Assembly (NCBI GenBank): GCA_015494465.1
Contig: WGBD01000011.1
Location: forward strand, 3,553 to 67,552
Direction of reading: 5' to 3'
DNA from: Candidatus Omnitrophota bacterium
GTDB lineage: Bacteria > Omnitrophota > Gorgyraeia > S143-82
Length of the DNA stretch: 64,000 nt
Shown: positions 1-64,000 of the stretch, one piece after another
How positions within the stretch are numbered: the first letter of the stretch is position 1
Layout of the letters: each line of letters opens with the position of its first letter
Made by a program: the position numbers and the translations under genes
The notes under the pieces: model-generated
Database searches by the model: none
The model's input: the letters and a program-made list of their open reading frames with translations, nothing else
What the model was told of the DNA's origin: nothing

Positions 1-3000
1 GCCGACTCTATGGCCGGGCGGGCAAACTCTATCAGCTTGCGGTCAAGGACCCGATCTATCCCGTGATCCTGTGGTACCTGGCAGTAGACTCCCACCTCCG
101 GGGGAACCTCCGGCTTGTACAGTATCCTCGAAAAGTCAAGCCGTTTCGCCTTCCACGGCAGTATGGAACTGTCCACTTCCAGAAGGTCGGTCCTTCCCAC
201 CAGTTCGTCTATCGTCCTGACGCCCAACTGGGCCATCAACTCCCTTACCTCCTGGGCAACGAAGCGGAAGTAGTTCACCAGGTACTCCGGCCTCCCCCGG
301 AACCTCTTCTGAAGTATCTCGTCCTGCGTGGCCACGCCAACCGAGCAGTTGTTGAGGTGGCAGTGGCGGAGCATCACGCATCCCATCACTATCAGGGCTG
401 CGGTGCAGAAGCCGTACTCCTCTGCACCCAATATAGTAGCTATCACCACATCCCTTCCGGTGCGCATCTGACCGTCGGTCTGCAGTCTCACCCGGGAGCG
501 CAGGTCGTTCAAGACGAGTGTCTGATGGGTTTCGGAGAGGCCCAGCTCCCAAGGCAGACCTGCGTGCCTGATGGAACTTATCGGAGACGCACCGGTACCC
601 CCGTCACCACCGGATATGAGTATCATGTCCGCATGGCCCTTGGCCACACCTGCTGCGATGGTGCCGACACCTATCTCGGAGACGAGTTTCACGCTCACCC
701 GGGCGTCGGGATTGGTGTTCTTGAGGTCGAATATCAGCTGGGCCAGGTCCTCTATGGAGTATATGTCGTGATGGGGTGGTGGAGATATAAGGGTAACCCC
801 GGGGGTGGTATAACGGGTGCGGGCAATCACGACGCTTACCTTGTGTCCGGGCAACTGCCCACCCTCGCCGGGCTTTGCCCCTTGGGCGATCTTTATCTGC
901 ATCTCGTCGCTGTTGACGAGGTAATTGGTGGTTACCCCGAATCGACCCGAGGCCACCTGCTTCACCGCACTGCGGGCGGAATCCCCATTGGGGAGGGGAA
1001 CGAACCTCCTCGGATCCTCGCCTCCCTCACCGGTGTTGGACTTTCCCCCTATGCGGTTCATCGCGATCGCTATGCCCTCGTGCGCCCCCCGGCTGATGGA
1101 GCCAAAGCTCATCGCACCGGTGGCAAATCGCGTCATTATGCTCTCGATAGGCTCCACCTGATCTATAGGGATGGGCTTGGTCTTCTTAAACCTCAAAAGA
1201 CTGCGCAGGGTCGTCGGCTGGCGGGACTGATCGTTTATCATCTCTGCAAATTCCTTGTACTTCCCGTAGTCGTTCTTCCTGACCGCATCCTGCAGACTGG
1301 CGATGGTCATCGGATTCCAGAGGTGGAATTCGCCGTCTTTCTTCCACTGGTATATCCCGCCGGTTATCAGGTAGGGCAACTGCACTCCGTCGTCGGGAAA
1401 GCCCATCTTGTGCCTTCGGATGGTCTCCTCGCGAATAATCTCGAAGTCCACCCCGCCTATCCTGCTGACCGTGCCCGCAAAGCACCTGTCTATCACCTCA
1501 GGATGGACGCCCAAGGCCTCGAATATCTGGGCACCCCGATAGGACTGCAGGGTGGATATACCCATCTTGGAAAGTATCTTCAGTATCCCCTTGTCTATCG
1601 CCTTGCGGTAATTTTTTATTGCGGCCTCCAGACTGCCGACATCCAAGAGCCCTTCCCTCCACAGGTACTCCACTGCCTCGTAGGCAAGATAGGGATTTAT
1701 CGCGTCCGCACCGTATCCGAAAAGGACCGCAAAGTGATGGACCTCCCGGGGCTCTGCGCTCTCGACGACTATACCTATCTGCGTCCTCTTGGCCTTCCTG
1801 ACCAGGTGGTGGTGCACCGCACCCACCGCAAGGAGCATCGGCAGGGCTGCCTTGTCCTTGGATATTCCCCTGTCGGAGAGTATCACGAAGGAATAACCTT
1901 CCTCTATAGCCGATTCCGCCTCCTCACAGACCCTGTCCAACTGCCTAAGGAAGTCAGACTTGTCGTTTACATCGAACAGGACCGATATCGTCTTACAGCG
2001 GAAGCCCCTCTCGTCGATGTTGCGTATCTTCTCCAGCATCTCGTTGGTAAGTATGGGCTCCTTCAGATAAAGTTTATGGCAGTGCTGGGGAGTCTCTTCA
2101 AGGATGTTCTTCTGAGGGCCAATGAAACTGTCGAGGCTCATCACCACCTCTTCCCGGATCGGGTCGATCGCGGGATTGGTGACCTGAGCAAACAACTGCT
2201 TGAAGTACTCGTAGAGAAGTTTGGGCTGATTGGACAGGACCGCGTGAGGCGTATCGTTGCCCATAGAGCCTATCGGCTCCTTGCCGGTATCCGCCATAGG
2301 CTTGATGATAACCTTCAGGTCCTCGCGGGAGTATCCAAAGGCCCGCATGTCCCGCAACAGGTCATCGCTCGGGGATTGGGTCTTTTCGGGCTTCGGGAGT
2401 GAGTCTATGTCCACCAGCCACTCCTTCAACCACACCGAATAAGGCCTGCGGGAGGACATGGTCTCCTTTATCTCCTCGTCGTGGACTATCCGCCCCTCTT
2501 CGGTATCTATGTAGAACATCTTCCCCGGCTCCAGCCTGCCGGAGGTGAGTATCCGATCCGCGGGGATGTCCAGCACCCCCACCTCCGAGGCCATAACCAC
2601 GAAGTCGTCTTTGGTAACTATGTACCGCGCAGGCCTAAGGCCGTTTCTGTCCAAGACCGCCCCGACCCTCGTTCCGTCGGTAAAGGCAATCGCTGCCGGT
2701 CCGTCCCAAGGCTCCATAAGGCAGGCGTGGAACTTGTAAAAGTCGCGGAGTTTCTCGTCCATCAACTTGTTCTGCTCCCAGGCAGCGGGTATCAGCATAA
2801 GCATCGCCTCGGGCAGGGACCTGCCCGCAAGGACCAGCAACTCAAAGACATTGTCTATCGTGGCCGAATCACTCCCACCGGGCACTATAACCGGCTTTAT
2901 CTGCTCTATCGAATCGCCGAACAGCGGAGAGGAAAGCAGACCCTCTCGGGCCCTCATCCAGTTGATGTTCCCCCGGAGGGTGTTTATCTCCCCGTTGTGG

Positions 3001-3755
3001 GCCAGAAACCTGAACGGCTGGGCAAGGTCCCAGGTCGGGAAGGTGTTCGTGCTGTAGCGGGAGTGCACCAATACGATGGCACTTTTTATCTTGGGGTTCT
3101 TAAGGTCGACATAGAAGTTCTCCACCTGATGCGGCATCAACAACCCCTTAAAGGCAAATGTGCGTGAAGAGAGGTTGGTGATGTAGAAGAAACTCTTCTG
3201 GGTGATGTCGGAATCGCGGACTATGTTCTCTATCCGCTTGCGAATCACATAAAGCCTGCGCTCAAAGTCCAGTTGATCCTTTATCCCCTTTGATCTGCGG
3301 ATAAACACCTGCTCTATAACCGGCTCGGTCTCCTTTGCACCTTTACCTATATCCGAATCGTCGACCGGTACTTCCCTCCAGCCGAGGAGTTCCTGGCCTT
3401 CCTCTTTAACGACCCGGGAAAATACCCGCTTGCAAAATTCCCTTTCCTCCTTCTTCGTGGGCAGGAATACCATACCCGTACCGTAATGTCCCAACCCAGG
3501 CAAATCTATCCCCGCCTCCTCAGCAACCTCCAAGAAGAACTCGTGAGGGGTCTGGATCAGGATACCCGCCCCATCGCCGGTCTTGGGATCGGAACCGACC
3601 GCACCTCGATGGGCAAGCCTCTTAAGAACGGTGAGGGCAGACTGAATCAATTCGTTGGAGCGGTTTCCCTTCACATCGCAGAGGAAACCAACGCCACAGG
3701 CATCGTGCTCAAATCGGGGATCGTACAGTCCAACAGGCTTCAACGAATAACCCAT
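1..3755 (-). CDS. gltB: Glutamate synthase large subunit (GltB), partial: N-terminal about 1250 aa, C-terminus beyond the window
   Basis: Manual reverse-complement translation from ATG at 3755 gives [24 protein letters not shown] with the Ntn-amidotransferase catalytic Cys after a propeptide. An FMN/GATase-like body follows. A downstream GXGXG-type segment (GQLPGHKVS...[11 protein letters not shown]) is typical of GltB. The frame is open to position 1. It is absent from the ORF track because it is truncated. SD GGAGGAAGGAAAGG precedes the ATG. Confidence 0.9.
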
Positions 3756-3796
3756 ATGCCTTTCCTTCCTCCAATAAAAGCCCAAAAACTTGGAAT

Positions 3797-3824
3797 ATTT
3801 TACGGATTCACTCCAAAATTGCAA
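3797..3824 (-). promoter_or_regulatory. Putative sigma70-type promoter of gltB (-35 TTGCAA, 16 nt spacer, -10 TAAAAT)
   Basis: Minus-strand reading is TTGCAATTTTGGAGTGAATCCGTAAAAT, located about 45 nt upstream of the gltB ATG and downstream of the terminator that follows the PEP-CTERM gene. Confidence 0.45.
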
Positions 3825-3864
3825 GGAAAATCTGGCCCTCCCGAGATGGAACCCAGCACCGTCG

Positions 3865-3892
3865 ACAAAAAAGCCCATCCTCTCGGATGGGC
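3865..3892 (-). terminator. Rho-independent terminator after the PEP-CTERM gene
   Basis: Minus strand reads GCCCATCC-GAGA-GGATGGGC, a perfect 8 bp stem, followed by TTTTTTG. It lies 30 nt after the stop codon of the 3923..4708 gene. Confidence 0.8.
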
Positions 3893-3922
3893 CTGCTTAG
3901 TCAGCGGAGGCACCTCACCAAT

Positions 3923-4708
3923 TCACCTGCGCCTTCTCAACAGGGCAATCCCGGCAAGGCCGAGGAGGTACAAACCAGAGGTGGCGGGTTCAGGGACGGT
4001 GGAAAGCGGTATCGGGGATCCGGTACCGCCCTTGCCCCAGTAATAGGTCCCCGTACCCGGATCCTTGGCAACGATTACCGCCGGGGATCCACCAGGACCC
4101 GCATTGTAAGCGAACATAAACGCATTTAAATGTTCGCCAGGGATAAGTCCTCCAACGCCACCATCGATACCGAAGCCAATAGCTGCCCAATAGTCAGGGA
4201 AAAGGGTCTCAAAGGTTTCACCCGCAAATATACCTGCCCAATCTGTGTCGGAGATAACATCATCGAAGTTCTCGGAGGTCAGCATAGTAGCACCCCACCC
4301 CTCTGGGGTTCCAGCAATCGGATCGCCATCGTCTCCGTAATATGCGCTTTCGTAGGCATCAGCACTTATCCCGACCCCAAAAGCAACGATGTTAAAAGGA
4401 GAGACATTTGTCACGCTGTAAGAAAGCACATGCACGATGGTCCCATCCTGTATGTCATCAGAAGCCACAAAAGGATCAAGGGCAGTTTCCAAGTAATGTC
4501 CCACCTCACTACACCCCGTTCCGGGATAGCAGAACAGATCCTCTCCATCCGGATGAACGAGCCAACCAATGTCATCTTTGTACTGAGCAATGTACAGATT
4601 CTCATCTACCACCGCAAAAGGTGCCACGACAAACCCAGCGGAGGCTATCCCTGCAGCCAACCAGGCGACTACTGCAAGCGCACCTAATACCTTTGCCACC
4701 ACCTTCAT
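3923..4708 (-). CDS. PEP-CTERM sorting-domain secreted protein (Gly/Asp-rich, 261 aa)
   Basis: N-terminal signal peptide MKVVAKVLGALAVVAWLAAGIASA. The C-terminus VPEPATSGLYLLGLAGIALLRRRR has a PEP motif, then a hydrophobic helix, then an Arg cluster, which is the canonical exosortase target signature. SD GGAGGTG upstream. Own terminator downstream. Confidence 0.8.
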   Translation of the reverse strand: MKVVAKVLGALAVVAWLAAGIASAGFVVAPFAVVDENLYIAQYKDDIGWLVHPDGEDLFCYPGTGCSEVGHYLETALDPFVASDDIQDGTIVHVLSYSVTNVSPFNIVAFGVGISADAYESAYYGDDGDPIAGTPEGWGATMLTSENFDDVISDTDWAGIFAGETFETLFPDYWAAIGFGIDGGVGGLIPGEHLNAFMFAYNAGPGGSPAVIVAKDPGTGTYYWGKGGTGSPIPLSTVPEPATSGLYLLGLAGIALLRRRR

Positions 4709-4800
4709 ATGAACACCTCCGTTTTATAAGGGTCCGTTCCAGTCATCATCCCCCTAAGACCACACAACCCGAAGGCATTATTCTAACCCAAAACAAATCT

Positions 4801-5742
4801 TTAAAAAAGAACTTTCTTTATCCCGTCTTTATCCTCAACGAAATCAGGCAGTTGCGTGCTTACTTTCAACGGTTCTCCGGTGATGGGATGGGGCAGTTCC
4901 ACGCGAAAGGCGTGGAGGCACATCCGCGGAGAGGGATCGTGCTTCCTCCCGTACTTTTTGTCTCCCACGATGGGCAGGCCAAGATATGACAGGTGGACGC
5001 GTATCTGATGTGTCCTGCCGGTTATGGGGTGCACCAGCAAGAGGGTCTTGTCTGGGTAACGCGCCAAGACCCCGTATTCGGTTATCGCGGGACGACTGGA
5101 TGGGCCAGTACCCACGCGAAAGAGGTCACGGTGTCTCGGGTGCCTCTCTATGGGAAGGTCTATCACATCCTCTTCGTATTCGGGGGAACCCCAGACCAGG
5201 GCAAGGTAGTCCTTTCTCACCTGCCTCCGCTCAAACATCCGGGAAAGCCTTGAGTGGGTGCGCCTGTCCTTTGCCACGAGCAGGACCCCAGATGTCTCCT
5301 TGTCCAACCTGTGCACTATCCCGGGTCGGTCCTTATCCCCCACCTCCGCTATCTCCTCTCCCACATACCCCAAAAGGGCATTGGCAAGCGTACCCGCCTT
5401 TACCCCTGCCCCGGGATGCACGACCATCCCCGCAGGCTTGTTCACCGCCAATAGATACTCGTCCTCGTAGAGTATCTCGAGCGGCACGGATTCGGGCAGG
5501 AGTTGGTTATCCTCGGGTCGGAGGGCCTCTTCCTCCCACTGAAAGAGCATCCCTGCCTCCAGTCTCAACGACGGGCGGAAGGGACGAAACCGACGCTGTC
5601 GGGGATCAAACACCTGTATTTGTCCCTGCTTAATCAGGTCCTTTATCCGCTCCCGAGACAACTCCGGGAAGATACCTGCAAAGAACCTGTCCGCCCGCTG
5701 ACCGGCCTCCTCCGGACCTATCGCAACCTTCTTGAGCGCCAC
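4801..5742 (-). CDS. rluD: 23S rRNA pseudouridine synthase, RluD/RluA family
   Basis: S4-like N-terminal segment FFAGIFPELSRERIKDLIKQG, then the catalytic core HRLDKETSGVLLVAKD. The ORF track starts at GTG 5805 but that would overlap lgt by 88 nt. The in-frame GTG at 5742 fits an alignment to the RluD N-terminus better. Start is uncertain. Confidence 0.75.
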   Translation of the reverse strand: MALKKVAIGPEEAGQRADRFFAGIFPELSRERIKDLIKQGQIQVFDPRQRRFRPFRPSLRLEAGMLFQWEEEALRPEDNQLLPESVPLEILYEDEYLLAVNKPAGMVVHPGAGVKAGTLANALLGYVGEEIAEVGDKDRPGIVHRLDKETSGVLLVAKDRRTHSRLSRMFERRQVRKDYLALVWGSPEYEEDVIDLPIERHPRHRDLFRVGTGPSSRPAITEYGVLARYPDKTLLLVHPITGRTHQIRVHLSYLGLPIVGDKKYGRKHDPSPRMCLHAFRVELPHPITGEPLKVSTQLPDFVEDKDGIKKVLF

Positions 5743-6461
5743 AACAGGAGCCCCCCGAAGACGATTAATCCCAAAGACACCCACTGGGAAAACCGCAGGT
5801 GCCACCAGACCGGAACCGGATCACCCCTCAGGAACTCTATCCCGAAACGCATTACACCGTAGAGGAGGAGATACCATCCCAAGACGATCCCTCTTCCCAC
5901 CCCGTAGATCCTGCGGACAATCGTCAATACCAGGAACGACAAAAAAAGGCCAAAACTTGAGAGGAGCTGGGTGGGTATCACCTTCAATCCAAGGGCCTTG
6001 AGGTATATTCCGAACTTCAGGGACAAGCGCCCGTAACAGCATCCGTGGAAGAAACAACCAATTCTGCCGAAGGCGTGTCCGATGGCAACGCAGGGGGCAA
6101 GCAGGTCGAGGTACTTCAAAACCGAAGCCTTCTTCCACCTCAAGTAAAATACCGAAAACACCACGGATGCTATAAGCCCTCCGTACCACACCCGCCCGGC
6201 AGAGAATACATTAATAAGGGAGATGAGCCCCTTATACTCCTCGGGGTACTGCAAGAGGTAGAGATAATGGGCGCAGACCAGCCCTATTATCACCGAATAG
6301 ACTATTAGTCTGTCCACCAATTCGACATCCAACCTGAATCTGCGTGCGGATAGGACACCGCAGGCCCAACCGACCGCCAGACCAACCGCGGCGAAGAGTC
6401 CGTAGGTGTATATCGTGATGGTGTGTCCGCCTATTGAGAACCTTGCAAGAATGGGGTGCAC
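5718..6461 (-). CDS. lgt: Prolipoprotein diacylglyceryl transferase
   Basis: Polytopic membrane protein with the Lgt signature GHAFGRIGCFFHGCCYG. The N-terminus aligns to the Lgt FSIGP region. Confidence 0.9.
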   Translation of the reverse strand: MHPILARFSIGGHTITIYTYGLFAAVGLAVGWACGVLSARRFRLDVELVDRLIVYSVIIGLVCAHYLYLLQYPEEYKGLISLINVFSAGRVWYGGLIASVVFSVFYLRWKKASVLKYLDLLAPCVAIGHAFGRIGCFFHGCCYGRLSLKFGIYLKALGLKVIPTQLLSSFGLFLSFLVLTIVRRIYGVGRGIVLGWYLLLYGVMRFGIEFLRGDPVPVWWHLRFSQWVSLGLIVFGGLLLWRSRRLR

Positions 6462-7501
6462 TGGTCAAATACCTCCTCTACGCTCACCTCTTTGAGACAG
6501 GCGTAATCACGATGGCACTCAGGCATACGGAACCGACGATAACAGGGCTGACACTCCAAATCAGCGCTGACGAGCCTCACCTCCGCAGTAGAGTAGTGCG
6601 GGGCGTAGACCTCCCCGGGAACCGGGCCCAACACGATGACTACGGGCACGCCTAAAGCGGCGGCCATGTGCCCCGGTCCGCCCTCGTTGCAGACCACCAG
6701 AGACGACCTTGCCACCACCGAAAGGGACTCCCTCAGACTCAATCTGCCCCTCAAGTCAAAGCACCTCCGTCCCCGCAACAATGAGACCGGCAGGGAGAGG
6801 GCCTCCTTATCCTTTTCGTCTCCCAATACCATCACTATCAAGTCCCCTTCGAACCCCAGTAATCTCTCTATAAGAGCGAGGAACCTATCCCCCGGCCATT
6901 GCTTGCGAAAGCGCTGATTCCCCCAGCTCGCCCCTCCCCCGGGAAACACCGATACCACCCGCACATCCTCGTCGAATCCCAGATTGTAGACCAGATACTC
7001 CGCAAACCTCTTTTCCTCCTCGCTAAGGTATATCCTCGGAGGGAACTCGGCAGGATCCACCGGCGGATCGTCCGGGAAGAGGAGCGGATAAAGCCGGGCG
7101 TACTCCGCAGGGATGGGACGGGTGAACTCTTCCAGTCCTATCTTGCGGGTAAGGAAGGTCCCCCTTCCCGAGTAATCAAAGCCTACCCTCACCCTTATCC
7201 CTGCCAGCATAAGGAGGAAGCCGAGGTTTCGATTGAGGGTGAGGTCAAAGGCAACATCTGCCCGGGCCCGGCGGAGGGATAGGAAGAAACGGACCTGATC
7301 AAAGAACTTGCCCTTTAGTTTATCCCGGTCGTAGAGCAGGACCGAATCTATGTAAGGATTGTGCTCCAAGACTTGCGCAGAGCGGGAGTTAGTGACGAAG
7401 ACCACCTCATCGACGCGCTTTCGCTCCTTCAGGGCAGTTATGAGGGGAAGGGTGTTCAGGACATCCCCTATCCCGTAAGGGTTGAATACCAGCGCCTTCA
7501 A
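6431..7501 (-). CDS. Glycosyltransferase family 9 (LPS heptosyltransferase-like)
   Basis: 356 aa. N-terminal GIGDVLNTLPLITAL and C-terminal GGPGHMAAALGVPVVIVLGP are typical of the WaaC/WaaF/WaaQ-type GT9 fold. Confidence 0.75.
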   Translation of the reverse strand: MKALVFNPYGIGDVLNTLPLITALKERKRVDEVVFVTNSRSAQVLEHNPYIDSVLLYDRDKLKGKFFDQVRFFLSLRRARADVAFDLTLNRNLGFLLMLAGIRVRVGFDYSGRGTFLTRKIGLEEFTRPIPAEYARLYPLLFPDDPPVDPAEFPPRIYLSEEEKRFAEYLVYNLGFDEDVRVVSVFPGGGASWGNQRFRKQWPGDRFLALIERLLGFEGDLIVMVLGDEKDKEALSLPVSLLRGRRCFDLRGRLSLRESLSVVARSSLVVCNEGGPGHMAAALGVPVVIVLGPVPGEVYAPHYSTAEVRLVSADLECQPCYRRFRMPECHRDYACLKEVSVEEVFDQCTPFLQGSQ

Positions 7502-7516
7502 ATCGTCTTACTCGGC

Positions 7517-7918
7517 CTACTTCTTATTCTCTTTGCTGGACTCTTTCTTGCCTTCCAGATCCTCAAACTTTGCGGTTATCACCGCCTCCGCAATGCGCTT
7601 ACCGGAGTCGTCGTAGGTATAACTGACCTCGATGTCGTCCCCGGGGTTTATCTCCTTCAGAGACGGGGAACCGAGGTATTCGGTGTTCTCGTTGACATAG
7701 ACCACGACGGTGGCGTCACGATCGTTTTCGAAGTCGTAATAGGATACTTCTATGGAGTTGTTCTTGACATCCACCGACTTGACTATCCCCATGACCCATT
7801 CCAAGGCTACAGGTTCCTGCTGATTGCCCGAGGCCTTTGTCCCCTCTTCCGCACACGAAACGAGTCCCCAAGACAGAGTCAAGACCAATACCAGAGCGAT
7901 TCCTGCTATACGCTTCAT
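7517..7918 (-). CDS. Hypothetical lipoprotein (133 aa)
   Basis: Signal peptide ending in the lipobox LVSC. Small acidic beta-rich body with a Lys/Glu-rich tail. No family recognised. Confidence 0.55.
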   Translation of the reverse strand: MKRIAGIALVLVLTLSWGLVSCAEEGTKASGNQQEPVALEWVMGIVKSVDVKNNSIEVSYYDFENDRDATVVVYVNENTEYLGSPSLKEINPGDDIEVSYTYDDSGKRIAEAVITAKFEDLEGKKESSKENKK

Positions 7919-7943
7919 AACTCACCTCCCCACCTGTGCGACT

Positions 7944-9398
7944 TCATTCCAGATACGCCAGATCCATCTCCTTCACCGCCCGGACCTCGTCTGGCCTGCT
8001 GATCCGGGTCCTGTGCGGGGCAGACTTGAGGGCCTCCGCCGGAGTATCTATTATATCCCGAATGGCCTCCACTAAATAGTCCAAAGTAAACTTGGTCTCG
8101 GTCTCGGTCGGCTCTATCATCAGGGCCTCTTTCACTATCAACGGGAAGTACACCGTCGGGGGATGCACCCCCCTGTCTATCAGGGCCTTGGCTATGTCGA
8201 GCGCGGTTATCCCCTTCTCCTTCTTGAGTTGAGCAGCAGAGGCCACGAACTCGTGCATACACCAGCCCGAATAAGGAACATCTATCAGGTCTTTTAGTCG
8301 CTGTCTCAGGTAATTGGCGTTCAGGACTGCAACCTGTGACGCATACCTTATCCCCTCAAGGCCCAAGAGTCTGAGATAGATGTAGGCCTTTACCACCACC
8401 AGAAAGTTCCCTAAAAATGGGGCAATCTTGCCGATGCTGTTTGGGAGGTCCCAGTTGAGGTAGAACCCATCCGGTCCCCTCTCAACCAGAGGGACCGGCA
8501 GGAACTCCACCAGATCCTTCACCACGCCCACCGGCCCCGCTCCAGGCCCCCCCGAGCCGTGGGGAGTAGAAAAGCTCTTGTGCAGGTTCAGGTGGACTAT
8601 GTCAAAGCCGAGATCCGAAACCTTTACATTGCCCATCAAGGCGTTGAAGTTGGCCCCGTCGTAGTAGAGAAGCCCCCCTACTTCGTGCACCGCAGAGGCG
8701 ATGGCGTCTATCTCGGGATTGAACAAACCAAGGGTGTTAGGAGAGGTGAGCATAAGGCCCGCACAGTCCTCGGAGAGGTGCTCCTTCAGGGTCTTTAGTT
8801 CCAGATAACCCTTCTCGGTGGTGGGCAGATTGACGATCCGATATCCCCCAAGGGTGGCGCTGGCGGGGTTCGTGCCGTGGGCGGAATCCGGGACCAACAG
8901 ATAACTGCGCCTCTGGCCCCTTGCCTCGTGGTAGGCGCGAATAATCTTTACTCCACACAACTCCCCGTTGGCCCCGGCCATCGGCTGGAAGGTAAACCTC
9001 TCCATCCCGGTGAGGTCGCACAAAATCCTCTCCAGTTCCCAGAGTATCTGCAAGGCCCCCTGACAAAAGCGAGCCTGTCCTTCGCTGATCAGGTGGGGAT
9101 GCAGGTCGGTGAGGCGGACATCCCGCACGAGTGCCTCGTTCAACTTGGGATTGTACTTCATAGTGCAGGAACCGAGGGGATAGAAGTTCCCGTCAACGGA
9201 GAAGTTCTCCTGCGACAGGCCCGTGAAGTGGCGGACCACCGTTAACTCGTCGTGATCGGGGATAGGAAGGTCCTTTCTCAGCAGAGCGGGAGGGATCTCC
9301 ACAGAGTCTTCCCCTACATCCGGGAGATAATCCCTTGGCCTGCTCTCGGGGATGCAGAATATCAACTCCGTATGTGGCTTCTCAACGAGTCCTGCCAT
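7944..9398 (-). CDS. gcvPB: Glycine dehydrogenase (decarboxylating) subunit 2
   Basis: 484 aa with a PLP-lysine region HLNLHKSFSTPHGSGGPGAGPVGV. Lies in the gcvT-gcvH-gcvPA-gcvPB order. Confidence 0.9.
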   Translation of the reverse strand: MAGLVEKPHTELIFCIPESRPRDYLPDVGEDSVEIPPALLRKDLPIPDHDELTVVRHFTGLSQENFSVDGNFYPLGSCTMKYNPKLNEALVRDVRLTDLHPHLISEGQARFCQGALQILWELERILCDLTGMERFTFQPMAGANGELCGVKIIRAYHEARGQRRSYLLVPDSAHGTNPASATLGGYRIVNLPTTEKGYLELKTLKEHLSEDCAGLMLTSPNTLGLFNPEIDAIASAVHEVGGLLYYDGANFNALMGNVKVSDLGFDIVHLNLHKSFSTPHGSGGPGAGPVGVVKDLVEFLPVPLVERGPDGFYLNWDLPNSIGKIAPFLGNFLVVVKAYIYLRLLGLEGIRYASQVAVLNANYLRQRLKDLIDVPYSGWCMHEFVASAAQLKKEKGITALDIAKALIDRGVHPPTVYFPLIVKEALMIEPTETETKFTLDYLVEAIRDIIDTPAEALKSAPHRTRISRPDEVRAVKEMDLAYLE

Positions 9399-10678
9399 CT
9401 CTTTATTAGGTCCTCTTCAACCGTCTCGGTTAGTGCCACCAGAAGATAATCCTTCCACTCCGGATTAAACCGCTCTAACCTCAGCCCGGGGATAAAGCCC
9501 CTTTCCAGGGCCCTGGAATAGAAACCGTCCAGATCAGGAATGCGCACCGCGAATTCGTTGAAGTAATCCCCAGTGACGACCTCCAATCCCAGAGCCTCGA
9601 CGAAGGAGCGCAGTGCCTTTGCCTTCAGGTGGCAGACGCGGGCCACCTTCCTCAACCCGCTACCGCCCATCAGGGAGAGATAAACCAGCGACTTAATCGC
9701 GCACAGGGACTCGTTGGAACAGACATTGGAAGTCGCCTTCTCCCTGCGGATATGCTGTTCCCGGGCCTGCAGGGTGAGGACATAACAGTCCCTGCCGTTC
9801 CTGTCCTTGGTCCGCCCCACTATCCTGCCGGGCATCTTTCGAACGAACTCCCTTCGGGTGGCCATTATCCCCAGATAGGGTCCACCGAAGTTGAGCCCCA
9901 ATCCCAAGGACTGTCCCTCTCCAACCGCTATGTCCACGCCCATCTCCCCGGGAGGCCGGAGTATCCCCAAGGAAATGGGATAGAAGATCTGTACCAGCAG
10001 TCCCCCAACTTCGTGCACCCCATCGGCAAATTCGGACAGGTCAAAGACATTTCCCAAGAAGTCGGGCATCTGCAATACCACCGCGGAGACCCTGCCATCT
10101 AAGGACTCCAAGATCTGCTCTCTGGGCATCAGGAGGAGTTCCACATCCAATCCGCTTAGATAGCTATTTAACATCCGCAGGTATATCGGATTGAGGAGTT
10201 CATCCACTACCACCGCCTTGCGGTTGGTTATCCTCAAGGACATCATTATCGCCTCAAAGACCGCCGATCCCCCGTCGTATACCGAGGCGTTGGCCACTTC
10301 CATAGCGGTGAGCCGGGCCATCATAGACTGATACTCGTAAAGTGCCTGCAAGGTGCCCTGGCTGGCCTCGGGCTGGTAGGGGGTGTAGGCGGCGTAGAAT
10401 TCTGCCCTGCCTGCCAGTTCGTTCAGTGCCTTGGGCACGAAGTGCCGGTAAAAGCCCCCGCCCACCAGACCGGGCAGGACCTTATTCCCTGAGAGGATGC
10501 GAGAGAACTCCCTCTCCATCTCCAATTCCGAGAGGGAATCGAACCCGGAGAAGGTCCCCGCAAACCTGTGGTCCACCACCTTCCAGTAAAGGCCTTCCAG
10601 ACTCTCCACCGACAGGGCCGAGAGCATTGCCCTGAGGTTTTCTTCGGTATGGGGAACGAAGTTATAGGCCTGCGACAT
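9362..10678 (-). CDS. gcvPA: Glycine dehydrogenase (decarboxylating) subunit 1
   Basis: 438 aa; [22 protein letters not shown] is a typical GcvPA N-terminus. Overlaps gcvPB by 37 nt and gcvH by 17 nt. Confidence 0.9.
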
Positions 10679-11045
10679 ACTCCTTATACGCCTCGGGGCT
10701 GAGGAGAGAGGAGAGTTCCTCCTGATTGCTCATCTTCACCTTAAAGAACCAGCCCTCGTCGTAAGGGCTCTTGTTTACCAGTTCCGGGGAATCAGATATC
10801 GCCTGATTAATCTCTATCACCTCACCGGATACCGGGCTGTACACATCGCTGGCGGACTTAACCGACTCCACCACCGCAGTCGCCTCCCCCGCGGACACCA
10901 CCCTACCCACCTCCGGCAGTTCGACGAACACCACATCCCCCAGACTCTCTTGAGCGTAATCGGTTATACCGACGGTGGCGATATCGCCTTCGACCTTCAC
11001 CCACTCGTGTTCCTTGCTGTACAAGAGTCCCTCTCTAACCTCCAT
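10662..11045 (-). CDS. gcvH: Glycine cleavage system H protein
   Basis: 127 aa with the lipoyl-lysine motif [18 protein letters not shown]. Confidence 0.92.
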
Positions 11046-11055
11046 CTTGCACCTC

Positions 11056-12153
11056 CTACAAGCTCAAACGGACCGTCCCTTCGGTGTAAAACGGATAGGA
11101 AAAGAGCCTCGCCTCCCAGTCCCCCCTTCCCTTCACCCGCACCACATCGCCTTCCTTAAAATCCACATCCACATAAGCAAGGCCTATGGCCAGACCCAAG
11201 GAAGGGCTGTAGGATCCAGAGGTAATCTCTCCTATCTCCTCACCTGCCTCGGAGAAGACCTTATCCCCGTGCCGGAACGGTCGTCTGGTCTCTGATCTGA
11301 CCCCGATAAGGCGCCGCTTGACGCCCTCTTCCTTCTCTCTCAGGAGTCTTGCCTTACCGACAAACTCCTTTTCCCAGTCCACGAACCTCTCCAGATTGGC
11401 GGAGATTGGACTGACCCCGGTGTGGATGTCCTGCCCGTAAAGGGGATACCCCACCTCCAGACGAAGGGTATCGCGGGCCCCCAGGCCCGCCGGCCTGACC
11501 AGAGGATGGGCCAGAAGGGCATCCCAGAGGTCGAGGACCCGGTCAGCGTCTATGTACAGCTCGTATCCCAACTCCCCGGTGTATCCGGTCCTGCTCACCA
11601 GAATGGGAAGTCCCTGCCAGCGTTCTTCTACGAAGCGAAAGTACCTCAATCCCCCCACATCCCATCCGAGCACGGCCTCTAGGACCTCTCGGGACCTCGG
11701 GCCCTGCAGGTCTACCTTGGCCAGTTCCGAGGTGCGATCGGAGAGACGCAGACCCTCCGGAAGATGGGAACCTATCCACTCGTAATCGCTCCCGGTGGTG
11801 CCGGCATTCACCACCAACATAAACCTATCCTCACCTAGACGATACACGACGAGGTCGTCCAGTATGCCCCCGTCCTCGTTTAACATAAGGGTATACCGGC
11901 ACTGCCCTACCTCCAGAGAGGAAATCCTGTTCGTTAATAACCCATCCAGAAATCGTACGGATTCCGGACCCTCCACCTCTAGCCTGCCCATGTGGGAGAC
12001 ATCAAAAAGCGAAGCATTCTCCCGCGTCCAGAGGTGTTCCTCCACTATGGAAGAATAAGACACCGGCAAAAGCCACCCGGAAAAGTTTATCATCCGGGCG
12101 CCCATCTCCCGGTGGCGGTCATAAAGTGGCGTCCTCTTACCGTCTAAAGACAT
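11056..12153 (-). CDS. gcvT: Aminomethyltransferase (glycine cleavage T protein)
   Basis: 365 aa, GcvT fold ([14 protein letters not shown]... [12 protein letters not shown]). Confidence 0.9.
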
Positions 12154-12760
12154 CGCTCCTGAGTATCTCCCTGACCAGCGCGAACTTCAGTGCCTCTCTA
12201 TCCACCTCTCCGCCGCCGGGCCTCTTTATCTGCCCGAAACGGCCCTCTTCACCACAGGGGTACACCATCTCGTTGACCTCAGGATCCAGACGATAGGTGA
12301 TACCTGCGCCGTGATACACCCAAAAACGCCTGCAGGCCACACCAAACGAGGCCACTTTCTCCCTGCCCATCCAGAGCCCGTTGTCCCTTTCTTCAACCTC
12401 GACCCCCGATCTCTCCAAGGCCCGGCGGACTACATCCACCAGCTCCCGGAAGTATCTGGACAGTCCAAGACCAAGGGCCCTAAGGTTGAAGACCGGATAG
12501 AGCATAAGTTGTCCGGGAAAGTGGGCAGTGATACTGCCTCCTCTATCCGTCTTCACAACTGGCCAACCAACCTCTTTCGTCCTGAACATCCTGCCCTTGG
12601 GCGTGCGACCGACGGTTATGACCCGGGGATGCTCACAGAAAAACACCCTCACCTTGTTGTCAATCTCCCCGGAGATAAGGCGCTGGGCCTCATCCATCCA
12701 GCGCGAATAATCTACAAGACCGATGTCTTTAAACTCGATGTCGAGGAAACATCCAGCCAA
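12137..12760 (-). CDS. lipB: Octanoyltransferase LipB
   Basis: 207 aa with the LipB pattern FFCEHPRVITVGR and catalytic region. Overlaps gcvT by 17 nt, so it is co-operonic with its GcvH substrate. Confidence 0.8.
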   Translation of the reverse strand: MAGCFLDIEFKDIGLVDYSRWMDEAQRLISGEIDNKVRVFFCEHPRVITVGRTPKGRMFRTKEVGWPVVKTDRGGSITAHFPGQLMLYPVFNLRALGLGLSRYFRELVDVVRRALERSGVEVEERDNGLWMGREKVASFGVACRRFWVYHGAGITYRLDPEVNEMVYPCGEEGRFGQIKRPGGGEVDREALKFALVREILRSDVFRR

Positions 12761-12761
12761 T

Positions 12762-13148
12762 TCACTTCTCTAATCTCTTGATGAGGTATCCCATTATCTT
12801 CACTGCTGTGTCCACATCGGGCAGTAACTTGGCCATCTTCCTCGCCTTTACCAGCGTATTGGTGCCTGCAGGTTTACCCTCCACCTGGATCTGCACATAA
12901 TCCTTACCGAAGACCTTCTCCGCGTAGATTATCCCCTTTTCCTTGTCTATTTTCACTATCTCACCGTTCTGAGACAGGTAATCTATACAGGTCTTCCACA
13001 CCTCCTGCAGGTCCGCGGAGAAGGTGTACTCCACCGAATCGTCGGATATTATCACACCTCCCAGCATACCGCCACCCAGCAGGGCAGCGGTGCAACCCGC
13101 AGACAAGAACACCCCCGCCAACATGCCAAGACCGACCAACCACCTCAT
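12762..13148 (-). CDS. Hypothetical lipoprotein (128 aa)
   Basis: Signal peptide with lipobox LSAGC. Small globular body. No confident family call. Confidence 0.5.
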   Translation of the reverse strand: MRWLVGLGMLAGVFLSAGCTAALLGGGMLGGVIISDDSVEYTFSADLQEVWKTCIDYLSQNGEIVKIDKEKGIIYAEKVFGKDYVQIQVEGKPAGTNTLVKARKMAKLLPDVDTAVKIMGYLIKRLEK

Positions 13149-14254
13149 AGTCCCCTCCTGGAAATCACCTTTACCACCTGTCTGGCTATCATCAACTCCT
13201 CGTCGGTAGGTATGACCAGTATCTCGGGTTGCTTCTTAAACAGGCCCTTTACCGCCCGCCTCACGAACTGGCGCACCTCCGCCACATGCTCACCTATCCC
13301 CCCGGTGAACACTATCGCATCCACCCTACCCAACACCACCGCATAGGCACCGATGTACTTCAGTAGCCTGTACTTAAAGACCTCTATCGCAAGGCCTGCC
13401 CGCTCGTTCCCCTTCTTTCTGGCCTGCATGAGGTCGCGGAAGTCGTTGCTCACCCCGGAGAGGCCCTTTAGCCCGCTCTCCTTGTTGAGGACCTTGTCGA
13501 CCTCGTCGGGCGAAAGGGAAAGTTGCCTCTGCAGGAATATCACCAGCGCAGGATCCAGATCGCCCGAGCGCGTACCCATTACCAGGCCCTCCAGAGGGGT
13601 AAAGCCCATAGAGGTGTCCACCGACTTGCCACCCTTGACCGCAGTGATACTGCAACCGTTCCCCAGATGACAGGTAATCAGATTGAGCCTGCTCAATGGC
13701 TTCTTCAACAACTCGCTAGCCCGCAGGCTGACATAGTGATGGCTGGTCCCGTGGAATCCGTACCGCCTCACCCCGTAGCGGGAATAGTATTCAAACGGTA
13801 GCGCATACATATAGGCCCTCTCAGGGATAGTGGAGTGGAAGGCCGTGTCGAAAACTGCCACTTGGGGGACATTGGGTAGGAGTTTCTTGCAGGCGATTAT
13901 ACCTTCCAAATTTGCAGGGTTGTGGAGAGGAGCAAGTTTAAATAGTTCGCGTATCTTGTTTATCACCTTATTATCTATCCGGGTCGGCTTGATAAAGGCC
14001 TCGCCCCCGTGAACCACCCGATGCCCGACTGCGTAGATCTCCCATCTGTCTATCCCTGCGGAGAACATCTGTTGAAAGGCCAGTTCCAGGGCCTGATGGT
14101 GATCCCTGACCTCTGATCCCTTCTCTCCGATGTGTTCTATAAGTCCCTTTGCCCTAACCTGTTCCTCAGGAAAGGAGAAGAGTTTGAACTTCAGAGAGGA
14201 GCTCCCGCAGTTTACGGTGAGTATCAGTCTGTCATTCTTCTTTTTCCTGCCCAT
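13145..14254 (-). CDS. ackA: Acetate kinase
   Basis: ILTVNCGSSSLKF is the AckA N-terminal motif. The true ATG (MGRKKKNDRLILTVN) is at 14254. The ORF-track extension to 14335 runs through the pta 3' end in another frame. The start overlaps pta by 23 nt. Confidence 0.9.
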   Translation of the reverse strand: MGRKKKNDRLILTVNCGSSSLKFKLFSFPEEQVRAKGLIEHIGEKGSEVRDHHQALELAFQQMFSAGIDRWEIYAVGHRVVHGGEAFIKPTRIDNKVINKIRELFKLAPLHNPANLEGIIACKKLLPNVPQVAVFDTAFHSTIPERAYMYALPFEYYSRYGVRRYGFHGTSHHYVSLRASELLKKPLSRLNLITCHLGNGCSITAVKGGKSVDTSMGFTPLEGLVMGTRSGDLDPALVIFLQRQLSLSPDEVDKVLNKESGLKGLSGVSNDFRDLMQARKKGNERAGLAIEVFKYRLLKYIGAYAVVLGRVDAIVFTGGIGEHVAEVRQFVRRAVKGLFKKQPEILVIPTDEELMIARQVVKVISRRGL

Positions 14255-15218
14255 AACCCCAGTTGTTCGCGCGCAACACGGTAATCGCCACGCAGTCCAC
14301 GATGTCGTCCACCGAACAGCCCCGGGACAGATCACTGCAAGGCCTCGCCCCGCCCATTATTATCGGACCTATTGCCCTCGCCTTGGCGAGTCTTTCTACC
14401 AGCTTGTAGGAGATGTTGCCTGCGTTCAGGTCGGGGAATATCAGGACATTTGCCCGACCAGCCACCGGACTGTCCTTTACTTTGTGCTGGGCCACCTCAG
14501 GAACGATTGCGGAGTCCACCTGCAGTTCCCCGTCGATGGCCACCTCTGGGGCCATGTCCTTGGCCAGGGCAACCGCCTTTCTCACCTTGTCCACCTCCGG
14601 GCCCTCAGCACTCCCCTTTGAGGAATAACTCAAGAACGCTACCCGGGGCTCCACCTCCAGGACCTCTCGGGTCAGACGGGCGGTGGACACGCCGATGTGG
14701 GCGAGTTGCTTCTCGTTGGGCATCGGAACCACCGCGCAATCGGCAAAGACCAAGACCCCGTTCTCCCCGTAACGGGAATCCGGTACCACCATAAAAAAGG
14801 CACCGCATATAACCCTTGCTCGAGGGGCAAGCCCTATGCAGTACAGGACCGCCCGCACCACATCCGCAGTCGTGTTTACCGCACCTGCAACGAACCCGTC
14901 TGCATTCCCGTGCCGGACCTCCATCGCTGCATAAAAGAGAGGGTTCTCCATGTAGGCCCGGGCGGACTCCGGAGTGACGCCCTTGGCCTTGCGGAGCTCG
15001 TAAAACTCCTCGGTGTACCTCTGTACCTTTTCCGGATCCAGGTTGTCCTTGGAGAGTTTTATCAGACGGGCAATCCCCTCGGATTCAATTATCTTGGAAG
15101 CCTCCTGCATGCGGGGATCTTCCATCTCGGGGAGGATTATGGTGCGGGGGTTCTCTTTGGCTTTGGATCTTATCCGGGAAACGAAGGCATCTGCCATACA
15201 CCACCTCTCTGATTGCAA
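14232..15218 (-). CDS. pta: Phosphate acetyltransferase (short PTA_PTB-only form)
   Basis: 328 aa Pta catalytic domain, directly upstream of and overlapping ackA. Confidence 0.88.
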   Translation of the reverse strand: MQSERWCMADAFVSRIRSKAKENPRTIILPEMEDPRMQEASKIIESEGIARLIKLSKDNLDPEKVQRYTEEFYELRKAKGVTPESARAYMENPLFYAAMEVRHGNADGFVAGAVNTTADVVRAVLYCIGLAPRARVICGAFFMVVPDSRYGENGVLVFADCAVVPMPNEKQLAHIGVSTARLTREVLEVEPRVAFLSYSSKGSAEGPEVDKVRKAVALAKDMAPEVAIDGELQVDSAIVPEVAQHKVKDSPVAGRANVLIFPDLNAGNISYKLVERLAKARAIGPIIMGGARPCSDLSRGCSVDDIVDCVAITVLRANNWGYGQEKEE

Positions 15219-15254
15219 AACGAGTTAATATCCTACTACCCTTTTGACCAACTG

Positions 15255-17255
15255 TCAAATGCGCAGTTCCACCCCGAGGGCCTTTAAGCCCTCCATAATC
15301 TCCCCAACGAAGCGGTTTACCTCCTCGTCGGTGAGGGTGCGATCCTCCGCCCAGAACCTCAACCTGTAGGCGTAACTGTAGCGTCCCTCCTTTCGGAAGA
15401 CATCTATCAGCCTAACCTCTTTCAAGAACTCCCCTCCCCGACGCTGCATCTCCTCCACGAGGTCCTGATGACTTATGCGGGAGGTATCCACCCACATACT
15501 CAGATCCCTCTCTACCGCTGGAAAGTTGGGAAGCGGACGATACCTCTTTTGAGAACCCAAAAGGGGTTTTAACACCTTCTCCAGATCCAGCCTCAGGAAG
15601 AATACCGGATCCTTCAGGTCAAACTCCTGCGATACCCTCTTGCGGACCTTTCCCACATCTCCGACCCGCTCACCGTCAACGAGGACCTCTGCATAGGAGG
15701 CAAACCTCCTGTCCTTCTTGGGAACGAACTTCTCCTTTCCCTTAAAGAGATCCTGTAGCACCACCCGCACCTGGGCATAGGCGGATCCCATGTCCCTTGC
15801 CATAGAGACCAAGGCCAGTTCCAGACGCTCCTTGCAGAGCGTATCCCCGGAGAGGACCTGAGATATCTCGTAAAGTTTTACCTCCTTTACCCCTCGCGAG
15901 GCATTGTAGCGGAGGGAAGACAACAGGCCCGGCAACGCAGAGGGACGCAGATAGGTGTAATCCCTGCTTATGGTATTGGAGACCTTCAACAAGCGCTCTC
16001 CGGGAAACAGGAGTTCCGCCTGTTTTCCGGATATAAGGGAGAAACTTATGCACTCAAAGTAGCCCCTAGCCTGGAGGATCTGCGCTATCTCCCGTAAGGT
16101 CCTCTCTCTGGGACTGAACTCCCCCCTCAAACTGTTGGCCTTTATACAGGGCAGGTCCGAGGGTAGTTTGTCGTATCCGTATATCCTCAGGACCTCCTCC
16201 ACCAGGTCCTCGGGTATACCCACATCGAACCGGAACGAGGGAACAGCGACATCGAAGGTCTTGCCTATCCGCTTTACCTTAAACCCAAGATGAGAAAGTA
16301 TCTCCTCCTGCTCTTTAACCGGCACCTTCACCCCGGTTAACTCCTCCACCGTCGAAAATGGGAGGCTAACTATCCGCTTCTGACTGGGATCGTACCTGTC
16401 GTACACCTTCGCCCCTACGATCCTGCCCCCGCACAGGCGCACTATCATATCGCCTGCGAGATAACAGGCCTTCTCCACCCCCACGGGATCTACCCCCCGT
16501 TCGAAGCGATAGGAGGCCTCGGTGGATATGCCCAACCTCTGTCTGGTGCGCCTTATGGGGACTCTGGGGAAGAGCGCGGACTCCAAAAGTATCCGGGTGG
16601 TGCCCCTGCCTTGTCCGGACAGTGGAGGGGTTATCTCACTGCTGAGTCCACCGATTATCCCCGCCAAGGCGACCGGAGAGACGGCATCCGCTATCACTAT
16701 GTCCTCGGGGCTTAATATTCTCTCTTTGTGGTCTATGGTCTCTATCTTCTCGCCCTTGCGCGCCCGCCTGACCCTCAGCAGGCCACCGTTTATACGGTCG
16801 AAGTCAAAGGCGTGCAGGGGCTGTCCGAACAGGAGCATCACATAATTGGTGATGTCCACGACATTGTTGACGGGGTTTATCCCGCAACAGAGGAGCCTCT
16901 TCTGGAGCCAATCCGGAGACGGACCGACCTCTACCCCGTCTATCCTGAGGCCAAAGTACCTCAGGGCGCAGTCCTCCTCCACCTCCAACTCGAAGTCTCC
17001 GTCCTTCAGCTCCAGATCCGGGACCTCCGGCAGGCGCAACCGACTCCTTGCCAAGGCGGAGACCTCCCTGCCAATGCCTATCACCGAAAGCCAGTCCGGT
17101 CGGTTGCTGGTTATCTCCACCTCAATGCTGGGAAGTTCGCAGGGGACCACCCAGGCATTCAGCCCGGCCATCGTCAACCTGTCCGCCAACTCCTCTGCGG
17201 ACCAGTCGAAGTCCACTAATTCCTTCAACCAATCAAGGCTAACTCGCATAATCAC
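15255..17255 (-). CDS. pheT: Phenylalanine--tRNA ligase beta subunit
   Basis: 666 aa; the N-terminus MIMRVSLDWLKELVDFDWSAEELADRLTMAGL is the PheT signature. Follows pheS. Confidence 0.92.
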   Translation of the reverse strand: MIMRVSLDWLKELVDFDWSAEELADRLTMAGLNAWVVPCELPSIEVEITSNRPDWLSVIGIGREVSALARSRLRLPEVPDLELKDGDFELEVEEDCALRYFGLRIDGVEVGPSPDWLQKRLLCCGINPVNNVVDITNYVMLLFGQPLHAFDFDRINGGLLRVRRARKGEKIETIDHKERILSPEDIVIADAVSPVALAGIIGGLSSEITPPLSGQGRGTTRILLESALFPRVPIRRTRQRLGISTEASYRFERGVDPVGVEKACYLAGDMIVRLCGGRIVGAKVYDRYDPSQKRIVSLPFSTVEELTGVKVPVKEQEEILSHLGFKVKRIGKTFDVAVPSFRFDVGIPEDLVEEVLRIYGYDKLPSDLPCIKANSLRGEFSPRERTLREIAQILQARGYFECISFSLISGKQAELLFPGERLLKVSNTISRDYTYLRPSALPGLLSSLRYNASRGVKEVKLYEISQVLSGDTLCKERLELALVSMARDMGSAYAQVRVVLQDLFKGKEKFVPKKDRRFASYAEVLVDGERVGDVGKVRKRVSQEFDLKDPVFFLRLDLEKVLKPLLGSQKRYRPLPNFPAVERDLSMWVDTSRISHQDLVEEMQRRGGEFLKEVRLIDVFRKEGRYSYAYRLRFWAEDRTLTDEEVNRFVGEIMEGLKALGVELRI

Positions 17256-17261
17256 CCCGTC

Positions 17262-18299
17262 CTAAAACTGCCTCAGGAACCGCACATCCCCGGTGTAAAA
17301 CAGGCGTATGTCCGGGATGCCGTATCTCAACATACACATCCTCTCCACCCCAAGGCCAAAGGCAATTCCCGTCAAGCCCTCGCTACCGCTGGGTATGTTG
17401 GCAAGGACCTTGGGGTGGATCATCCCGCACCCCAAGACCTCTATCCATCCGGTCCCCTTACACACCGAACAGCCCTTTCCCTTGCAGAACATACAGGAGA
17501 CATCCACCTCGGCAGAGGGCTCGGTAAACGGGAAGTAATGGGGGCGGAACCTTAATTCCACCGAGCGATCAAAGAACCTGCGGGCGAACTCCCAAAGGAC
17601 CGCCTTGAGGTGATAGAACTTTATCCCCCTATCCACCGCAAATCCCTCTATCTGGTGGAACATAAAACTGTGGCTGGAATCCACTGCATCCGGGCGATAC
17701 ACCCTACCCGGGACCACCACCGCAAACGGTGGCTCGTACGCCTCCATTATCCTCACCTGCATTGGAGAGGTATGACTCCGCAACAGGTACCTGCCCTTCT
17801 CTTTATCCGCAGGTAGATCCAGATAAAACGTGTCAAAGGCATCCCGCGAGGGGTGAGTGATGTCTATGTTAAGGGCGCTGAAGTTGTAGAACTCCTGCTC
17901 TATCTCCGGACCGGTGGCAAGGGCGAAACCCAACTCCTCAAATATGGACACGATCTCCTCTATCGTCTGGGTAATGATGTGCGGTCGCCCTAGATCGGGC
18001 AAAAAGGCGGGGAGGCTGAGGTCAGGGATCTCCTCTTCCGCCTCCTGGAGGAGGTTGCGCTTCTCGCTTATCCACTCCTCAAAGGCCCGCTTGATCTTAT
18101 TGGCGAACTGGCCCAGTTCCCGTCTCTCTTCGGCGGGGGCCTTCTTTACAAAGTCGAAAAGGGCCTTTATCGGCCCTTTCTTGCCCAGAAACTCGGTTCT
18201 TATCTTCTCCAGTTCCCCCGAAGGGATGATAGCAGGATAACGCGACCTTAACTCTTCTAAGGCCTTCTCCAGTCTCTTTACTTCTTCCCGCCAATCCAT
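17262..18299 (-). CDS. pheS: Phenylalanine--tRNA ligase alpha subunit
   Basis: Class II aaRS core. True start is MDWREEVKRLEK at 18299. The ORF-track extension to 18614 overlaps rplT in another frame. Confidence 0.9.
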   Translation of the reverse strand: MDWREEVKRLEKALEELRSRYPAIIPSGELEKIRTEFLGKKGPIKALFDFVKKAPAEERRELGQFANKIKRAFEEWISEKRNLLQEAEEEIPDLSLPAFLPDLGRPHIITQTIEEIVSIFEELGFALATGPEIEQEFYNFSALNIDITHPSRDAFDTFYLDLPADKEKGRYLLRSHTSPMQVRIMEAYEPPFAVVVPGRVYRPDAVDSSHSFMFHQIEGFAVDRGIKFYHLKAVLWEFARRFFDRSVELRFRPHYFPFTEPSAEVDVSCMFCKGKGCSVCKGTGWIEVLGCGMIHPKVLANIPSGSEGLTGIAFGLGVERMCMLRYGIPDIRLFYTGDVRFLRQF

Positions 18300-18310
18300 A
18301 AGGTGCCGGA

Positions 18311-18658
18311 TCAGGACTGATTGGCAAGTTCCACCAACTGGGCAAAGTCGTCGGGATGATTGACCGCCAACTCCGCCAGTATCTTCCTGTCCAGGGCAAC
18401 GCCCTTCTTCTTCAGACCGTCTATAAACTTGCTGTAGGAGGTACCGAGGGCCTTGCAGGCGGCACTTATCCTGACGATCCAGAGCCTGCGGAACATTCGC
18501 TTGCGGGTGCGCCTGTCCCTGTAGGCATAGCGCAACGCCCTCATCACCGTCTCGTGCACCCTGCGATAATGGGACTTGCGGGCCCCCCAATAGCCCTTTG
18601 CCATCTTGCGCCACTTCTTGTGACGGGCGCGTTTGGTAACCGAGGTCTTTATCCTCAT
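18311..18658 (-). CDS. rplT: 50S ribosomal protein L20
   Basis: 115 aa, MRIKTSVTKRARHKKWRKMAKGYWGARK. Confidence 0.95.
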   Translation of the reverse strand: MRIKTSVTKRARHKKWRKMAKGYWGARKSHYRRVHETVMRALRYAYRDRRTRKRMFRRLWIVRISAACKALGTSYSKFIDGLKKKGVALDRKILAELAVNHPDDFAQLVELANQS

Positions 18659-18677
18659 CTATTCCTCACCCCTTTCC

Positions 18678-18872
18678 CTACTCGTTCACCAACTGTTTAA
18701 TCGTCTTTGCCTGCTCTCCCTTGATCTGCCCCTTCTTTCTAAGCCTGCGCATCCTCTTGGAGGGCTTCCCGGTTAAGAGGTGCCTCCTTCCCGCCTTGGC
18801 GTGGAGGACCTTGCCTTTGGCACTCACCTTGAACCGCTTCTTCGCACCTTTATGCGTCTTCACCTTGGGCAT
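18678..18872 (-). CDS. rpmI: 50S ribosomal protein L35
   Basis: 64 aa, MPKVKTHKGAKKRFKVSAKGK. Confidence 0.95.
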   Translation of the reverse strand: MPKVKTHKGAKKRFKVSAKGKVLHAKAGRRHLLTGKPSKRMRRLRKKGQIKGEQAKTIKQLVNE

Positions 18873-18874
18873 AA

Positions 18875-19459
18875 TCAGTCTCCTTTCTCCTCACTGGACA
18901 CGGCAACCGCATCGGTATCCGCCTTTGATTCGCTCCGGTTTTTCTTCTTTCCCGGAGCCATTATCACCGTCAAGTTGTTGCCTTCCCAGCGCTTATCCCT
19001 ATCCACTTGGGCAATGTCGGATAAAGATTCTATCACATTATTTAATAAATTTTCACCAATTTCTTTATGGGCCAGATCCCTTCCCCGAAACATAAGGGTC
19101 ATCTTCACCTTGTGTCCGTCCTCGAGGAATTCCCGGGCGTGCTTGACCTTTATTTCCAGATCGTGCTTGTCTATTCGGGCCTTAAAGCGTATCTCCTTGA
19201 GCTGGCTCTGCTTTTGATGCTTTTTTGCCTCCCTCTCCTTCTTCTTCTGCTCGTACTTGTACTTGTTGAAATCCATTATCCGACAGACCGGCGGATCTGC
19301 ATTCGGCGCCACCTCCACCAGATCCAGGTCCATCTCCTCTGCCTTCCTCAAGGCCTCGTAGACCTTCATTATCCCCAACTGCTGTCCGTCCGGACCTATC
19401 ACCCTAACCCTTGGACAGCGTATCTCGTGATTTATCCGGATCTGTCTCTCGTTGAAAAT
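18875..19459 (-). CDS. infC: Translation initiation factor IF-3, with AUU start codon
   Basis: IF-3 core (IGPDGQQLGIMKVYEALRKAEEMDLDLVEV). The reading frame continues upstream of the first ATG to an ATT at 19459, preceded by the strong SD AAAAGGAGGTGGACC. An AUU start is the conserved autoregulatory feature of infC. This gives INHEIRCPRVRVIGPDGQQ, matching the canonical IF-3 N-terminus. Confidence 0.88.
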   Translation of the reverse strand: MFNERQIRINHEIRCPRVRVIGPDGQQLGIMKVYEALRKAEEMDLDLVEVAPNADPPVCRIMDFNKYKYEQKKKEREAKKHQKQSQLKEIRFKARIDKHDLEIKVKHAREFLEDGHKVKMTLMFRGRDLAHKEIGENLLNNVIESLSDIAQVDRDKRWEGNNLTVIMAPGKKKNRSESKADTDAVAVSSEEKGD

Positions 19460-19473
19460 GGTCCACCTCCTTT

Positions 19474-21189
19474 TTACAGGTTCTCCCGCTCCTTTACCAA
19501 ACCCACGAACTCCTCCAGCGACATCACACCCTCGTCCCTTTTGCCCCGGGCCCTGACCGAGACCTTCCCCTCCGCCTGCTCCTTTTCGCCGACGACGAGC
19601 ATGTAAGGGACCTTCTGCTTCTCTGCGGTGCGTATCTTCTTGGGCAGGGTCTCGGAACCGTCGTCCACGCTTACACGCCAGTTCTCCCTCTCCTCTATCC
19701 GCCTTGCCACCTCCCTTGCGTAGTCCAGGAACCTATCCGAGACCGGCAGTACCCGAACCTGCTCCGGGGCGAGCCAGAAGGGAAAGGCCCCTGCGTAGTG
19801 TTCAATCAGGGTACCTATGAAGCGCTCTATGCTCCCCAGCACGACACGATGTATCATTATCGGGCGGTGAGGCCTGCCGTCCTTGTCTATGTACTCCAGT
19901 TGAAACCTTTCCGGCAGGGAGAAGTCGCACTGGATGGTCGCGCACTGCCAGGAACGCCCGATGGCGTCCTTCAACTTCACATCTATCTTGGGCCCGTAAA
20001 AGGCCCCCTCTCCAGGATTTATCCGGTAATCGATCCCCCGGACCTCCAAGGCCTTCTTGAGGGCATCTGTAGCCCTCTCCCAGTTCTCCTCACTGCCTAT
20101 GTACTCGTCCGGTCGGGTGCTTATCTCCATCTCCACATCCTCAAAGCCGAAAACCTTCAAGACATCCCGGACGAAATCCACCACCCCTCCTATCTCCTCC
20201 TCCAACTGATCCGCGCGACAGAATATGTGGGCGTCGTCCTGAGTAAAGCCTCTCACCCGCAACAGGCCGTGCAGTACACCAGCGCGCTCGTACCTGTAGA
20301 CGGTGCCCAACTCGAACAACCTTATCGGAAGATCCCGATAACTGCGTATCTTGGACTTGTAGACCATGATGTGGCCGGGGCAGTTCATCGGCTTTATCCC
20401 GTACTCCTTGCCCTCTATCTCAAACATAAACATGTTTTCCCGGTAGTAGTCGTAATGCCCGGATATCTTCCAGATGTCCGCCTTCATTATGTGGGGAATG
20501 ACCACCAGTTGGTATCCCCGCCTCAGGTGTTCCTTCTTCAGGAAGTCCTCCAGTATTGACCTTACCATCGCGCCCTTGGGGTGCCATATCACCAGTCCCG
20601 GGCCTATCTCGTCGTAAAAGTCAAACAATTCCAGTTCCCTGCCGAGTCTGCGGTGGTCCCTGCGCTTGGCCTCTTCCAGACGGCGCAGGTATTCTTTTAG
20701 TTCCTCTTCGTTCTCAAAGGCGGTGCCGTAGATCCTCTGAAGCATGGGACGATTCTCGTCCCCCCGCCAATAGGCACCCGCAACCGACAGGAGTTTGAAG
20801 GCCTTCACCTCGCCGGTGCTCTTCACATGCGGACCCCGGCAGAGGTCTATAAAGTCGCCGTCCCTGTAGAAGGAGATTGTCTCGCCCTCGGGGATCTCCT
20901 CCAAGAGTTCCAGTTTGAAGTCCTCGCCTGCCTCCCGAAGTATGCGTCTGGCTTCTTCACGAGAGGTCTCTATCCTCTCGAAAGGATAGTTCTCCTTTAC
21001 GATCCTGCGCATCTCTTTCTCTATACGCTTGAGGTCCTCGGGAGTAAAGCCCTCGGGGTAGTAGAAGTCGTAGTAAAAACCATCCTCTATCGCAGGGCCT
21101 ATCCCCAGTTTAACTCCCGGATAGAGACGCTTTACCGCCTGCGCCAGTATGTGAGAGGCGCTGTGTCTTAAGGTATCCAATCGGTCCAT
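19474..21189 (-). CDS. thrS: Threonine--tRNA ligase (short form lacking the N-terminal TGS domain)
   Basis: N2 editing-domain HxxxH ([12 protein letters not shown]), class II catalytic core and anticodon-binding domain. The ORF-track start at 21288 overlaps tRNA-Glu. The first ATG outside the tRNA is at 21189 ([13 protein letters not shown]), with AAAGGGGATGAG upstream. Confidence 0.88.
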
Positions 21190-21210
21190 CTGATTCTCAT
21201 CCCCTTTCCC

Positions 21211-21241
21211 ACAAAATACAAAAAACCGGGAACCCTCCCGG
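21211..21241 (-). terminator. Hairpin plus U-tract between tRNA-Glu and thrS (terminator-like or attenuator)
   Basis: Minus strand reads CCGGGA-GGGT-TCCCGG followed by TTTTTTGTATTTTG. It starts 14 nt after the tRNA-Glu 3' end and lies 20 to 50 nt upstream of the thrS ATG. Confidence 0.55.
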
Positions 21242-21255
21242 TATTGCCTTCTCAA

Positions 21256-21333
21256 TGGCGTCCCCACGGGGATTTGAACCCCGGCCAAGGGCTCGAAAGG
21301 CCCGTGTCCTAGACCTGGCTAGACGATGGGGAC
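21256..21333 (-). tRNA. tRNA-Glu (anticodon UUC), CCA encoded
   Basis: Reverse complement is GTCCCCATCGTCTAGCCAGGTCTAGGACACGGGCCTTTCGAGCCCTTGGCCGGGGTTCAAATCCCCGTGGGGACGCCA. It has a 7 bp acceptor stem, anticodon loop CTTTCGA and a TTCAAAT T-loop. Closely resembles E. coli tRNA-Glu. Confidence 0.85.
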
Positions 21334-21363
21334 GAATCACAAACATTGTAATTGTATTTTGCT

Positions 21364-21391
21364 ATTATACAAATTTATCCCGCGATGGCAA
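21364..21391 (-). promoter_or_regulatory. Putative promoter for tRNA-Glu (-35 TTGCCA, 16 nt spacer, -10 TATAAT)
   Basis: Minus strand reads TTGCCATCGCGGGATAAATTTGTATAAT, with the -10 about 30 nt upstream of the tRNA 5' end. A small hairpin GGTATC-AGAA-GATACC sits between the ahcY stop and the -35. Confidence 0.55.
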
Positions 21392-21410
21392 GAGGTATCT
21401 TCTGATACCA

Positions 21411-22670
21411 TCAGGTCCCCAATTCCCAGCTCTCGAGATACCTCTTCTGCTCTGCGGTGAGGCGATCTATCTTCACACCCAAACTTCTCAGCTTCAGTCT
21501 GGCAACCCTTTCGTCTATCTCCTTGGGCACGCGATACACCGCAGGCCTTAGGGCCTTTGCCTTGCGCACCACGAACTCCGCGCTCAGGGCCTGATTGGCA
21601 AAACTCATGTCCATCACGCAGGCAGGATGCCCTTCCGCTGCGGCGAGGTTTATCAACCTGCCCTCGCCCAACAGGTAGATCCGTTTACCTCCGGGGAGGG
21701 TATACTCGTCGACGAATGGCCTTATCCTGCGCTTTGACTTCTTTAACCTCTCTAGAGCGGATATGTCTATCTCCACATTGAAGTGCCCGGAATTGGCAAC
21801 TATCGCCCCGTCTTTCATCACCTTGAAGTGTTCCTCCCGTATCACATGGATGTCTCCGGTGACGGTGACGAATATGTCGCCTACCTTGGAGGCCTCCCTT
21901 ATGGGCATCACCTGATAGCCGTCCATAACCGCCTCAAGGGCCTTTATCGGGTCCACCTCGCAGACGATCACCTTCGCACCCATCCCACTGGCCCGCATGG
22001 CAACGCCCCTTCCGCACCAACCGTAACCGCACACCACTACGGTAGATCCTGCTATCAGGCGGTTGGTAGCCCGCAGGATACCGTCGATGGTAGACTGTCC
22101 CGTCCCGTACCTGTTGTCGAAGAGGTGCTTGGTATCAGCGTCGTTCACCGCGATTATCGGATACCTCAAGAGGCCCTGCTTCTCCAGTGCCTTGAGCCTT
22201 ATCACCCCGGTGGTGGTCTCCTCAGTCCCGCCTAAGACCTCCTCGGCCAGATCTGTGCGCTTGGAGTGCAAAAGAGAAACCAGATCCGCCCCGTCGTCCA
22301 TCGTGATGTGCGGCTTTATGCTGGCACAGGCCAAGAGATGCGAATAATAGGTCTTTTTATCCTCCCCCTTTATGGCAAACACCGGTATTCCGTGGAACTT
22401 GACCAAGGCGCTGGCGACATCGTCCTGCGTGCTCAGGGGATTGGAGGCACACAGGCACACCCTTGCCCCGCCCTCCTTTAGGGTAATCATAAGGTTGGCG
22501 GTCTCGGTGGTAACATGCAGGCAGGCGGAGATCCTGATCCCCTTTAGGGGCCTTCTCTTGCGGAAGTCCTCCCGTATGCTGGCCAAAACCGGCATGTCCA
22601 TCCCCGCCCACTCTATCCGCAGCCGTCCTTCCTTGGCGAGTTTCAGATCCTTTACATGGTAGTCCTTCAT
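21411..22670 (-). CDS. ahcY: Adenosylhomocysteinase (S-adenosyl-L-homocysteine hydrolase)
   Basis: 419 aa. N-terminus [29 protein letters not shown] with the NAD-binding GxGxxG region [19 protein letters not shown]. Confidence 0.92.
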
Positions 22671-22684
22671 CGTCCCCTCCTAAC

Positions 22685-23494
22685 TCACTCAAATACCGAC
22701 CTCAATCCCATAACATCCAGCATGTCGTACAGTCCCTTGGCCTCCTGATGAACGAACTTCGCAGCCAGAAGGGCGCCCCGGGCAAAGGCGTAGCGGGAAC
22801 TGGCCCGATGGGTCAACTCCAACCGCTCACCCTCCACCCCGAACATAACCGTGTGCTCGCCCACTATGTCCGCACAGCGGATAGCGTGGATACCTACCTC
22901 GTCGGGAGAACGGGGACCGGTTATCCCCCTCCTGCCAGCGACGAGTTTGTCGTCGGTCAGGTTGCGGGCGGTCTTTATTATCTCCCACAATTTCATCGCA
23001 GTCCCCGACGGGGCGTCCTTTTTGTGGTGGTGATGGGCCTCTACTATCTCCACCTCGTAATTGTCCGGCAGGACGCTAATTGCCAACTGGGTGAGGACGA
23101 AGAGGAGATTCACCCCCAAAGACATATTCGGAGAGATCACTACGGCTATCTTCTCCCCCGCCCTGCGTATCCTCTGTCTCTCCGCATCGCTGAAACCTGT
23201 GGTGCCGATAACCATCTTTTTCCCAAACCGCTCCACCTCCTCCACCGCGGAAAGCGTGGCCTGAGGGGTGGTGAAGTCTATCACCACATCCACCTCGGGA
23301 AGGCCTGCTGGGAAGACATCCAACTTGGGATTGGTGCGGGCCTCTATACCCAGATCCCTCAATGTCTTGCCCAGATCCGGGTGCCTGCTCACCTCCCAAA
23401 GGGCAGCAATCTCAACGGTCTCGTCCGCCACCGCCAACTCGGTGATGGCCCTTCCCATCCTTCCCCGTGCACCCATAATCCCTATCCTGACCAT
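22685..23494 (-). CDS. dapB: 4-hydroxy-tetrahydrodipicolinate reductase
   Basis: 269 aa. N-terminus MVRIGIMGARGRMGRAI is a Rossmann fold, with a DapB C-terminal domain. Confidence 0.88.
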   Translation of the reverse strand: MVRIGIMGARGRMGRAITELAVADETVEIAALWEVSRHPDLGKTLRDLGIEARTNPKLDVFPAGLPEVDVVIDFTTPQATLSAVEEVERFGKKMVIGTTGFSDAERQRIRRAGEKIAVVISPNMSLGVNLLFVLTQLAISVLPDNYEVEIVEAHHHHKKDAPSGTAMKLWEIIKTARNLTDDKLVAGRRGITGPRSPDEVGIHAIRCADIVGEHTVMFGVEGERLELTHRASSRYAFARGALLAAKFVHQEAKGLYDMLDVMGLRSVFE

Positions 23495-23516
23495 ACCTCC
23501 TCCTCTCTATTGCAAA

Positions 23517-24527
23517 TCAAAATCGGCGACTGCTTATGGATAGGTGTAAGTCGTCCTTTATCCCCCGCACATACCACTGATAACCCAATCCCGCCACCAT
23601 AGCGGCATTGTCCAGACAATACCTCATCGGCGGGAAGTGTATCCTCAGACCGAGACCCTCTTCGGCCTCCTGAAACCTCTCCCGCAAATAGCGGTTGGCA
23701 GACACCCCTCCCCCCACCACCACATCTCTTATCCCGGTCTCTCTGGCAAGCCTTATCGTCTTATCCACCAACGGTTCCATCACCGCCTTCTGGAAACTGG
23801 CACACACATCGCAAACGAACCCCTCGCTCAATTCCTTATCCTTGAGGAAGTACAATAGAGCGGTCTTCACCCCGCTGAAACTGAAGTCGTAATCCCCGCC
23901 TCGGTAGACCGGAAATTCGAACCTGGGACTGCCCTGCAGGGCCTTTTTCTCTATTACCGGTCCTCCGGGGTATCCCAGGCCCAAAAGCCTCGCAGCCTTG
24001 TCCAAGGCCTCCCCAACTGCGTCGTCCTTCGTCTTGCCCACCAATTCCATGGCCTCGGGATGCCAATCCCGAACCACGAACAACAAAGTATGTCCCCCGG
24101 ATATCACCAGCCCCACGAACGGCATCCGAGGGGGATCGGGATTGTCTAAGAACGGGGCGTAGAGGTGGGCAAGGGTGTGGTCTATACCGACGATGTCCAG
24201 GCCCAGTCCCAGGGAAAATGCCTTGGCACAGGCAAGCCCGACTAGTAAAGACGGGGCAAGACCGGGGCGGTTGGTAACCGCTACCAGATCTATGGTCTCA
24301 ACAGCTATCCCGTCGCGCTCGAACAGATCCACCAAGAGCGGAGACAGGACTTCAATGTGTCTGCGCGCGGCTATCTCGGGTATTATCCCCCCGTAGCGGG
24401 AGTGGAACTCGAGACTGCTGGCCAAGACCTGTCGAACGACCCGTCTTCCTGCATCCACCACCGCAAAGGAGGTCTCGTCGCAAGAGGTCTCTATACCAAG
24501 GACCCTATTGATCCTCATCGGCATCAA
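23517..24527 (-). CDS. tsaD: tRNA N6-adenosine threonylcarbamoyltransferase
   Basis: 336 aa, Kae1/TsaD family. N-terminus MRINRVLGIETSCDETSFAVV with metal-binding His pairs. Confidence 0.9.
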   Translation of the reverse strand: MMPMRINRVLGIETSCDETSFAVVDAGRRVVRQVLASSLEFHSRYGGIIPEIAARRHIEVLSPLLVDLFERDGIAVETIDLVAVTNRPGLAPSLLVGLACAKAFSLGLGLDIVGIDHTLAHLYAPFLDNPDPPRMPFVGLVISGGHTLLFVVRDWHPEAMELVGKTKDDAVGEALDKAARLLGLGYPGGPVIEKKALQGSPRFEFPVYRGGDYDFSFSGVKTALLYFLKDKELSEGFVCDVCASFQKAVMEPLVDKTIRLARETGIRDVVVGGGVSANRYLRERFQEAEEGLGLRIHFPPMRYCLDNAAMVAGLGYQWYVRGIKDDLHLSISSRRF

Positions 24528-25047
24528 AGCCTTCTTCGTAATAGTCCAGAGAATCCTCCTGAAAGTACATATTGATGTTCATTATGAGGGGGAAGTTCCC
24601 ATTGGAAGGCGGGCTCTTTTTCTTCTTGAACAGATTCCAGAGGTTCCAACCACCGCTCTTCTTCCTGCCGAGATTCATAAGTTCTTCTATTATCCGATAG
24701 AGCTTACCCACCAACTCTTCCGGGGTGGGATTGTCGCTCAGGTTCACATAGAGAGACTTCTTTGCACATCTGGGACAAAGGAACAGCACCGTCCCACAGG
24801 AGAAACACTCCGCTACGGATCCCTCCTTCAGGTCAAAGGGTCTCCTGCATCTGTGACAGCGCAGGTTTTTTATACACTCAGGGCAGAGATAGGCAGAAGA
24901 CCTGCTCGGGGCCAGCAACTGGCGGGGTATGTCCGGGACGAACAATTTCCCACACCCGTCGCACCTCTGGGGAGTGCCCACCTCCGTGGCCACCCACTCC
25001 ACCTTCCTGCCTATCAGCCTCTTATGCCGACACCTCTTTTGAGCCAT
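24505..25047 (-). CDS. Hypothetical double zinc-ribbon protein with basic linker and acidic tail (180 aa)
   Basis: ATG at 25047 is preceded by the strong SD CCAAGGAGGAAAGG. Cys ligand pairs CDGC, CPEC, CHRC, CFSC and CPRC. These are followed by a basic segment GRKKSGGWNLWNLFKKKK, then an acidic tail EDSLDYYEEGFDADEDQ. Overlaps the thiC stop by 26 nt and the tsaD start by 23 nt. Confidence 0.7.
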   Translation of the reverse strand: MAQKRCRHKRLIGRKVEWVATEVGTPQRCDGCGKLFVPDIPRQLLAPSRSSAYLCPECIKNLRCHRCRRPFDLKEGSVAECFSCGTVLFLCPRCAKKSLYVNLSDNPTPEELVGKLYRIIEELMNLGRKKSGGWNLWNLFKKKKSPPSNGNFPLIMNINMYFQEDSLDYYEEGFDADEDQ

Positions 25048-26332
25048 ATTGCCTTTCCTCCTTGGCGATGTCCAACCTCTTTATAGCACAAAACTCCCCG
25101 CACATGCTACAGGCAGTTTCGTCGGTGAGGGGCAGTCTCTTCCTCAGGGCCTCTGCTGTGGGCGGGTGTATGGCGAGGCGTATCTGCTCTTCCCAGTCCC
25201 TCCTGGCCCGGGCAGAGGACATCTTCAGGTCCCAGGAGTAGGCCCGCCTATTGCCCCTCGCCAGGTCCGCACAGTGGGCCGCAATCTTCGTCCCTATCAC
25301 CCCCAGGAATACATCCTCCCGGGTGGGGTGGGATATGTGCTCTGCAGGGGTGACATAACAGAGCATAGACGCACCGTACCAACCAGCAATGGCCCCGCCT
25401 ATCGCCCCTGCGATGTGATCAAAGCCCACTGCCACATCCGTGGGCAACGGACCCAACACATAGAACGGCGCACCGTTGCAGAGCCTGTCTTCCAGGATCA
25501 TGTTCGCGGATATCTGATCCATTGGCACATGCCCCGGCCCCTCTATCATAACCTGCACCCCTGCCTCCCGGGCCCTTTCCGCCAGTTCTCCCAGAACGGT
25601 CAACTCTTCTATCTGGGCCCTGTCGGTGGCATCCGCAATTGCTCCGGGACGAAGGCCGTCTCCGAGGGAGATGGTCACATCGAACTCCTTCAACAGGGCC
25701 AGTATCTCGTCGAAGTGCTCGTAAAGGAGGTTCTCCTTCCGATTCTTCATTATCCATTCCGCAAGGATGGATCCGCCCCTGCTGACCACCTTCATCAGCC
25801 GGGAAGGCACATACCTCTCCACCGCCCTGCGGGTCAGGCCCGCGTGTAGGGTGAAGAAGTCCACTCCATCCTTTGCCTGCTCCTCCAGGACCGCAAGGAC
25901 ATCGTCAATACCCATCTCCCCGATGTCCCGTCCCTCCTTGGCCAGATCGTAAGCCACCTCGTAGATGGGCACGGTCCCGAACGGCACATCGGAGAGCGAT
26001 AATAACTCCCTCCGAATCCTTCTAAGATCCCCTGCGATGCTCAAGTCCATAACGCAGTCCGCTCCGGCAGATATAGCAACGCGGATCTTCTCTTTTTCCT
26101 CTTCGAGGGAACAGGAATCCGGCGATGTGCCGACGTTGGCGTTCACCTTCACCGAGAAGGCCTTGCCTATCACGCACGGACGGGGAAAGGAACGGGTCTT
26201 ATTCCTGGGTATAACCGCCCGGCCGTTGGCAACCTCCTCTCGAACCAACTCGGGAGAGACGCCCTCTTGCTGGGCACACAGGCGCATCTCCTCGGTCAAC
26301 ACGCCATTGCGGGCAAGTTCAATCTGCGTCAT
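25022..26332 (-). CDS. thiC: Phosphomethylpyrimidine synthase
   Basis: 436 aa radical-SAM ThiC with the C-terminal CSMCGEFCAIK cluster motif. Confidence 0.92.
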   Translation of the reverse strand: MTQIELARNGVLTEEMRLCAQQEGVSPELVREEVANGRAVIPRNKTRSFPRPCVIGKAFSVKVNANVGTSPDSCSLEEEKEKIRVAISAGADCVMDLSIAGDLRRIRRELLSLSDVPFGTVPIYEVAYDLAKEGRDIGEMGIDDVLAVLEEQAKDGVDFFTLHAGLTRRAVERYVPSRLMKVVSRGGSILAEWIMKNRKENLLYEHFDEILALLKEFDVTISLGDGLRPGAIADATDRAQIEELTVLGELAERAREAGVQVMIEGPGHVPMDQISANMILEDRLCNGAPFYVLGPLPTDVAVGFDHIAGAIGGAIAGWYGASMLCYVTPAEHISHPTREDVFLGVIGTKIAAHCADLARGNRRAYSWDLKMSSARARRDWEEQIRLAIHPPTAEALRKRLPLTDETACSMCGEFCAIKRLDIAKEERQYGSKEVSA

Positions 26333-27365
26333 CTATCCTCATCTTCTCTTTGTATTCGCGGACCCGTCTGACGGGGTCTTCGGCCAAAAGTATGTCCCTG
26401 CAGACCGCCACCGCCCAAGGTCTGTACCCGAGCAGGCCTACCATTCTATCCGCGTTTATCCCCCCTATCAAGACAAACCTCTTGCCTGCCCTATTATACC
26501 ACCTTTCCACCAAGCCAGTCCCGACTGGTGTGTAATCCGGTTTGGTGCGGGTGGGAAAGACCGGTCCCATGGTAAAGTAATCTACCGCCCGGTCCTCCTG
26601 GGCCCGGTTCACCTCCTCGTCGCTGTGGCAGGACTGACCTATTATCCTGCCCCATCCGACGATACGCCGGGCCTGGGCAGGCGGTATGTCTTTCTGCCCC
26701 AGGTGGAGGTGAAGTCCAGTGAGATAGGCGATGTCCGGGCGGTTATTCACGAACAAGAGCGTGTTGTCCACAAAGGGCCTTAGTTCCTCTATCAAAGATA
26801 AGACCGTCCTGTCAGGCACCTTCTCGGAGAAGCGGAACTGGAGTATGTCCACTCCCGCCTCAACAAGGGCCTTTCCCAGATCAAAGGGGTCCATCCCCTG
26901 CTCGTATACAAGGTCCAGATCAAATATTAGATAGAGATTCAGACCCTCCAACCTCCTCACGGTCGTCCTTCCTAAGGAGTCGGACTCCATCTCGTAGACC
27001 GCAAAGCGCATCGCCTGCCACTCCCCCACCAGATCCCCGGGAGCGAGGGCCCGACAGACCTCCTCTACCACCCTTATCGCGGACTTTATCCGGGAGAGAT
27101 TCGCCTGCAGGACCTCCAGTTCACCAGCGTAGGCCCGGGAAGGATTCTCCCTGCCGGGATCGTCCTCCACCGCGCGCTGGAAGGGGACATCACTCACCTG
27201 CTCCCGCAACCGGGCCTCCAGAGTGGAAAACCTGTGCCTCAGGGCCCTCCACCTCTCCGCGAGGTCCGCCTCCCGCATAAACCGGAACCAGTCCTCAACG
27301 ACCCTCAGGCCCTCTCTGGCCCGGTTCAGGTTGGCGTCCAACATTCGCACCAACTGCAAACTCAT
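26319..27365 (-). CDS. thiE: Thiamine-phosphate synthase ThiE with an extra N-terminal helical domain of about 135 aa
   Basis: The C-terminal 210 aa form a ThiE TIM barrel (GVDILQFR... GGINADRM). The N-terminal 135 aa ([29 protein letters not shown]...) form an additional all-helical domain that I cannot name. Confidence 0.75.
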
Positions 27366-27856
27366 CGTCTCTTATCCTTTATTATCCGAGAGATTATCCC
27401 AGTGGTCGATCTGCCCCTACGCAGGGGTATGGTTACCACCTCACCACCCCACGAGATCACTTCGTCCGCACCCACGATGTCCTTCACCCTCCAGTCTCCG
27501 CCCTTGACCAGCACATCCGGTCGCACCGTGCGTATCAACCTTATCGGCGTGTCCTCGGAGAAACTCACCACATAATCCACCACCTCAAGCCCGGCAAGGA
27601 CCCTTAACCTGTCCCTCAAGGGATTGACCGGTCGGTCCTTACCCTTTAGCCTGCGGACGGAGGCGTCCGAATTCACCCCCACGATCAGGACATCTCCCAA
27701 CTCCCTTGCCCGGGCGAGGTAATAGACATGGCCCCAGTGGAGTATGTCAAAACAGCCGTTGGTAAAGACTATCCTCCTGCCTTCCTTGCGCAGTCTCCTC
27801 ACCAAGGAAGGCAACTGTTTACGGGAGACTATCTTGGACTCTATCCCCTTGATCAC
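27362..27856 (-). CDS. D-glycero-beta-D-manno-heptose 1-phosphate adenylyltransferase (stand-alone RfaE/HldE domain II)
   Basis: 164 aa cytidylyltransferase-like protein with [13 protein letters not shown]. Matches the C-terminal domain of the bifunctional HldE. Confidence 0.85.
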
Positions 27857-28854
27857 CCCTCTATCTCCGACTTGAGAGGTCTGGACATGAGCCTGCGCAG
27901 GGCCTCCGTGGGAGAAAGGCCCTCAAAGATCACCCGATAAACCGCCTCGGATATGGGAACGGATATGTCCAATTCCCCGGCCAGATCCAGTACCGCAGGC
28001 ACGGTGTATGCCCCCTCCACTGCAGTGGTGCTCCTGCGAAGGTATTCTTGAGGATCGCTTCCCCTGGCAACCGCCTCTCCGAATCTGCGGTTGCGACTGT
28101 GAGGGCTGAAGGCAGTGGTCAACAGATCCCCGAGTCCGGATATACCGTACACCGTCTCCTTCTTGCCTCCCACCCCGACCACGAACCGGGACATCTCTGC
28201 AACGCACCGGGTAAGGAGGGCAGACTTGGAGTTGGTGCCCAGTCCCAGTCCGTCGCAGATCCCAGCGGATATGGCCATCACATTCTTCAACCCGCCACAC
28301 CACTCCACCCCCAACACATCGTCGGAGGTGTACATCCTTATCCGTTCGTCGGACAACAGGGACTGCACCTCCCGGGCAAAGTCCTGACTCTTGGAGGCAA
28401 AGACCAGTGCAGTAGGCAGGCCCGCCACCACCTCCCGGGCTATCGCCGGTCCAGAAAGCACACCCACCAGATCCGGTCTGACTTTATCCTCCAATAACTG
28501 GCTCATCCGCCTGTGGCCTTGGGCCAGGATCCCCTTCGTGGCAACAATCCACTTGCCCCCGCGCAGTCCCAGATCACCGAGTCTGTCCAGCACCGCGGGC
28601 ACGAAGCGGGACGGCACCGCCAATACATAGGTATCCGAGAACGAGATCCACTCCCTTAGATCGGAGGTAGCGGATACGCGCTCGGGCAATCTGACGCCCT
28701 TTAGATAAGCGAGGTTTTCCCTCTGGACATTGATAGAGCGAATGTTCTCCTCGGAAGGCCCCCACAAGAGGGGATCTATCCCTTTCTCAGCAAAGAGGAG
28801 CGCCAGAGAGGTCCCCCACGCTCCGTCACCCAGAATAGAGATGCGCCTTATCAT
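27853..28854 (-). CDS. gpsA: Glycerol-3-phosphate dehydrogenase [NAD(P)+]
   Basis: [16 protein letters not shown] Rossmann motif. ATG at 28854 (MIRRISILG). The ORF track uses TTG at 28860. The start lies only 7 to 13 nt downstream of the tRNA-Gly 3' end, with no SD. Confidence 0.88.
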
Positions 28855-28867
28855 AGACAAAACAAAA

Positions 28868-28938
28868 AGCGGGCGATGGGAATCGAACCCACGTCATCGG
28901 CTTGGAAGGCCGAGGCTTTACCACTAAGCTACGCCCGC
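28868..28938 (-). tRNA. tRNA-Gly (anticodon UCC), CCA not encoded
   Basis: Reverse complement is GCGGGCGTAGCTTAGTGGTAAAGCCTCGGCCTTCCAAGCCGATGACGTGGGTTCGATTCCCATCGCCCGCT. Anticodon loop CTTCCAA, TTCGATT T-loop. Closely resembles bacterial tRNA-Gly(UCC). Confidence 0.88.
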
Positions 28939-28949
28939 GCTGGATTAAT

Positions 28950-28978
28950 ATTATATTTAAGCGCCTCCGCCGAATCAA
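28950..28978 (-). promoter_or_regulatory. Putative promoter for tRNA-Gly (-35 TTGATT, 17 nt spacer, -10 TATAAT); the -35 overlaps the lysC stop codon
   Basis: Minus strand reads TTGATTCGGCGGAGGCGCTTAAATATAAT. The -10 ends 11 nt before the tRNA 5' end. The TGA inside TTGATT is the lysC stop. Confidence 0.6.
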
Positions 28979-30216
28979 GCGGACTTCTTTCTCTTCTTGC
29001 CCAACCCAAACGCTGAATGCAGGGCGTTTACCGCCTTTGCCCCGTAGCGGGCCTTTACTATACAGGATATGCTAATCTCCGAGGTACTTATCATCTCTAT
29101 GTTTATCTTGTTCTTGGCCAACACCTCAAACATCGTCGCAGCGACACCGGGATGGTTTCGCATACCCACCCCCACTATAGAGACCCTGCATATGTCCTCG
29201 TCTGCGGTCACCTTATCCGCCTTTATCTTCCTGCGCACCTTCTCCAGCACCTCGAGGGTCTTTCTCAGATCGGCCTTGTTCACCGTAAACGAGATGTCGG
29301 TCTTGCCCTCGGAACTGACATTCTGCACTATCACATCCACATTTATGCCCGCCTTGGATATCTCCTTGAATATGCTCGCAGCGATACCCGGTCTGTCAGG
29401 CACGCCGGAGATGGTCACCTTGGCCTGACTCTTGTCCAGACTAACGCCTCTGACTACCGCACCCTCCATACCCTCGACCTCCTCAGTGATAAGTGTACCG
29501 GGTTTGTTGTTCAGACTGCTCCTGACGATGAGAGGCACCGAGAACTTCTTGGCTACCTCTATGGACCTGGCCTGCATTACCTGTGCCCCTAGCGAGGCCA
29601 GTTCCAGCATCTCGTCGTAGGTTATCACATCCAGTTTCCGGGCAGACTTGACTATCCTCGGATCCGCGGTGAATATGCCGTCTACATCGGTGAATATCTC
29701 GCACAGATCCGCCTTCAAGGCGTGGGCAAGGGCAACCGCAGTAAGGTCCGATCCGCCCCTTCCCAGGGTGGCTATGTCGCCCTCAGGAGAGAGCCCCTGG
29801 AAACCGGCAACGATGACCACATTGCCCCTTGCAATCTCCTGATGTATACGCTTGGGGATTATGTTAACTATCTTTGCCCTGGTATAGTCCCCGTCGGTGT
29901 AGATACCGCTTTGGGGCCCGGTCAATGCCACCGCCTTTATGCCCAAACGGTGCAGGGCCATCGTCAGGAGAGCAGAAGAGGCCTGCTCTCCGGTGGCCAT
30001 AAGCATGTCCATCTCCCTCGGTGAGGGATCGGGGTTTATCGCGTGGGCGAGGTCTATCAGTTCGTCGGTGGTGTCCCCCAAGGCAGAGACCACCACCACC
30101 AGATCGTACCCCTTCTTGCGATAAGAGGCAATCCTCCTGGCGACATTCCTTATCCTCTCGACATTCGCTACCGAACTGCCGCCGTACTTCTGGACTATCA
30201 GGCCCTTACTGCCCAT
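28975..30216 (-). CDS. lysC: Aspartate kinase
   Basis: 413 aa. N-terminus LIVQKYGGSSVANVERIRNVARRI is the amino-acid kinase fold, with two C-terminal ACT domains. Confidence 0.92.
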   Translation of the reverse strand: MGSKGLIVQKYGGSSVANVERIRNVARRIASYRKKGYDLVVVVSALGDTTDELIDLAHAINPDPSPREMDMLMATGEQASSALLTMALHRLGIKAVALTGPQSGIYTDGDYTRAKIVNIIPKRIHQEIARGNVVIVAGFQGLSPEGDIATLGRGGSDLTAVALAHALKADLCEIFTDVDGIFTADPRIVKSARKLDVITYDEMLELASLGAQVMQARSIEVAKKFSVPLIVRSSLNNKPGTLITEEVEGMEGAVVRGVSLDKSQAKVTISGVPDRPGIAASIFKEISKAGINVDVIVQNVSSEGKTDISFTVNKADLRKTLEVLEKVRRKIKADKVTADEDICRVSIVGVGMRNHPGVAATMFEVLAKNKINIEMISTSEISISCIVKARYGAKAVNALHSAFGLGKKRKKSA

Positions 30217-30276
30217 ACACCAAGACCTCCTATTCCGAACATTCCATCAGAAACGAATCCCTTTCAACGCCAGAAG

Positions 30277-30305
30277 ATTATACCCTTAACTTGAACCTTC
30301 GTCAA
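30277..30305 (-). promoter_or_regulatory. Putative promoter of lysC (-35 TTGACG, 17 nt spacer, -10 TATAAT)
   Basis: Minus strand reads TTGACGAAGGTTCAAGTTAAGGGTATAAT, followed by a leader of about 60 nt ending in the SD GGAGG, then the ATG at 30216. The -35 overlaps the stop of the upstream dehydrogenase gene. Confidence 0.65.
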
Positions 30306-31342
30306 AAGCACCTCATCCCCTTCTTCTTCCTGCACTCTTGTCCGCACTTGTAACATATCTCGTTCTTGAGATATCCCCCTTCAAAGAATTCCCTGAGGTT
30401 CTCAAGGGTCACCCGGGCGATGTTCCTTAAGGCGTCAGAGGTAAAGAAGGCCTGATGGGAGGTAACTATCACATTGGGGAATGTCAGGAGGCGCGCCAGG
30501 ACATCGTCGGTGATTATCTCACCGGACTTGTCCTCGAAGAAGTACTCGGTCTCTTCCTCGTAGACATCCAACCCCGCATATCCTATCTTACCGCTCTTCA
30601 ATCCCTCTATCAGGGCCCGGGTGTCTATCAGGCGTCCCCTACCGGTGTTGATTATCATTACGCCCGGCTTCATCTTGGCAATGGCATCCCGATCTATCAT
30701 GTGCTCGTTTTCCTTGGTGAGAGGGCAATGCAGGGATATGACATCGGAGTTGGCGTACAGCGTATCCAGATCCACATACCTGACCCCGAACGCCTTGGCG
30801 AATTCCTCGTCGGGATAAGGATCGTAAGCGAGCACCTCCATGCCCATACCCCGCAGTATAGAGATCACCGCCTTGCCTATCTTCCCGGTGCCAATTATCC
30901 CTGCGGTCCTGCCGTGCATGTCAAACCCGAGCAGGCCGTTCAGGGAGAAGTTCCCCTCCCGGGTGCGCAGGTAGGCCTTGTGTATCTTGCGGTTCAGACA
31001 GAGCATAAGGGCGACGGTGTGCTCTGCAACCGCATAGGGCGAATAGTCCGGGACCCTGACCACATGGATCCTGCCGTAAGCGGACTTGAAATCCACATTG
31101 TTGTACCCCGCACACCTCAAGGCGATCACCTTTACCCCCAACTCGTAGAGGGCATCTATTACCTCAGCGGAGAGGTCGTCGTTAACGAAGGCGCACACCG
31201 CAGGAAACCCCTTGCACAGACCAACGGTGCGGGGATTCAGGCGGGCTTCAAAGTAAACGATGTCAAAACCAAACCTCTGGTTTTCCTCTTCGAAGAAGCG
31301 GCGATCGTAGGGCTTGGTGTCAAAGAAGGCCACCCTTTCCAT
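30302..31342 (-). CDS. D-isomer-specific 2-hydroxyacid dehydrogenase (D-lactate dehydrogenase-like) with a Cys-rich C-terminal tail
   Basis: 346 aa. NAD-binding motif GIIGTGKIGKAV and the catalytic His/Glu/Arg pattern of the D-2-HDH family. The last 20 aa, NEICYKCGQECRKKKGMRCF, carry four Cys. Confidence 0.8.
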   Translation of the reverse strand: MERVAFFDTKPYDRRFFEEENQRFGFDIVYFEARLNPRTVGLCKGFPAVCAFVNDDLSAEVIDALYELGVKVIALRCAGYNNVDFKSAYGRIHVVRVPDYSPYAVAEHTVALMLCLNRKIHKAYLRTREGNFSLNGLLGFDMHGRTAGIIGTGKIGKAVISILRGMGMEVLAYDPYPDEEFAKAFGVRYVDLDTLYANSDVISLHCPLTKENEHMIDRDAIAKMKPGVMIINTGRGRLIDTRALIEGLKSGKIGYAGLDVYEEETEYFFEDKSGEIITDDVLARLLTFPNVIVTSHQAFFTSDALRNIARVTLENLREFFEGGYLKNEICYKCGQECRKKKGMRCF

Positions 31343-32492
31343 ACCTACCTCCCTCGTCCAACATCCTCTTTATCTCGTAAACCACGCGATCCACATCATC
31401 ATCCAAGAGGCGCACATCCGAGGGCAGACAGATACAGCGCTCCACCAGATCCAGAGACTTGCCCCTCCCAAAGTAAGGCGCACCCAGATAGGGTGCCTGA
31501 AGGTGGTTTGCCATCCACAGGGGGCGGCTCTGTATCCCCCGGGCGTTGAGTCCTTTCAGAAGGTAATCCCGCACCTGCCGGGCACGAGGAAACTCTAACC
31601 GCAATACATTCAACCAATAGTTGGCCTGCCCCCGTTTCGGCCTGACCAGCTTAAGGGAGCCCTCTCCCCGCAGGGCTGAGGAATACCAGCGATGGATGGT
31701 CCTCTTCTTCTTTAGGTGCTCGGGCAGGTACCCCAACTGGGAGAGGCCTAGGCCTGCCTGCAGGGCAGACATACGATAGTTGTATCCCACCTCTCCGTGG
31801 AGGTAATAGAGGGGATCGTCCTTCGCCTGGGTCCCGAGGTGCCTGGCCCGGGAATAGACCTTGCGCCGATTGGTCAGGAGCATCCCACCTGCTCCGGTGG
31901 TGATTATCTTGTTCCCGTTAAAACTCAGGATCCCGACATCACCGAAGGTACCCAACGATACACCGTTCAACTTGCTACCCAAGGCCTCTGCGGAATCTTC
32001 GATCAGAACGAGATTGTTCTCCGCACACACCGACTTCAGTGCGTTCACATCTGCGGGATTGCCCATCACATGGGTAACCAACACCGCCTTAACCGGTCGC
32101 CCTTCAAAGGTCAATCGCTTCCCCCTCCGCCCGCAGGCCTTGGAGATGAACCTCTTCACCCAAGCGACGGACATATTGAGATCGTCGTCCGCATCTACAA
32201 ACACGGGCAGCGCTCCAACATAGGAGACGGCATTGACGGTGGCTATAAAGGTTATGTCAGGGACCAGCACCACATCCCCCCTGCCTATCCCCACCGAGAG
32301 CAATGCCAGATGCAGGGCAGAGGTCCCGCTGGCGGTGGCAAAGGCATAACGCACGCCGGTATAGGATGCCACCTGCCTTTCGAATTCCTCCACTGCAGGA
32401 CCGAGCGCAGACACCCATTCCGACAGGAGAATATCCTTCAGGACCTCAACCGCATCAGGGTAGATAACCGGATCGTTTAACCTGAGCCTCAC
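31320..32492 (-). CDS. DegT/DnrJ/EryC1/StrS-family PLP-dependent sugar aminotransferase (GnnB-like candidate)
   Basis: 390 aa. ATASGTSALHLAL, a PLP-lysine in SFNGNKIITTGAGGMLL, and LIEDSAEALG. Confidence 0.8.
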   Translation of the reverse strand: MRLRLNDPVIYPDAVEVLKDILLSEWVSALGPAVEEFERQVASYTGVRYAFATASGTSALHLALLSVGIGRGDVVLVPDITFIATVNAVSYVGALPVFVDADDDLNMSVAWVKRFISKACGRRGKRLTFEGRPVKAVLVTHVMGNPADVNALKSVCAENNLVLIEDSAEALGSKLNGVSLGTFGDVGILSFNGNKIITTGAGGMLLTNRRKVYSRARHLGTQAKDDPLYYLHGEVGYNYRMSALQAGLGLSQLGYLPEHLKKKRTIHRWYSSALRGEGSLKLVRPKRGQANYWLNVLRLEFPRARQVRDYLLKGLNARGIQSRPLWMANHLQAPYLGAPYFGRGKSLDLVERCICLPSDVRLLDDDVDRVVYEIKRMLDEGGRYGKGGLL

Positions 32493-33145
32493 CCTTTCGC
32501 CTCCATCCTTTCCAAGGCCATTCTCGCCGCCGAGGTCTCGGCAGTCTTGCGATTCGTACCCTTACCTACCGCAACGAGTTTACCGTTTATGAAGACACCT
32601 ACCTCGAACTCCGGACGATGCCTTGGCCCCTTCACCCCCAGGACGGAGTACTTAGGGGAGGCATTCCCCTTGGCCTGGGAGAGCAGTTGCAATCTCTCCT
32701 TTGGACCCAGCACATCCTCAGGGGTAAGGGCCTCTATCACCCCTGTCCAGAGACGCTCTATAAGACGGTAGGCCGAAGGGAGCCCACCGTCCAGATAAAC
32801 CGCTCCCACTATCGCCTCCATCGCATCCGCCAGCACCTTTGCGGAAGTCGCCTCGGAGCGTATTAGCACATAACGGGACAGGTCAACTACCTCTGCCACC
32901 TCCCGCAAGACCTTGCGGGAGACCAGGTAGGACTTGAGACGCGTGAGCACGCCCTCGTGGGCCCTGGAGAGATAACGGAACAGGTAATCAGATATAACCA
33001 ACCCCAATACGCTGTCTCCCAAGAACTCCAGACGCTGGAAGTTTGCCTTGGGATCCGCGCTGGGGTGGACCAGTGCCAGACGCAGGAGGTCCGGATCCCG
33101 AAAGCGATAACCCAGATTATCCTGCAACCTGCCGAGATCCCTCAT
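32489..33145 (-). CDS. rnc: Ribonuclease III
   Basis: 218 aa. RNase III signature ERLEFLGDSVLG and a C-terminal dsRBD. Confidence 0.92.
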   Translation of the reverse strand: MRDLGRLQDNLGYRFRDPDLLRLALVHPSADPKANFQRLEFLGDSVLGLVISDYLFRYLSRAHEGVLTRLKSYLVSRKVLREVAEVVDLSRYVLIRSEATSAKVLADAMEAIVGAVYLDGGLPSAYRLIERLWTGVIEALTPEDVLGPKERLQLLSQAKGNASPKYSVLGVKGPRHRPEFEVGVFINGKLVAVGKGTNRKTAETSAARMALERMEAKG

Positions 33146-34473
33146 AGCAGTTCCGCTGCCATAGAGGCCACATCACTGCGTTCGCTCTTGGTGAGCACGA
33201 CATGGCCAAACAGTTCCTGTCCCTTGAGTCGTTCTACGCAATAGGTAAGCCCGTTGCTGTAATAGTCCAGATAAGGGCTGTCTATCTGATAGGGATCTCC
33301 GGTGAGGATTATCTTGCTCTTCTCCCCAACCCGGGAGATGATGGTCTTGACCTCGTGGGGCGAGAGGTTCTGGGCCTCGTCTATGAGGATGTACTGGGAA
33401 GGTATGCTTCTCCCCCGCATGTAGGTTAGGGCCTCTATCTCTATGATGCCCTCCTCTATGAACCTCTCCACATCCATCCGGCTGAATTCCTTGCGCCTGC
33501 CCTTCTGCCCCCGGCTGGTCAGGATGAACTCCAGATTGTCGTATATCGGCCCCATCCAGTTAGAGAGTTTCTCCTCCTTACTGCCCGGCAGGTAACCAAT
33601 ATCCTTGCCCAGAGGCATAACCGGACGGGAGATAAGTATCCGGGTATAGACCTCCTCGTCTATCACCTTGTGCAATCCCGCTGCGAGCGCCAGGAGGGTC
33701 TTGCCCGTACCTGCGGCACCGACGAGGGTGACCAGTTTTATGCTGTCGTCCAACAGCAGGTGCAGGGCCATCACCTGCTCTTTATTGCGCGGTTTTATGG
33801 ACCAGACCGCACCGGAGCGGTTGGTTAGGGGGACGATCTTCTTCTGAGAGGCCTTGTAGATGGCCAGACCCGAATGGGCGGGGTTCTCCTTTTCCCTTAT
33901 CAGAAAAAATTCGTTGGCGTAGGCAGAGAAACCGTCCTCCACCGGCAGGGCCCCTTTGGTGAAGAGGTTCTCCATATCCTCTGCGGACAGGTACAGTTCC
34001 CTCCAGCCGGGATAGAGTTCGGTGGTCTCTATCTTGCCCGCGACATAATCCTCTGCCCTTATCCCAAAGGCATTGGCCTTGACGCGCAGGTTTATGTCCT
34101 TGGTGATGAATATAACCTCCACTTCGGGATCTGCCTTCTGCAGGAGGTAGACGGTCATAAGCATGCGGTTGTCAGGCGTGTCAGGTGAGATGCCGAGATC
34201 CTGATGTGCGCGGGTCAGGTCCAGGAAAGATGGGATCTTCAGGAGACCGCCGTTCTCCAGAGGGACCCCTTTGCTGAAGTCGCCTTCCTTGCGCAAGGCA
34301 TCCAAAGTGCGTATGATTTGCCGAGCGTTTCGTCCTAATTCGTCGTCCACGCGCTTGAACTTGTCCAATTCTTCAAGGACCTCTATCGGGATTATCACCT
34401 CATTTTCCCCAAAAGAGAATATCGCATTGGAGGCGTGCAGGAGCACATTGGTATCCAGGACGAACCGCTTCAT
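33142..34473 (-). CDS. PhoH2-type protein (N-terminal PIN domain fused to a PhoH-like ATPase)
   Basis: Start MKRFVLDTNVLLHASNAIFSF is a PIN fold. It is followed by the P-loop VTLVGAAGTGKTLLALA. The ATG at 34473 is one nt after the hisF stop. The ORF-track extension overlaps hisF. Confidence 0.85.
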   Translation of the reverse strand: MKRFVLDTNVLLHASNAIFSFGENEVIIPIEVLEELDKFKRVDDELGRNARQIIRTLDALRKEGDFSKGVPLENGGLLKIPSFLDLTRAHQDLGISPDTPDNRMLMTVYLLQKADPEVEVIFITKDINLRVKANAFGIRAEDYVAGKIETTELYPGWRELYLSAEDMENLFTKGALPVEDGFSAYANEFFLIREKENPAHSGLAIYKASQKKIVPLTNRSGAVWSIKPRNKEQVMALHLLLDDSIKLVTLVGAAGTGKTLLALAAGLHKVIDEEVYTRILISRPVMPLGKDIGYLPGSKEEKLSNWMGPIYDNLEFILTSRGQKGRRKEFSRMDVERFIEEGIIEIEALTYMRGRSIPSQYILIDEAQNLSPHEVKTIISRVGEKSKIILTGDPYQIDSPYLDYYSNGLTYCVERLKGQELFGHVVLTKSERSDVASMAAELL

Positions 34474-34474
34474 T

Positions 34475-35248
34475 TCAGGCCCTCCCTTCTGGCATAAGGC
34501 GAACCGGGATCCCACGGGAACTCAGATACTCCTTGACCTCGGGTATAGTGAACTGGCGAAAGTGAAAGACCGAGGCAGCGAGCACCGCATCCGCCCCAGC
34601 GATGAGCACCTCGTAAAAGTGCTCCATCTTCCCTGCCCCACCGGATGCGATGACCGGCACATCCACCACCGATGCTACCTTTGCGGTCAACTCCACATCG
34701 TAGCCCCGTTTCGTCCCGTCCGCATCCATACTCGTCAGCAGGATCTCGCCGGCCCCAAGATCGCAAACCCGCTTTGCCCATTCTATAGCATCCAATCCGG
34801 TATCCTTTCTACCCCCCTCAACGAATACATTCCAGCGCCCCATCTCTACCCTGCGGGCATCTATCGCCACCACTATGCACTGACTTCCAAACTTCCTCGC
34901 TCCCTCCTTTATCAGGTTCGGGTTCCTGACTGCAGAGGTGTTTATGGAGACCTTGTCCGCACCCGCTAAAAGGAGCTCCCGAATGTCCTCGATAGTGCGG
35001 ATCCCACCCCCCACCGTAAGGGGCATAAACACGCTCTCCGCAGTCCTGCGGACCACATCTATCATTATTCCCCTCTTCTCGTAACTGGCGGTGATGTCCA
35101 GAAAGACCAGTTCGTCTGCCCCCTGCTCCTCGTACACCTTTGCATTCTCCACCGGATCGCCTGCGTCTATCAGGTTGACGAAGTTCACTCCCTTGACGAC
35201 CCGCCCTGCCTTTACATCCAGACACGGTATTATCCGTTTCGCCAGCAC
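34475..35248 (-). CDS. hisF: Imidazole glycerol phosphate synthase cyclase subunit
   Basis: 257 aa. [23 protein letters not shown] is the canonical HisF N-terminus. Confidence 0.93.
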
Positions 35249-36369
35249 TATATCCCCTCCAGTATTACACGGGCAGCGGTCTGACTGGCCTGACCGGAAA
35301 AGAGACTATCCGACAACCTTCCCAGTTCCCTGCTCACGAACTCGTACCGCTCTCTGTCCTTAAGGATCTCTTTTGAGACCTTCAAGAGATCCTCGGGAGT
35401 GAATCCTTTCTGGATCAACTCCGGTACCAGTGTCCCACCGTAGAGTATGTTAACCATGGAGATGTGTTTGACCCTGACCGCCCACCTCAAGAGGTAATAG
35501 GTCATTGGCGAGACCTTGTACACCACCACCATCGGTTTGCGGTAGTACATCGTCTCCACGGTTGCGGTACCCGATGCCACCCAGACCAGATCTGCACCCG
35601 CAAGGGAACTGCCGTGATCCTCTGGCTCGATCAAAACCGCCCCCGAGGACTCCACAAACGGGCTGTACATAAACCTCTCCAGCGTGGGTGCGCGGTGGAT
35701 CCCCGCCTTTACTCCCCTCCCCCATCTACTCAAGGCCTCCAGCATAACTGGAAGGTGCCTTTCCAATTCCTGCCTGCGGGATCCGGGGAGGAGCGCAAGG
35801 TAGACCTCCTCCTGCCCCAGACCCAGTCTCCTGCGAAATCCTCTGTCCACCCTCCTGTCCCTCAACACCTCCCCCAGCGGATGCCCAACGAATCGGGCCT
35901 TTATACCGTACCTGGCGTAAAACTCCACCTCAAACGGGAATATAACCAGGATCTCGTCCATCATCCTCATGTACTTTACCCGACCTCTACCCCAGGCCCA
36001 CAACTGGGGGGAAATGTAATATACGAACTTGGTGTTCTTCAGCTTAGGACGAAGCTCCCTCGCCAGCCTCAGATTGAACCCGGGGTAATCCACGAACACG
36101 AGGGCAGACGGCCTCGTCTCAAGTATGTGCTCTTTCACCGTGCGGTAGAGATAGTGAAACTCGTCGTAGTGCTGGAGCACCTCCCAAATACCGACCACTG
36201 CCAGACCGGTGGGATCGGCGATCACCTTTGCCCCTGCTCGATAGCACTCCTTCCCCCCCATCGCGTAGATCTCAAGCGACGGATCGAGCCGATAAAGGGC
36301 AGATATCAACCTCCCGGCGTAGGCATCACCCGAGGCCTCACCGCAGAGCAAGAACAGACGCCTTCCCAT
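35248..36369 (-). CDS. lpxB: Lipid-A-disaccharide synthase
   Basis: 373 aa GT19. N-terminus [21 protein letters not shown] aligns with the E. coli LpxB N-terminus. Confidence 0.88.
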
Positions 36370-37321
36370 AACCGAAACGCTTGCGAATTATCCGTGAACG
36401 CGTCTTCTTTATGGCCTTGTTTACGCGCTCTGCCACCTTCAGGGCCAGAAGGCCCTCCACACCGGAAACCGGGGGATTCGTTCCCGTATGTATCGCCTTC
36501 ACGAAGGCCTTTATCTCCTCTTTGAGGGGCTCACTGCGGGTGGGTTGCAACACCCGCTTTTCGAGACTGCCTCTGTTGAGCACGAACAACTCCACCTGCT
36601 GTTCTATGTAATCTATAGAGACATAGGCCCCGGGGAAGAACATCCTGATCTTCCTCACCGTCTCGTCGCTCACCCTGCTGGCGGTGATGTCGCATATAGT
36701 CCCGTTCTTGAAGGTGATGCGGGCGTTGGCTATGTCGTCTTTACCGGTCAGGACCGGGGCCCCTACTGCCTCCACCCGCTTTAGGGCATAGGGGATAAAC
36801 CAGAGACATATGTCTATGTCGTGGATCATAAGGTCCATCACCACGCTCACGTCGGTGGCCCGATTAGGGAACGGACTGAGTCTGTGACACTCTACGAATA
36901 TCGGAGCGGAAGGGACCATCTCCCGCAACATCTGCATGGCGGAGTTAAACCGCTCCACATGGCCCACTTGGAGGATCACCCCCCTCCTCTTGGCGAGTCT
37001 AAACAGCCTCTTGGCAAGGGACAATGAACCGGTAAAGGGTTTCTCTATAAGACAGTGCCTGCCCATCTCTATCGCCTCCCTCGCGACCTCGTAATGGGAG
37101 GTCGTGGGCACCACTATACTCACTGCTGATACCTCTGAGAGGAGGGCCTGCATAGTGGGGAAGGTCTTCACGCCCAGTTGCCTGCCAACCTCTATAGCCT
37201 TGTCCACATTTATGTCGTAAACCCCGACGAGCTCCACCTCCTCCAGCTCGGAATATATCCTGGCGTGGACAGAGCCCAATCTACCAACCCCTATAACGCC
37301 TACTTTTAACTTATCCTTCAT
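36338..37321 (-). CDS. Gfo/Idh/MocA-family NAD(P)-dependent oxidoreductase (GnnA-like candidate)
   Basis: 327 aa. [23 protein letters not shown] is a Rossmann N-terminus, with a GFO_IDH_MocA C-terminal domain. The 3' end overlaps the lpxB start by 32 nt. Confidence 0.78.
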
Positions 37322-38919
37322 CGTTTTGAGGCCTTCAATGCCTGACGGATGAGTCCCTTAAACAAGGGATGGGCCTTGTCAGGCTTGGACTTGAACTCGG
37401 GGTGGAACTGCACCGCTATGAAGTAGGGATGATCCTCCAATTCCACTATCTCCACTAGATCCTTCAGGGGATAGACGCCGGATACCACCAGTCCCCGGGA
37501 GGTAAGCAGGTTCCTATAGTCGTTGTTGAACTCGTAACGGTGCCGGTGGCGCTCACTGACCTCCTCCCTCCCGTAAAGCCTGTAGGCGAGGGTGCCCCTG
37601 GCTATCCGGCAGGGATAGGCACCCAGACGCATCGTCCCGCCCAGTTGCTGGATAGCCTTCTGCTCTTCCAACAAGCTGATCACCGGATATTCGGTCTCAG
37701 GGTCGAACTCAGTGGAGTTGGCGGAGGTCAGCCCGCAGACATTCCTTGCGAACTCTACCACTGCTGCCTGCATCCCCAGACAGATCCCCAAAAATGGCAC
37801 CTTTCTCTCCCGGGCATACCTTATCGCTACCACCTTACCCTCAAATCCCCTCTGGCCAAATCCCCCTGGTACCAGTATCCCGTCTGCGGAATCAAGTATA
37901 GAGGTGTCTTCCAGGAGCTTTTCCGAATCCACCTTTATTATCTCCACCCTGCTGTCGTTGGCGATCGCCCCGTGGCGCAGGGCCTCGTAGATGGACTTAT
38001 AGGCGTCCTGCAGTTCAATGTACTTGCCGACCACCGCTATCCTTACCGAACGCTTGGCCCGCTTCCACTTGTTGACCACCTTCTCTTCCCAGTCGGAGAG
38101 GTCTGCGGAAGGGGCGGGAATGCGGAGTTTGTGCAGGATTATCTCGTCCAGTGCCTGCTGTTTAAACACGAGAGGTATCTCGTAGATGTCGTCTACATCT
38201 ATCGCCTGGATAACCGCGTTCTCCTCCACATTGCAAAACAAGGCTATCTTGCGGATTATCGCCTGAGAGAACCTGCGCTCCGTCCTGCAGAGAAGGATGT
38301 CGGGCTGGATACCTATCTCCCTCAGTTTGCCCACACTGTGCTGGGTGGGCTTGGTCTTCAACTCACCTGCCGCCTTGATGTAGGGCACAAGGGTGAGGTG
38401 TACATTTATGGCGTTGTGGGCACCCACCTCAAGCCGAAGTTGGCGGATTGCCTCCAGAAACGGGAGGCTTTCTATGTCTCCCACCGTCCCGCCTATCTCC
38501 ACGATAACTATGTCCAGGTGCCTGCCCTTGCTCACCTGTTTGATGTTCTGCTTTATCTCGTCGGTAACATGGGGTATCACTTGTACGGTTGCACCTAGGT
38601 ATTCGCCCTTGCGCTCCTTGGTGATGATGGAGTAATAGATCTTGCCGGTGGTGATGTTGTTGAGCCGACTGGCGCGCATGGAGGTAAACCTCTCGTAGTG
38701 GCCCAGATCCAGATCCGTTTCTGCGCCGTCGTCGGTAACATACACCTCGCCGTGCTGATAGGGATTCATCGTGCCGGGATCCACATTGATGTAAGGGTCG
38801 CACTTCACTATAGCCACCTTAAGCCCCCGGGCCTCCAATAGTTTCCCAATGGAGGCACAGGCCACCCCCTTCCCCAGACTGGAAACGACGCCCCCGGTCA
38901 CGAATATGTACTTAGGCAT
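37318..38919 (-). CDS. pyrG: CTP synthase
   Basis: True start [19 protein letters not shown] at 38919. C-terminal class I glutamine amidotransferase domain. The ORF-track N-terminal extension overlaps kdsB. Confidence 0.93.
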
Positions 38920-39646
38920 GACGCTCCCCCAGTATCCTTTCCACGGTTTCCACATCGTCCGGGACATCCACTCCCCAGGATCTCTCCCGGGTATAAAACA
39001 TCTTTATCTTAACACCTCTCTCCAAGGCCCTCAACTGTTCCAACTTCTCGATGGACTCCAGTATCCCCGGAGGCCACTTTACGAAGGAGAGAAGAAACTG
39101 CCTATCGTAGCCGTATATCCCTATGTGCTGGTAGTAGTTAACGCCCTTTTCGGCCCTATCGTAGGGTATAGGTGAGCGCGAGAAGTACAGGGCAGTGCCA
39201 TCCGAGGCAAGGACCACCTTCACCACATTGGGATCCGTCGGATCGCCCTGGAGATCGGTGTACACGCTGGCCATAGTCGGGCGTTCCTCAAGCAGGAACC
39301 CCATAAATCCCCTCAACATCCCGGGATCGAGGGCGGGTTCGTCTGCCTGTAAGTTTACCACGAACCTCCCCTTCCGATCCCGCGCCACCTCTGCAACCCG
39401 ATCCGACCCGCTGGGGCAATCAGGAGAGGTCATCTTCACCCGGGCCCCAAACCCTTCACAGACCTTCCGCACCTCTTCGGAATCGGTGGCGATTACCACA
39501 TTATCCGCAGGCACCCCCGTATCCAGAGCGGATCGCCAGACCCACCAGACCATAGGCCGACCCAGGATGGGATAGATTACCTTCCCCGGGAACCTCGTAG
39601 AGGCGTATCGGGCAGGTATGACGATCAGGACATCCTCCAAACCCAT
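38912..39646 (-). CDS. kdsB: 3-deoxy-manno-octulosonate cytidylyltransferase (CMP-Kdo synthetase)
   Basis: Start [22 protein letters not shown] at 39646 with SD GGTGAGG. Lies in the conserved kdsB-pyrG arrangement. Confidence 0.88.
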
Positions 39647-39650
39647 AACC

Positions 39651-40361
39651 TCACCCCACCGGCAAGTCCAACCCAAACCCTTCGATCATGGAAAATACCC
39701 TCTCGGGATCCGGTTCCTTGCGGATCAGACCTATCTCGTCGAGGATGCGCTCCATCGGGACCAGATCCAGATAACGCCGGTCCCTGGCCTCCTCTATCAG
39801 GCGCAGGCACCGATCGGAAAAGCGAAAGCCCAACCTCACACAGTACCTAGCCCCTCGCAGGATCCTTATGGGATCGTCGCAGAAACTGCGCTCGTGCAGG
39901 ACATCGAGTATCCCTTGGGCAAGGTCCTCTCTACCCCCGTAGAGGTCTATCGGTCCCGACGGATCTAACGCGCCATTGATCAACAGCCAGGCCATAGCGT
40001 TTATTCGGAAGTCTCTGCGGAACAGATCCTCCTCTATAGTGGCAGGGCTGATTACCGGACGGCTCGCACAGTGGGGGTAATGTTCCTTCCTTGCGGTGGC
40101 AAAGTCCACCCTGCCCACACCTTCAAACCAGACACTACAGGTTCGATAGTACTTGAAGACCCTCTTCTTCCTATCGGGAAAGTGGCGACTGGCAAAGTCC
40201 ACCGCATCCGCCTCCACCACCACATCTACATCAAAGGAATCCCTCCCCAAGAGGATGTCCCTCACCGCCCCACCGACGAGCCCGATCCGGACTCCGTCCT
40301 CTTCACCCAGACCGGAAAGGTAAGATAAAAACTCCTCAAGACTCCTCTGCATAGTGGGCAT
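39651..40361 (-). CDS. PolyA-polymerase/CCA-adding-enzyme family nucleotidyltransferase, head domain only (236 aa)
   Basis: GLVGGAVRDILLGRDSFDVDV matches the GGxVRD...DxD head motif, and RRDFRINAMA matches the RRDFTINA motif of tRNA nucleotidyltransferases. There is no HD or body/tail domain. Confidence 0.7.
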   Translation of the reverse strand: MPTMQRSLEEFLSYLSGLGEEDGVRIGLVGGAVRDILLGRDSFDVDVVVEADAVDFASRHFPDRKKRVFKYYRTCSVWFEGVGRVDFATARKEHYPHCASRPVISPATIEEDLFRRDFRINAMAWLLINGALDPSGPIDLYGGREDLAQGILDVLHERSFCDDPIRILRGARYCVRLGFRFSDRCLRLIEEARDRRYLDLVPMERILDEIGLIRKEPDPERVFSMIEGFGLDLPVG

Positions 40362-40842
40362 TTTCCCAAGATATCCGGAACGCAGCGTCTATCAAGCGCT
40401 GAGAGGCCTCGTAATCGGCGCGCATGGACTTGTTATAGAGGTACGATCCCTTGGCGTGGATCTTATAGGCCTTGTGGCAAAGATCACATATCTTCTGTGC
40501 CACCTCCCGGGCAGGGGCAAAGCGCTCCTTCGCGGATTTGCCCTTGTCTTTTAGGCACTCCAGAAAGACCTTGGAATCCTCGTTCACCAAGGTGAAGAAT
40601 TCCTCTAGTAGCCTGTCAGCCTCCTCAAGAAGGGCCTTTATGTCGGAACGCACCTGCTCGTCTATGTCCTTCTTTAGGGTAAACACCAGCGTCTTTTTCA
40701 ACAGGGCCAGGCCCAAGGTAGCCACATAGGCAGAGACACTGCCTCCACCCGGTACCGGATAATCGGAACTGATCTCATCTATAAAACCGCGCAGACTGAG
40801 AGATGTATAGTCCTTTAACTCCTTCCCCACTGATCCCTCCAT
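40336..40842 (-). CDS. Formiminotetrahydrofolate cyclodeaminase / methenyl-THF cyclohydrolase family protein (FTCD_C/FchA-like)
   Basis: 168 aa all-helical protein with the family signature SSDYPVPGGGSVSAYVATLG. Confidence 0.7.
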   Translation of the reverse strand: MEGSVGKELKDYTSLSLRGFIDEISSDYPVPGGGSVSAYVATLGLALLKKTLVFTLKKDIDEQVRSDIKALLEEADRLLEEFFTLVNEDSKVFLECLKDKGKSAKERFAPAREVAQKICDLCHKAYKIHAKGSYLYNKSMRADYEASQRLIDAAFRISWENAHYAEES

Positions 40843-40848
40843 TCTTTA

Positions 40849-41739
40849 TTAGAACCGGTCCTTTTTCCAATCGTAAAGGAACGCATTCGTCCGCTTCACA
40901 TAATCCCAAAAGTCCTCGGATAACCGTTTCATATCTATCTTATCATAACTGGAATACCGGGCATAAGACAATCGAAATGCCCTGTAAAAGTCGTAACCCG
41001 AGCGCATCCTCCAACAGAAGGTCGCAAAGAAGTTGCGGGGAAACTCGGTCAACAAAAAGTCTATGAGGAGACAGCTCTCCGCATAGAATAGGTCTGCGGT
41101 CTCCTTGTCCATCTTGGCGTACTGACTTCTCCAATCGAATATCTTCTCCAGAGGGATGTACTTGCCCTCCTTCAGGGCCTGGGCAACTATGTAATGAGAG
41201 GCAAAGACCCGCATCTGACTCTCTTCTCTCATAGCGACCCCCTCGTCTATCACATGGGGGATCGGTGTTCCATTCCTGGCCTCATAGAATAGGATGTGGG
41301 TCATCTCGTGGGGCAACACCTGGTACAAAAGGGTCTCCTCCCTCTTGGGTATGTAATAACAGTGTATCTCCCTCCGCTCGGGGATCGCCCCTCCCACCGA
41401 CCACTCCGGCAACTCTACATATTCGTGGAAGTCCTGCTCGTCTCGGTACACATATATACGACAGCGATCGTCCCAAATCCAATAACTGCTCCGCAACAGC
41501 CCCAGATCCTGGACTATCTCCCGATAATACTTCTCCGCATAGCGTTTCAACCGATAAACGAAATCCTTGGGCACACCAGGGCGATAATATATCAGAAAGT
41601 GCATAGACCTTAATAGGTCCCATCCGCTCGAGGATCTAGCCCGTGGGGGATAAGACCCGTACAGCGGAGTAGACATCAATTCCAAGAACACAAGGGCTAT
41701 TGCAACAATGCATCCAATATCTCTTCGCCTGAAGGACAT
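40849..41739 (-). CDS. Membrane-anchored HExxH zinc-metallopeptidase-like protein
   Basis: ATG at 41739 with SD AAAGGAGAGG. N-terminal signal anchor IGCIVAIALVFLEL. HEMTH followed by EG, consistent with an MA-clan-like motif. The ORF-track extension upstream is in the murG-like gene's other frame. Overlaps the murG-like stop by 43 nt. Confidence 0.6.
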   Translation of the reverse strand: MSFRRRDIGCIVAIALVFLELMSTPLYGSYPPRARSSSGWDLLRSMHFLIYYRPGVPKDFVYRLKRYAEKYYREIVQDLGLLRSSYWIWDDRCRIYVYRDEQDFHEYVELPEWSVGGAIPERREIHCYYIPKREETLLYQVLPHEMTHILFYEARNGTPIPHVIDEGVAMREESQMRVFASHYIVAQALKEGKYIPLEKIFDWRSQYAKMDKETADLFYAESCLLIDFLLTEFPRNFFATFCWRMRSGYDFYRAFRLSYARYSSYDKIDMKRLSEDFWDYVKRTNAFLYDWKKDRF

Positions 41740-42746
41740 TGCAACCTCTCCTTTACCTGTCCCCCCAAGTTCTTGCGCAGGAGGTCGTCTTCGACCAAAG
41801 AAAAGATCGCGGAACGCAATCTCTCCTCCCATAGAGGCTGTCTCTCGTTTACCGCAACGACCGCAGGACCAAAGTAGGTTGCGTTCTCGCGCTGATGGGC
41901 CCGGGCATAAGGATAAGGCACGACCACCGCCGGCCGGCCCGCCATGGCAACCTCGGTCAGGGTCATTGCCCCTGCCCTGCAAACCACCACATCCGCTCCC
42001 CTTATAAGGGGATACACCGGCCAGATGTGACCCACCACATTCACTTTCTCAACATCGTACATAGCATAGGCCTGCTTGACATCCGCTACCCACCTGTCCC
42101 CGGAGATGTGTATGACCTCAACCTCCTCCCTTAATTCCGAAAGGATGCGGGGCAAGGTAGTATTCAGGCTCTGCGCTCCTCGGGTACCTCCCAAGACCAA
42201 GACCTTTACCCGATCCCCGGCACTGAACCTGAGAGAAGGCCTTAAAGAGGTATATATGTCGAACGGCAAGTTCGACGAATACACCGCCTTTGACCTCACC
42301 CACCTGGGAAAGTGATCCTCTCCCAATCCGTAAAAAACCGCCCTAGCGTGTACCGAAAAGAGCAGATTCCAGTTCCCCATAACCGCGTTCTGCTCGTGGA
42401 GGAAAAAGGGCAAGCGCTCCTTAATGGCCCGCAGATACAGGCCCAATCCGTAGGAAGAACCAAAATAGATCACCCTATCCACCTCCCTCCAAACCGACTC
42501 AATCTGCTCATCCCAGAACCTAAAAAAACCCTTTCTAAACCAGAGTATAATATCTTTCTTCGGCGACGGCAGGAAGGGAAGGTAAGATACACTATCCTCA
42601 GGCACTACCGAAGAGACCGCTTCTCTGGCAAAGGCCACCTCTTCAACCAACAGGTAGGCCTTTACATTATGGGCCTCCAAGAGCCGATAGAAGGAAAGGG
42701 CAGGGATTATGTGCCCCAACGACCCCCCGGTAATGAGAAGTACCAT
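41697..42746 (-). CDS. murG: GT28-family glycosyltransferase, MurG-like
   Basis: 349 aa. N-terminal ITGGSLGHIIP and central LGGTRGAQSLN match the MurG G-loop pattern. It is separated from murF by prfB and lacks mraY, murD and ftsW neighbours, so the assignment is moderately confident. Confidence 0.55.
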   Translation of the reverse strand: MVLLITGGSLGHIIPALSFYRLLEAHNVKAYLLVEEVAFAREAVSSVVPEDSVSYLPFLPSPKKDIILWFRKGFFRFWDEQIESVWREVDRVIYFGSSYGLGLYLRAIKERLPFFLHEQNAVMGNWNLLFSVHARAVFYGLGEDHFPRWVRSKAVYSSNLPFDIYTSLRPSLRFSAGDRVKVLVLGGTRGAQSLNTTLPRILSELREEVEVIHISGDRWVADVKQAYAMYDVEKVNVVGHIWPVYPLIRGADVVVCRAGAMTLTEVAMAGRPAVVVPYPYARAHQRENATYFGPAVVAVNERQPLWEERLRSAIFSLVEDDLLRKNLGGQVKERLQCPSGEEILDALLQ

Positions 42747-42752
42747 CTGGAC

Positions 42753-43850
42753 CTACTTCTTAGACACCTGCTTCAAATACGCGAATATGAACTCGTCCAG
42801 ATCGCCGTCCAAGACTGCCTGGACATTGCTGGTCTCCACCCCTGTGCGGTGATCCTTCACCAAGGTATAAGGCTGCATAACATAGGAGCGTATCTGACTG
42901 CCCCACTCTATCTTTTTCTTCTCACCGGTCTCCCGAGCTATCTCTTCTTGCCTCTTCTGTTCCTCTAACTCGTACAACCTTGCCTTGAGCATCCGCAGGG
43001 CGGTCTGTTTGTTCTGGAGTTGGGAGCGCTCGTTCCGGCAGGTCACGACTATCCCAGTGGGGATGTGGACTATCCTCACCGCAGAATCCGTGGTATTGAC
43101 GCTCTGGCCTCCGGGACCAGTGGAGCGGAAGACATCTATCCTCAGGTCCTCTTCTTTTATCTCCACCTCTATGTCCTCGTCCATCTCCGGGACCACATCT
43201 ACCGAGGCAAAAGAGGTGTGCCTGCGCTTGTTGGCGTCAAACGGAGATATCCTCACCAAGCGGTGAACCCCACGCTCTGCCTTGAGGTGTCCGTAGGCAT
43301 AAGGCCCTTTCACCAGCATAGAGACCGAACGGATCCCCGCTTCCTCTCCCGGGAGTATGTGAATCACCTCCACATCAAAGCCCTTAAGCGATGCCCACCT
43401 CTGGTACATCCGCATTAGCATGCTCACCCAATCGCAGGCCTCGGTCCCGCCGGCCCCTGCCTGTATCTCCAGAATCGCATTCTTTTCGTCAAATCTGCCG
43501 GAAAACAGCAGGTGCCGCTCCAGGTGTTCCAGTTCCCGGCCAATGGTCTCCACCTCCCTCTCCAATTCGGAGATCACGCCGGGATCGTCCTCGGAGAGTT
43601 CGAGGAGTTCCTCCGCGTCGGATATGCGGTTCCTCATCTCTTCCCACGGCTCTACGGTCTGACGCAGGGTCTTTAACTCCTGCATAAGTTGTCCCGACCG
43701 GCTCCGGTCCTGCCAGAGGCTGGCATCCTGCATCTGTGACTCTATCTCTGCCATGCGGGCCTTCTTGTCCGCTATGTTGAGGGTCTCACAGGCGGATTCC
43801 ACCCGCCTCTCCAGATCCTTGAGTATGTTCCTGAGTTCGACGACCTCCAT
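42753..43850 (-). CDS. prfB: Peptide chain release factor 2 (single uninterrupted ORF, no programmed frameshift)
   Basis: 365 aa with the GGQ motif (STGPGGQSVNTTDSAVRIVHIPTG) and an RF2-type tripeptide region. Confidence 0.9.
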   Translation of the reverse strand: MEVVELRNILKDLERRVESACETLNIADKKARMAEIESQMQDASLWQDRSRSGQLMQELKTLRQTVEPWEEMRNRISDAEELLELSEDDPGVISELEREVETIGRELEHLERHLLFSGRFDEKNAILEIQAGAGGTEACDWVSMLMRMYQRWASLKGFDVEVIHILPGEEAGIRSVSMLVKGPYAYGHLKAERGVHRLVRISPFDANKRRHTSFASVDVVPEMDEDIEVEIKEEDLRIDVFRSTGPGGQSVNTTDSAVRIVHIPTGIVVTCRNERSQLQNKQTALRMLKARLYELEEQKRQEEIARETGEKKKIEWGSQIRSYVMQPYTLVKDHRTGVETSNVQAVLDGDLDEFIFAYLKQVSKK

Positions 43851-43859
43851 AGGTAATGA

Positions 43860-45041
43860 TTATACCCAAAGTTCCAACAACCCGTCCAATCCAATACCCC
43901 GGGAGCCTTTTAGGAATACCCACTTCGCAGGAGATAGTATCCGAGCGATCTCTTCCTTGTATTGCCTCCAGTCCTCAAAACAATGGGCGCATACCTGCTC
44001 GTGCTCCACCGCCTCACGGAATTCCTTGCCTACGAACACCTTAATCGCGGAAGGGAACATGTACTGCGCAAAGGCAACGATGTCCCGGTGGTACTTCTGA
44101 CTCTCCGCTCCCAATTCCAGCATGTCCCCGAGGACCAGCCCCACTGACTCCTCCTCACCCACTAATTCCTTAAAACTGCTCAAACTGGCCTTCATAGACC
44201 CGGGATTGGCATTATAACTGTCGTCAACTACGCGTTTGTCTTTACCCTTTATCAGTCGAAATCTGCCCTCCGGCACCTCAAATTCCCTCCAATCCACCGA
44301 GACCAAATCCGGTATCCCCATCTCCTTACCGAGGGCAGACATCAGACCTAACAGATCGCGAAAGTGTTCGCCGGGGAGGGGGAATGTCTTCTCCTCCACC
44401 GCCCCAACCCAGTGCACGGGATAACCACGAACGAACTCCTCTAAGGCGAAGAAGAACCTGACCGGCACGAACCCCTTTTTCACCCCTGCGAGTATGTCCG
44501 ACTTCTCCCTTGCCACATCGGGGACCGATCCCAGACCCTCCAGGTGAGAGGGATAAACGCTGGTTATCACCGCGTAGTGCGGGCGCACGAGATCCGCAAG
44601 GGCCCTGATCTCACCCGGGGCACTGGTGCCCAATTCCAATACCCAGAATTCCGCGTCCAGATCCGCATTGCACACCGCCAAGGGAAGACCTATCTGGTTG
44701 TTGCGATTACCGGGGCTGAACGAGACCCTCTTTCCTGCACGAGTCAGGGCATACACCAGCATCTCCTTGAAGGTGGTCTTGCCCGCGCTACCGGTTATGC
44801 CGATAACCCTACCCGAAAACCGGGATCGCCTTTCCCTTGCCTTCTCCCAGAGGTATCCCACGGTATCCGGGACGCAGAGGATCTTCTCTCCGTCCGAATA
44901 ACCTGCCCCTTCGGGCACCACGCACAGACCCGCCCCCCGCTCCAGAGCAGAAGGCACGAACCTAACCCCACCCCTTATCGCCACGAAGACATCCCCGGGC
45001 TGGACTTGTCGGGAATCTATCCTGATCTTGCCCCTGCCCAC
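43860..45041 (-). CDS. murF: UDP-N-acetylmuramoyl-tripeptide--D-alanyl-D-alanine ligase
   Basis: 393 aa Mur ligase with a P-loop GITGSAGKTT. Follows murE with a 25 nt overlap. Confidence 0.85.
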   Translation of the reverse strand: MGRGKIRIDSRQVQPGDVFVAIRGGVRFVPSALERGAGLCVVPEGAGYSDGEKILCVPDTVGYLWEKARERRSRFSGRVIGITGSAGKTTFKEMLVYALTRAGKRVSFSPGNRNNQIGLPLAVCNADLDAEFWVLELGTSAPGEIRALADLVRPHYAVITSVYPSHLEGLGSVPDVAREKSDILAGVKKGFVPVRFFFALEEFVRGYPVHWVGAVEEKTFPLPGEHFRDLLGLMSALGKEMGIPDLVSVDWREFEVPEGRFRLIKGKDKRVVDDSYNANPGSMKASLSSFKELVGEEESVGLVLGDMLELGAESQKYHRDIVAFAQYMFPSAIKVFVGKEFREAVEHEQVCAHCFEDWRQYKEEIARILSPAKWVFLKGSRGIGLDGLLELWV

Positions 45042-46447
45042 TCCCTGACCACCTCCACATCGGAGAAGGGATACCTGGTATCCCCTATTATTTGATAGTC
45101 CTCGTGACCCTTTCCCGCTATGACCACCACATCCGACGGACCTGCCACATCGAGTGCCCTATAGATGGCCTTGCGCCTGTCCAGCTCCACCACAACCTGG
45201 GACGGATCCGAGATGCCTGAGAGGATGTCCTCGATTATCCTCTGCGGGTCCTCGGTGCGGGGATTGTCCGAGGTAATCACCACCACATCCGCAAGGTCCG
45301 AGGCGATCCTGCCCATCAGCGGGCGCTTGCCCCGGTCCCTGTCTCCGCCACAGCCAAACACGCACAGGAGCCGATTGAATCCGCCCACCTCCCTTATAGC
45401 CCTCAACACCGTCTCCAGCCCGTCAGGAGTATGGGCGTAATCCACGAACACATGCCTGCCATCCACCTGAACCCGCTGAACCCTGCCCGGCACTCCCGGA
45501 AAGGTCCGCATCTCCCGGCACAGGTCCTCAACCGAGCGCTCCTGCCGTAAACTGGAGACCCCCACGACTGAGGTTATCGCGTTGATCAGGTTATACCTGC
45601 CCAGCATCGGCACCTCTATGCGATACTCCTTCCCCTGATAGGCGAACACCGCCTCCCCTCCTTCCAAGGATAGACGGCACTGCCTTAATTCCACCCCGCC
45701 CCCCTCGCCTATCCCTATCAGCCTATCTCCAAGAGCCCTTCGCAGGCGGTCCGCAAGTCGCCTGCCCCAATCTTCCTCCACATTCACCACCGCAACCCCA
45801 GAATCCTTAAGGTGGGCCTCGAATAGGCGCAGTTTTGCCCGAAAGTAATCCTCCATGTCCCTGTGGTAATCCAGGTGATCCCGGGTGAGATTGGTAAAGA
45901 CCGCGCAATCCACTCTCAACTCCCCCAGCCTGCCCTGACTCAATCCGTGGGAAGAGGCCTCCATCACCACCCGACGGATGCCCGATTCCTTTGCCCTTAC
46001 CAACAACTCTAGGAGGATCTCCAGAGAGGGTGTGGTGGTCTGGGACGGCAACATCTTCGAACCGAGGGCGTAGTCAACCGTCCCTATCCTCAAGACGCTG
46101 TCCGGTCCCAACAGGTGGGACATCATGTAGGATACGGTGGTCTTACCGTTGGTGCCGGTGACGGCGATTATCTCGAAGTCCTCTGCAGAGATACCGTAGA
46201 ACCTGCAGAAGTCCTGATAGAAGGCCTTGCGGGCATCGGGAACCACCCTCAATTCCACCCCCTCCGGAAGGTCCGTTCCAGGAGGGCCCTCGCAGACGAT
46301 CCCAACTGCTCCCTTTTCTATCGCCTCCGAGATAAACTCCTTCCCGGATCGGCCCACCCCGGGCAGAGCGTAGAAGACCCATCCCGGTTTGACCTTACGG
46401 GAATCGCTGGTGAGACCAAGGATGTCTGAGCCTCTCTCCGAGGACAT
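45017..46447 (-). CDS. murE: UDP-N-acetylmuramoyl-L-alanyl-D-glutamate--2,6-diaminopimelate ligase
   Basis: 476 aa Mur ligase (AVTGTNGKTT), with the DNPR motif consistent with mDAP-type MurE. Confidence 0.88.
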   Translation of the reverse strand: MSSERGSDILGLTSDSRKVKPGWVFYALPGVGRSGKEFISEAIEKGAVGIVCEGPPGTDLPEGVELRVVPDARKAFYQDFCRFYGISAEDFEIIAVTGTNGKTTVSYMMSHLLGPDSVLRIGTVDYALGSKMLPSQTTTPSLEILLELLVRAKESGIRRVVMEASSHGLSQGRLGELRVDCAVFTNLTRDHLDYHRDMEDYFRAKLRLFEAHLKDSGVAVVNVEEDWGRRLADRLRRALGDRLIGIGEGGGVELRQCRLSLEGGEAVFAYQGKEYRIEVPMLGRYNLINAITSVVGVSSLRQERSVEDLCREMRTFPGVPGRVQRVQVDGRHVFVDYAHTPDGLETVLRAIREVGGFNRLLCVFGCGGDRDRGKRPLMGRIASDLADVVVITSDNPRTEDPQRIIEDILSGISDPSQVVVELDRRKAIYRALDVAGPSDVVVIAGKGHEDYQIIGDTRYPFSDVEVVREWAGARSG

Positions 46448-48141
46448 CAGTCCTTCTTCACCTCTCTCGATGCGGTAGGAGCGATACCGAGGTAATTCAG
46501 CACATCTTGAGCTATCCTCTTAAATGTAGGGGCGCAAACCACCCCGCCGAAGTGAAACGGCTTCTTGGTGCGGGCGCTGACCACAATCACCACCTCCGGA
46601 TCCTCCCCTGGCACGAATCCCACGAACGAACTGTTGAAGTAGACATTGGAATACCTGCCGTCCACTATCCTCTGGGCGGTGCCGGTCTTTCCCGCCACCG
46701 AAAAACCCTCCAACTGGGCCCTCCTGCCCGTGCCCGTCTCTACCACCGCCTTCATTATCTCCCTAAGCCGGGAGGCAGTCAAAGGTGATATCACGCGTCT
46801 CCTCTCTTTACCCTTAGACAGGTCCTTCAGGACGAACCCCTTCCAGTCCAGTAGGGCCCTGCCCACATAAGGCTGTACCCAATACCCACCGTTGGCTATG
46901 ACCGATACCGCGCAGGCCAATTGGATAGCGGAGACGCCTACCTCCTGCCCTATAGGGACTGCAGAGATACTTATCTTGGACCAAAACGACGGTTTTTTCA
47001 GACTGCCCGGGGTCTCACCGGGCAGGTCGATCCCCGTTTTTCTCCCGAAGCCAAACCTCAATATGTAATCGTAGAGGCGCTCTTTCCCCAGACGCTGGGC
47101 AACCTTCACCGTACCGATGTTGCTGGACTTCTCTATCACCTGTTTAAAGGTCAACTCCCCGTAAGGATGATAATCGTGGAGAATGTGGGAGAAGACCCTA
47201 TAGGCACCGTTCTCACAGAATATCTTCTCCTCCTCACTCACTACCCCCTCCTCCAGGGCAGCAGAGGCGGTGATAATCTTGAACACCGATCCCGGCTCGT
47301 ACATGTCGGTTATCGCCCGGTTGCGCATGGTCTCGGGATCTACCTCGTAGAACCGGTTGGGATCAAAGGTGGGCCTCACCGCCATGGCCAGGACCTGCCC
47401 GGTAAACGGATCCATGACCACCGCCCAGGCTGAAGAGGGCTTGAACTTCTCCACCATCCAATCCAGTGCAGATTCGGTGATGCTCTGTATCACCTTATCT
47501 ATGGTCAACTCCAGATTGACGCCGCTGCGCGGGGAGACATAGCCCTCGGACTCGAGCGGGAGGGTAACGGTGCGACCATCTCTGATCAGGTACATCTTAC
47601 CGTCCTCTCCCCTCAGGAAGTCGTCGTAATACAGCTCCACTCCTGCCATCCCCCTCCTGTCCACATTCACGAAACCTACGACATGACTGGCAAGGGACTT
47701 ATCGGGATAAAAGCGGGTGAACTCCCGTATCCAGCCTAGCCCCGGCAGTTTCAGAGAATCTATCCTCTTCTTGGTCTCCAGATCGAGTTTGCGCCTTATC
47801 CAGACGAAGGCCTTGTCCTTATAGAGGCGGGACAGAATCTTATCCCGAGACAGTCCGAGGATCCTTGATAGCCTTTCTGCAACCTCCTCCTTCTGGGCGG
47901 AAGACATGCTCCTCGGCTGGGCGTAGAGGGAAAACGAGACGATGTCAAAGGCGAAAGCACGCTTGTTGCGATCGGTTATTACCCCGCGCTTGGCAGGCAA
48001 TACGATGGATACATTGTGCTGGCGACGGGCCTGCTCCAGGAAGAAATCGTGCCTTAGCACCTGAAGGTAGACGGTGCGTCCCAACTCCAGACCCAACAGC
48101 AAAAAGAAGACGAACCATAACGCGTATATCCGCTTATTCAT
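46447..48141 (-). CDS. ftsI: Peptidoglycan D,D-transpeptidase FtsI (class B PBP)
   Basis: Start MNKRIYALWFVFFLLLGL at 48141 is a TM anchor. SxxK in FKIITASAAL, plus SSN and KTG motifs. Overlaps the ftsL stop by 8 nt. Confidence 0.88.
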   Translation of the reverse strand: MNKRIYALWFVFFLLLGLELGRTVYLQVLRHDFFLEQARRQHNVSIVLPAKRGVITDRNKRAFAFDIVSFSLYAQPRSMSSAQKEEVAERLSRILGLSRDKILSRLYKDKAFVWIRRKLDLETKKRIDSLKLPGLGWIREFTRFYPDKSLASHVVGFVNVDRRGMAGVELYYDDFLRGEDGKMYLIRDGRTVTLPLESEGYVSPRSGVNLELTIDKVIQSITESALDWMVEKFKPSSAWAVVMDPFTGQVLAMAVRPTFDPNRFYEVDPETMRNRAITDMYEPGSVFKIITASAALEEGVVSEEEKIFCENGAYRVFSHILHDYHPYGELTFKQVIEKSSNIGTVKVAQRLGKERLYDYILRFGFGRKTGIDLPGETPGSLKKPSFWSKISISAVPIGQEVGVSAIQLACAVSVIANGGYWVQPYVGRALLDWKGFVLKDLSKGKERRRVISPLTASRLREIMKAVVETGTGRRAQLEGFSVAGKTGTAQRIVDGRYSNVYFNSSFVGFVPGEDPEVVIVVSARTKKPFHFGGVVCAPTFKRIAQDVLNYLGIAPTASREVKKD

Positions 48142-48475
48142 CCGCCACGGCCTGAGGCATACCGAAGACTCGGGACCAGAGATTGGTCTTGCGGACCTTA
48201 GAGGTAGAGCCACAGCGCAGGCTGACTACCTTGGTAGGGATCGCATAGGTCAGAGGTACCTGACGGGCAAGCAACCTTTCCTGCATCTCCGAAGGAGAAC
48301 TCACCTCCAAGATCTTGGCCAGGTAGTACTCCCTCTGACAGAGGAGTTTATCCCTCTGGCGATAGAGTTTGTGCAGACGATACATAGCGGAGATGGTCTT
48401 GACCTGCAGATCTACATACAAGATCGCCAGCGCGGTAAGGAATGCGATCCCGATTATCCACCTTTTCATATTCAA
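48134..48475 (-). CDS. ftsL: Cell division protein FtsL
   Basis: 113 aa bitopic protein with a TM helix IIGIAFLTALAILYV followed by a coiled coil. Sits in the canonical position between rsmH and ftsI. Confidence 0.75.
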   Translation of the reverse strand: MNMKRWIIGIAFLTALAILYVDLQVKTISAMYRLHKLYRQRDKLLCQREYYLAKILEVSSPSEMQERLLARQVPLTYAIPTKVVSLRCGSTSKVRKTNLWSRVFGMPQAVADE

Positions 48476-49380
48476 CCTGCCTTGCGTATTGCCCTGAACT
48501 TTGCACTCCTTGCCCGGGAATTCCCCGCAACTTCATCAGGGGATGGGCGCAACGGCTTCTTGGTCAACAGTTCAAAGCCCCCTCCCCTGGCCAACTGACG
48601 GAATGTGTGCTTTACGATCCTGTCCTCGAGAGAGTGGAAGGATATAACTCCCAATCTACCCCCCGGGGCCAAGGCCTTTACCGCCTTAGAGAGTCCGGTC
48701 TCCAACTGATGCAGTTCGTCGTTGACCACGATTCGCAAGGCCTGGAATATCCGGGTTGCGGGGTGTATCCTTTGCCTCCTGGCCCGGGAGGGCAGTGCGG
48801 ACAGGACTATGTTTACCAGATCCCCGGTGGTCTCCACTGGATAGCGCAGGCGCCTTTCCACTATCGCCCGGGCTATCCGGGAGGCAAATCGCTCCTCCCC
48901 GTACACCCGAAATACCCGCTCCAGTTCCTCCTGAGACAGGGAGTTCAACAACTCCGCAGCGGTAAATCCCCGACTGTCGTCCATCCTCATGTCAAGATAG
49001 GCGTCGTAGCGGAAACTGAACCCCCGCGAGGGGTCGTCCAACTGCATAGAAGAGATCCCCAGATCAAAAAGGATTACATCCACCGCCTCTATGCCAACCT
49101 TCAACAGGTATTCGTCAAGGTTGGAGTAGGGCCCTTGGAACAGATAGTAGCGTCCCCCCTTTACCCCCCTCAGGGTCGTCTCTGCTCTCTCAAGGGCCCT
49201 AGGGTCAAGGTCAATACCCACGAGCACGCCACCTGGTACTGCCCTCTCCAGGAGGGCACGAGCGTGACCTCCTGCACCCACGGTGCAGTCGAGGATCCGC
49301 TCACCTCTTTGGGGCGAGAGCACCTCAAGCACCTCTCCCAGCATTACAGGTATGTGATCTATCCCCCCGTTTACATTCAT
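48472..49380 (-). CDS. rsmH: 16S rRNA (cytosine1402-N4)-methyltransferase
   Basis: 302 aa. N-terminus HIPVMLGEVLEVL and the SAM-binding motif DCTVGAGGHA. Confidence 0.92.
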   Translation of the reverse strand: MNVNGGIDHIPVMLGEVLEVLSPQRGERILDCTVGAGGHARALLERAVPGGVLVGIDLDPRALERAETTLRGVKGGRYYLFQGPYSNLDEYLLKVGIEAVDVILFDLGISSMQLDDPSRGFSFRYDAYLDMRMDDSRGFTAAELLNSLSQEELERVFRVYGEERFASRIARAIVERRLRYPVETTGDLVNIVLSALPSRARRQRIHPATRIFQALRIVVNDELHQLETGLSKAVKALAPGGRLGVISFHSLEDRIVKHTFRQLARGGGFELLTKKPLRPSPDEVAGNSRARSAKFRAIRKAG

Positions 49381-49814
49381 CCCTGTATCAACTGCTCAGC
49401 AATGGACTCAAAGTCCCCTATGGCCTCGGAATAGAACCTGTCCCAGTTCTCCTTGCTCCATATCTCTATGCGGGAAGAAACCCCTATCACCACTATCTCC
49501 CTATCTATCCCGGCAAACTCCTTCAGGTAGGCAGGTATCAGTATCCTCCCCTGCCGGGTCAACTCTATCTCCACCGCCCCGGAGAAGTATATCCGGTTGA
49601 ACCTTCGGGCAGTAGAACTGGTTAGGGGCAGGGCCTTGAACGCGGACTCCTGCCTGCGCCACTCCACATCCGGAAATAGGAACAGACACCTGTCCAGCCC
49701 TCGGGTGAGAAAGAAAGAGCGGATGTTGTGCTTCTCTGCCACCTCTCTGAACCTCGCTGGGAGGATAAACCGGTTCTTGTCGTCAAGGGTATGGAGGTAT
49801 TCCCCGTAAAACAT
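49377..49814 (-). CDS. mraZ: Transcriptional regulator MraZ
   Basis: 145 aa. MFYGEYLHTLDDKNRFILPARFR gives the duplicated MraZ domain with a DxxxR motif. Confidence 0.92.
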   Translation of the reverse strand: MFYGEYLHTLDDKNRFILPARFREVAEKHNIRSFFLTRGLDRCLFLFPDVEWRRQESAFKALPLTSSTARRFNRIYFSGAVEIELTRQGRILIPAYLKEFAGIDREIVVIGVSSRIEIWSKENWDRFYSEAIGDFESIAEQLIQG

Positions 49815-49839
49815 TCCACTTTACTCCACTTTATTCCAC
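49815..49839 (-). promoter_or_regulatory. Putative MraZ operator: three direct GTGGA repeats at 10 bp periodicity in the mraZ leader
   Basis: Minus strand reads TTTGTGGAATAAAGTGGAGTAAAGTGGAATG, ending at the ATG. The three GTGGA(A/G) boxes are spaced 10 bp apart. This resembles the MraZ box, which is a triple direct repeat of TGGGN with 5 nt spacers in E. coli and AAAGTGG-type in Firmicutes and Mollicutes. Confidence 0.6.
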
Positions 49840-49845
49840 AAATGG

Positions 49846-49875
49846 AGTATAATACTCCAATCCACCTCTTGTCAA
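49846..49875 (-). promoter_or_regulatory. Putative dcw/mraZ promoter (-35 TTGACA, 17 to 18 nt spacer, -10 TATACT/TTATAC)
   Basis: Minus strand reads TTGACAAGAGGTGGATTGGAGTATTATACT, with consensus -35 and near-consensus -10 hexamers. It lies in the only sizeable intergenic gap of the region (49815..49916). Confidence 0.65.
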
Positions 49876-49916
49876 TGGGAAAGTAATCGAGTTAGTCCAA
49901 AGAGTGGAAAAAGGCA

Positions 49917-50624
49917 TCAGGAGCAGTGGTAATCCACGAATCGGGAGACGAGATCGCTCAGAAGGGCGTCCTCCTTCCCCATCAGGCTGACCTCTACCGC
50001 GTTCTGTATGGGCAGGCGCTCTATGCTCCGGATGGCCCGTATCAGACCGGAAGAGACCCTGACCGCATCACCTAGACCGACCTGACAGCGGGAACAGATG
50101 AGCCCCCCTTCCCTGTGGCTGAACCAGGTAGGTTCCTGCGGGCCGGGCAGATACCCACACCTCAGGCAACTACGCAGGTGAGGCTTGAAACCGGAGAGGT
50201 TGAGTAGTTTTATCTCAAAGGCCCGTATCAGGCGGGCCGGTCCTACCACGGGGACCAGACGAAGCGTCTCCAGGGCCAGGGCGTAGAGTTCTGGGTTGGG
50301 CTGATGGACCGGGCTTATCCTGTCTATCAACTCCATAAGCCGGCTAGCAACGGTGAAGCCCTCCTTGGAGGTCGTCGGCAAGGCCCTCCTCAGGAGACTG
50401 CACTGGGATACCAGATGCAGACCGGAATGCCGGGAAGGATAAAAGACCACCTCGTTTACGGTGAACAGGTCCACGGAAGAGGCGAACTTGCGGGGATCCT
50501 TGCGTATCCCTTTCAATATCCCGTGGAACTTCCCGTGAGTAGGAGAAAAGAAGACCGCAATGAGGGAGGTCTCGCGTATCGGGAACCTGCGCAGAACTAG
50601 TGCCTCAGTCTTCTGAATCGCCAT
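49917..50624 (-). CDS. recO: DNA repair protein RecO
   Basis: 235 aa. N-terminal OB fold (KTEALVLRRFPIRETSLI) and C-terminal 4-Cys zinc motif CLRCGY...CSRC. Confidence 0.85.
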   Translation of the reverse strand: MAIQKTEALVLRRFPIRETSLIAVFFSPTHGKFHGILKGIRKDPRKFASSVDLFTVNEVVFYPSRHSGLHLVSQCSLLRRALPTTSKEGFTVASRLMELIDRISPVHQPNPELYALALETLRLVPVVGPARLIRAFEIKLLNLSGFKPHLRSCLRCGYLPGPQEPTWFSHREGGLICSRCQVGLGDAVRVSSGLIRAIRSIERLPIQNAVEVSLMGKEDALLSDLVSRFVDYHCS

Positions 50625-51669
50625 AAAGGGTCGGAAACTTCCCTGCCTTGAGCTCTTCCACTATCTTGGAGATGTACACCCTCCGCTCCACGGATGTGGG
50701 ATGGGTGCGCCAGAAGTCCCTTATCATACTCTCGGGCACCTCTATCGCAAACCTCTCCCAGATGTCTTTACCTACATCGATGTCGTATCCTGCCCGGTAG
50801 GCGAGGTACAGGCCCCAGTAGTCCGCCTGCATCTCCAACTCCCGGGAGTACCCGCTCTCCACCGCCCCTATCCCCGCGGAGACGACCGCTGAACCCAATC
50901 CCGGGATCTCCGAATCCAGCTTAGCCCCGAGGATGGAGTTCAATATGTTGGACAGGAGGTTCACCCCTGCCATCTTGCGGTGATGCCTTAGGAGGATGTG
51001 GGCTATCTCGTGCCCCAAGACCACCGCCAGTTCGTCGTCCGACCTGATGAACCTCATCATACCGTAGGTGACCACTACCGAATGGGGAGTGGCCATGGAG
51101 TTTATCTCCGGAGAGGAGGACATGTAAAAGTCTATCCACACCGGCCTCCAGTCCAATCGGGCCATTCGGACCTTTCTATCGTACCCGTCGCTGAGGTCCA
51201 ACTCCACATATTCTCCCGGACGGTAACGATAAAGAGCAGAAAGGTAATCCCGATAATCCCTCACCGAATAATCGCCCAACCCCAAGAGTATCTCTCCGGG
51301 AGAGACCGCAAGGTCCTCACAGGAGGTCCCGGGAACCCTTTCTCCTACCACCAGGAACCTTCCCTCGGGCAGGTCAAAGGCCATCGCGGTCTCCTCATTG
51401 TTCTCCACGAGCACCAATCCCAGATAGGGATAATCACCCTGATATAGTTCTTTGGGGATGTGAGTAAGGATCCTGTACCCAACCTTTGCCACCCTCTTCC
51501 AGAGGGAGAGGCGGTACCTCACCGCCTTGGCGGCAAGGTCCCTCTGATAGACCGCCACCTCCTCGGGCGTTGCCCTCGGGCCTTCGTAGACACAGCCCGA
51601 GGAGACCGTCAGGGCCAAGGTTAGGCCCAGTAGTACAAGTCTGTATCTTCCAATGTGAATGCGGACCAT
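50605..51669 (-). CDS. M48-family zinc metallopeptidase lipoprotein
   Basis: Signal peptide with lipobox VSSGC. HEIAH zincin motif with a downstream Glu (LEMQAD) typical of M48 (LoiP/BepA-like) peptidases. Confidence 0.78.
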   Translation of the reverse strand: MVRIHIGRYRLVLLGLTLALTVSSGCVYEGPRATPEEVAVYQRDLAAKAVRYRLSLWKRVAKVGYRILTHIPKELYQGDYPYLGLVLVENNEETAMAFDLPEGRFLVVGERVPGTSCEDLAVSPGEILLGLGDYSVRDYRDYLSALYRYRPGEYVELDLSDGYDRKVRMARLDWRPVWIDFYMSSSPEINSMATPHSVVVTYGMMRFIRSDDELAVVLGHEIAHILLRHHRKMAGVNLLSNILNSILGAKLDSEIPGLGSAVVSAGIGAVESGYSRELEMQADYWGLYLAYRAGYDIDVGKDIWERFAIEVPESMIRDFWRTHPTSVERRVYISKIVEELKAGKFPTLYGDSED

Positions 51670-51992
51670 ATCACATCCTTTACCCCGTCCCAGTCCACAC
51701 CCATCACCGTAAAGTGGTAATCGAGGTCTTGTTGCGGGAGCCTCTCTTGGATAAAGCTCACCGCGGTCTTGACTATCCTGCGCATCTTCCTGACATCAAC
51801 GCTCTCCAACGCCGAGACCAACGAGGTTTCGCCCCGGTGTCTCACCTCCACGAAGAAGACCTCTCTCCCCTTGCGGGCAACTATGTCCACCTCACCAAAG
51901 GGTTTTTTATAGTTGCGGGCAAGAATGGAAAACCCGTTATCCTTCAAGAATCTCACCGCTATGTCCTCGTAAATATCTCCCGGATTCACCAC
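51621..51992 (-). CDS. yraN: YraN-family (UPF0102) predicted endonuclease
   Basis: 123 aa. EVDIVARKGREVFFVEVRHR matches the UPF0102 restriction-endonuclease-like core. Sits in the conserved position downstream of rnhB. Confidence 0.8.
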   Translation of the reverse strand: MVNPGDIYEDIAVRFLKDNGFSILARNYKKPFGEVDIVARKGREVFFVEVRHRGETSLVSALESVDVRKMRRIVKTAVSFIQERLPQQDLDYHFTVMGVDWDGVKDVIWSAFTLEDTDLYYWA

Positions 51993-52600
51993 AACCTCAT
52001 CTGGACTACCGGATCGTAACTCCTCCTGTGCACCCGCGAGGGACCGTATTGGTTTATAGCCTTTATGTGATCCTCGGTAGCGTAGCCCTTGTGTCGAGCA
52101 AAGCCGTACTGAGGGTAGAGCACATCAAGGCCCAGCATTATACCGTCCCGCACCACCTTGGAGAGGATAGAGGCACAGGAGACCTGCGGTACAGATAAGT
52201 CCGCCTTCACCGTGGGCACGCACACCGAATCCAGATCCTCGGGCAGGGGTATACAGTCCCTGCCGTCCACCACCACCTCGATGCGATAGTCCCTCAGGGC
52301 CGGATGTTTTTTTATCAACGCCTCCAATGCCCGGGCCATCCCCGACAGGGTGGCTCGACGGATGTTCAACCTGTCTATGGTGTAGACATCCACGATGGCA
52401 ACCGACCAGTAGAGGTTCTTGGTGATGAACTCAAAGGCGGATCTCCTGCGCTTGGGGGTGAGGCGCTTGGAATCGGCGATGGCGATGTCTTTGGGGAATT
52501 CTATACCTTCCGGAAATGCCACCGCCGAACAGACCACTGGACCCGCCAACGGGCCTCTGCCTGCCTCATCTACCCCCACGGTCAGCGTCCTTCGCCCCAT
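51986..52600 (-). CDS. rnhB: Ribonuclease HII
   Basis: 204 aa. GVDEAGRGPLAGPVV active-site motif. Confidence 0.92.
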   Translation of the reverse strand: MGRRTLTVGVDEAGRGPLAGPVVCSAVAFPEGIEFPKDIAIADSKRLTPKRRRSAFEFITKNLYWSVAIVDVYTIDRLNIRRATLSGMARALEALIKKHPALRDYRIEVVVDGRDCIPLPEDLDSVCVPTVKADLSVPQVSCASILSKVVRDGIMLGLDVLYPQYGFARHKGYATEDHIKAINQYGPSRVHRRSYDPVVQMRLW

Positions 52601-53369
52601 CCAGGTACTCCAAGTCTTCTAAGGTGTACTCGTAGCGCTCCACCAACCTCATCTCTCCATCTATTTTATCCCAAATCATCAACTTGGTGGGGAGTTTGAG
52701 ACTGGGATTGAACTCTATTCGGGCGCGGTAGCAGTAGAATTCGGGATACCTGTCCTTGGGCAATGTTATCTCCAGACATATGTTCCCCGATCCGTCACTG
52801 CAATCCTCCACATCCAGATCCACCCCGTAGTCCTGCGCCAACCTCAACTGCTCTTGCAACACCTTGGCGATGTAATCAAACCCTGCGTGGTATATGGGAT
52901 GAAGGCTGTCCTTCATCGCCAGATCCGAGAGGGGATCGAGTTTGACCTTGAAGATTCTCTTCCAACCCGGGCCCCGGGCAACCAATCGGTAGTCGTTCTC
53001 CCCAGCCGGCCACCATACCTCCTGCCCCCGCTTGTTGGGGCTCAACCATCTCATGTGTATCCGCTTATCCAAGCGGTCCACCTCCACCTCTATCTCCTCT
53101 TCAGGAGTGTACCTGCCGTTCTTGTAAACCCTCTTCCTGCCAACGAATACATAGCCCCTGAGACGGTTCAACGAGTCCTCAAAGCCCGCCAATATCTGTC
53201 TGAGGCGGGCGAGTTTCTTTAAAAACTCTTTCTGAGATACCACCAATCCTTTGCTTGGCGAAGAGGTACTCTCCTCCCAGGTAGACTCTTCTATCCGGGC
53301 AAACCATACCCCCAAAGAAAGCGAGGCCATTAACCCGATAACCAATGCAACCCTAATGCCTAAACTCAT
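52566..53369 (-). CDS. Exported hypothetical protein, DUF1571/LolA-like
   Basis: 267 aa. N-terminal signal anchor IRVALVIGLMASLSLGVWFA. The body pattern RIHMRWLSPNKRGQEVWWPAGENDYRLVARG resembles DUF1571-family proteins. This is from memory of the family, with moderate confidence. Confidence 0.5.
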   Translation of the reverse strand: MSLGIRVALVIGLMASLSLGVWFARIEESTWEESTSSPSKGLVVSQKEFLKKLARLRQILAGFEDSLNRLRGYVFVGRKRVYKNGRYTPEEEIEVEVDRLDKRIHMRWLSPNKRGQEVWWPAGENDYRLVARGPGWKRIFKVKLDPLSDLAMKDSLHPIYHAGFDYIAKVLQEQLRLAQDYGVDLDVEDCSDGSGNICLEITLPKDRYPEFYCYRARIEFNPSLKLPTKLMIWDKIDGEMRLVERYEYTLEDLEYLDGAKDADRGGR

Positions 53370-54321
53370 GCCTTATCCTATCCCCCGCCAATTCGTCCAG
53401 ACCGTAATCCTCCTGCCACCAGCCCTTCTCCAGACCGAGCGAGAGCATCCACTCTTGCACATCCCTGTACTCCTTTCGGGTTATCCGCCGGGATACCTCC
53501 GGGACCTCGCCGGCCTTGTAGAAGGGATAGTACTGGCTCATGAGGGATATGTATACATCCTTTCCCAGATTCGTCCTTATCCACCTGAACCAGTCAAAGG
53601 ATCCCGAGGCATCGTTGGGCAGGACCAGGTGCCTTATCAGGACGCCTTTTAGCATAACTCCATCGGGAGAGAAGACCACCGATGGCCGTTGACGATACAT
53701 CTCCAAGAGAGCAGACCTTGCCACCTCAGGATAGTCTTTACTGCGGGCCAGTTTCATACTCCAGCGGCGGTGAAAGAACTTGGTATCCGGCAGGTAGACA
53801 TCCACCACCCCCTCGAGCAAGGCAAGGGTCTCTCTGCGCACATAAGAAGAGGTGTTGTAGACCAAAGGCAGGCGCAGGCCCATCGACACCGCTCTGTCCA
53901 AGGCCAATACTATGTGGGGCAGGTAATGTTCAGGAGTAACCAGATTGATGTTGTGCACTCCCATTGCCTGAAGTTCCAGCATGATGCGGGCGAGGTCGTC
54001 TATAGAGTAGATGCGCCCCTCGCCTTCCTGAGAGAAACGATAATTCTGACAGAATACGCACCCCAACGGACAGTGGGAGAAGAATATAGTCCCCGATCCC
54101 CCCTGCCCACTAATGCAGGGCTCCTCACCGGTGTGCACCATGTACCCGGCCAGTTCCAAATCAGCGCTAGCAGAGCAGAACCCCCTCTGGCCCTTCAACC
54201 TGTTCACACCGCAGGACCGGGGGCAGAGGCGACAGTTCTCCAATTGAGCCCAGAGATGCTCCCCTATCTCACGGAGCCTGCCTTCCCGTGCCAGTCTTAG
54301 ATAATCCGGCTCTATCGCCAT
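53353..54321 (-). CDS. Radical SAM protein, PflX-like (COG1313; pyruvate formate-lyase activating-enzyme homolog of unknown substrate)
   Basis: 322 aa. N-terminal CRLCPRSCGVNR motif and radical-SAM cluster CPLGCVFCQN. The gene overlaps the upstream gene by 53 nt and the downstream gene by 17 nt. Confidence 0.75.
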   Translation of the reverse strand: MAIEPDYLRLAREGRLREIGEHLWAQLENCRLCPRSCGVNRLKGQRGFCSASADLELAGYMVHTGEEPCISGQGGSGTIFFSHCPLGCVFCQNYRFSQEGEGRIYSIDDLARIMLELQAMGVHNINLVTPEHYLPHIVLALDRAVSMGLRLPLVYNTSSYVRRETLALLEGVVDVYLPDTKFFHRRWSMKLARSKDYPEVARSALLEMYRQRPSVVFSPDGVMLKGVLIRHLVLPNDASGSFDWFRWIRTNLGKDVYISLMSQYYPFYKAGEVPEVSRRITRKEYRDVQEWMLSLGLEKGWWQEDYGLDELAGDRIRHEFRH

Positions 54322-55291
54322 ACCTGTGCCTCAACAGGGTCGATACGAAGACGACCTTCACATTCTCCAACAACTCCGGTTCCATAATCAGTAGGGTATC
54401 CAAGGTAGAGGTGCGGTCGTGGCCTATCAATACGGCGTAGCCCTTCCTGCGGGCTATCTTCATCCCTAATCTGATCTGCCCCTTTATGTACTCAGGATTC
54501 AGGTCGTTATCTATAAAGACATCTCTCTTCACGCAGGGCAAACCCACTTCCTTTGCCACCTCCGTCACCACGCTCTTAGGAGAGGAGTAACTGTCCAGGA
54601 AAAACAACCCCCGCCGTTTCAACTCCCGCAATACGATCCGCATCACCCTGCGATCAGCGGTGGCCCGTGAGCCCATGTGGTTGTTGACGCCCTTTGCGTA
54701 CGGTACTTCCGCCAAGGCCCAATCGAGGATGCCTCGGATCTCCTCCTCACTCATCTCCACGGTTACGGTCCTAGGCTCCCAATGGGAACGGGAGAGTTTC
54801 ATCGGCTCCATTGGCAGATGGAGCATCACCTCTTTGTGGTATAACCGACACACCTGAGCAACCTGCCTGCTGAACCTGTGCCCCGGCAGTATCGCTATGT
54901 CCAGCGGGATACCTATCTCCTTCAGGTAGTGAATGTTCCTGTCGGAATATCCCCAGTCGTCCAGGACTATCGCCAGATAGGGGCGGGAGGATACCTTGGC
55001 GGATATTTGAGCTTTTAGGTTTGGTTTACCGGTCTTCTTCTTTTTAGACCCGGAAGCCCTCTTCTGAGGCGCTGCCCCTCGAGAAGATAGCTCCGTGGCC
55101 TTCCGAGATCTCAGGAGTCTCAACTGAGACTTCAGTTGCTGATTCTCTATCCAGAGCACGAGGACAAAAAGAGACAAGAAGAACAGACCCGCCAAAAGGA
55201 GCCATATAATCTCCTTCCTCCAGTCGAGTGGAGCCCTCTCTGGCCTCCTCTCCCTCCTCTTCTTGCCCCGCCTAGGCCTGCCCCCCATCAC
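54269..55291 (-). CDS. Divergent polysaccharide deacetylase family protein (YibQ-like), membrane anchored
   Basis: 340 aa. Basic N-terminus followed by a TM helix [21 protein letters not shown]. The periplasmic domain shows the YibQ-family pattern [13 protein letters not shown]... [11 protein letters not shown]. The start overlaps the DAHP synthase stop (ATGA). Confidence 0.7.
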
Positions 55292-56301
55292 AGATCTCTA
55301 CCCACCGCCTGGGCAACCTTGCGCACATCCCTCACCAGCTCCTGGAACATCTCCGGGGTGAGAGACTGGGCACCGTCGGACAGGGCCTCCTCTGGACAGG
55401 TGTGGACCTCTATCATCAGACCATCCGCACCGGCAGCCACTCCAGCCATAGATACCGCCTTTATCAATTCCCTCTTACCGGTCCCGTGGCTGGGATCCAC
55501 TATCACCGGCAGGTGAGACAGCAACTTCACTGCTGGTATGGCGTTTATGTCCAGGGTATTCCGGGTATGCTGCTCAAAGGTCCTTATTCCCCTTTCACAG
55601 AGTATCACCTCAAAGTTCCCCTCCTTGAGGATGTACTCCGCGGACATCAACCACTCCTTTATGGTGGCACACAGCCCCCGCTTTAGCATGACCGGCTTCT
55701 TTACCTGTCCAACCTCCTTGAGGAGGTTGAAGTTCTGCATGTTCCTGGCACCGATCTGGAGGATGTCCACATACCTGCTCACCAGCTCCACCTGACGGGG
55801 CTCCATGACCTCGCTTATGGTGACCAGGCCGAGTTCATCTGCTACCTGGCGCATGTACTTCAGGCCCTCTTCCCCTAGGCCCTGGAAGGAATAAGGTGAA
55901 GTGCGGGGTTTAAAAGCCCCACCCCGAAGTATCACCGCCCCTGCGGACTTCACTGCCCGAGCGATGTCCCTCAACCGATCCAACCCTTCTATGGAACAGG
56001 GGCCAGCCATTAGCACGATCTTATCCCCACCTATCTCCACATCCTTTACCCTAATGACCGTGGATTCGGGCTTGAACTCCCGTGAGACGAGCTTATAAGG
56101 GGCCATCACCGGCATAACCTTTTCAACACCCGGGCAGGCCTCGATAGGCTGACCCAAAAGGAGAGACTCGTCGCCAATAACACCTATGATGGTCCTCTCC
56201 ACTCCTCTAGAGACCATGGTCTTCAATCCAAGGCTCTCTACCCGCTGTACGACATGATCGACCTGATCCTGGGTGGCGTTGGCCTTCATAACGATTATCA
56301 T
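55288..56301 (-). CDS. aroG: 3-deoxy-7-phosphoheptulonate (DAHP) synthase, class I-beta, with an N-terminal ferredoxin-like regulatory domain
   Basis: ATG at 56301 is preceded by GGAGGTG; the hisC stop TGA sits between the SD and the ATG. An N-terminal regulatory domain of about 70 aa precedes a KDSA/DAHPS TIM barrel ([20 protein letters not shown]). The gene symbol is generic. Confidence 0.85.
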
Positions 56302-56306
56302 AAAAA

Positions 56307-57410
56307 TCACCTCCTATTCTTCAGAAACGCCTTCACTGCCTTTACGAACCTCCGATTCTCCCGAGGTTGCCCTACGGTAACCCTGATGTAGTCCTGAAGT
56401 CCCCAGGCCTTCATGTGTCTCACTATTATCCCAGACTTCAAGAGGTATTCAACCAGTTCCTCGCTCTTCGGCCCCACTTTTACCAAAAGAAAGTTGGTGG
56501 CAGAATCCAAAACCTCCAGACCAAGGCTACTTAGTGCCTTGCGAAGAAACCCTTTTTCCCGTTTAAAAAGGCGGTATATCCGCTCGTAATATTCCTTGCT
56601 ATCCAAGGCTGCTATCCCAGCCACTTGGGCGAGGCTATTCACATTGAATGGTTCCCTTACCCGGTTCATGAGGTCTATTACTTCCTTACGAGCGAATGCG
56701 TAACCCAACCTTACGCCTGCCAGACCGTAGTACTTAGAAAAGGTGCGAGAGACCACCACGTTCTTGCCTGCCTTCAAAAAGTCCAGGCCGTTGGGATAAT
56801 CCTCAAGCTCCCTTGCGAACTCGTAGTAGGCCTCGTCCAGAAACACGCACACCTCCTCCGGGATGCTATTCAAGAATCTGGCCAGCTCCTCTTTGGTCAC
56901 ATAGGTACCAGTGGGGTTATCGGGATTGGCAATGAAGACCAGCTTCGTGGAATCGGTTATCGCCGAGCTGATGGCTCCAAGATCGTAGCGCATCCCCTTG
57001 GCAGGCACCTCCCTCACCCGAATACCCTCTACCAATCCCGCAATCTTGTAGATGAGAAATGTAGGGAAAGAGGTGACTATCTCCTGCCCAGGGGCAACCA
57101 GGGAGCGCACCGCAAATACGATTATCTCATCACTTCCGTTACCAAAAATGATCTGATCCTCAGAGACACCGAACTCCTTGGCTATCCTCTGGCGCAGGTA
57201 GTATTGATTCCCTTCCGGATAGCGATTTATCCCACTCACTGCCCGGCATATGGCCTTACGCACTCGAGGAGAGGGGGGGAAGGGATTCTCGTTAGAGGCC
57301 AGTTTTACCACATCCCTTACGCCAAGCTCCCGCTTCAGTTCCTCTATGGGTTTACCTGGCTTGTATACCGCTATGTTACGCAGATAAGTGCGCAAGGATC
57401 CGTCCCCCAA
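56307..57410 (-). CDS. hisC: Histidinol-phosphate aminotransferase
   Basis: 367 aa class II aminotransferase (KLASNENPFPPSP; PLP-lysine region YGLAGVRLGYA). Apparent TTG start at 57410, only 11 nt downstream of the tRNA-Arg 3' end, with no SD. Confidence 0.88.
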   Translation of the reverse strand: MGDGSLRTYLRNIAVYKPGKPIEELKRELGVRDVVKLASNENPFPPSPRVRKAICRAVSGINRYPEGNQYYLRQRIAKEFGVSEDQIIFGNGSDEIIVFAVRSLVAPGQEIVTSFPTFLIYKIAGLVEGIRVREVPAKGMRYDLGAISSAITDSTKLVFIANPDNPTGTYVTKEELARFLNSIPEEVCVFLDEAYYEFARELEDYPNGLDFLKAGKNVVVSRTFSKYYGLAGVRLGYAFARKEVIDLMNRVREPFNVNSLAQVAGIAALDSKEYYERIYRLFKREKGFLRKALSSLGLEVLDSATNFLLVKVGPKSEELVEYLLKSGIIVRHMKAWGLQDYIRVTVGQPRENRRFVKAVKAFLKNRR

Positions 57411-57421
57411 ACAAAAAATCC

Positions 57422-57495
57422 CGCGCCCAGAGGGACTCGAACCCCCAACACCCAGCTCCGTAGGCTGGTGCTCTATCCAATTGAGCTATGGGCGC
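57422..57495 (-). tRNA. tRNA-Arg (anticodon ACG), CCA not encoded
   Basis: Reverse complement is GCGCCCATAGCTCAATTGGATAGAGCACCAGCCTACGGAGCTGGGTGTTGGGGGTTCGAGTCCCTCTGGGCGCG. D-arm GCTCAATTGGATAGAGC, anticodon loop CTACGGA, TTCGAGT T-loop. Confidence 0.88.
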
Positions 57496-57541
57496 AGAAC
57501 ATTTACTTTTACTACTAATCGCAGTAAATTACAACCCCAAA

Positions 57542-59011
57542 CTACTCTACTCGCCAGAACTTGAAGCGGATTATCCTCTTAAGTAGCCCTATCTCCCCAA
57601 CGAACCAGGTGCGTTGGGCAGGTGTGGGGTCTATCTCCTCCTCGTCTATCACATGGTTGCCGTTGACATCCGCACTGGCCCTGACGCTGAAGACATGCCT
57701 TCCCGGTGCAAGGTTGACCAGAAGCACCGAATCCTCTTTAGACCACCTGCTCCACTTCCCTCCATCCAAGGAATAAGAGTAGTAGCACTTGTCGAGGGAA
57801 CAACGATACCGGAAATAGGCATCCGTCTGCTTGGTCACTCCCGTTGGTCCGCTGACGATAATGGTATCCGGGGCAAGTAGTTCCAGGATTATGGAGGAAG
57901 AATACACTCGCGAGACATTGCCTGCCTTATCCATGAACTGGACGAAGACCGTCTGCCTTCCACTGTAGGGCCTCAGTCTCCACTCTAGCTCCTCTCTGTA
58001 ATCCGTCCAGGCAGAGGACTCACATTCCGCTCGGGAGTTCCCTACCCTAACCTTGCTCACCCCTGAATAATTGTCCTGGGCCGACAGCGTTAACAATACA
58101 GTGATACTATTAGTGTGCTTGGCCCCGTGGTTTATCTGAACGGATCCGGTGGGGGGGATCGTGTCCACCGCAAAACCCCATACGAAGGCGCTCGTCCTGT
58201 TGCCTGCCAAATCGCTGGCCTCCACGGAGACGGTTACCCTGCCCTCGGGTAAGATACCGTAATTGACGAAGCAACCGCAGGTTTTGTCGAACTTCAGGTA
58301 CACCCGACGGTTATTTATTCTACACACTACGTGCCTGGCATCCACACCACTGGCCTTATCCTCTATCCAGATCTTAATCGGTTCGTCTCGGGCGTTCAAC
58401 AGCGTCCCACTCTTTGGCTCCACCCGGCTTATCCCCGGAGGCTCGGTGTCCACCCATATGGCAAAACTGCCCACCTCGCCCCAGACACCTGCGCTATTTT
58501 GGGCCTTCACATAGAAGGTATGCTTACCATCGGTAATGGGGTTGTCCTTATAATCTGCAAACTTGCTGGTGGTATCTATCTCGTCGTCTGGATCCGAATC
58601 CAAGGAGTAGCTGTAACCTGCGGGGATGAGCTGGGGATTCTTTATCTCCCAGACGAAGTAAGGCGTAGGATCCGACTGCCACCTTCCAGGGTATATCCTA
58701 AAACCGCCTGGGTGGGTATAGGCCGAGATCCAATCGATGTCGTAAGCACCCTCCTCCTCAGGTCCTTGCCCCAATATAGTGAGCACCGTAAAAAAACCAC
58801 TGGTGATCTTCTTCATCTCCCTAACGATCACCCCAACGAAGGTATCGCCTATAACATGCCTGATGATGTAATTCGCGGAACGCATAGGCGATGTCCCCAT
58901 CGCGGTTATCCAACCCCAGTGCTTGAATTGCTTTGACCTGGGCGGAGAGAATCCCCACAGGTCAACCAGCAGAAAACACCCTAGCAACAAAATCAGCCAC
59001 TTTTTGCGCAT
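57542..59011 (-). CDS. Secreted hypothetical protein with tandem Ig-like/fibronectin-like beta domains (489 aa)
   Basis: Signal peptide MRKKWLILLLGCFLLVDLWGF. Repeated modules are each introduced by VDTEPPGISRVEP, VDTIPPTGSVQI or LLAPDTIIVSGP, with conserved SGV/AGN segments, typical of Big/Ig-like extracellular domains. The 5' end overlaps the trpF 3' end by 50 nt. Confidence 0.6.
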   Translation of the reverse strand: MRKKWLILLLGCFLLVDLWGFSPPRSKQFKHWGWITAMGTSPMRSANYIIRHVIGDTFVGVIVREMKKITSGFFTVLTILGQGPEEEGAYDIDWISAYTHPGGFRIYPGRWQSDPTPYFVWEIKNPQLIPAGYSYSLDSDPDDEIDTTSKFADYKDNPITDGKHTFYVKAQNSAGVWGEVGSFAIWVDTEPPGISRVEPKSGTLLNARDEPIKIWIEDKASGVDARHVVCRINNRRVYLKFDKTCGCFVNYGILPEGRVTVSVEASDLAGNRTSAFVWGFAVDTIPPTGSVQINHGAKHTNSITVLLTLSAQDNYSGVSKVRVGNSRAECESSAWTDYREELEWRLRPYSGRQTVFVQFMDKAGNVSRVYSSSIILELLAPDTIIVSGPTGVTKQTDAYFRYRCSLDKCYYSYSLDGGKWSRWSKEDSVLLVNLAPGRHVFSVRASADVNGNHVIDEEEIDPTPAQRTWFVGEIGLLKRIIRFKFWRVE

Positions 59012-59576
59012 CCTTTAAGCCTGGCTCCCTTTCCAGTCCCGAGGCAACATCAACCCCGTATGGTCTGACCTTTCTCACAGCCTCTGCCACATTCTCTGGT
59101 CTCAAGCCCCCAGCCAATATCACTGGGAGCCTAGCAGACTCCACTACATCCCTGGCCTTATCCCAATCGATAGTAAGCCCCGTCCCTCCCGGACTATCTT
59201 TACCAGAGGCATCCAATAGGATAGCAGAATACCAGCGAGGGATCTCGTCCAAGTCCAGTCCCTCCAAGGCTACCGCCCTTATCAACTTCGATCCCTTCAG
59301 AATTGATCTGGCGGGCTCTGAAGGGTCGAAGTAGAGTTGAAATGTGTCAAACCCTATCTCCTTCAGTAGCTTCAAAAGGTCCAAATCCTCCCGGGTGACG
59401 ACTGCTACCTTGCTCACGAAAACGGGAAGGGCCTGGATGATTCGGGCAGATGTAGGTAGGTCCACCTTTCTGGGGCTTGTGGGATGGAACACGAACCCTA
59501 AGGCGTGTACGCCTAAGCGAACGCACAGCAAGGCATCCTCTAGATTGGTGATCCCACAGATCTTAATCCGAACCAT
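58962..59576 (-). CDS. trpF: N-(5'-phosphoribosyl)anthranilate isomerase
   Basis: 204 aa TIM barrel. MVRIKICGITNLEDALLCVRLGVHALGFVF is the canonical TrpF N-terminus. Confidence 0.9.
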   Translation of the reverse strand: MVRIKICGITNLEDALLCVRLGVHALGFVFHPTSPRKVDLPTSARIIQALPVFVSKVAVVTREDLDLLKLLKEIGFDTFQLYFDPSEPARSILKGSKLIRAVALEGLDLDEIPRWYSAILLDASGKDSPGGTGLTIDWDKARDVVESARLPVILAGGLRPENVAEAVRKVRPYGVDVASGLEREPGLKDAQKVADFVARVFSAG

Positions 59577-60096
59577 CTCTGCCCACCAGGATCCGATAAC
59601 CAGAGTAAAGGCTCACCAGGACCGACAGGTATGCCAGCCACCTTACCAGCAAAACCAGGGAATCGATTCGGGACAAAAGGGTCGCAAATCCCAATACCAG
59701 GGTAAACATCTGCAGGCCCGTCTTCGTCTTACCCCACCAGAAGGCAGGCACGACACGGTTGTCCTTGCTCAAGACCGCGAACCTGTACAGCGTAAGTCCT
59801 ACCTCCCGCAAGGCCAATACCCCTACTACCCACCAGGGCAAGATCTCCTTCCAGGCCAGGACAGTAAATCCCGCTAGCACCATCACCTTATCGGTTATGG
59901 GATCTATCAACCTCCCAAACTCGCTCTCAAGCAAGAACCGGCGGGCAAGGTAACCGTCCAGCATGTCGGAGAGGCTAGCAATCCCGAAGAGAAATACGGC
60001 AATCCCTATCCTGTCCACATAGAAACAATAGAGGGCCAAGGCAGTCAACGGGATCCTCGAGAGACTGATGAGATTAGGCACCTGTGCCAGGATCAT
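59563..60096 (-). CDS. pgsA: CDP-diacylglycerol--glycerol-3-phosphate 3-phosphatidyltransferase
   Basis: 177 aa membrane protein with the CDP-alcohol phosphatidyltransferase motif DMLDGYLAR...G...D. Confidence 0.88.
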   Translation of the reverse strand: MILAQVPNLISLSRIPLTALALYCFYVDRIGIAVFLFGIASLSDMLDGYLARRFLLESEFGRLIDPITDKVMVLAGFTVLAWKEILPWWVVGVLALREVGLTLYRFAVLSKDNRVVPAFWWGKTKTGLQMFTLVLGFATLLSRIDSLVLLVRWLAYLSVLVSLYSGYRILVGRDGSD

Positions 60097-61523
60097 ACAT
60101 CGATAACTTTTAAGCTGTTAGTCGTCCCCGGAACGCCAAAGGGCATGCCCGAGGTGATGACTATCCTGTCTCCCTGGGATACCACATCCAATGCAGAGAG
60201 AAACTGGGTTAGTTCGTCCCCTACTATGTTCAACCGGCTCATGTATATCGGATAGACGCCAAAAGAGAGGTTCAGGATGTTCCTCACGGTGTAGTTGTCG
60301 GTTACCGCTATGATCCACTGCTCCGGACGGAGACGAGATATGCGCCTCGCGGTTGTCCCAGTGGTGGTAGGAGTGACCACGAAGTCCACCGAGCGGTTGC
60401 AGAGTATGTCGTAGGTGGCTATGCTTATCATGTCGTCGATCCTATCGGATTGACGGATCACCTCCCTTATCAGCTCTGCCATGGATCCGGGCTGGACGAG
60501 TTCAGTCTCGGTTATGCGGGCGATCTTCACCGCCATCTTTACCACTTCGACTGGATACTTGCCTACCGCTGTCTCTTCCGAGAACATTATCGCATCCGCT
60601 CCGTCCAATATGGCATTGGCCACATCGGTAACCTCTGCTCGGGTAGGCCTGAGGTTGTCCACCATGGACTCCAACATCTGGGTGGCGACTATCACCGGCT
60701 TTGCCTGCATGTTGGCCACCCTTATGATACGCTTCTGTATCACTGGGATCTCCTCTATAGGAAGCTCAACCCCCAGATCACCCCTGGCAACCATCACCGC
60801 GTCCGCAGACTCGACGATGGCCTCTATGTTCTCAACTGCCTTGCCCCTCTCTATCTTGGCAAGGATAAACGGACGATAGTGGGGATCTTGGGGAAGAAGG
60901 GACTTGGCCTTTTCTATGTCATCGGGGCTACCCACGAACGAGACGCATATCACATCCACCTTGTTCTTCACTCCAAACTCGATACAGGTCTTATCAAAGT
61001 CAGTTATTGCTCCCTCCTTGAACTCTATCCCCGGCACATTTATCCCCTTGTGGGATCGTACCGTCCCGGGCAATAAGGCCCTGGTGAGTATCTCTTTCCC
61101 TCTCACCTCCAGGACCTTGAACTGCAGGACCCCGTCTCCAACGTATATTATGTCCCCCTTGTGGACCTTCTTTTCTAGGCCAGCTATCTCGTGAGGGAGA
61201 TATATTGCATCCTCAAAACTCCTCTTCTTCCCGTCGGAAAAGACGACCAGTTCTCCCTTCTTCACCTCCACGGGCTCTTCTAACTTCCCCAACCTCATCT
61301 TGGGCCCGGGCAGGTCTATTATCACTGCCACACCGCTGTTCAGGTCCTCGGAGACTGAACGGATCCGTTTGATTATCTGGGAGAACTCACTGAAAGTGCC
61401 GTGGGACATGTTCAGACGAAAGCCGTCCACCCCCGCTTTGATTAGTTTGGATATCGTCTTCTCGTCGCTGGAACTGGGACCGATGGTGGCAACTATCTTG
61501 GTCTTTGGGGCCCTGATCCTCAT
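60093..61523 (-). CDS. pyk: Pyruvate kinase
   Basis: 476 aa. TKIVATIGPSSSDEKTISKLIKAGVDGFRLNMSHGT is the N-terminus, with the MVARGDLGVE active-site motif. Confidence 0.93.
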   Translation of the reverse strand: MRIRAPKTKIVATIGPSSSDEKTISKLIKAGVDGFRLNMSHGTFSEFSQIIKRIRSVSEDLNSGVAVIIDLPGPKMRLGKLEEPVEVKKGELVVFSDGKKRSFEDAIYLPHEIAGLEKKVHKGDIIYVGDGVLQFKVLEVRGKEILTRALLPGTVRSHKGINVPGIEFKEGAITDFDKTCIEFGVKNKVDVICVSFVGSPDDIEKAKSLLPQDPHYRPFILAKIERGKAVENIEAIVESADAVMVARGDLGVELPIEEIPVIQKRIIRVANMQAKPVIVATQMLESMVDNLRPTRAEVTDVANAILDGADAIMFSEETAVGKYPVEVVKMAVKIARITETELVQPGSMAELIREVIRQSDRIDDMISIATYDILCNRSVDFVVTPTTTGTTARRISRLRPEQWIIAVTDNYTVRNILNLSFGVYPIYMSRLNIVGDELTQFLSALDVVSQGDRIVITSGMPFGVPGTTNSLKVIDV

Positions 61524-62872
61524 GCCAACTCCTTTATCTTCTCCTCCACCAAACTCAACTTCTCCCGCATAAGTTCCTCCGTATTGGCCTCCAGATTCAA
61601 CCTGACGAGGGGTTCAGTATTGGACTTTCTCAGGTTGAACCACCAGTCTCCAAAGTCCATGGTGAGGCCGTCCAGCTTCATTACCTCCTTGGGAGAGAAT
61701 TGAGAAAAGTAGGCCTCCACGCCTGCCAAGACCCGATCTGGATCGCTCACCTTGAAGTTTATCTCGCCAGTGGCGTGGTACTTCCTGATGGAAGAGATGA
61801 TCTGGGAAACGGGCCTCTGGTCCTGAGATACGATGTTCAGGCCCTTGATGAGGGCCAGCAGGCCGCTGTCTGCGAAGTAGTTGTCCCGGAAGTAATAGTG
61901 CCCGGACAACTCCCCACCGAACGGCGCGTCGTGTTTTCTCATCGTCTCCTTTATATAGGCGTGACCTACCCGGGTTATCACCGGTACCCCACCGTTTTCC
62001 CTTATTATTTCCGGAACCACCTTGCTGGAGCGCAGGTCGTAGACTATGTGGGCACCGGGCTCGTTCAGGAGGACCTCTATGGCGATAAGGGCGGTTATCA
62101 TGTCCGAGCTTATGCGATGCCCCTTCTCGTCTATGAACATCACCCTGTCCCCGTCCGCATCGAATATGGCCCCTATGTCCGCCTTTACCTCAAGGACCTT
62201 TCCCCGCAAGAGCCTTATTGCCTCGTCCTTCATGGGATCGGGAGAGTGGTTGGGGAAACGGCCGTCCGGCTCAACGCACAAAGGATACAATTTTACCTGA
62301 GGGATGTGGCGGAAGAGTTCCACCGCCACCGGACCAACCGCCCCGTTGCTGGCATCCAGGACCAGTTTTACCTCCCTGTCCACCTGAACGAACCTCAAAA
62401 GGTGATCTATGTAGTCCTTTACTATGTCCAATTCCCTGACCTTGCCCGGGATAGAGGCCTTCTGCACCTCAAGGTCCCCGGAGGTAACCAATCTCTCTAT
62501 CTCCCCTATTCCCGTCTCGTAACTCAGGGCAATCGCCTGCTCCCGGCATATCTTCATCCCGTTGTACTGCTTAGGGTTGTGGGATGCGGTTATCTGGACA
62601 GTGCATCCAAAGCCGTATCTGCCCGAGGCAAAGTAGGCCATAGGGGTAGAGACAAGGCCGATGTCCACCACATCCCGACCCGATTCGGTGATGGCCCTCG
62701 TCAGGGCGGAGAACAGTTGCGGTGAGGAGGTGCGGGCGTCCCTTCCCACGCAGAACTCCTCCACATTGGGGAACAACTGCACCAGTGCCAGGCCTATCTT
62801 GTAGACTATGTCCTCGTTTATCTCGTCGGGATATACCCCTCTGATGTCGTAGGATCTGAATATACCTGCCAT
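61520..62872 (-). CDS. Alpha-D-phosphohexomutase (phosphomannomutase/phosphoglucomutase family)
   Basis: 450 aa. Active-site Ser loop CTVQITASHNP, a metal-binding DADGDR, and a sugar-binding C-terminal domain. Confidence 0.82.
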   Translation of the reverse strand: MAGIFRSYDIRGVYPDEINEDIVYKIGLALVQLFPNVEEFCVGRDARTSSPQLFSALTRAITESGRDVVDIGLVSTPMAYFASGRYGFGCTVQITASHNPKQYNGMKICREQAIALSYETGIGEIERLVTSGDLEVQKASIPGKVRELDIVKDYIDHLLRFVQVDREVKLVLDASNGAVGPVAVELFRHIPQVKLYPLCVEPDGRFPNHSPDPMKDEAIRLLRGKVLEVKADIGAIFDADGDRVMFIDEKGHRISSDMITALIAIEVLLNEPGAHIVYDLRSSKVVPEIIRENGGVPVITRVGHAYIKETMRKHDAPFGGELSGHYYFRDNYFADSGLLALIKGLNIVSQDQRPVSQIISSIRKYHATGEINFKVSDPDRVLAGVEAYFSQFSPKEVMKLDGLTMDFGDWWFNLRKSNTEPLVRLNLEANTEELMREKLSLVEEKIKELA

Positions 62873-62916
62873 CCCGTCTTTACCCCCCGTAGAATACCAA
62901 TGCCCTCAGCCTCTTC

Positions 62917-64000
62917 TTAAGCACCGTACTTCTTCAACTTGCCAGCGTGGGCCATCATAAGCGGCATCAACTGCATAGAGTACATTCGCCCCAACGACCC
63001 CTTCAACGCCTCCTTCTCGGTGAATCGCTCACAGGGATCGTAGCGCAGATAAGGGGCGGACAATAACACCGGAACCGGATGCCAAGAGTGGGCCTTTAAT
63101 ACGCAAGGCGTAGAGTGATCCCCGGTGATGGCCAACACATCCGGCTTTTTATCCAGTATCCTCGGCAATACTGCATCAAAGGCCTCTATCTGGTGGACCT
63201 TACTCTCAAAATTGCCGTCCTCTCCGTAGCTGTCGGTCTTCTTTATGTGCAGAAAGATGTAATCGTACTTGTCGAAGTTATCCTCGAACAAGGCAATCTT
63301 TTCCTCCAAAAGCTCACCGTGTCCTTCGAGCTTCAACACCTCCATACCGACCACCCGGGCGATCCCCTTGTACATGGGATAGGAGGCTACCGCACCGGGG
63401 TTCAACTTGTATATCTCGCGCATAGAAGGGATGTTCGGCAGTTTGTCAAAGCCCCGCAGGAGGACCATGTTTGCAGGATGCTCGTCCTTCAAGACCTCTT
63501 TTACTATGTCTATAAACTTCTTCACCACTTCAGCGGTCTTTTTGGACGACTCGTCCAAGGCAACGGGGTCCAGGGGCAGGAGCCCGGTTTTCTGGGGATC
63601 GGTATCGCTCACATGGGGCCCCAACCCTTCTCCGGAAAGGAGCAGAACAAACCTATGCTCCTCTTCGGGCCTAACGGTTATCTTGACTCCGTCTATCTCC
63701 TGAACCGCAGAGGATATCTTCTCGCACAACTTTGCGTTCAATTCCGTCGGGATCCTGCCCGCGCGACGATCTACGACCTTGCCGGAGGAGTCAACCGTGC
63801 AGAAGTTGCCCCGCGCAGCGACATCGTTTGGTCCCATCTCTAGGCCTATCCCGAGGGCAGAGAGAACCCCCCTTCCTATCCAGTACCTCAACGGGTTGTA
63901 TCCAAAGAGTCCGAGGTGTCCCGGCCCACTGCCCGGGGTGATGCCCGGATATATTGGATCCATCAATCCCAACGCGGAGTTGACTGCGAGCCTGTCCAGG
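62917..64000 (-). CDS. apgM: 2,3-bisphosphoglycerate-independent phosphoglycerate mutase, archaeal-type (ApgM), 5'-truncated by the window edge
   Basis: The 351 aa visible portion matches the ApgM family (metalloenzyme-superfamily C-terminal domain, LAITGDHSTP, GMEVLKLEGHGELLE). The frame is open from 63972 to the window end, so the N-terminus lies outside. The ORF track started it at an internal TTG. Confidence 0.8.
   Translation of the reverse strand, partial: LDRLAVNSALGLMDPIYPGITPGSGPGHLGLFGYNPLRYWIGRGVLSALGIGLEMGPNDVAARGNFCTVDSSGKVVDRRAGRIPTELNAKLCEKISSAVQEIDGVKITVRPEEEHRFVLLLSGEGLGPHVSDTDPQKTGLLPLDPVALDESSKKTAEVVKKFIDIVKEVLKDEHPANMVLLRGFDKLPNIPSMREIYKLNPGAVASYPMYKGIARVVGMEVLKLEGHGELLEEKIALFEDNFDKYDYIFLHIKKTDSYGEDGNFESKVHQIEAFDAVLPRILDKKPDVLAITGDHSTPCVLKAHSWHPVPVLLSAPYLRYDPCERFTEKEALKGSLGRMYSMQLMPLMMAHAGKLKKYGA

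Follow-up and report, generated by a model that had tools for sequence, protein, structure and literature searches.

PEP-CTERM proteins (TIGR02595/PF07589) are abundant and mostly uncharacterised parts of bacterial surfaces and extracellular matrices. They are small, non-enzymatic, compositionally biased extracellular proteins of diderm hosts, with a signal peptide at the N-terminus and a tripartite tail at the C-terminus, and Haft reportedly found in 2006 that such tails occur essentially only in genomes that encode an exosortase. YcnI/DUF1775 is a membrane-tethered extracytoplasmic domain, and the copper site of YcnI is formed by the N-terminal His of the mature protein. The 261-aa protein described here, encoded in a window of 64,000 nucleotides (the whole stretch of DNA that was analysed) of Candidatus Omnitrophota, was found to resemble PEP-CTERM proteins in its tail, its signal peptide, its diderm host and its small, biased and apparently non-enzymatic extracellular part. 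Its gene differed from known PEP-CTERM systems in being isolated among housekeeping genes, with neither an exosortase nor an EPS locus nor another PEP-CTERM protein in view, and its passenger domain fell into no named subfamily. The host also differed, being apparently a member of Omnitrophota, bacteria for which a very small cell size and an association with hosts have often been suggested.

PepA of Zoogloea/Aquincola (NF033554) is a flocculation-associated PEP-CTERM protein that retains exopolysaccharide on cells, and its gene is sigma-54-dependent and lies beside prsT/EPS genes (PMC9850573). PepA was found to be similar in size to the window protein (261 model positions vs 261 aa) and to share the order of signal peptide, single domain and PEP-CTERM tail. 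Of the full-length PEP-CTERM family models, NF033554 ranked in the top three for the window protein and was matched by 14 of the 15 wider-family members, more than any other model, the match running 50-80 residues upstream of the tail in some distant relatives. Membership in the PepA family was rejected, as the window protein scored 21.9 bits (residues 220-261 only) and its best relative 45.7 bits against a cutoff of 80. Its retention of exopolysaccharide on cells makes PepA a plausible analogue in function. The promoters differed, the promoter-like site of the window gene being of sigma-70 type with no convincing -24/-12 element by eye. A sigma-54 promoter for the window gene was rejected on the same inspection, in which TGGAAC was present with no acceptable -12 element and would overlap the Shine-Dalgarno sequence.

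The locus is likely to encode, in a monocistronic gene, a protein of the cell surface or matrix that is sorted by the PEP-CTERM/exosortase route. By this route Sec would export the precursor, the C-terminal helix would keep it in the inner membrane, and an exosortase, assumed to be encoded elsewhere in the genome, would cut it at the PEP motif. Once freed, the acidic beta-sandwich would reach the cell surface or the extracellular matrix, possibly glycosylated or polysaccharide-bound, where it would act as a binding or structural module (adhesion, matrix retention) and not as an enzyme. These putative steps of export, cleavage and delivery are taken from what is known of PEP-CTERM/exosortase systems (Haft and colleagues; PepA, PMC9850573). 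The sorting route was supported by tail models that pass their cutoffs, by a constraint that is stronger on the tail than anywhere else in the protein and by conserved signals and synteny. A fold nearest to surface and adhesin domains, the same layout in the wider family, a second PEP-CTERM protein on the contig of a distant member and the diderm host also speak for it. The counterweight was that no exosortase was seen in the window, in the 4.6 kb beyond it or next to the relatives examined, and that no EPS locus was found nearby and no second PEP-CTERM protein in the window.

The gene was found to be flanked by predicted signals at both ends (Table 1), which support its reading as a self-contained, monocistronic transcription unit. 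The Shine-Dalgarno sequence was kept in the orthologous loci L002 and L003, where the 5′ ~30 nt of the rluD/PEP-CTERM spacer was also nearly invariant. The stem of the terminator-like hairpin had 10 pairs, built on a perfect 8-bp core (GCCCATCC/GGATGGGC), and the hairpin reached z = -2.9 vs shuffles. Its arms and T-run were kept in L002 and L004, where the loop differed, and the promoter-like site of gltB was fully conserved in the same two loci. Both promoter-like sites are of sigma-70 type and are consensus matches only, so that their promoter function is putative. An earlier note on this DNA had given the gene its own Shine-Dalgarno sequence and a perfect 8-bp terminator and had described gltB as separately promoted; the GGAGGTG, the hairpin with its T-run and, as a consensus match, the gltB site were all recovered.

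Table 1. Features of the PEP-CTERM gene, its protein and its immediate neighbours (positions in the window).
Feature	Position	Strand	Basis and remarks
CDS of the 261-aa PEP-CTERM protein	3923..4708	minus	ORF list; stop TGA 3925..3923
Shine-Dalgarno GGAGGTG	4714..4720	minus	from sequence; 5-nt spacer to ATG at 4708
Promoter-like site TTTAAA-17-AATAAT	4777..4805	minus	consensus scan; in the 92-nt rluD/PEP-CTERM intergenic region
Intrinsic-terminator-like hairpin + T6	3865..3894	minus	hairpin 3894..3871, GAGA loop
Promoter-like site TTGCAA-16-TAAAAT of gltB	3797..3824	minus	consensus scan; marks the cassette's 3′ limit
Sec-type signal peptide, residues 1-24 (MKVVAKVLGALAVVAWLAAGIASA, then G)	4637..4708	minus	inspection; A-x-A site, no lipobox
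Beta-sandwich domain, residues ~28-236, uncharacterised	4001..4627	minus	very acidic
PEP-CTERM sorting tail, residues 238-261	3926..3997	minus	VPEP, hydrophobic helix ATSGLYLLGLAGIALL, C-terminal RRRR
PseudoU_synth_2 (RluD-type) gene	4801..5805	minus	domain match
GltB	from ~3764 downwards	minus	translation; Pfam on the orthologue in L002

The C-terminal end of the protein (...STVPEPATSGLYLLGLAGIALLRRRR; ...PLSTVPEPATSGLYLLGLAGIALLRRRR) was found to contain the tripartite tail at its extreme end, as VPEP followed by ATSGLYLLGLAGIALL and by RRRR directly before the stop, with a predicted helix at residues 241-260. The tail matched TIGR02595 with 20.7 bits (cutoff 16, residues 238-261) and PF07589 with 23.0 bits (cutoff 20.7, residues 237-261). 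The earlier note had called it a textbook PEP-CTERM signal and proposed the TIGR02595 test, which the protein passed, as it did that of PF07589. At the N-terminus, MKVVAK was followed by a hydrophobic core and by ASA, with G as the next residue, and an equivalent N-terminus was present in all 14 full-length relatives; the AlphaFold2 model contained a helix at residues 2-22 with low confidence. The claim that the protein is secreted was supported by a Sec-type signal peptide with an A-x-A site, seen by inspection. Together these matches support the protein as a genuine PEP-CTERM cargo, as judged from sequence.

The tail was the most constrained segment of the protein, with dN/dS of 0.019 at dS 0.71 vs 0.13 for the core, and the tail and its linker were nearly invariant in 47%-identical relatives, including the exact PLSTVPEPATS motif. 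Such conservation at a normal dS points to a sequence-specific recognition that is still in use. It forms the main indirect argument for a cognate sorting enzyme, and its strength and specificity imply that such an enzyme probably exists. The conserved tail also bears on an alternative in which the tail is an orphan and the genome has no exosortase, so that the helix and the Arg cluster would anchor the beta-sandwich on the outer face of the inner membrane, making it a tail-anchored periplasmic protein, or another enzyme would process the protein. The absence of an exosortase from the ~70 kb examined, the single PEP-CTERM copy in the window and the nearest fold, that of the membrane-tethered YcnI/DUF1775, are in keeping with such an anchor. 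A mere anchor would, however, not need the exact motif, and the conservation of PLSTVPEPATS and the linker in the 47%-identical relatives goes beyond hydrophobicity and counts against it, as does the reported restriction of PEP-CTERM tails to exosortase-encoding genomes; moreover, the ~70 kb examined belongs to a genome whose source contig alone measures 559 kb. This alternative was judged improbable.

None of the named PEP-CTERM subfamilies was found to cover the protein. Those tried and rejected included, among others, FxDxF (NF038126), NF038129, THxN (NF038125), XDP1 (NF041927), cistern (NF033947) and EDSAP-1 (NF041538), all with scores below the cutoff. The hits were restricted to the tail, with 14-23 bits vs cutoffs of 50-125, and the same was found across the 15-member alignment. 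No Pfam or NCBIfam model covered the passenger domain.

The passenger domain was modelled by AlphaFold2 from a four-sequence alignment with a mean pLDDT of 78.9 and a pTM of 0.73, with ~85-94 over residues 28-236, as a beta-sandwich with short helical inserts. The mature domain contained 30 D+E, 3 K and 0 R residues, with a pI of about 4. Foldseek gave only weak matches with low TM-scores against the PDB, and the nearest folds were Ig-like surface domains, adhesin domains, cohesins and CBMs. No solved structure proved to be related in sequence, and no catalytic family was matched. The domain may be read as a non-enzymatic acidic binding or structural module, a function suggested by the generic resemblance of the predicted fold. 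A role in anti-phage defence was rejected, as PADLOC gave no hit.

Structurally the nearest domain was YcnI/DUF1775 (PDB 7me6, 3esm), at 13-20% identity and with no sequence or Pfam similarity to the window protein. Adhesin Ig domains, cohesins and CBMs scored nearly as well, and therefore only the general fold class is shared. The mature N-terminus of the window protein was found to be Gly-Phe-Val and no family member contained an N-terminal His. Copper binding of the YcnI kind was rejected on the lack of this His, the lack of sequence similarity and a negative DUF1775 test.

Relatives of the protein were found to be few. Only four, including the protein itself, were present among 5.8 billion clustered proteins. 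An 87%-identical orthologue was found in GCA_054004955.1, GCA_054005615.1 and one read assembly, and a metagenome contig of 2 kb (L005) carried a tandem pair of paralogues, each with 47% identity. A protein scan of GTDB representative genomes gave no hit, and neither did a scan of JGI metagenomes with the family alignment. The GltB of the window had its nearest relatives in Candidatus Omnitrophota MAGs, with 63-71% identity, in a collection of species-representative genomes; by this one marker the host is probably an Omnitrophota lineage that has no near representative in that collection. A profile search of 1.84 billion representatives gave one clear distant member (P0007, E = 3e-40), followed by ~12 proteins of 180-250 aa that aligned over positions ~95-261 and thus beyond the tail alone.

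The wider family was found to consist of small proteins with signal peptide, domain and PEP-CTERM tail. They contained the motifs V-D-E, Y-x-V-x-N...F-A-V-G, G-W, LF-x-G-Y and S-P-x-V, with E36, N101, F110, W138, S208 and P209 invariant, and residues ~40-90, which contain a helix and a Cys pair, were an insertion specific to the narrow subfamily. Distant family members were also present in planctomycete-like genomes. The family is very rare and the slot upstream of gltB differs in more distant Omnitrophota, which leaves a lineage- or niche-specific surface protein plausible; the niche-specific reading was one of the two that the earlier note offered. Full-text literature searches yielded no paper on PEP-CTERM or exosortase in Omnitrophota, only passing mentions of the terms.

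The window protein is a typical case of an established kind of system, and its passenger domain belongs to no named family. It adds to that system a domain that folds confidently in prediction and an apparent occurrence in Omnitrophota, and a model built from alignment A2 could replace bare annotations such as 'hypothetical' or 'PEP-CTERM domain'. There is a slim chance of something less ordinary, in which the acidic ~210-aa beta-sandwich would be a new rare passenger family, serving in Omnitrophota as a lineage-specific adhesin or matrix protein, or would be sorted without a canonical exosortase. Sorting in a genome that has no canonical exosortase would, if true, point to an unrecognised sorting enzyme.

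Several observations were made on the relatives themselves. The two paralogues of L005 (122-910 and 1109-1888) were 48% identical to each other, with 83% identity in the tails vs 42% in the rest. Hits of the deep search that matched by the tail only were rejected as cargo of the same lineage, being run-together gene calls with multiple tails from unrelated organisms. Four deep-search hits from outside the window (P0009, P0013, P0024 and P0026) were found to contain 2-4 units of signal peptide, domain and PEP-CTERM tail in one frame. Most likely, stop-codon read-through in the gene calls of high-GC genomes has fused tandem PEP-CTERM genes here, and such merged calls inflate the scores of tail-based searches. 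In L086 (360-4940), the contig of P0007, a 757-aa protein with its own PEP-CTERM tail was followed by two ABC-type ATPases and these, after only 19 nt, by P0007; two PEP-CTERM proteins may be joined here with ABC ATPases in a small operon.

The gene is genuine, is subject to purifying selection and has a stable place between rluD and gltB within its clade. Its dN/dS against the orthologue was 0.12 vs 0.07-0.09 for GT9, Lgt and RluD, and its dS was 0.59, the neighbours having 0.50-1.0. Atypical codon usage and the lack of any annotated domain apart from the tail could also be expected of a chance ORF or a decaying pseudogene. That the gene is non-functional is effectively refuted and carries hardly any weight, since intact orthologues and paralogues were found in five contigs, the dN/dS was low, a confident fold was predicted from only four sequences, and the Shine-Dalgarno sequence, the promoter-like region and the terminator were conserved.

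The slot GT9-lgt-rluD-X-gltB-gltD was found to be the same in two other assemblies (L002, L003, L004), where the gene has 87% identity. No flanking direct repeats, Rfam family, tRNA, integrase or transposase was found at the cassette, and no plasmid or phage homologue of the protein. A recently acquired genomic islet was rejected on the shared site in these loci and the lack of mobility marks, the composition being the only one of its marks that was found. Recent transfer of the gene is effectively excluded.

The composition was found to be atypical. The window protein contained 14.2% G and 7.7% D vs 8.2% and 5.6% in 53 co-oriented genes, and its K+E+R content was 7.7% vs 20.7% (z = -4.3), which agrees with its earlier description as Gly/Asp-rich and poor in Lys, Glu and Arg. 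The proposed codon-usage comparison also set the gene apart, with a GC3 of 0.511 vs 0.689 ± 0.034 in the 53 co-oriented genes (z = -5.2). The GC3 expected from its amino-acid content with the codon usage of the neighbours was 0.671, and the amino-acid content therefore does not explain the low value. The orthologue was also low (0.58 vs 0.62-0.74), and the family members each had the lowest or near-lowest GC3 among their neighbours. The same offset was found in P0007, in an unrelated context, which points to a property of the family and suggests a family-specific codon habit. The overall GC of the family followed the host, with 53% in a 56% genome and 44% in a 43% genome. Both the unusual amino-acid content and the unusual codon usage are thus best read as traits of this extracellular family and not as a mark of recent transfer.

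An older transfer was weighed on the same data. The gene could have come as a horizontally acquired cassette with its own promoter and terminator from a lower-GC donor, having entered between rluD and gltB before the sister lineages diverged and being by now only partly ameliorated. The low GC3 of the gene, unexplained by amino-acid content, and that of its orthologue would fit such an origin, as would the extremely sparse and patchy family, the self-contained form of the gene and the distant Omnitrophota in which amt/glnK precede gltB and the PEP-CTERM gene is lacking. Against these stand the common slot in the sister assemblies with neighbour-like dS and a dN/dS of 0.12, the overall GC that tracks the host in both the 43% and the 56% GC genomes, the recurrence of the GC3 offset in P0007, and the absence of direct repeats, tRNA, integrase, transposase and plasmid or phage homologues. 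Such an acquired cassette was considered rather unlikely.

An ammonium transporter and P-II upstream of gltB form a classical nitrogen cluster. In more distant Omnitrophota and planctomycete-labelled MAGs (L006, L008, L012, L013, L014, L017 and L022, match at ~10001), 1-3 ammonium-transporter genes and P-II were found upstream of gltB. As gltB follows rluD and the PEP-CTERM gene in the lineage of the window but amt/glnK in those genomes, the region has been rearranged, and an old transfer or a local rearrangement of the PEP-CTERM gene is possible. Of the earlier suggestion that the gene is acquired or niche-specific, recent acquisition was contradicted by synteny, dS and the lack of mobility marks, and a lineage- or niche-specific surface protein stayed plausible. 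The earlier note had also held that failure of the tail model together with the lack of any exosortase in the genome, or conserved synteny with normal composition, would speak against it: the model matched, the gene was found at the same site in related genomes (L002, L003, L004), as a search there had been proposed, and the composition was not normal, so that the outcome was divided.

The surroundings of the gene contained core genes. A GT9 heptosyltransferase, Lgt and the RluD-type pseudouridine synthase were present upstream on the coding strand, and 30 further window genes were scanned and found to be housekeeping, among them lipB, ackA, pta, pheS/T, thrS, ahcY, dapB, tsaD, thiC, gpsA, aspartokinase, lpxB, murG and ftsI. 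LpxB and the GT9 heptosyltransferase indicate that LPS is made and thus that the host is diderm. The locus also shows that a PEP-CTERM cargo gene can stand by itself amid genes of core metabolism, at a distance from any EPS or exosortase locus.

On both strands of the window, polytopic membrane ORFs were limited to Lgt and a CDP-alcohol phosphatidyltransferase, and an exosortase was absent from the 64-kb window and from the 4.6 kb beyond its right edge. None was found beside the relatives in all contigs examined or in the Omnitrophota loci, in which the polytopic ORFs upstream of gltB were ammonium transporters, one rhomboid and one TPR protein. No EPS locus was found in the window and no second PEP-CTERM tail among its ORFs (64 kb); among the relatives more than one PEP-CTERM protein was present in L005, as tandem paralogues, and in L086. 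The earlier statement that neither an exosortase nor an EPS locus lies in the window, with the gene between rluD and gltB, was borne out by these scans.

Some further features of the window were also recorded. The 53 retained ORFs, nearly all the convincing genes of the 64-kb window, were on the minus strand with a GC3 of 0.69 ± 0.03, and the gene-strand bias across positions 1-64000 was unusually strong. A small secreted protein of 133 aa with a near-threshold DUF5666 match (7517-7918, minus strand) was present between gcvPB and the GT9 gene, and L002 has it at the corresponding site with 88% conservation. A 489-aa protein (57542-59011, minus strand) contained a signal peptide and weak Big_13/DUF7743 matches and no PEP-CTERM tail, and is probably another surface protein in the housekeeping run. 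A 457-aa fusion of a PIN domain and a PhoH-like ATPase (33142-34515, minus strand) was found among biosynthetic genes. The longest ORF of the RluD-type gene started with GTG at 5805, with 334 aa and an 88-nt overlap with lgt; the orthologue in L002 (1927..2868) was called at 313 aa, and the true start is therefore probably ~20 codons further in.

Follow-up and report, generated by a model that had tools for sequence, protein, structure and literature searches.

A GnnA-like oxidoreductase gene adjoining lpxB and a LegC/PglE-type aminotransferase gene in one gene run of an Omnitrophota-related genome

A Gfo/Idh/MocA-family oxidoreductase gene overlapping lpxB and, in the same gene run, a gene for a DegT-family PLP-dependent aminotransferase raise the question of whether this genome encodes the GnnA/GnnB pair that converts UDP-GlcNAc to UDP-GlcNAc3N for lipid A containing 2,3-diamino-2,3-dideoxyglucose (GlcN3N), as a sequence-only reading of the locus had proposed. 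Both genes lie in a 64-kb stretch of DNA, analysed here over its whole length (the window). The source MAG belongs to an uncultivated, thermophile-like lineage related to Omnitrophota; the thermophile-like character, also claimed earlier, has support of a crude kind, an IVYWREL fraction of 0.455 and a charged-minus-polar value of 12.2 for 55 window proteins. Our preferred reading, to which we give a probability of about 0.62, is that the oxidoreductase is a GnnA orthologue coupled to lpxB, that GlcN3N lipid A is predicted, that the DegT protein is a LegC/PglE-type enzyme and that any GnnB is encoded outside the window. The genes of the run, in order of transcription, are as follows.

38912..39676, minus strand: kdsB, CMP-Kdo synthetase (NF003952, 281 bits, cutoff 193), first gene of an LPS-themed block kdsB-pyrG-gnnA-lpxB
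37318..38967, minus strand: pyrG, CTP synthase (NF003792, 855 bits), with a 4-nt overlap with the start of the gnnA-like gene
36338..37321, minus strand: GnnA-like Gfo/Idh/MocA oxidoreductase, 327 aa, ATG start, predicted UDP-GlcNAc 3-dehydrogenase
35248..36369, minus strand: lpxB, lipid-A-disaccharide synthase (TIGR00215, 219 bits, cutoff 190; PF02684, 266 bits)
34475..35248, minus strand: hisF (TIGR00735, 392 bits, cutoff 294)
33142..34515, minus strand: PIN-PhoH2 (PF13638 and PF02562)
32489..33145, minus strand: rnc (TIGR02191, 187 bits, cutoff 166)
31320..32492, minus strand: DegT-family PLP aminotransferase of the LegC/PglE/perosamine-synthase clade, 390 aa, GTG start (PF01041, 292 bits)
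30302..31342, minus strand: D-2-hydroxyacid dehydrogenase family gene (PF02826 and PF00389), overlapping the DegT stop by 23 nt

The ORF and Pfam matches place both members of the proposed pair where the sequence-only reading had them, on the minus strand and co-directional, with the DegT gene 3.8 kb downstream of the oxidoreductase and four genes (lpxB, hisF, PIN-PhoH2, and rnc) in between. The 32-nt overlap of the oxidoreductase with lpxB was likewise recovered when lpxB is started at the ATG at 36369; in an independent gene call on an identical contig (L084) the lpxB start lies 18 nt further in (367 aa) and the overlap shrinks to 14 nt, so the two genes overlap with either start. The neighbouring junctions overlap or abut as well: from kdsB/pyrG to DegT/2-hydroxyacid dehydrogenase they measure -56, -4, -32, -1, -41, -4, -4, and -23 nt. 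Because the whole chain is built in this way, overlap taken by itself does not point specifically to a functional tie between these genes.

The oxidoreductase contains a GFO_IDH_MocA domain (PF01408, 96 bits) and a C-terminal PF22725 domain (38 bits). Its sole strong match in the PDB is GnnA of A. ferrooxidans (7BVJ/7BVK), aligned over the full length (residues 5-307) with 39% identity and 216 bits, while the runner-up among solved structures scores 88 bits. This degree of identity to 7bvj is close to the 40-42% found for those GnnA-like proteins of Geobacter, Methylococcaceae, Thioalkalivibrio, and Nitrospirota whose genes lie in skp-lpxD-fabZ-lpxA-gnnA-DegT-lpxB operons, and the window protein is 40-47% identical to proteins from lpxA-gnnA-DegT-lpxB operons. 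It shares with the A. ferrooxidans enzyme a Rossmann GxGxxG motif, an EKP motif, and an MIHD(I/L)D segment; in the alignment of 20 family members including 7bvj, G11-x-G13-x-x-G16, E93-K94-P95, H167-D168, and R216 are invariant.

The protein falls under every curated NCBIfam cutoff and matches the inositol 2-dehydrogenase model with 128 bits, as could be expected of a generic Gfo/Idh/MocA dehydrogenase acting, for example, on inositol or another sugar and having no role in amino-sugar synthesis. This explanation is highly improbable, given 216 bits to GnnA versus at most 88 bits to other solved Gfo/Idh/MocA proteins and the conserved lipid A gene neighbourhood. Assignment of the oxidoreductase as a GnnA orthologue with predicted UDP-GlcNAc 3-dehydrogenase activity is well supported by sequence comparison and gene neighbourhood. 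The GnnA half of the earlier proposal was borne out: A. ferrooxidans GnnA is the nearest characterised relative by a wide margin, a UDP-GlcNAc 3-dehydrogenase model is the top NCBIfam match, and the family occurs inside lipid A operons of many phyla. To our knowledge, none of the GnnA-like proteins of Omnitrophota-type gnnA-lpxB pairs has been characterised.

The genomic context of the family was surveyed in 75 informative loci from many phyla carrying homologues of the oxidoreductase. The homologue lies directly upstream of lpxB in 40 loci, and the order gnnA-DegT-lpxB occurs in 10 more, so that linkage to lpxB in one layout or the other is found in 50 of the 75. Other recurrent neighbours are LpxI (13 loci), LpxA, LpxK, an MsbA-like ABC transporter, and a putatively Skp-like ORF of about 171 aa. 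The Geobacter and Nitrospirota loci show the layout lpxA-gnnA-DegT-lpxB, and a Bdellovibrionaceae locus has fabZ-lpxA-gnnA-lpxB-lpxK without an adjacent DegT gene; the related Bacteriovorax is listed among organisms with GlcN3N lipid A. The A. ferrooxidans gene is likewise linked to lpxB, within a cluster lpxA-gnnA-gnnB-lpxB reportedly described by Sweet et al. in 2004. Unlike that gene, the window gene is preceded by kdsB and pyrG rather than lpxA, and the gene directly after it is not gnnB.

This survey also bears on whether the oxidoreductase may be a UDP-GlcNAc (or UDP-GlcNAcA) 3-dehydrogenase feeding a glycan other than lipid A, such as the 2,3-diacetamido sugars of O-antigen, capsule, or protein glycosylation made with WbpB/WlbA or the archaeal enzyme, its adjacency to lpxB being a historical accident. 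The archaeal UDP-GlcNAc 3-dehydrogenase serves a non-lipid-A pathway, and its model (NF040723) is the best NCBIfam match of the window protein, with the same predicted chemistry and an alignment of residues 5-298 to model positions 1-295 of 302; the score of 226 bits is below the cutoff of 450, and the protein is therefore not a member of the archaeal equivalog. The gene is away from lpxB in 24 of the 75 loci, and in two relatives whose GnnA is 71% identical (L001 and L002) gnnA directly follows genes for NeuB and a dehydratase/epimerase. Against such a role, adjacency to lpxB, lpxA, lpxI, or lpxK recurs in more than 10 phyla, GnnA and LpxB are fused in frame in one MAG protein, GnnA as the nearest characterised protein acts in lipid A synthesis, and no chain named WbpB or WlbA is among the PDB matches listed at E <= 1e-5. 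We consider a non-lipid-A function quite unlikely.

The DegT protein shares PLP fold-type I and PF01041 with the GnnB/WbpE (WlbC)-type C3'' aminotransferases (3NU7, 3NYU; 7B0D, QdtB 3FRK). Its best structural matches are 1O61 and 4ZTC (237 and 232 bits), which we take to be C. jejuni PglE, followed by GDP-perosamine synthase (3BN1, 216 bits); these are 37-38% identical to the window protein and have its PLP-lysine motif, whereas WbpE scores 97 bits and identity to WbpE and 7b0d is 24-30%. A DegT protein encoded between gnnA and lpxB shows the reverse pattern, with 378 bits to 7b0d, 319 to WbpE, 308 to QdtB, and 120 to PglE. Eight DegT proteins from such loci served as the GnnB-type reference set, a proxy for A. 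ferrooxidans GnnB; seven of them, from several phyla, have 59-74% identity to the Geobacter member (L040), while the identity of each of the eight to the window protein is 30-33%. In a neighbour-joining tree the window DegT groups with PglE, perosamine synthase, and LegC-family proteins, and the gnnA-linked proteins form a separate WbpE/QdtB-like clade. The PLP-lysine motif is SFNGNKIITTGAGG in the window protein, SFFPSKNLG..GDGG in the DegT proteins between gnnA and lpxB, and SFFPSK(N/P)LG..GDGG in the wider GnnB/WbpE-type group. By the PglE-side PDB scores, the clade, the identity of about 30%, and the motif, the DegT gene at 31320..32492 was judged not to be of the GnnB type. Since the oxidoreductase is GnnA-like and the DegT protein LegC/PglE-type, only one half of the proposed pair stands.

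The two genes could nevertheless work as a GnnA/GnnB pair if a LegC-type enzyme had replaced the WbpE-type GnnB by non-orthologous displacement or were bifunctional, and changes of regiospecificity during evolution are known among DegT enzymes. Both genes belong to a single run of ORFs that overlap without a break and point in one direction, and a search of the window and of the 10 kb around each of the 40 gnnA-lpxB pairs, Omnitrophota ones included, gave no GnnB-type gene. The block kdsB-pyrG-gnnA-lpxB and the following hisF-PhoH2-rnc-DegT keep their order in one relative lineage (L085 and L086; GnnA 69% and DegT 56% identical), a synteny for which a functional tie, as opposed to common descent, could be responsible. 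However, apart from its distant relationship to the gnnA-linked proteins, the DegT gene is separated from lpxB by three unrelated genes, and its linkage to gnnA does not extend to all relatives: L001 and L002 (GnnA 71% identical) have no DegT gene within 10 kb of gnnA, and in L087 and L088 (DegT 52-55% identical) it is detached from gnnA-lpxB and overlaps a CBS-NTP_transferase gene of the type found in legionaminic-acid clusters, L088 retaining hisF-rnc-DegT but lacking gnnA-lpxB. Some genomes, moreover, have gnnA and gnnB unlinked, as in Mesorhizobium loti. A working pair of these two enzymes is unlikely.

In the preferred reading, the gnnA-like gene would share a transcript with lpxB inside the LPS-themed block, and translation of the two is probably coupled. 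By analogy with the characterised pathway of A. ferrooxidans, NAD-dependent GnnA would oxidise UDP-GlcNAc at C3'' to UDP-3-keto-GlcNAc, which a transaminase other than the DegT protein at 31320..32492 would convert to UDP-GlcNAc3N; LpxA and the Raetz pathway could then turn this into lipid A with a GlcN3N-containing backbone. With no GnnB-type gene in the window, the GlcN3N pathway is incomplete as seen, and the real partner, if any, would be encoded elsewhere in the genome, as in M. loti. Nor was lpxA found among the scanned window ORFs of at least 150 aa, a set with few of the plus-strand ORFs that overlap minus-strand genes, or in about 4.6 kb added at one end. GlcN3N lipid A, predicted from GnnA alone, is plausible for this Omnitrophota-related MAG; we know of no lipid A structure from its lineage. 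The presence of the DegT gene in the run is probably due only to the compactness of the genome, in which unrelated housekeeping genes are strung together head to tail.

As to its own function, the DegT protein most likely contributes to a legionaminic-acid-like or bacillosamine-like surface sugar by forming a 4-amino-4,6-dideoxy-hexosamine intermediate. The best model is the LegC family TIGR04181, about 150 bits ahead of others at 376 bits, under the cutoff of 420. The LegC-like role remains a prediction because the window protein and its close relatives score below this cutoff (367-377 bits) and the window holds no further gene of the leg, pse, or pgl kind, nor any for a dehydratase, N-acetyltransferase, NeuB-type synthase, hydrolysing 2-epimerase, CBS-nucleotidyltransferase, or CMP-transferase of legionaminic-acid synthesis. 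The downstream partner also differs from the LegC/PglE systems, being the 2-hydroxyacid dehydrogenase gene, which scores below the cutoff of every specific NCBIfam model and is absent directly downstream of DegT in the relatives L085, L087, and L088. More distant homologues, 41-44% identical to the window protein, exceed the LegC cutoff, among them P0132 (44% identity, 492 bits) and P0144 (481 bits). The gene cluster of P0132 encodes dehydratase, DegT, PglD-like, NeuB, Epimerase_2, CBS-NTP_transferase, and CTP_transf_3 domains, a legionaminic-acid pathway set.

Both genes that the sequence-only reading had proposed as a GnnA/GnnB pair exist as open reading frames within one long run of minus-strand genes that extends across the window, and four genes (lpxB, hisF, PIN-PhoH2 and rnc) separate them:

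36338-37321, minus strand: Gfo/Idh/MocA oxidoreductase, 327 aa
35248-36369, minus strand: lpxB, NCBIfam equivalog 219 bits (cutoff 190)
34475-35248, minus strand: hisF
33142-34515, minus strand: fusion of a PIN domain and a PhoH-like ATPase (PhoH2-type RNA helicase/RNase), between hisF and rnc
31320-32492, minus strand: DegT/DnrJ/EryC1/StrS aminotransferase, 390 aa

The end of the oxidoreductase gene overlaps the start of lpxB by 32 nt, as had been noted; in an independent gene call on the identical contig lpxB starts 18 nt later, leaving an overlap of 14 nt. The proposed tight coupling is, however, not specific to these two genes. An unbroken chain of nine functionally unrelated genes (30302-39676, minus strand: kdsB, pyrG, gnnA-like, lpxB, hisF, PIN-PhoH2, rnc, DegT and 2-hydroxyacid dehydrogenase) consists of overlapping or abutting ORFs, with junctions of -56, -4, -32, -1, -41, -4, -4 and -23 nt, that is, overlaps of 1 to 56 nt. 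Much of the order of this very compact "superoperon" is retained in a relative at 56-69% identity. Since all nine genes overlap or abut, tight coupling is a property of the region rather than a peculiarity of the oxidoreductase and lpxB.

The hisF product passes the HisF equivalog model (392 bits, cutoff 294) and misses that of WbuZ (288, cutoff 300), so the gene is treated as hisF; the alternative considered was a glycan-amidation gene of the WbuZ/HisF2 type, linked to the DegT. No hisH is present beside it in the window. The gene adjoins rnc-DegT also in the related contig L088, and the position of the PIN-PhoH2 fusion between hisF and rnc is conserved in L085 and L086, two contigs of a syntenic lineage.

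Compared with all PDB sequences, the oxidoreductase has a sole strong match, 7bvj/7bvk, which scores 216 bits (E 1e-62) over residues 5-307 of 327; the second-best entry reaches 88 bits. We take 7bvj to be the UDP-GlcNAc 3-dehydrogenase GnnA of Acidithiobacillus ferrooxidans. It is also named GnnA in a preprint that used it as a modelling template. Among NCBIfam models the best is that of the archaeal UDP-GlcNAc 3-dehydrogenase, at 226 bits, below its equivalog cutoff of 450. The Rossmann glycines, E93-K94-P95, H167-D168 and R216 do not vary among 20 aligned family members, one of which is 7bvj. Identity between the window protein and 7bvj is 39%; GnnA-like proteins embedded in lipid A operons share 40-42% of residues with 7bvj and 40-47% with the window protein, whose nearest named GnnA-like homologues are mostly from Omnitrophota.

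Gene neighbourhoods of gnnA-like genes were scanned in species-representative genomes, covering at least 80 loci in over 10 phyla; arrangements were counted in the 75 loci listed that have enough downstream sequence. The gnnA-like gene is followed directly by lpxB in 40 of these 75 loci, by a DegT gene and then lpxB in 10/75, and stands alone in 24/75, while in the remaining locus (1/75) lpxB lies about 3.1 kb downstream. Loci of Geobacter and other Desulfuromonadales have the order skp-lpxD-fabZ-lpxA-gnnA-DegT-lpxB, to which a Nitrospirota locus adds lpxI ahead of gnnA and an MsbA-like gene behind lpxB; a Bdellovibrionaceae locus is arranged as fabZ-lpxA-gnnA-lpxB-lpxK. When the neighbours of the at least 80 loci were clustered, the recurrent partners of gnnA were lpxB, an MsbA-like ABC transporter, lpxA, lpxI (directly upstream of gnnA in 13 of the loci listed) and lpxK. 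A putative Skp-like ORF of about 171 aa, its family unchecked, also recurs beside gnnA in the loci listed, and no other aminotransferase family recurs near gnnA among all clustered neighbours of these loci.

Taken together, the PDB match, the NCBIfam model, the invariant residues, the lipid A neighbourhoods and the identities make for a solid assignment of the oxidoreductase as a GnnA orthologue, with the activity predicted from sequence. This half of the proposed pair thus stands. A partial protein from an Omnitrophota MAG (P0013) carries an in-frame fusion of a GnnA-like region (residues 39-340) with an LpxB N terminus (343-467); this single case could be a true fusion or could result from a frameshift error where the two genes overlap.

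The DegT half of the pair did not hold. As a stand-in for authentic GnnB, Acidithiobacillus not being among the genomes listed, DegT proteins encoded between gnnA and lpxB were used. The eight full-length ones come from Geobacter, Desulfuromonadales, Methylococcaceae, other Gammaproteobacteria and Thioalkalivibrio and group tightly: seven of them are 59-74% identical to the eighth, that of the Geobacter locus L040. Their identity to the window DegT is just 30-33%. The PDB scores of the two kinds of protein follow opposite patterns.

PDB matches (bit scores) of the Geobacter DegT encoded between gnnA and lpxB and of the window DegT
Geobacter DegT: 7b0d, 378; WbpE, 319; QdtB, 308; DesV-like 2oga, 301; PglE, 120
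Window DegT: 1o61 / 4ztc, 237 / 232; perosamine synthase, 216; 7b0m, 216; 7b0d, 140; QdtB, 128; WbpE, 97

The characterised proteins among 7b0d, WbpE, QdtB and 2oga are presumably C3 aminotransferases, and 1o61 and 4ztc we take to be PglE of Campylobacter jejuni. In a neighbour-joining tree the window DegT and its relatives group with LegC-named proteins and PglE, and the gnnA-linked DegTs with WbpE and 7b0d. The segment around the PLP lysine reads SFNGNKIITTGAGG or a near variant in the window DegT, all its homologues, PglE and perosamine synthase, and SFFPSK(N/P)LG..GDGG or a near variant in all gnnA-linked DegTs, WbpE and 7b0d; SFFPSK..GDGG versus SFNGNK.ITTG.GG thus separates two clades among the 27 sequences compared.

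The top NCBIfam model for the window DegT is the LegC family TIGR04181 (376 bits, below the curated cutoff of 420), followed by PseC with 225 bits, and close relatives (52-83% identity) score 367-377 bits against TIGR04181. Two proteins 43-44% identical to the window DegT, P0144 and P0132, reach 481-492 bits and are named LegC by NCBI. P0132 lies within a complete legionaminic-acid-type cluster, comprising a Polysacc_synt_2 dehydratase, DegT, PglD-like acetyltransferase, NeuB, Epimerase_2, CBS-NTP_transferase and CTP_transf_3. In the relatives L087 and L088 (DegT identity 55% and 52%), the end of the DegT gene overlaps a CBS-plus-NTP_transferase gene; this unusual type of nucleotidyltransferase accompanies legionaminic acid synthesis, as in the C. 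jejuni pathway. L088 keeps the order hisF-rnc-DegT intact and has no gnnA-lpxB in the neighbourhood. In L001, whose GnnA is 71% identical, NeuB and dehydratase/epimerase genes precede gnnA-lpxB, and no DegT is present within 10 kb of that pair. The L085/L086 lineage retains the entire window order kdsB-pyrG-gnnA-lpxB-hisF-PhoH2-rnc-DegT. From these gene orders, the stable partners of the DegT are therefore rnc and hisF and, where present, the nonulosonic-acid-type nucleotidyltransferase, not gnnA-lpxB. The window DegT adds a slightly divergent member to the LegC/PglE clade. It is assigned with moderate confidence as a divergent C4 aminotransferase of LegC/PglE-like type that serves a surface sugar; confidence is only moderate because the window contains no other genes of a pathway of this kind. 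Downstream of the DegT gene lies one for a putative 2-hydroxyacid dehydrogenase.

Among window ORFs of at least 150 aa, a scan covering all minus-strand genes and four plus-strand ORFs revealed no GnnB-type gene or second DegT and no lpxA, lpxC or lpxD. About 4.6 kb beyond one window end, reached through Logan contigs, encodes alanine racemase, a radical SAM protein and a ROK kinase. The GlcN3N pathway is therefore visible in the scanned ORFs only through its first enzyme. We know of no simple residue signature for LpxA selectivity toward UDP-GlcNAc3N. A distal location of gnnB in the genome is the most economical expectation, because unlinked gnnA and gnnB are documented for Mesorhizobium loti and, among the loci listed, most gnnA-lpxB pairs of other phyla have no adjacent DegT. 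In Omnitrophota-like genomes, as in several further phyla, gnnA and lpxB are "welded" (they overlap, and in one case are fused) and no WbpE-type gnnB is close by; here, the LegC-like DegT shares a conserved gene run with gnnA-lpxB. That this DegT replaces GnnB at C3'', or that GnnA-LpxB has a role beyond the supply of UDP-GlcNAc3N, is nevertheless quite improbable. The kdsB-pyrG-gnnA-lpxB block adds a member to the known GnnA system, from a lineage whose lipid A has no chemical data, and mechanistically there is nothing new at this locus.

If the GnnA assignment is right, lipid A of this uncultivated and apparently thermophilic Omnitrophota relative is probably built on a 2,3-diamino-glucose backbone, and the same would apply to the numerous MAGs, from Omnitrophota, Verrucomicrobiota and elsewhere, that have a gnnA-lpxB pair. 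An established variant of lipid A would then reach phyla without chemical data. This backbone carries amide-linked acyl chains, which are resistant to hydrolysis; in Campylobacter they reduce the activation of TLR4. For annotation, the clade of a DegT gene near gnnA should be checked before it is named gnnB.

The best named matches of the threonyl-tRNA synthetase are all from Omnitrophota (62-65% identity). The thermophile-like character suggested earlier agrees with the amino acid composition (IVYWREL 0.455), a crude index. A murF-like ORF (43860-45041, minus strand) of only 393 aa matches TIGR01143 in two stretches (275, cutoff 288.6) and is possibly truncated or internally deleted. The prfB gene (RF2; 42753-43850, minus strand) is one uninterrupted ORF of 365 aa, so the usual programmed +1 frameshift site is apparently missing. 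Directly after it, a GT28 (MurG-like) glycosyltransferase (41697-42746, minus strand) scores 130 against the murG model, far below the cutoff of 250. Since a relative contig has an MGDG_synth/GT28 gene, the enzyme is possibly a glycolipid synthase and not MurG. Just two clear genes of the window lie on the plus strand, 63-2402 (779 aa) and 2481-3167 (228 aa); these and the minus-strand ORFs 3923-4708 (261 aa) and 24505-25047 (180 aa) have no Pfam match at E <= 1e-5. Downstream of the DegT in L085 are a ParA/MinD-like ATPase gene and a MamF_MmsF-family gene (13152-13466), which is notable as magnetotaxis occurs in some Omnitrophota. Other envelope-related products of the window are a GT9 heptosyltransferase-like protein (6431-7501, minus strand) and a "divergent polysaccharide deacetylase" (54269-55291, minus strand; PF04748, 231 bits).

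Follow-up and report, generated by a model that had tools for sequence, protein, structure and literature searches.

A radical SAM gene between a deacetylase gene and a DUF1571 gene within a conserved syntenic string of an Omnitrophota bacterium

Our analysis places the genes for a PF04748 deacetylase, a radical SAM (rSAM) protein and a DUF1571 protein in a conserved syntenic string and not in an established envelope-modification system. On balance, we regard them as three independent genes of a long co-directional and overlapping housekeeping string that reaches from hisC to recO, rather than as a three-enzyme pathway. A three-gene pathway is not demonstrated, because only the rSAM and DUF1571 genes stay together, and this only in a few close relatives, where they form a possible clade-restricted pair.

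Gene string and overlaps

The window (the whole analyzed stretch of 64,000 nucleotides from a Candidatus Omnitrophota bacterium) encodes the following features. The three minus-strand ORFs reported in an earlier note on this DNA were all recovered at the same positions.

57421..57496, minus strand: tRNA-Arg(ACG) (ARAGORN; Rfam tRNA, 65 bits), upstream boundary of the overlapping gene string
56307..57410, minus strand: hisC-type aminotransferase (ORF; PF00155 at the orthologous position in relatives), start of the overlapping chain of nine genes
55288..56310, minus strand: DAHP synthase (DAHPS) with N-terminal ferredoxin-like domain (PF00793, E 7e-82; PF18152; NF006421, 519 bits), context
54269..55291, minus strand: PF04748 deacetylase (231 bits), likely start at ATG 55288
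54269..54321, minus strand: overlap of deacetylase 3′ end and rSAM 5′ end, 53 nt
53353..54321, minus strand: rSAM protein, PFL-activase-like, 322 aa (PF04055, E 2e-10)
53353..53369, minus strand: overlap of rSAM stop and DUF1571 start (ATGAGTTTAGGCATTAG), 17 nt
52566..53369, minus strand: DUF1571 protein, 267 aa (PF07608, E 3e-21, 76.5 bits)
51986..52600, minus strand: RNase HII (rnhB; PF01351; NF000595, 191 bits), context
51621..51992, minus strand: yraN, member of the overlapping chain
50605..51669, minus strand: M48 metalloprotease, member of the overlapping chain
49917..50624, minus strand: recO, last member of the overlapping chain

The three genes thus lie inside a nine-gene overlapping chain (hisC-DAHPS-deacetylase-rSAM-DUF1571-rnhB-yraN-M48-recO), of which hisC is context and outside any system. 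The earlier note had read the trio as a module with obligate co-translation, since the deacetylase stop lies 53 nt into the rSAM gene and the rSAM stop 17 nt into the DUF1571 gene. Both distances are correct. The ATGA junction described with DAHP synthase is actually GTGA (GTG 55291) or, more likely, TGATG (ATG 55288), the latter with a 1-nt overlap being the form found by gene callers and in relatives. In addition, hisC and the DAHP synthase gene overlap by 4 nt, and the DUF1571 3′ end shares up to 35 nt with RNase HII, which the earlier note omitted. The step from overlap to module does not stand, since overlapping is the normal state of genes in this genome: among consecutive minus-strand genes of the window, with starts taken from the longest ORF, 35 of 54 neighbor pairs overlap, 21 of them by at least 10 nt, with a median gap of -4. 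Applied consistently, it would also tie in DAHP synthase, RNase HII, YraN, the M48 protease and RecO. In a compact genome such as this, start/stop overlaps are unusable as evidence of a functional module; they would rather reflect genome-wide packing, and all nine genes are probably co-transcribed with some translational coupling.

A gap of 102 nt lies downstream of recO, and mraZ is preceded there by a strong promoter-like site (49875-49846). Inside the string neither promoters nor terminators were enriched, with consensus scans at the level of shuffled sequence, and a promoter or terminator of its own bounding the trio was rejected on this basis. Riboswitch or leader control was likewise rejected, as Rfam returned tRNAs only and no other RNA element, and so was an anti-phage defence system, as PADLOC gave no match for any of the three proteins.

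Conservation of the gene neighborhood

The close clade comprises seven genomes including the window, all fairly close relatives with rSAM identities of 61-90%. The expectation that the trio is conserved in related genomes held in part: the full trio occurs in four of these seven, and neither PF04748 nor DUF1571 was detected within 5 kb of the rSAM gene in any of 80 loci of the wider rSAM family searched with purpose-built HMMs. Immediate rSAM neighbors at these 80 loci, which come from many phyla, belonged to 95 families upstream and 103 downstream, with no PF04748, DUF1571 or glycyl-radical enzyme among them. Searching from the other side, none of three informative loci of more distant DUF1571 genes had an rSAM gene nearby. 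An ancient link between M48 and rSAM was rejected, since the window M48 and the M48 adjoining rSAM in other Omnitrophota share the catalytic core only (34% identity over 126 aa).

Within the clade the two pairs behaved differently. Deacetylase and rSAM are paired in 6/7 genomes, each time with hisC-DAHPS upstream. The deacetylase thus stays with DAHP synthase just as often (6/7) as with rSAM, and since DAHPS and deacetylase are functionally unrelated, plain synteny would suffice to explain the deacetylase-rSAM pair. The pair is broken in the only genome with rSAM in a new context (L005), where rSAM follows a GT4 glycosyltransferase gene, the deacetylase is absent, and rSAM-DUF1571 lies beside Wzy and GT4 envelope-glycan genes. 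The junction between deacetylase and rSAM varies among relatives (-53, -20, -11, -4, +1 and +12 nt), and the overlapping tail of the deacetylase is not conserved either.

Adjacency of rSAM and DUF1571, found in five of seven genomes (the window, L087, L097, L003 and L005), persists across five downstream and two upstream contexts that differ from one another. The overlap between the two genes measures 17 nt in the window, L087 and L097, and is a 4-nt ATGA in L003 and L005; an adjacency so frequent, with overlaps kept at one of two lengths, sits uneasily with independence of these two genes. L001 and L088 have rSAM without DUF1571 at the locus, and in L088 rnhB-yraN-M48-recO, the same run as in the window, follows directly after rSAM. 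Recurrence of the trio would accordingly be a matter of shared descent in close relatives only, and rSAM-DUF1571, the sole association that appears to outlast rearrangement, may be a clade-specific add-on.

The deacetylase

The assignment to the YibQ-type deacetylases was right (PF04748, E 9e-69), the match covering the full profile (positions 1-212 of 212) with 231.2 bits against a gathering score of 27.5. Counted from ATG 55288 the protein has 339 aa, with the catalytic domain at residues 104-320. Its putative metal ligands D111, D112, H158 and H205 are invariant in six clade orthologues and fall on the DD, H and H motifs in an alignment with 2NLY (BH1492 Zn site; E 5e-29). The N-terminal transmembrane anchor proposed before was also recognized, in the form of a single hydrophobic helix (approximately residues 28-48) after a basic N-terminus. 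From the positive-inside rule alone, and with a linker past the helix that is basic as well, the catalytic domain is predicted to face the periplasm.

In E. coli, SddA/YibQ deacetylates denuded peptidoglycan strands in the periplasm, with D31, D32, H78 and H123 as metal ligands, and acts alone on these denuded glycan strands with no partner enzyme needed (PMC12440217). One of the three genes that had been considered unexplained now has a characterized relative, which implies a self-sufficient role for the deacetylase; the function of its family requires no radical chemistry. By homology, the window protein would be anchored in the inner membrane and strip acetyl groups from GlcNAc of peptidoglycan strands. 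No M23 gene, which would provide the EnvC/LytM amidase activator link, was found among seven genes scanned around the deacetylase or in the clade loci.

These results bear on the proposal of the earlier note that the trio is an envelope or polysaccharide modification pathway driven by radical chemistry, in which the rSAM reaction, deacetylation by the PF04748 protein and carriage by a LolA-like protein would concern the same substrate. Occurrence of the full trio in four clade genomes, the predicted envelope location of both flanking proteins, the Tat export predicted for many distant rSAM homologues (see below) and the envelope-glycan genes adjoining rSAM-DUF1571 in L005 speak for such a pathway. 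However, the link between deacetylase and rSAM is indistinguishable from the hisC-DAHPS-deacetylase-rSAM synteny block and lost in L005, relatives keep neither the length of the deacetylase-rSAM junction nor the deacetylase tail, overlaps in this genome carry no information, the characterized PF04748 member works without a partner enzyme, and the window rSAM protein has no export signal whereas a periplasmic location is predicted for the deacetylase domain. The proposal is weakened further by the 80 wider-family rSAM loci, which lack PF04748 and indeed either flanking family, and we consider it decidedly improbable.

The radical SAM protein

Database profiles matched all three proteins (PF04748, PF04055 and PF07608). 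For the rSAM protein the assignment as PFL-activase-like was correct (PF04055, E 2e-10), with the fold verified on a predicted model, and the two motifs named earlier, CRLCPRSCGVNR and CPLGCVFCQN, are both present. The cluster motif CX3CX2C lies at C84, C88 and C91, and a further set of conserved cysteines at C30, C33, C37 and C49. The start at 54321 is backed by the N-terminal residues Y7, G14 and L16, which are invariant in 21 homologues. No signal peptide was found in the window protein, which is predicted to be cytoplasmic. Among predicted models PFL activase is the closest fold; a sequence search against the PDB gave no match, and a profile search gave a marginal match around the cluster motif to PFL-AE as the only one (E 0.0026).

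The protein belongs to a family with at least 8000 homologue matches. The best named matches, at about 50% identity, are from Omnitrophota and other anaerobe MAGs, and homologues carry the JGI label "putative pyruvate formate lyase activating enzyme". A literature search on PflX, COG1313 and DUF1571 found nothing. The family is among the larger rSAM families without an assigned reaction and is widespread in anaerobes. Tat signals were recognized in 30 of 77 wider-family homologues sampled (34 with near-misses; about 40%), which look like Tat-exported lipoproteins, a hint that the substrate of the family could be in the envelope. Signals of this type in such a share of homologues would bring the rSAM protein functionally nearer to its neighbors than full independence of the genes would suggest. 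Leads to a substrate are twofold, namely the clade-specific partner DUF1571 and the forms with Tat signal elsewhere in the family.

We take the window protein to be a cytoplasmic member of this very large uncharacterized PFL-activase-like family. It would most likely bind a [4Fe-4S] cluster at C84/C88/C91, cleave SAM to a 5′-deoxyadenosyl radical and then abstract a hydrogen atom from the substrate, while the four conserved N-terminal cysteines probably hold a second cluster. The substrate, which may be common to many anaerobes, is probably a protein or peptide, since PFL activase is the closest fold.

The rSAM protein might also be a genuine activase of a glycyl-radical enzyme, with the partner gene lying elsewhere in the genome, a reading to which we give hardly any credence. 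The CX3CX2C motif and the PFL-AE-like fold are present, PFL-AE was the only PDB match of the profile search, and the JGI label points the same way. The absence of a glycyl-radical enzyme from the window, stated earlier, was borne out: its ORFs of at least 600 aa are PheT, ThrS and one of 779 aa without Pfam match. No such enzyme is adjacent to rSAM in the window, in the seven clade loci or among 141 neighbors at 77 wider-family loci, and the NrdD in L088 comes with its own NrdG. Activase models of NCBIfam scored far under their cut-offs (NrdG2, 22.9 against 131; T4HPD activase, 16.5 against 425). The PROSITE-type activase signature, which we take to end in G-C-x3-C-x2-C-x-N, fails as a regular expression because the window protein has His83 in place of the Gly that precedes the first Cys, and a match requires this position to be relaxed. 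Moreover, the rSAM family has the extra four-Cys N-terminal motif and Tat signals in about 40% of members, and we know of no activase with either.

The DUF1571 protein and its link to rSAM

The description of the third protein as DUF1571 with a LolA-like fold was accurate, the PF07608 match (E 3e-21) reaching 76.5 bits against a gathering score of 27 and the fold being verified on a predicted model, in which the most conserved segment (residues 133-161) has low confidence. It has a hydrophobic N-terminus without lipobox Cys and is predicted to be exported or membrane-anchored. LolA, LolB and RseB (MucB) are periplasmic lipid- and lipoprotein-binding proteins; to judge from its LolA/RseB fold, the exported window protein probably serves to bind some hydrophobic ligand in the envelope. 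The wider DUF1571 family counts 933 representative clusters (profile search, E <= 0.001). The subfamily of the window protein is tiny with about seven known sequences; a word-based homologue search, even from an alignment, found 5-6, and a metagenome scan added one truncated locus (L090) without upstream DNA. Fusion of DUF1571 to rSAM or deacetylase in longer family members was rejected, as the long members contain DUF1571 only.

A tentative alternative, to which we assign a clearly smaller chance than to independent genes, is a clade-restricted two-gene unit of rSAM and DUF1571 with the deacetylase as a bystander. The rSAM protein would then modify DUF1571 before export, much as other rSAM enzymes mature exported products of adjacent genes, or make or modify its hydrophobic ligand, which the LolA-fold protein would carry in the envelope. 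In favor of this unit, DUF1571 lies directly 3′ of rSAM in five clade genomes despite differing flanks, the overlap geometry is kept, and the DUF1571 start is preceded by a Shine-Dalgarno-like stretch (GGATAAGG) inside the rSAM 3′ end. Every subfamily member with visible upstream DNA sits after rSAM, and this position is the only one in which the subfamily was found. C213 (motif FYCY) is invariant in the subfamily and not conserved across the wider DUF1571 family, and PFL activase, the closest fold to rSAM, has a protein substrate. There is also a precedent for a cytoplasmic rSAM enzyme maturing a periplasmic effector, namely the HXS anti-phage system, in which the rSAM enzymes HxsB/HxsC mature HxsA (PMC13128918). 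On the other hand, two clade genomes keep rSAM without DUF1571 at the locus, and most of the conserved DUF1571 motifs are family-wide and also occur in members without rSAM neighbor. The DUF1571 subfamily is about 1000 times smaller than the rSAM family, which otherwise never lies beside DUF1571; DUF1571 therefore cannot be the general substrate of that family. Given the fairly close relationship among all seven genomes, it is difficult to dismiss simple retention of synteny.

A broader and rather unlikely version has the PflX-type rSAM family working on a substrate bound for the envelope. If Tat export is true, the homologues concerned would be periplasmic rSAM enzymes, for which we found no precedent. 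In the clade of the window, translation of the signal-less cytoplasmic rSAM protein would be coupled to that of the exported LolA-fold protein, which it would modify before export or load with a radical-modified lipid.

Comparison with known systems

The rSAM protein shares with PflA (PDB 3C8F/3CB8) the CX3CX2C motif and a comparably small size, SPASM and B12 domains being absent. Identity is only about 15-17%, however, and the window protein has an additional N-terminal helical region with the four conserved cysteines and a C-terminal extension. It reads "NINLVTPEH" at the position of what we take to be the GGE-type SAM-binding motif of PflA. The best NCBIfam match is the AmmeMemoRadiSam rSAM model (TIGR04337), which covers nearly the whole protein (residues 29-277) with 22.9 bits against a cut-off of 220. 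The rSAM protein of that system presumably has a similar Cys-rich N-terminal motif ahead of the rSAM cluster; neither AMMECR1 nor Memo families occurred in the rSAM neighbor census.

The DUF1571 protein has, in its predicted model, the characteristic fold of the LolA/LolB/RseB (MucB) superfamily at 6-14% identity, but lacks a lipobox at its N-terminus. It gave no LolA or LolB Pfam match (E <= 0.01), and no lol genes (lolCDE/lolB) were present in the loci examined. The HXS system is a conceptual precedent only, in which a cytoplasmic rSAM enzyme modifies a neighbor product that acts in the periplasm: the window rSAM protein is of a different type that the HxS NCBIfam models did not match, and the DUF1571 protein has no His-x-Ser repeats.

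Compared with SddA, the window deacetylase is not located beside envC/M23, its neighbors being DAHP synthase and rSAM, and it is anchored by an N-terminal transmembrane helix with a long basic linker instead of having a cleaved signal peptide. It belongs to the same Pfam family with the profile covered end to end, keeps all four metal-ligand positions (D-D, H and H, with a spacing of 46/47), and its catalytic domain may, on the positive-inside rule, lie outside the cytoplasmic membrane.

Gene calls and overlaps

Our analysis recovered the three minus-strand ORFs that the earlier note had described as a module, each with a match to its Pfam family:

54269-55291, minus strand: deacetylase, 340 aa counted from GTG; full-length match to Polysacc_deac_2 (PF04748, E 9e-69)
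53353-54321, minus strand: radical SAM protein (rSAM), 322 aa; Radical_SAM (PF04055, E 2e-10)
52566-53369, minus strand: DUF1571 protein, 267 aa; PF07608 (E 3e-21)

The overlaps of 53 nt (deacetylase/rSAM) and 17 nt (rSAM/DUF1571) are both real, and the rSAM start at 54321 is backed by residues Y7, G14 and L16, which lie upstream of any alternative start and are invariant in 21 homologues. The proposed ATGA overlap with the upstream DAHP synthase (DAHPS) gene was misread: the DAHPS stop TGA lies at 55290-55288, and the junction is either GTGA (GTG at 55291) or TGATG (ATG at 55288), the latter start, with a 1-nt overlap, being indicated by gene callers and all relatives.

These overlaps carry no special meaning in this window. 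Counted from longest-ORF starts, some of which are over-extended (the ThrS ORF start at 21288 enters tRNA-Glu, 21256-21333), 35 of 54 consecutive minus-strand gene pairs overlap, 21 of them by at least 10 nt, and the median intergenic distance is -4 nt, indicating very tight packing. Nine genes in a row overlap without a break, and the trio lies in the middle of them:

Gaps between consecutive genes of the chain from hisC to RecO
hisC / DAHP synthase: -4 nt
DAHP synthase / deacetylase: -4 nt
deacetylase / rSAM: -53 nt
rSAM / DUF1571: -17 nt
DUF1571 / RNase HII: -35 nt
RNase HII / YraN: -7 nt
YraN / M48 protease: -49 nt
M48 protease / RecO: -20 nt

tRNA-Arg (57421-57496) marks the upstream limit of this chain, and downstream comes a 102-nt gap with a promoter-like site (11/12 match) ahead of mraZ. 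Promoter-like and terminator-like sites within the chain occurred at shuffle level only, and Rfam searches for RNA elements returned only tRNAs. The deacetylase/rSAM junction differs in length among relatives (-53 to +12 nt); the deacetylase tail spanning the overlap is unconserved as well. The obligate co-translation previously claimed for the trio therefore does not hold as a distinguishing feature, since it would bind DAHP synthase, RNase HII and RecO equally.

Some further features of the window were recorded. Nearly all genes (1-64000) lie on the minus strand, and all 2-kb bins show negative GC skew (-0.07 to -0.25). The M48 metalloprotease (50605-51669, minus strand) has an N-terminal hydrophobic segment, and its residues 80-160 weakly match the PDZ part of DegP/HtrA models; this PDZ-like region precedes the HExxH domain, an unusual architecture for M48. 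A 779-aa ORF (63-2402, plus strand), among the few long plus-strand ORFs, had no Pfam match at E <= 0.001. A 489-aa protein (57542-59011, minus strand) with a signal-peptide-like N-terminus and weak Big_13 and DUF7743 matches is encoded between a TrpF-like gene and tRNA-Arg/hisC (region 58962-61523 alongside). The relative at locus L087 shares with the window the order PK - CDP-OH_P_transf - PRAI - Big_13/DUF7743 - hisC - DAHPS, and clade synteny therefore reaches well past the trio.

Conservation of the gene neighborhood

Gene order was compared across seven genomes of the close clade (rSAM identity 61-90%).

Gene order around the rSAM gene in the close clade (L numbers denote relatives' loci)
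Window: hisC-DAHPS-deacetylase-rSAM-DUF1571, then rnhB
L087: hisC-DAHPS-deacetylase-rSAM-DUF1571, then speD-speE (DUF1571 gene, then speD-speE-speD)
L003: hisC-DAHPS-deacetylase-rSAM-DUF1571, then trmI-rml
L097: hisC-DAHPS-deacetylase-rSAM-DUF1571, then nitroreductase-NUDIX-bacA
L001: hisC-DAHPS-deacetylase-rSAM, without DUF1571, then rpsO
L088: hisC-DAHPS-deacetylase-rSAM, without DUF1571, then rnhB-yraN-M48-recO, matching the window
L005: Wzy-GT4-rSAM-DUF1571, without deacetylase, then CTP_transf_3

The deacetylase-rSAM pair is found in six of seven genomes and is thus no better kept than DAHPS-deacetylase (likewise six of seven), which is the level expected from shared descent. The rSAM-DUF1571 pair occurs in five of seven, across five downstream and two upstream contexts, with its overlap conserved at 17 or 4 nt. 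Outside the close clade the association vanishes. A wider sample of 80 genome loci (rSAM identity 43-53%) has 95 different Pfam families directly upstream of the rSAM gene and 103 directly downstream. Spermine_synth (8) and DUF4416, M48 and HAD (4 each) are the commonest, and PF04748, DUF1571 and glycyl-radical enzymes are absent from these neighbors. Neither flanking family was detected within 5 kb of the wider-family rSAM genes by HMMs derived from the clade proteins or from about 130 wider DUF1571 sequences. The earlier note had suggested that the trio may be a single envelope or polysaccharide modification pathway driven by radical chemistry; the full trio does recur in four of the seven clade genomes, but its flanking families are missing within 5 kb of the rSAM gene in all 80 wider loci, and we regard this reading as improbable.

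Other Omnitrophota (L020, L023, L026, L028 and L047) carry an rSAM orthologue of 45-47% identity in a different recurring arrangement. The rSAM gene there is preceded by DUF4416 and/or an M48 peptidase and followed by DUF2062 or an AMP-binding acyl-CoA-synthetase-like gene, mostly with overlaps. The M48 protease of the window, which lies three genes downstream, has only the catalytic core in common with these rSAM-adjacent M48 proteins.

The three proteins

The rSAM protein has seven conserved cysteines, C84/C88/C91 of the rSAM motif and a second set, C30/C33/C37/C49. Every NCBIfam model scored below its cut-off, the best being AmmeMemoRadiSam (22.9 bits, cut-off 220) and NrdG2 (22.9, cut-off 131). 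AlphaFold predicts the structure with confidence (pLDDT 94.5). Among solved structures, pyruvate formate-lyase activase (PFL-AE) is nearest to the model (Foldseek TM 0.54 by query, 0.69 by target), and PFL-AE is also the sole, marginal match in a profile search of the PDB (E 0.0026). The protein is therefore PFL-activase-like, in line with the PflX-type assignment made previously, but it is not demonstrable as a glycyl-radical activase. That it is a true activase with a distant partner appears very unlikely: the protein departs from the activase signature at one position, and no glycyl-radical enzyme lies near the rSAM gene in any locus examined. At E <= 1e-5 the family counts no fewer than 8000 proteins, which makes it very large, and homologues of about 50% identity occur in Omnitrophota, Bacteroidota, Syntrophia, Clostridia, Chloroflexota, Atribacterota and others.

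The deacetylase resembles BH1492 (PDB 2NLY, E 5e-29), with LDDWG, HLPMEP and NNHMGS corresponding to IDDFG, HMPLEP and NNHMGS, and its D111, D112, H158 and H205 are invariant across six clade orthologues. Its family has a characterised member in E. coli: YibQ, now called SddA, which works in the periplasm and removes acetyl groups from GlcNAc of denuded peptidoglycan strands. The SddA active site is marked by two Asp, needed for activity, and two His, residues shared with the Zn site of BH1492 (PMC12440217). The N-terminus of the window protein, rich in arginine and lysine and followed by a single hydrophobic helix, would fit a membrane anchor that leaves the domain outside. Peptidoglycan is a plausible substrate because the window also contains ftsI and, with mraZ-rsmH, the beginning of a division/cell-wall cluster. 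None of these features requires a radical partner.

With just five to seven members among 5.8 billion sequences, the close DUF1571 subfamily is tiny; the wider family comprises 933 representative clusters at E <= 0.001. Residues 133-160/161 (window 52890-52973; GPGWKRIFKVKLDPLSDLAMKDSLHPIY) are the most conserved stretch of the protein, and AlphaFold is least confident there (pLDDT < 50, residues 137-161); residues 133-161 could be a mobile part of the LolA-like cavity, a loop or lid that matters for function. The motifs of this stretch (LDP..AM...HPI) are common to the entire family, and Cys213 is invariant and confined to the close subfamily. No long DUF1571 protein contains an rSAM or deacetylase domain, and the next-nearest DUF1571 genes adjoin DUF169, Peptidase_C92 or SurA-like genes, none having an rSAM gene beside it. 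More distant DUF1571 genes lie near genes for SurA-like peptidyl-prolyl isomerases on two unrelated metagenomic contigs (L095:4074-5084, L098:7680-8527, L098:2122-2823), one of which shows a 19-nt overlap between DUF1571 and a Peptidase_C92 gene. The SurA-like and Peptidase_C92 neighbors fit an outer-envelope role of the family.

The main rival explanation is a clade-specific pair, in which the rSAM protein would either mature the exported DUF1571 protein or produce the ligand of that protein. A precedent for a periplasmic effector matured by a cytoplasmic rSAM enzyme is the HXS system (PMC13128918). We hold this pairing to be possible but less probable than separate functions.

Tat-type homologues of the rSAM protein

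About 40% of wider-family rSAM homologues (30 of 77 by a strict pattern, 34 of 77 including near-misses) have an N-terminal extension, for example within the wider-family loci L007-L086 at L016:4806-5933, L038:4136-5194 and L007:4845-5915, and also in homologues P0011, P0056, P0066, P0093 and P0108. In it, a twin-arginine motif (type S/T-R-R-x-F-L-K) occurs together with a hydrophobic stretch and, in many cases, a lipobox-like [LA][AST][GA]C, features that predict Tat-exported, possibly lipid-anchored enzymes. The extension is absent from the window rSAM and its clade. A literature search on rSAM enzymes with Tat export found no paper on this family or its extension. At eight loci a gene for a Spermine_synth-domain protein precedes that of the Tat-type homologue:

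Spermine_synth-domain genes preceding Tat-type rSAM genes
L016:2509-4809
L017:2536-4830
L029:2523-4808
L038:1831-4131
L048:313-2616
L054:2119-4548
L045
L049

The hosts are Anaerolineae/Chloroflexi, a Nitrospiraceae MAG, a deltaproteobacterium, Balneolales and an unclassified bacterium (UBA2214), and the gaps between the two genes range from -55 to +18 nt (longest-ORF starts). The eight are mutually related (E < 1e-165) membrane proteins with a spermidine-synthase-like domain, about 765-810 aa where complete, and are the only cross-phylum neighbor of the rSAM family seen. These Tat-type homologues, eight of them paired across phyla with such a membrane protein, are the most interesting lead, one that lies outside the window.

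Interpretation

The best-supported reading, which we favor by a modest degree, is that the three genes serve separate functions and lie in a syntenic, closely packed run of housekeeping genes. The deacetylase would be an SddA-like periplasmic peptidoglycan deacetylase, the rSAM protein a cytoplasmic, PFL-activase-like enzyme that probably has an auxiliary cluster and whose substrate is presumably common to many anaerobes, and the DUF1571 protein a LolA-fold envelope protein. The window adds new members to known families, two of which are uncharacterised, and contains no new kind of system.
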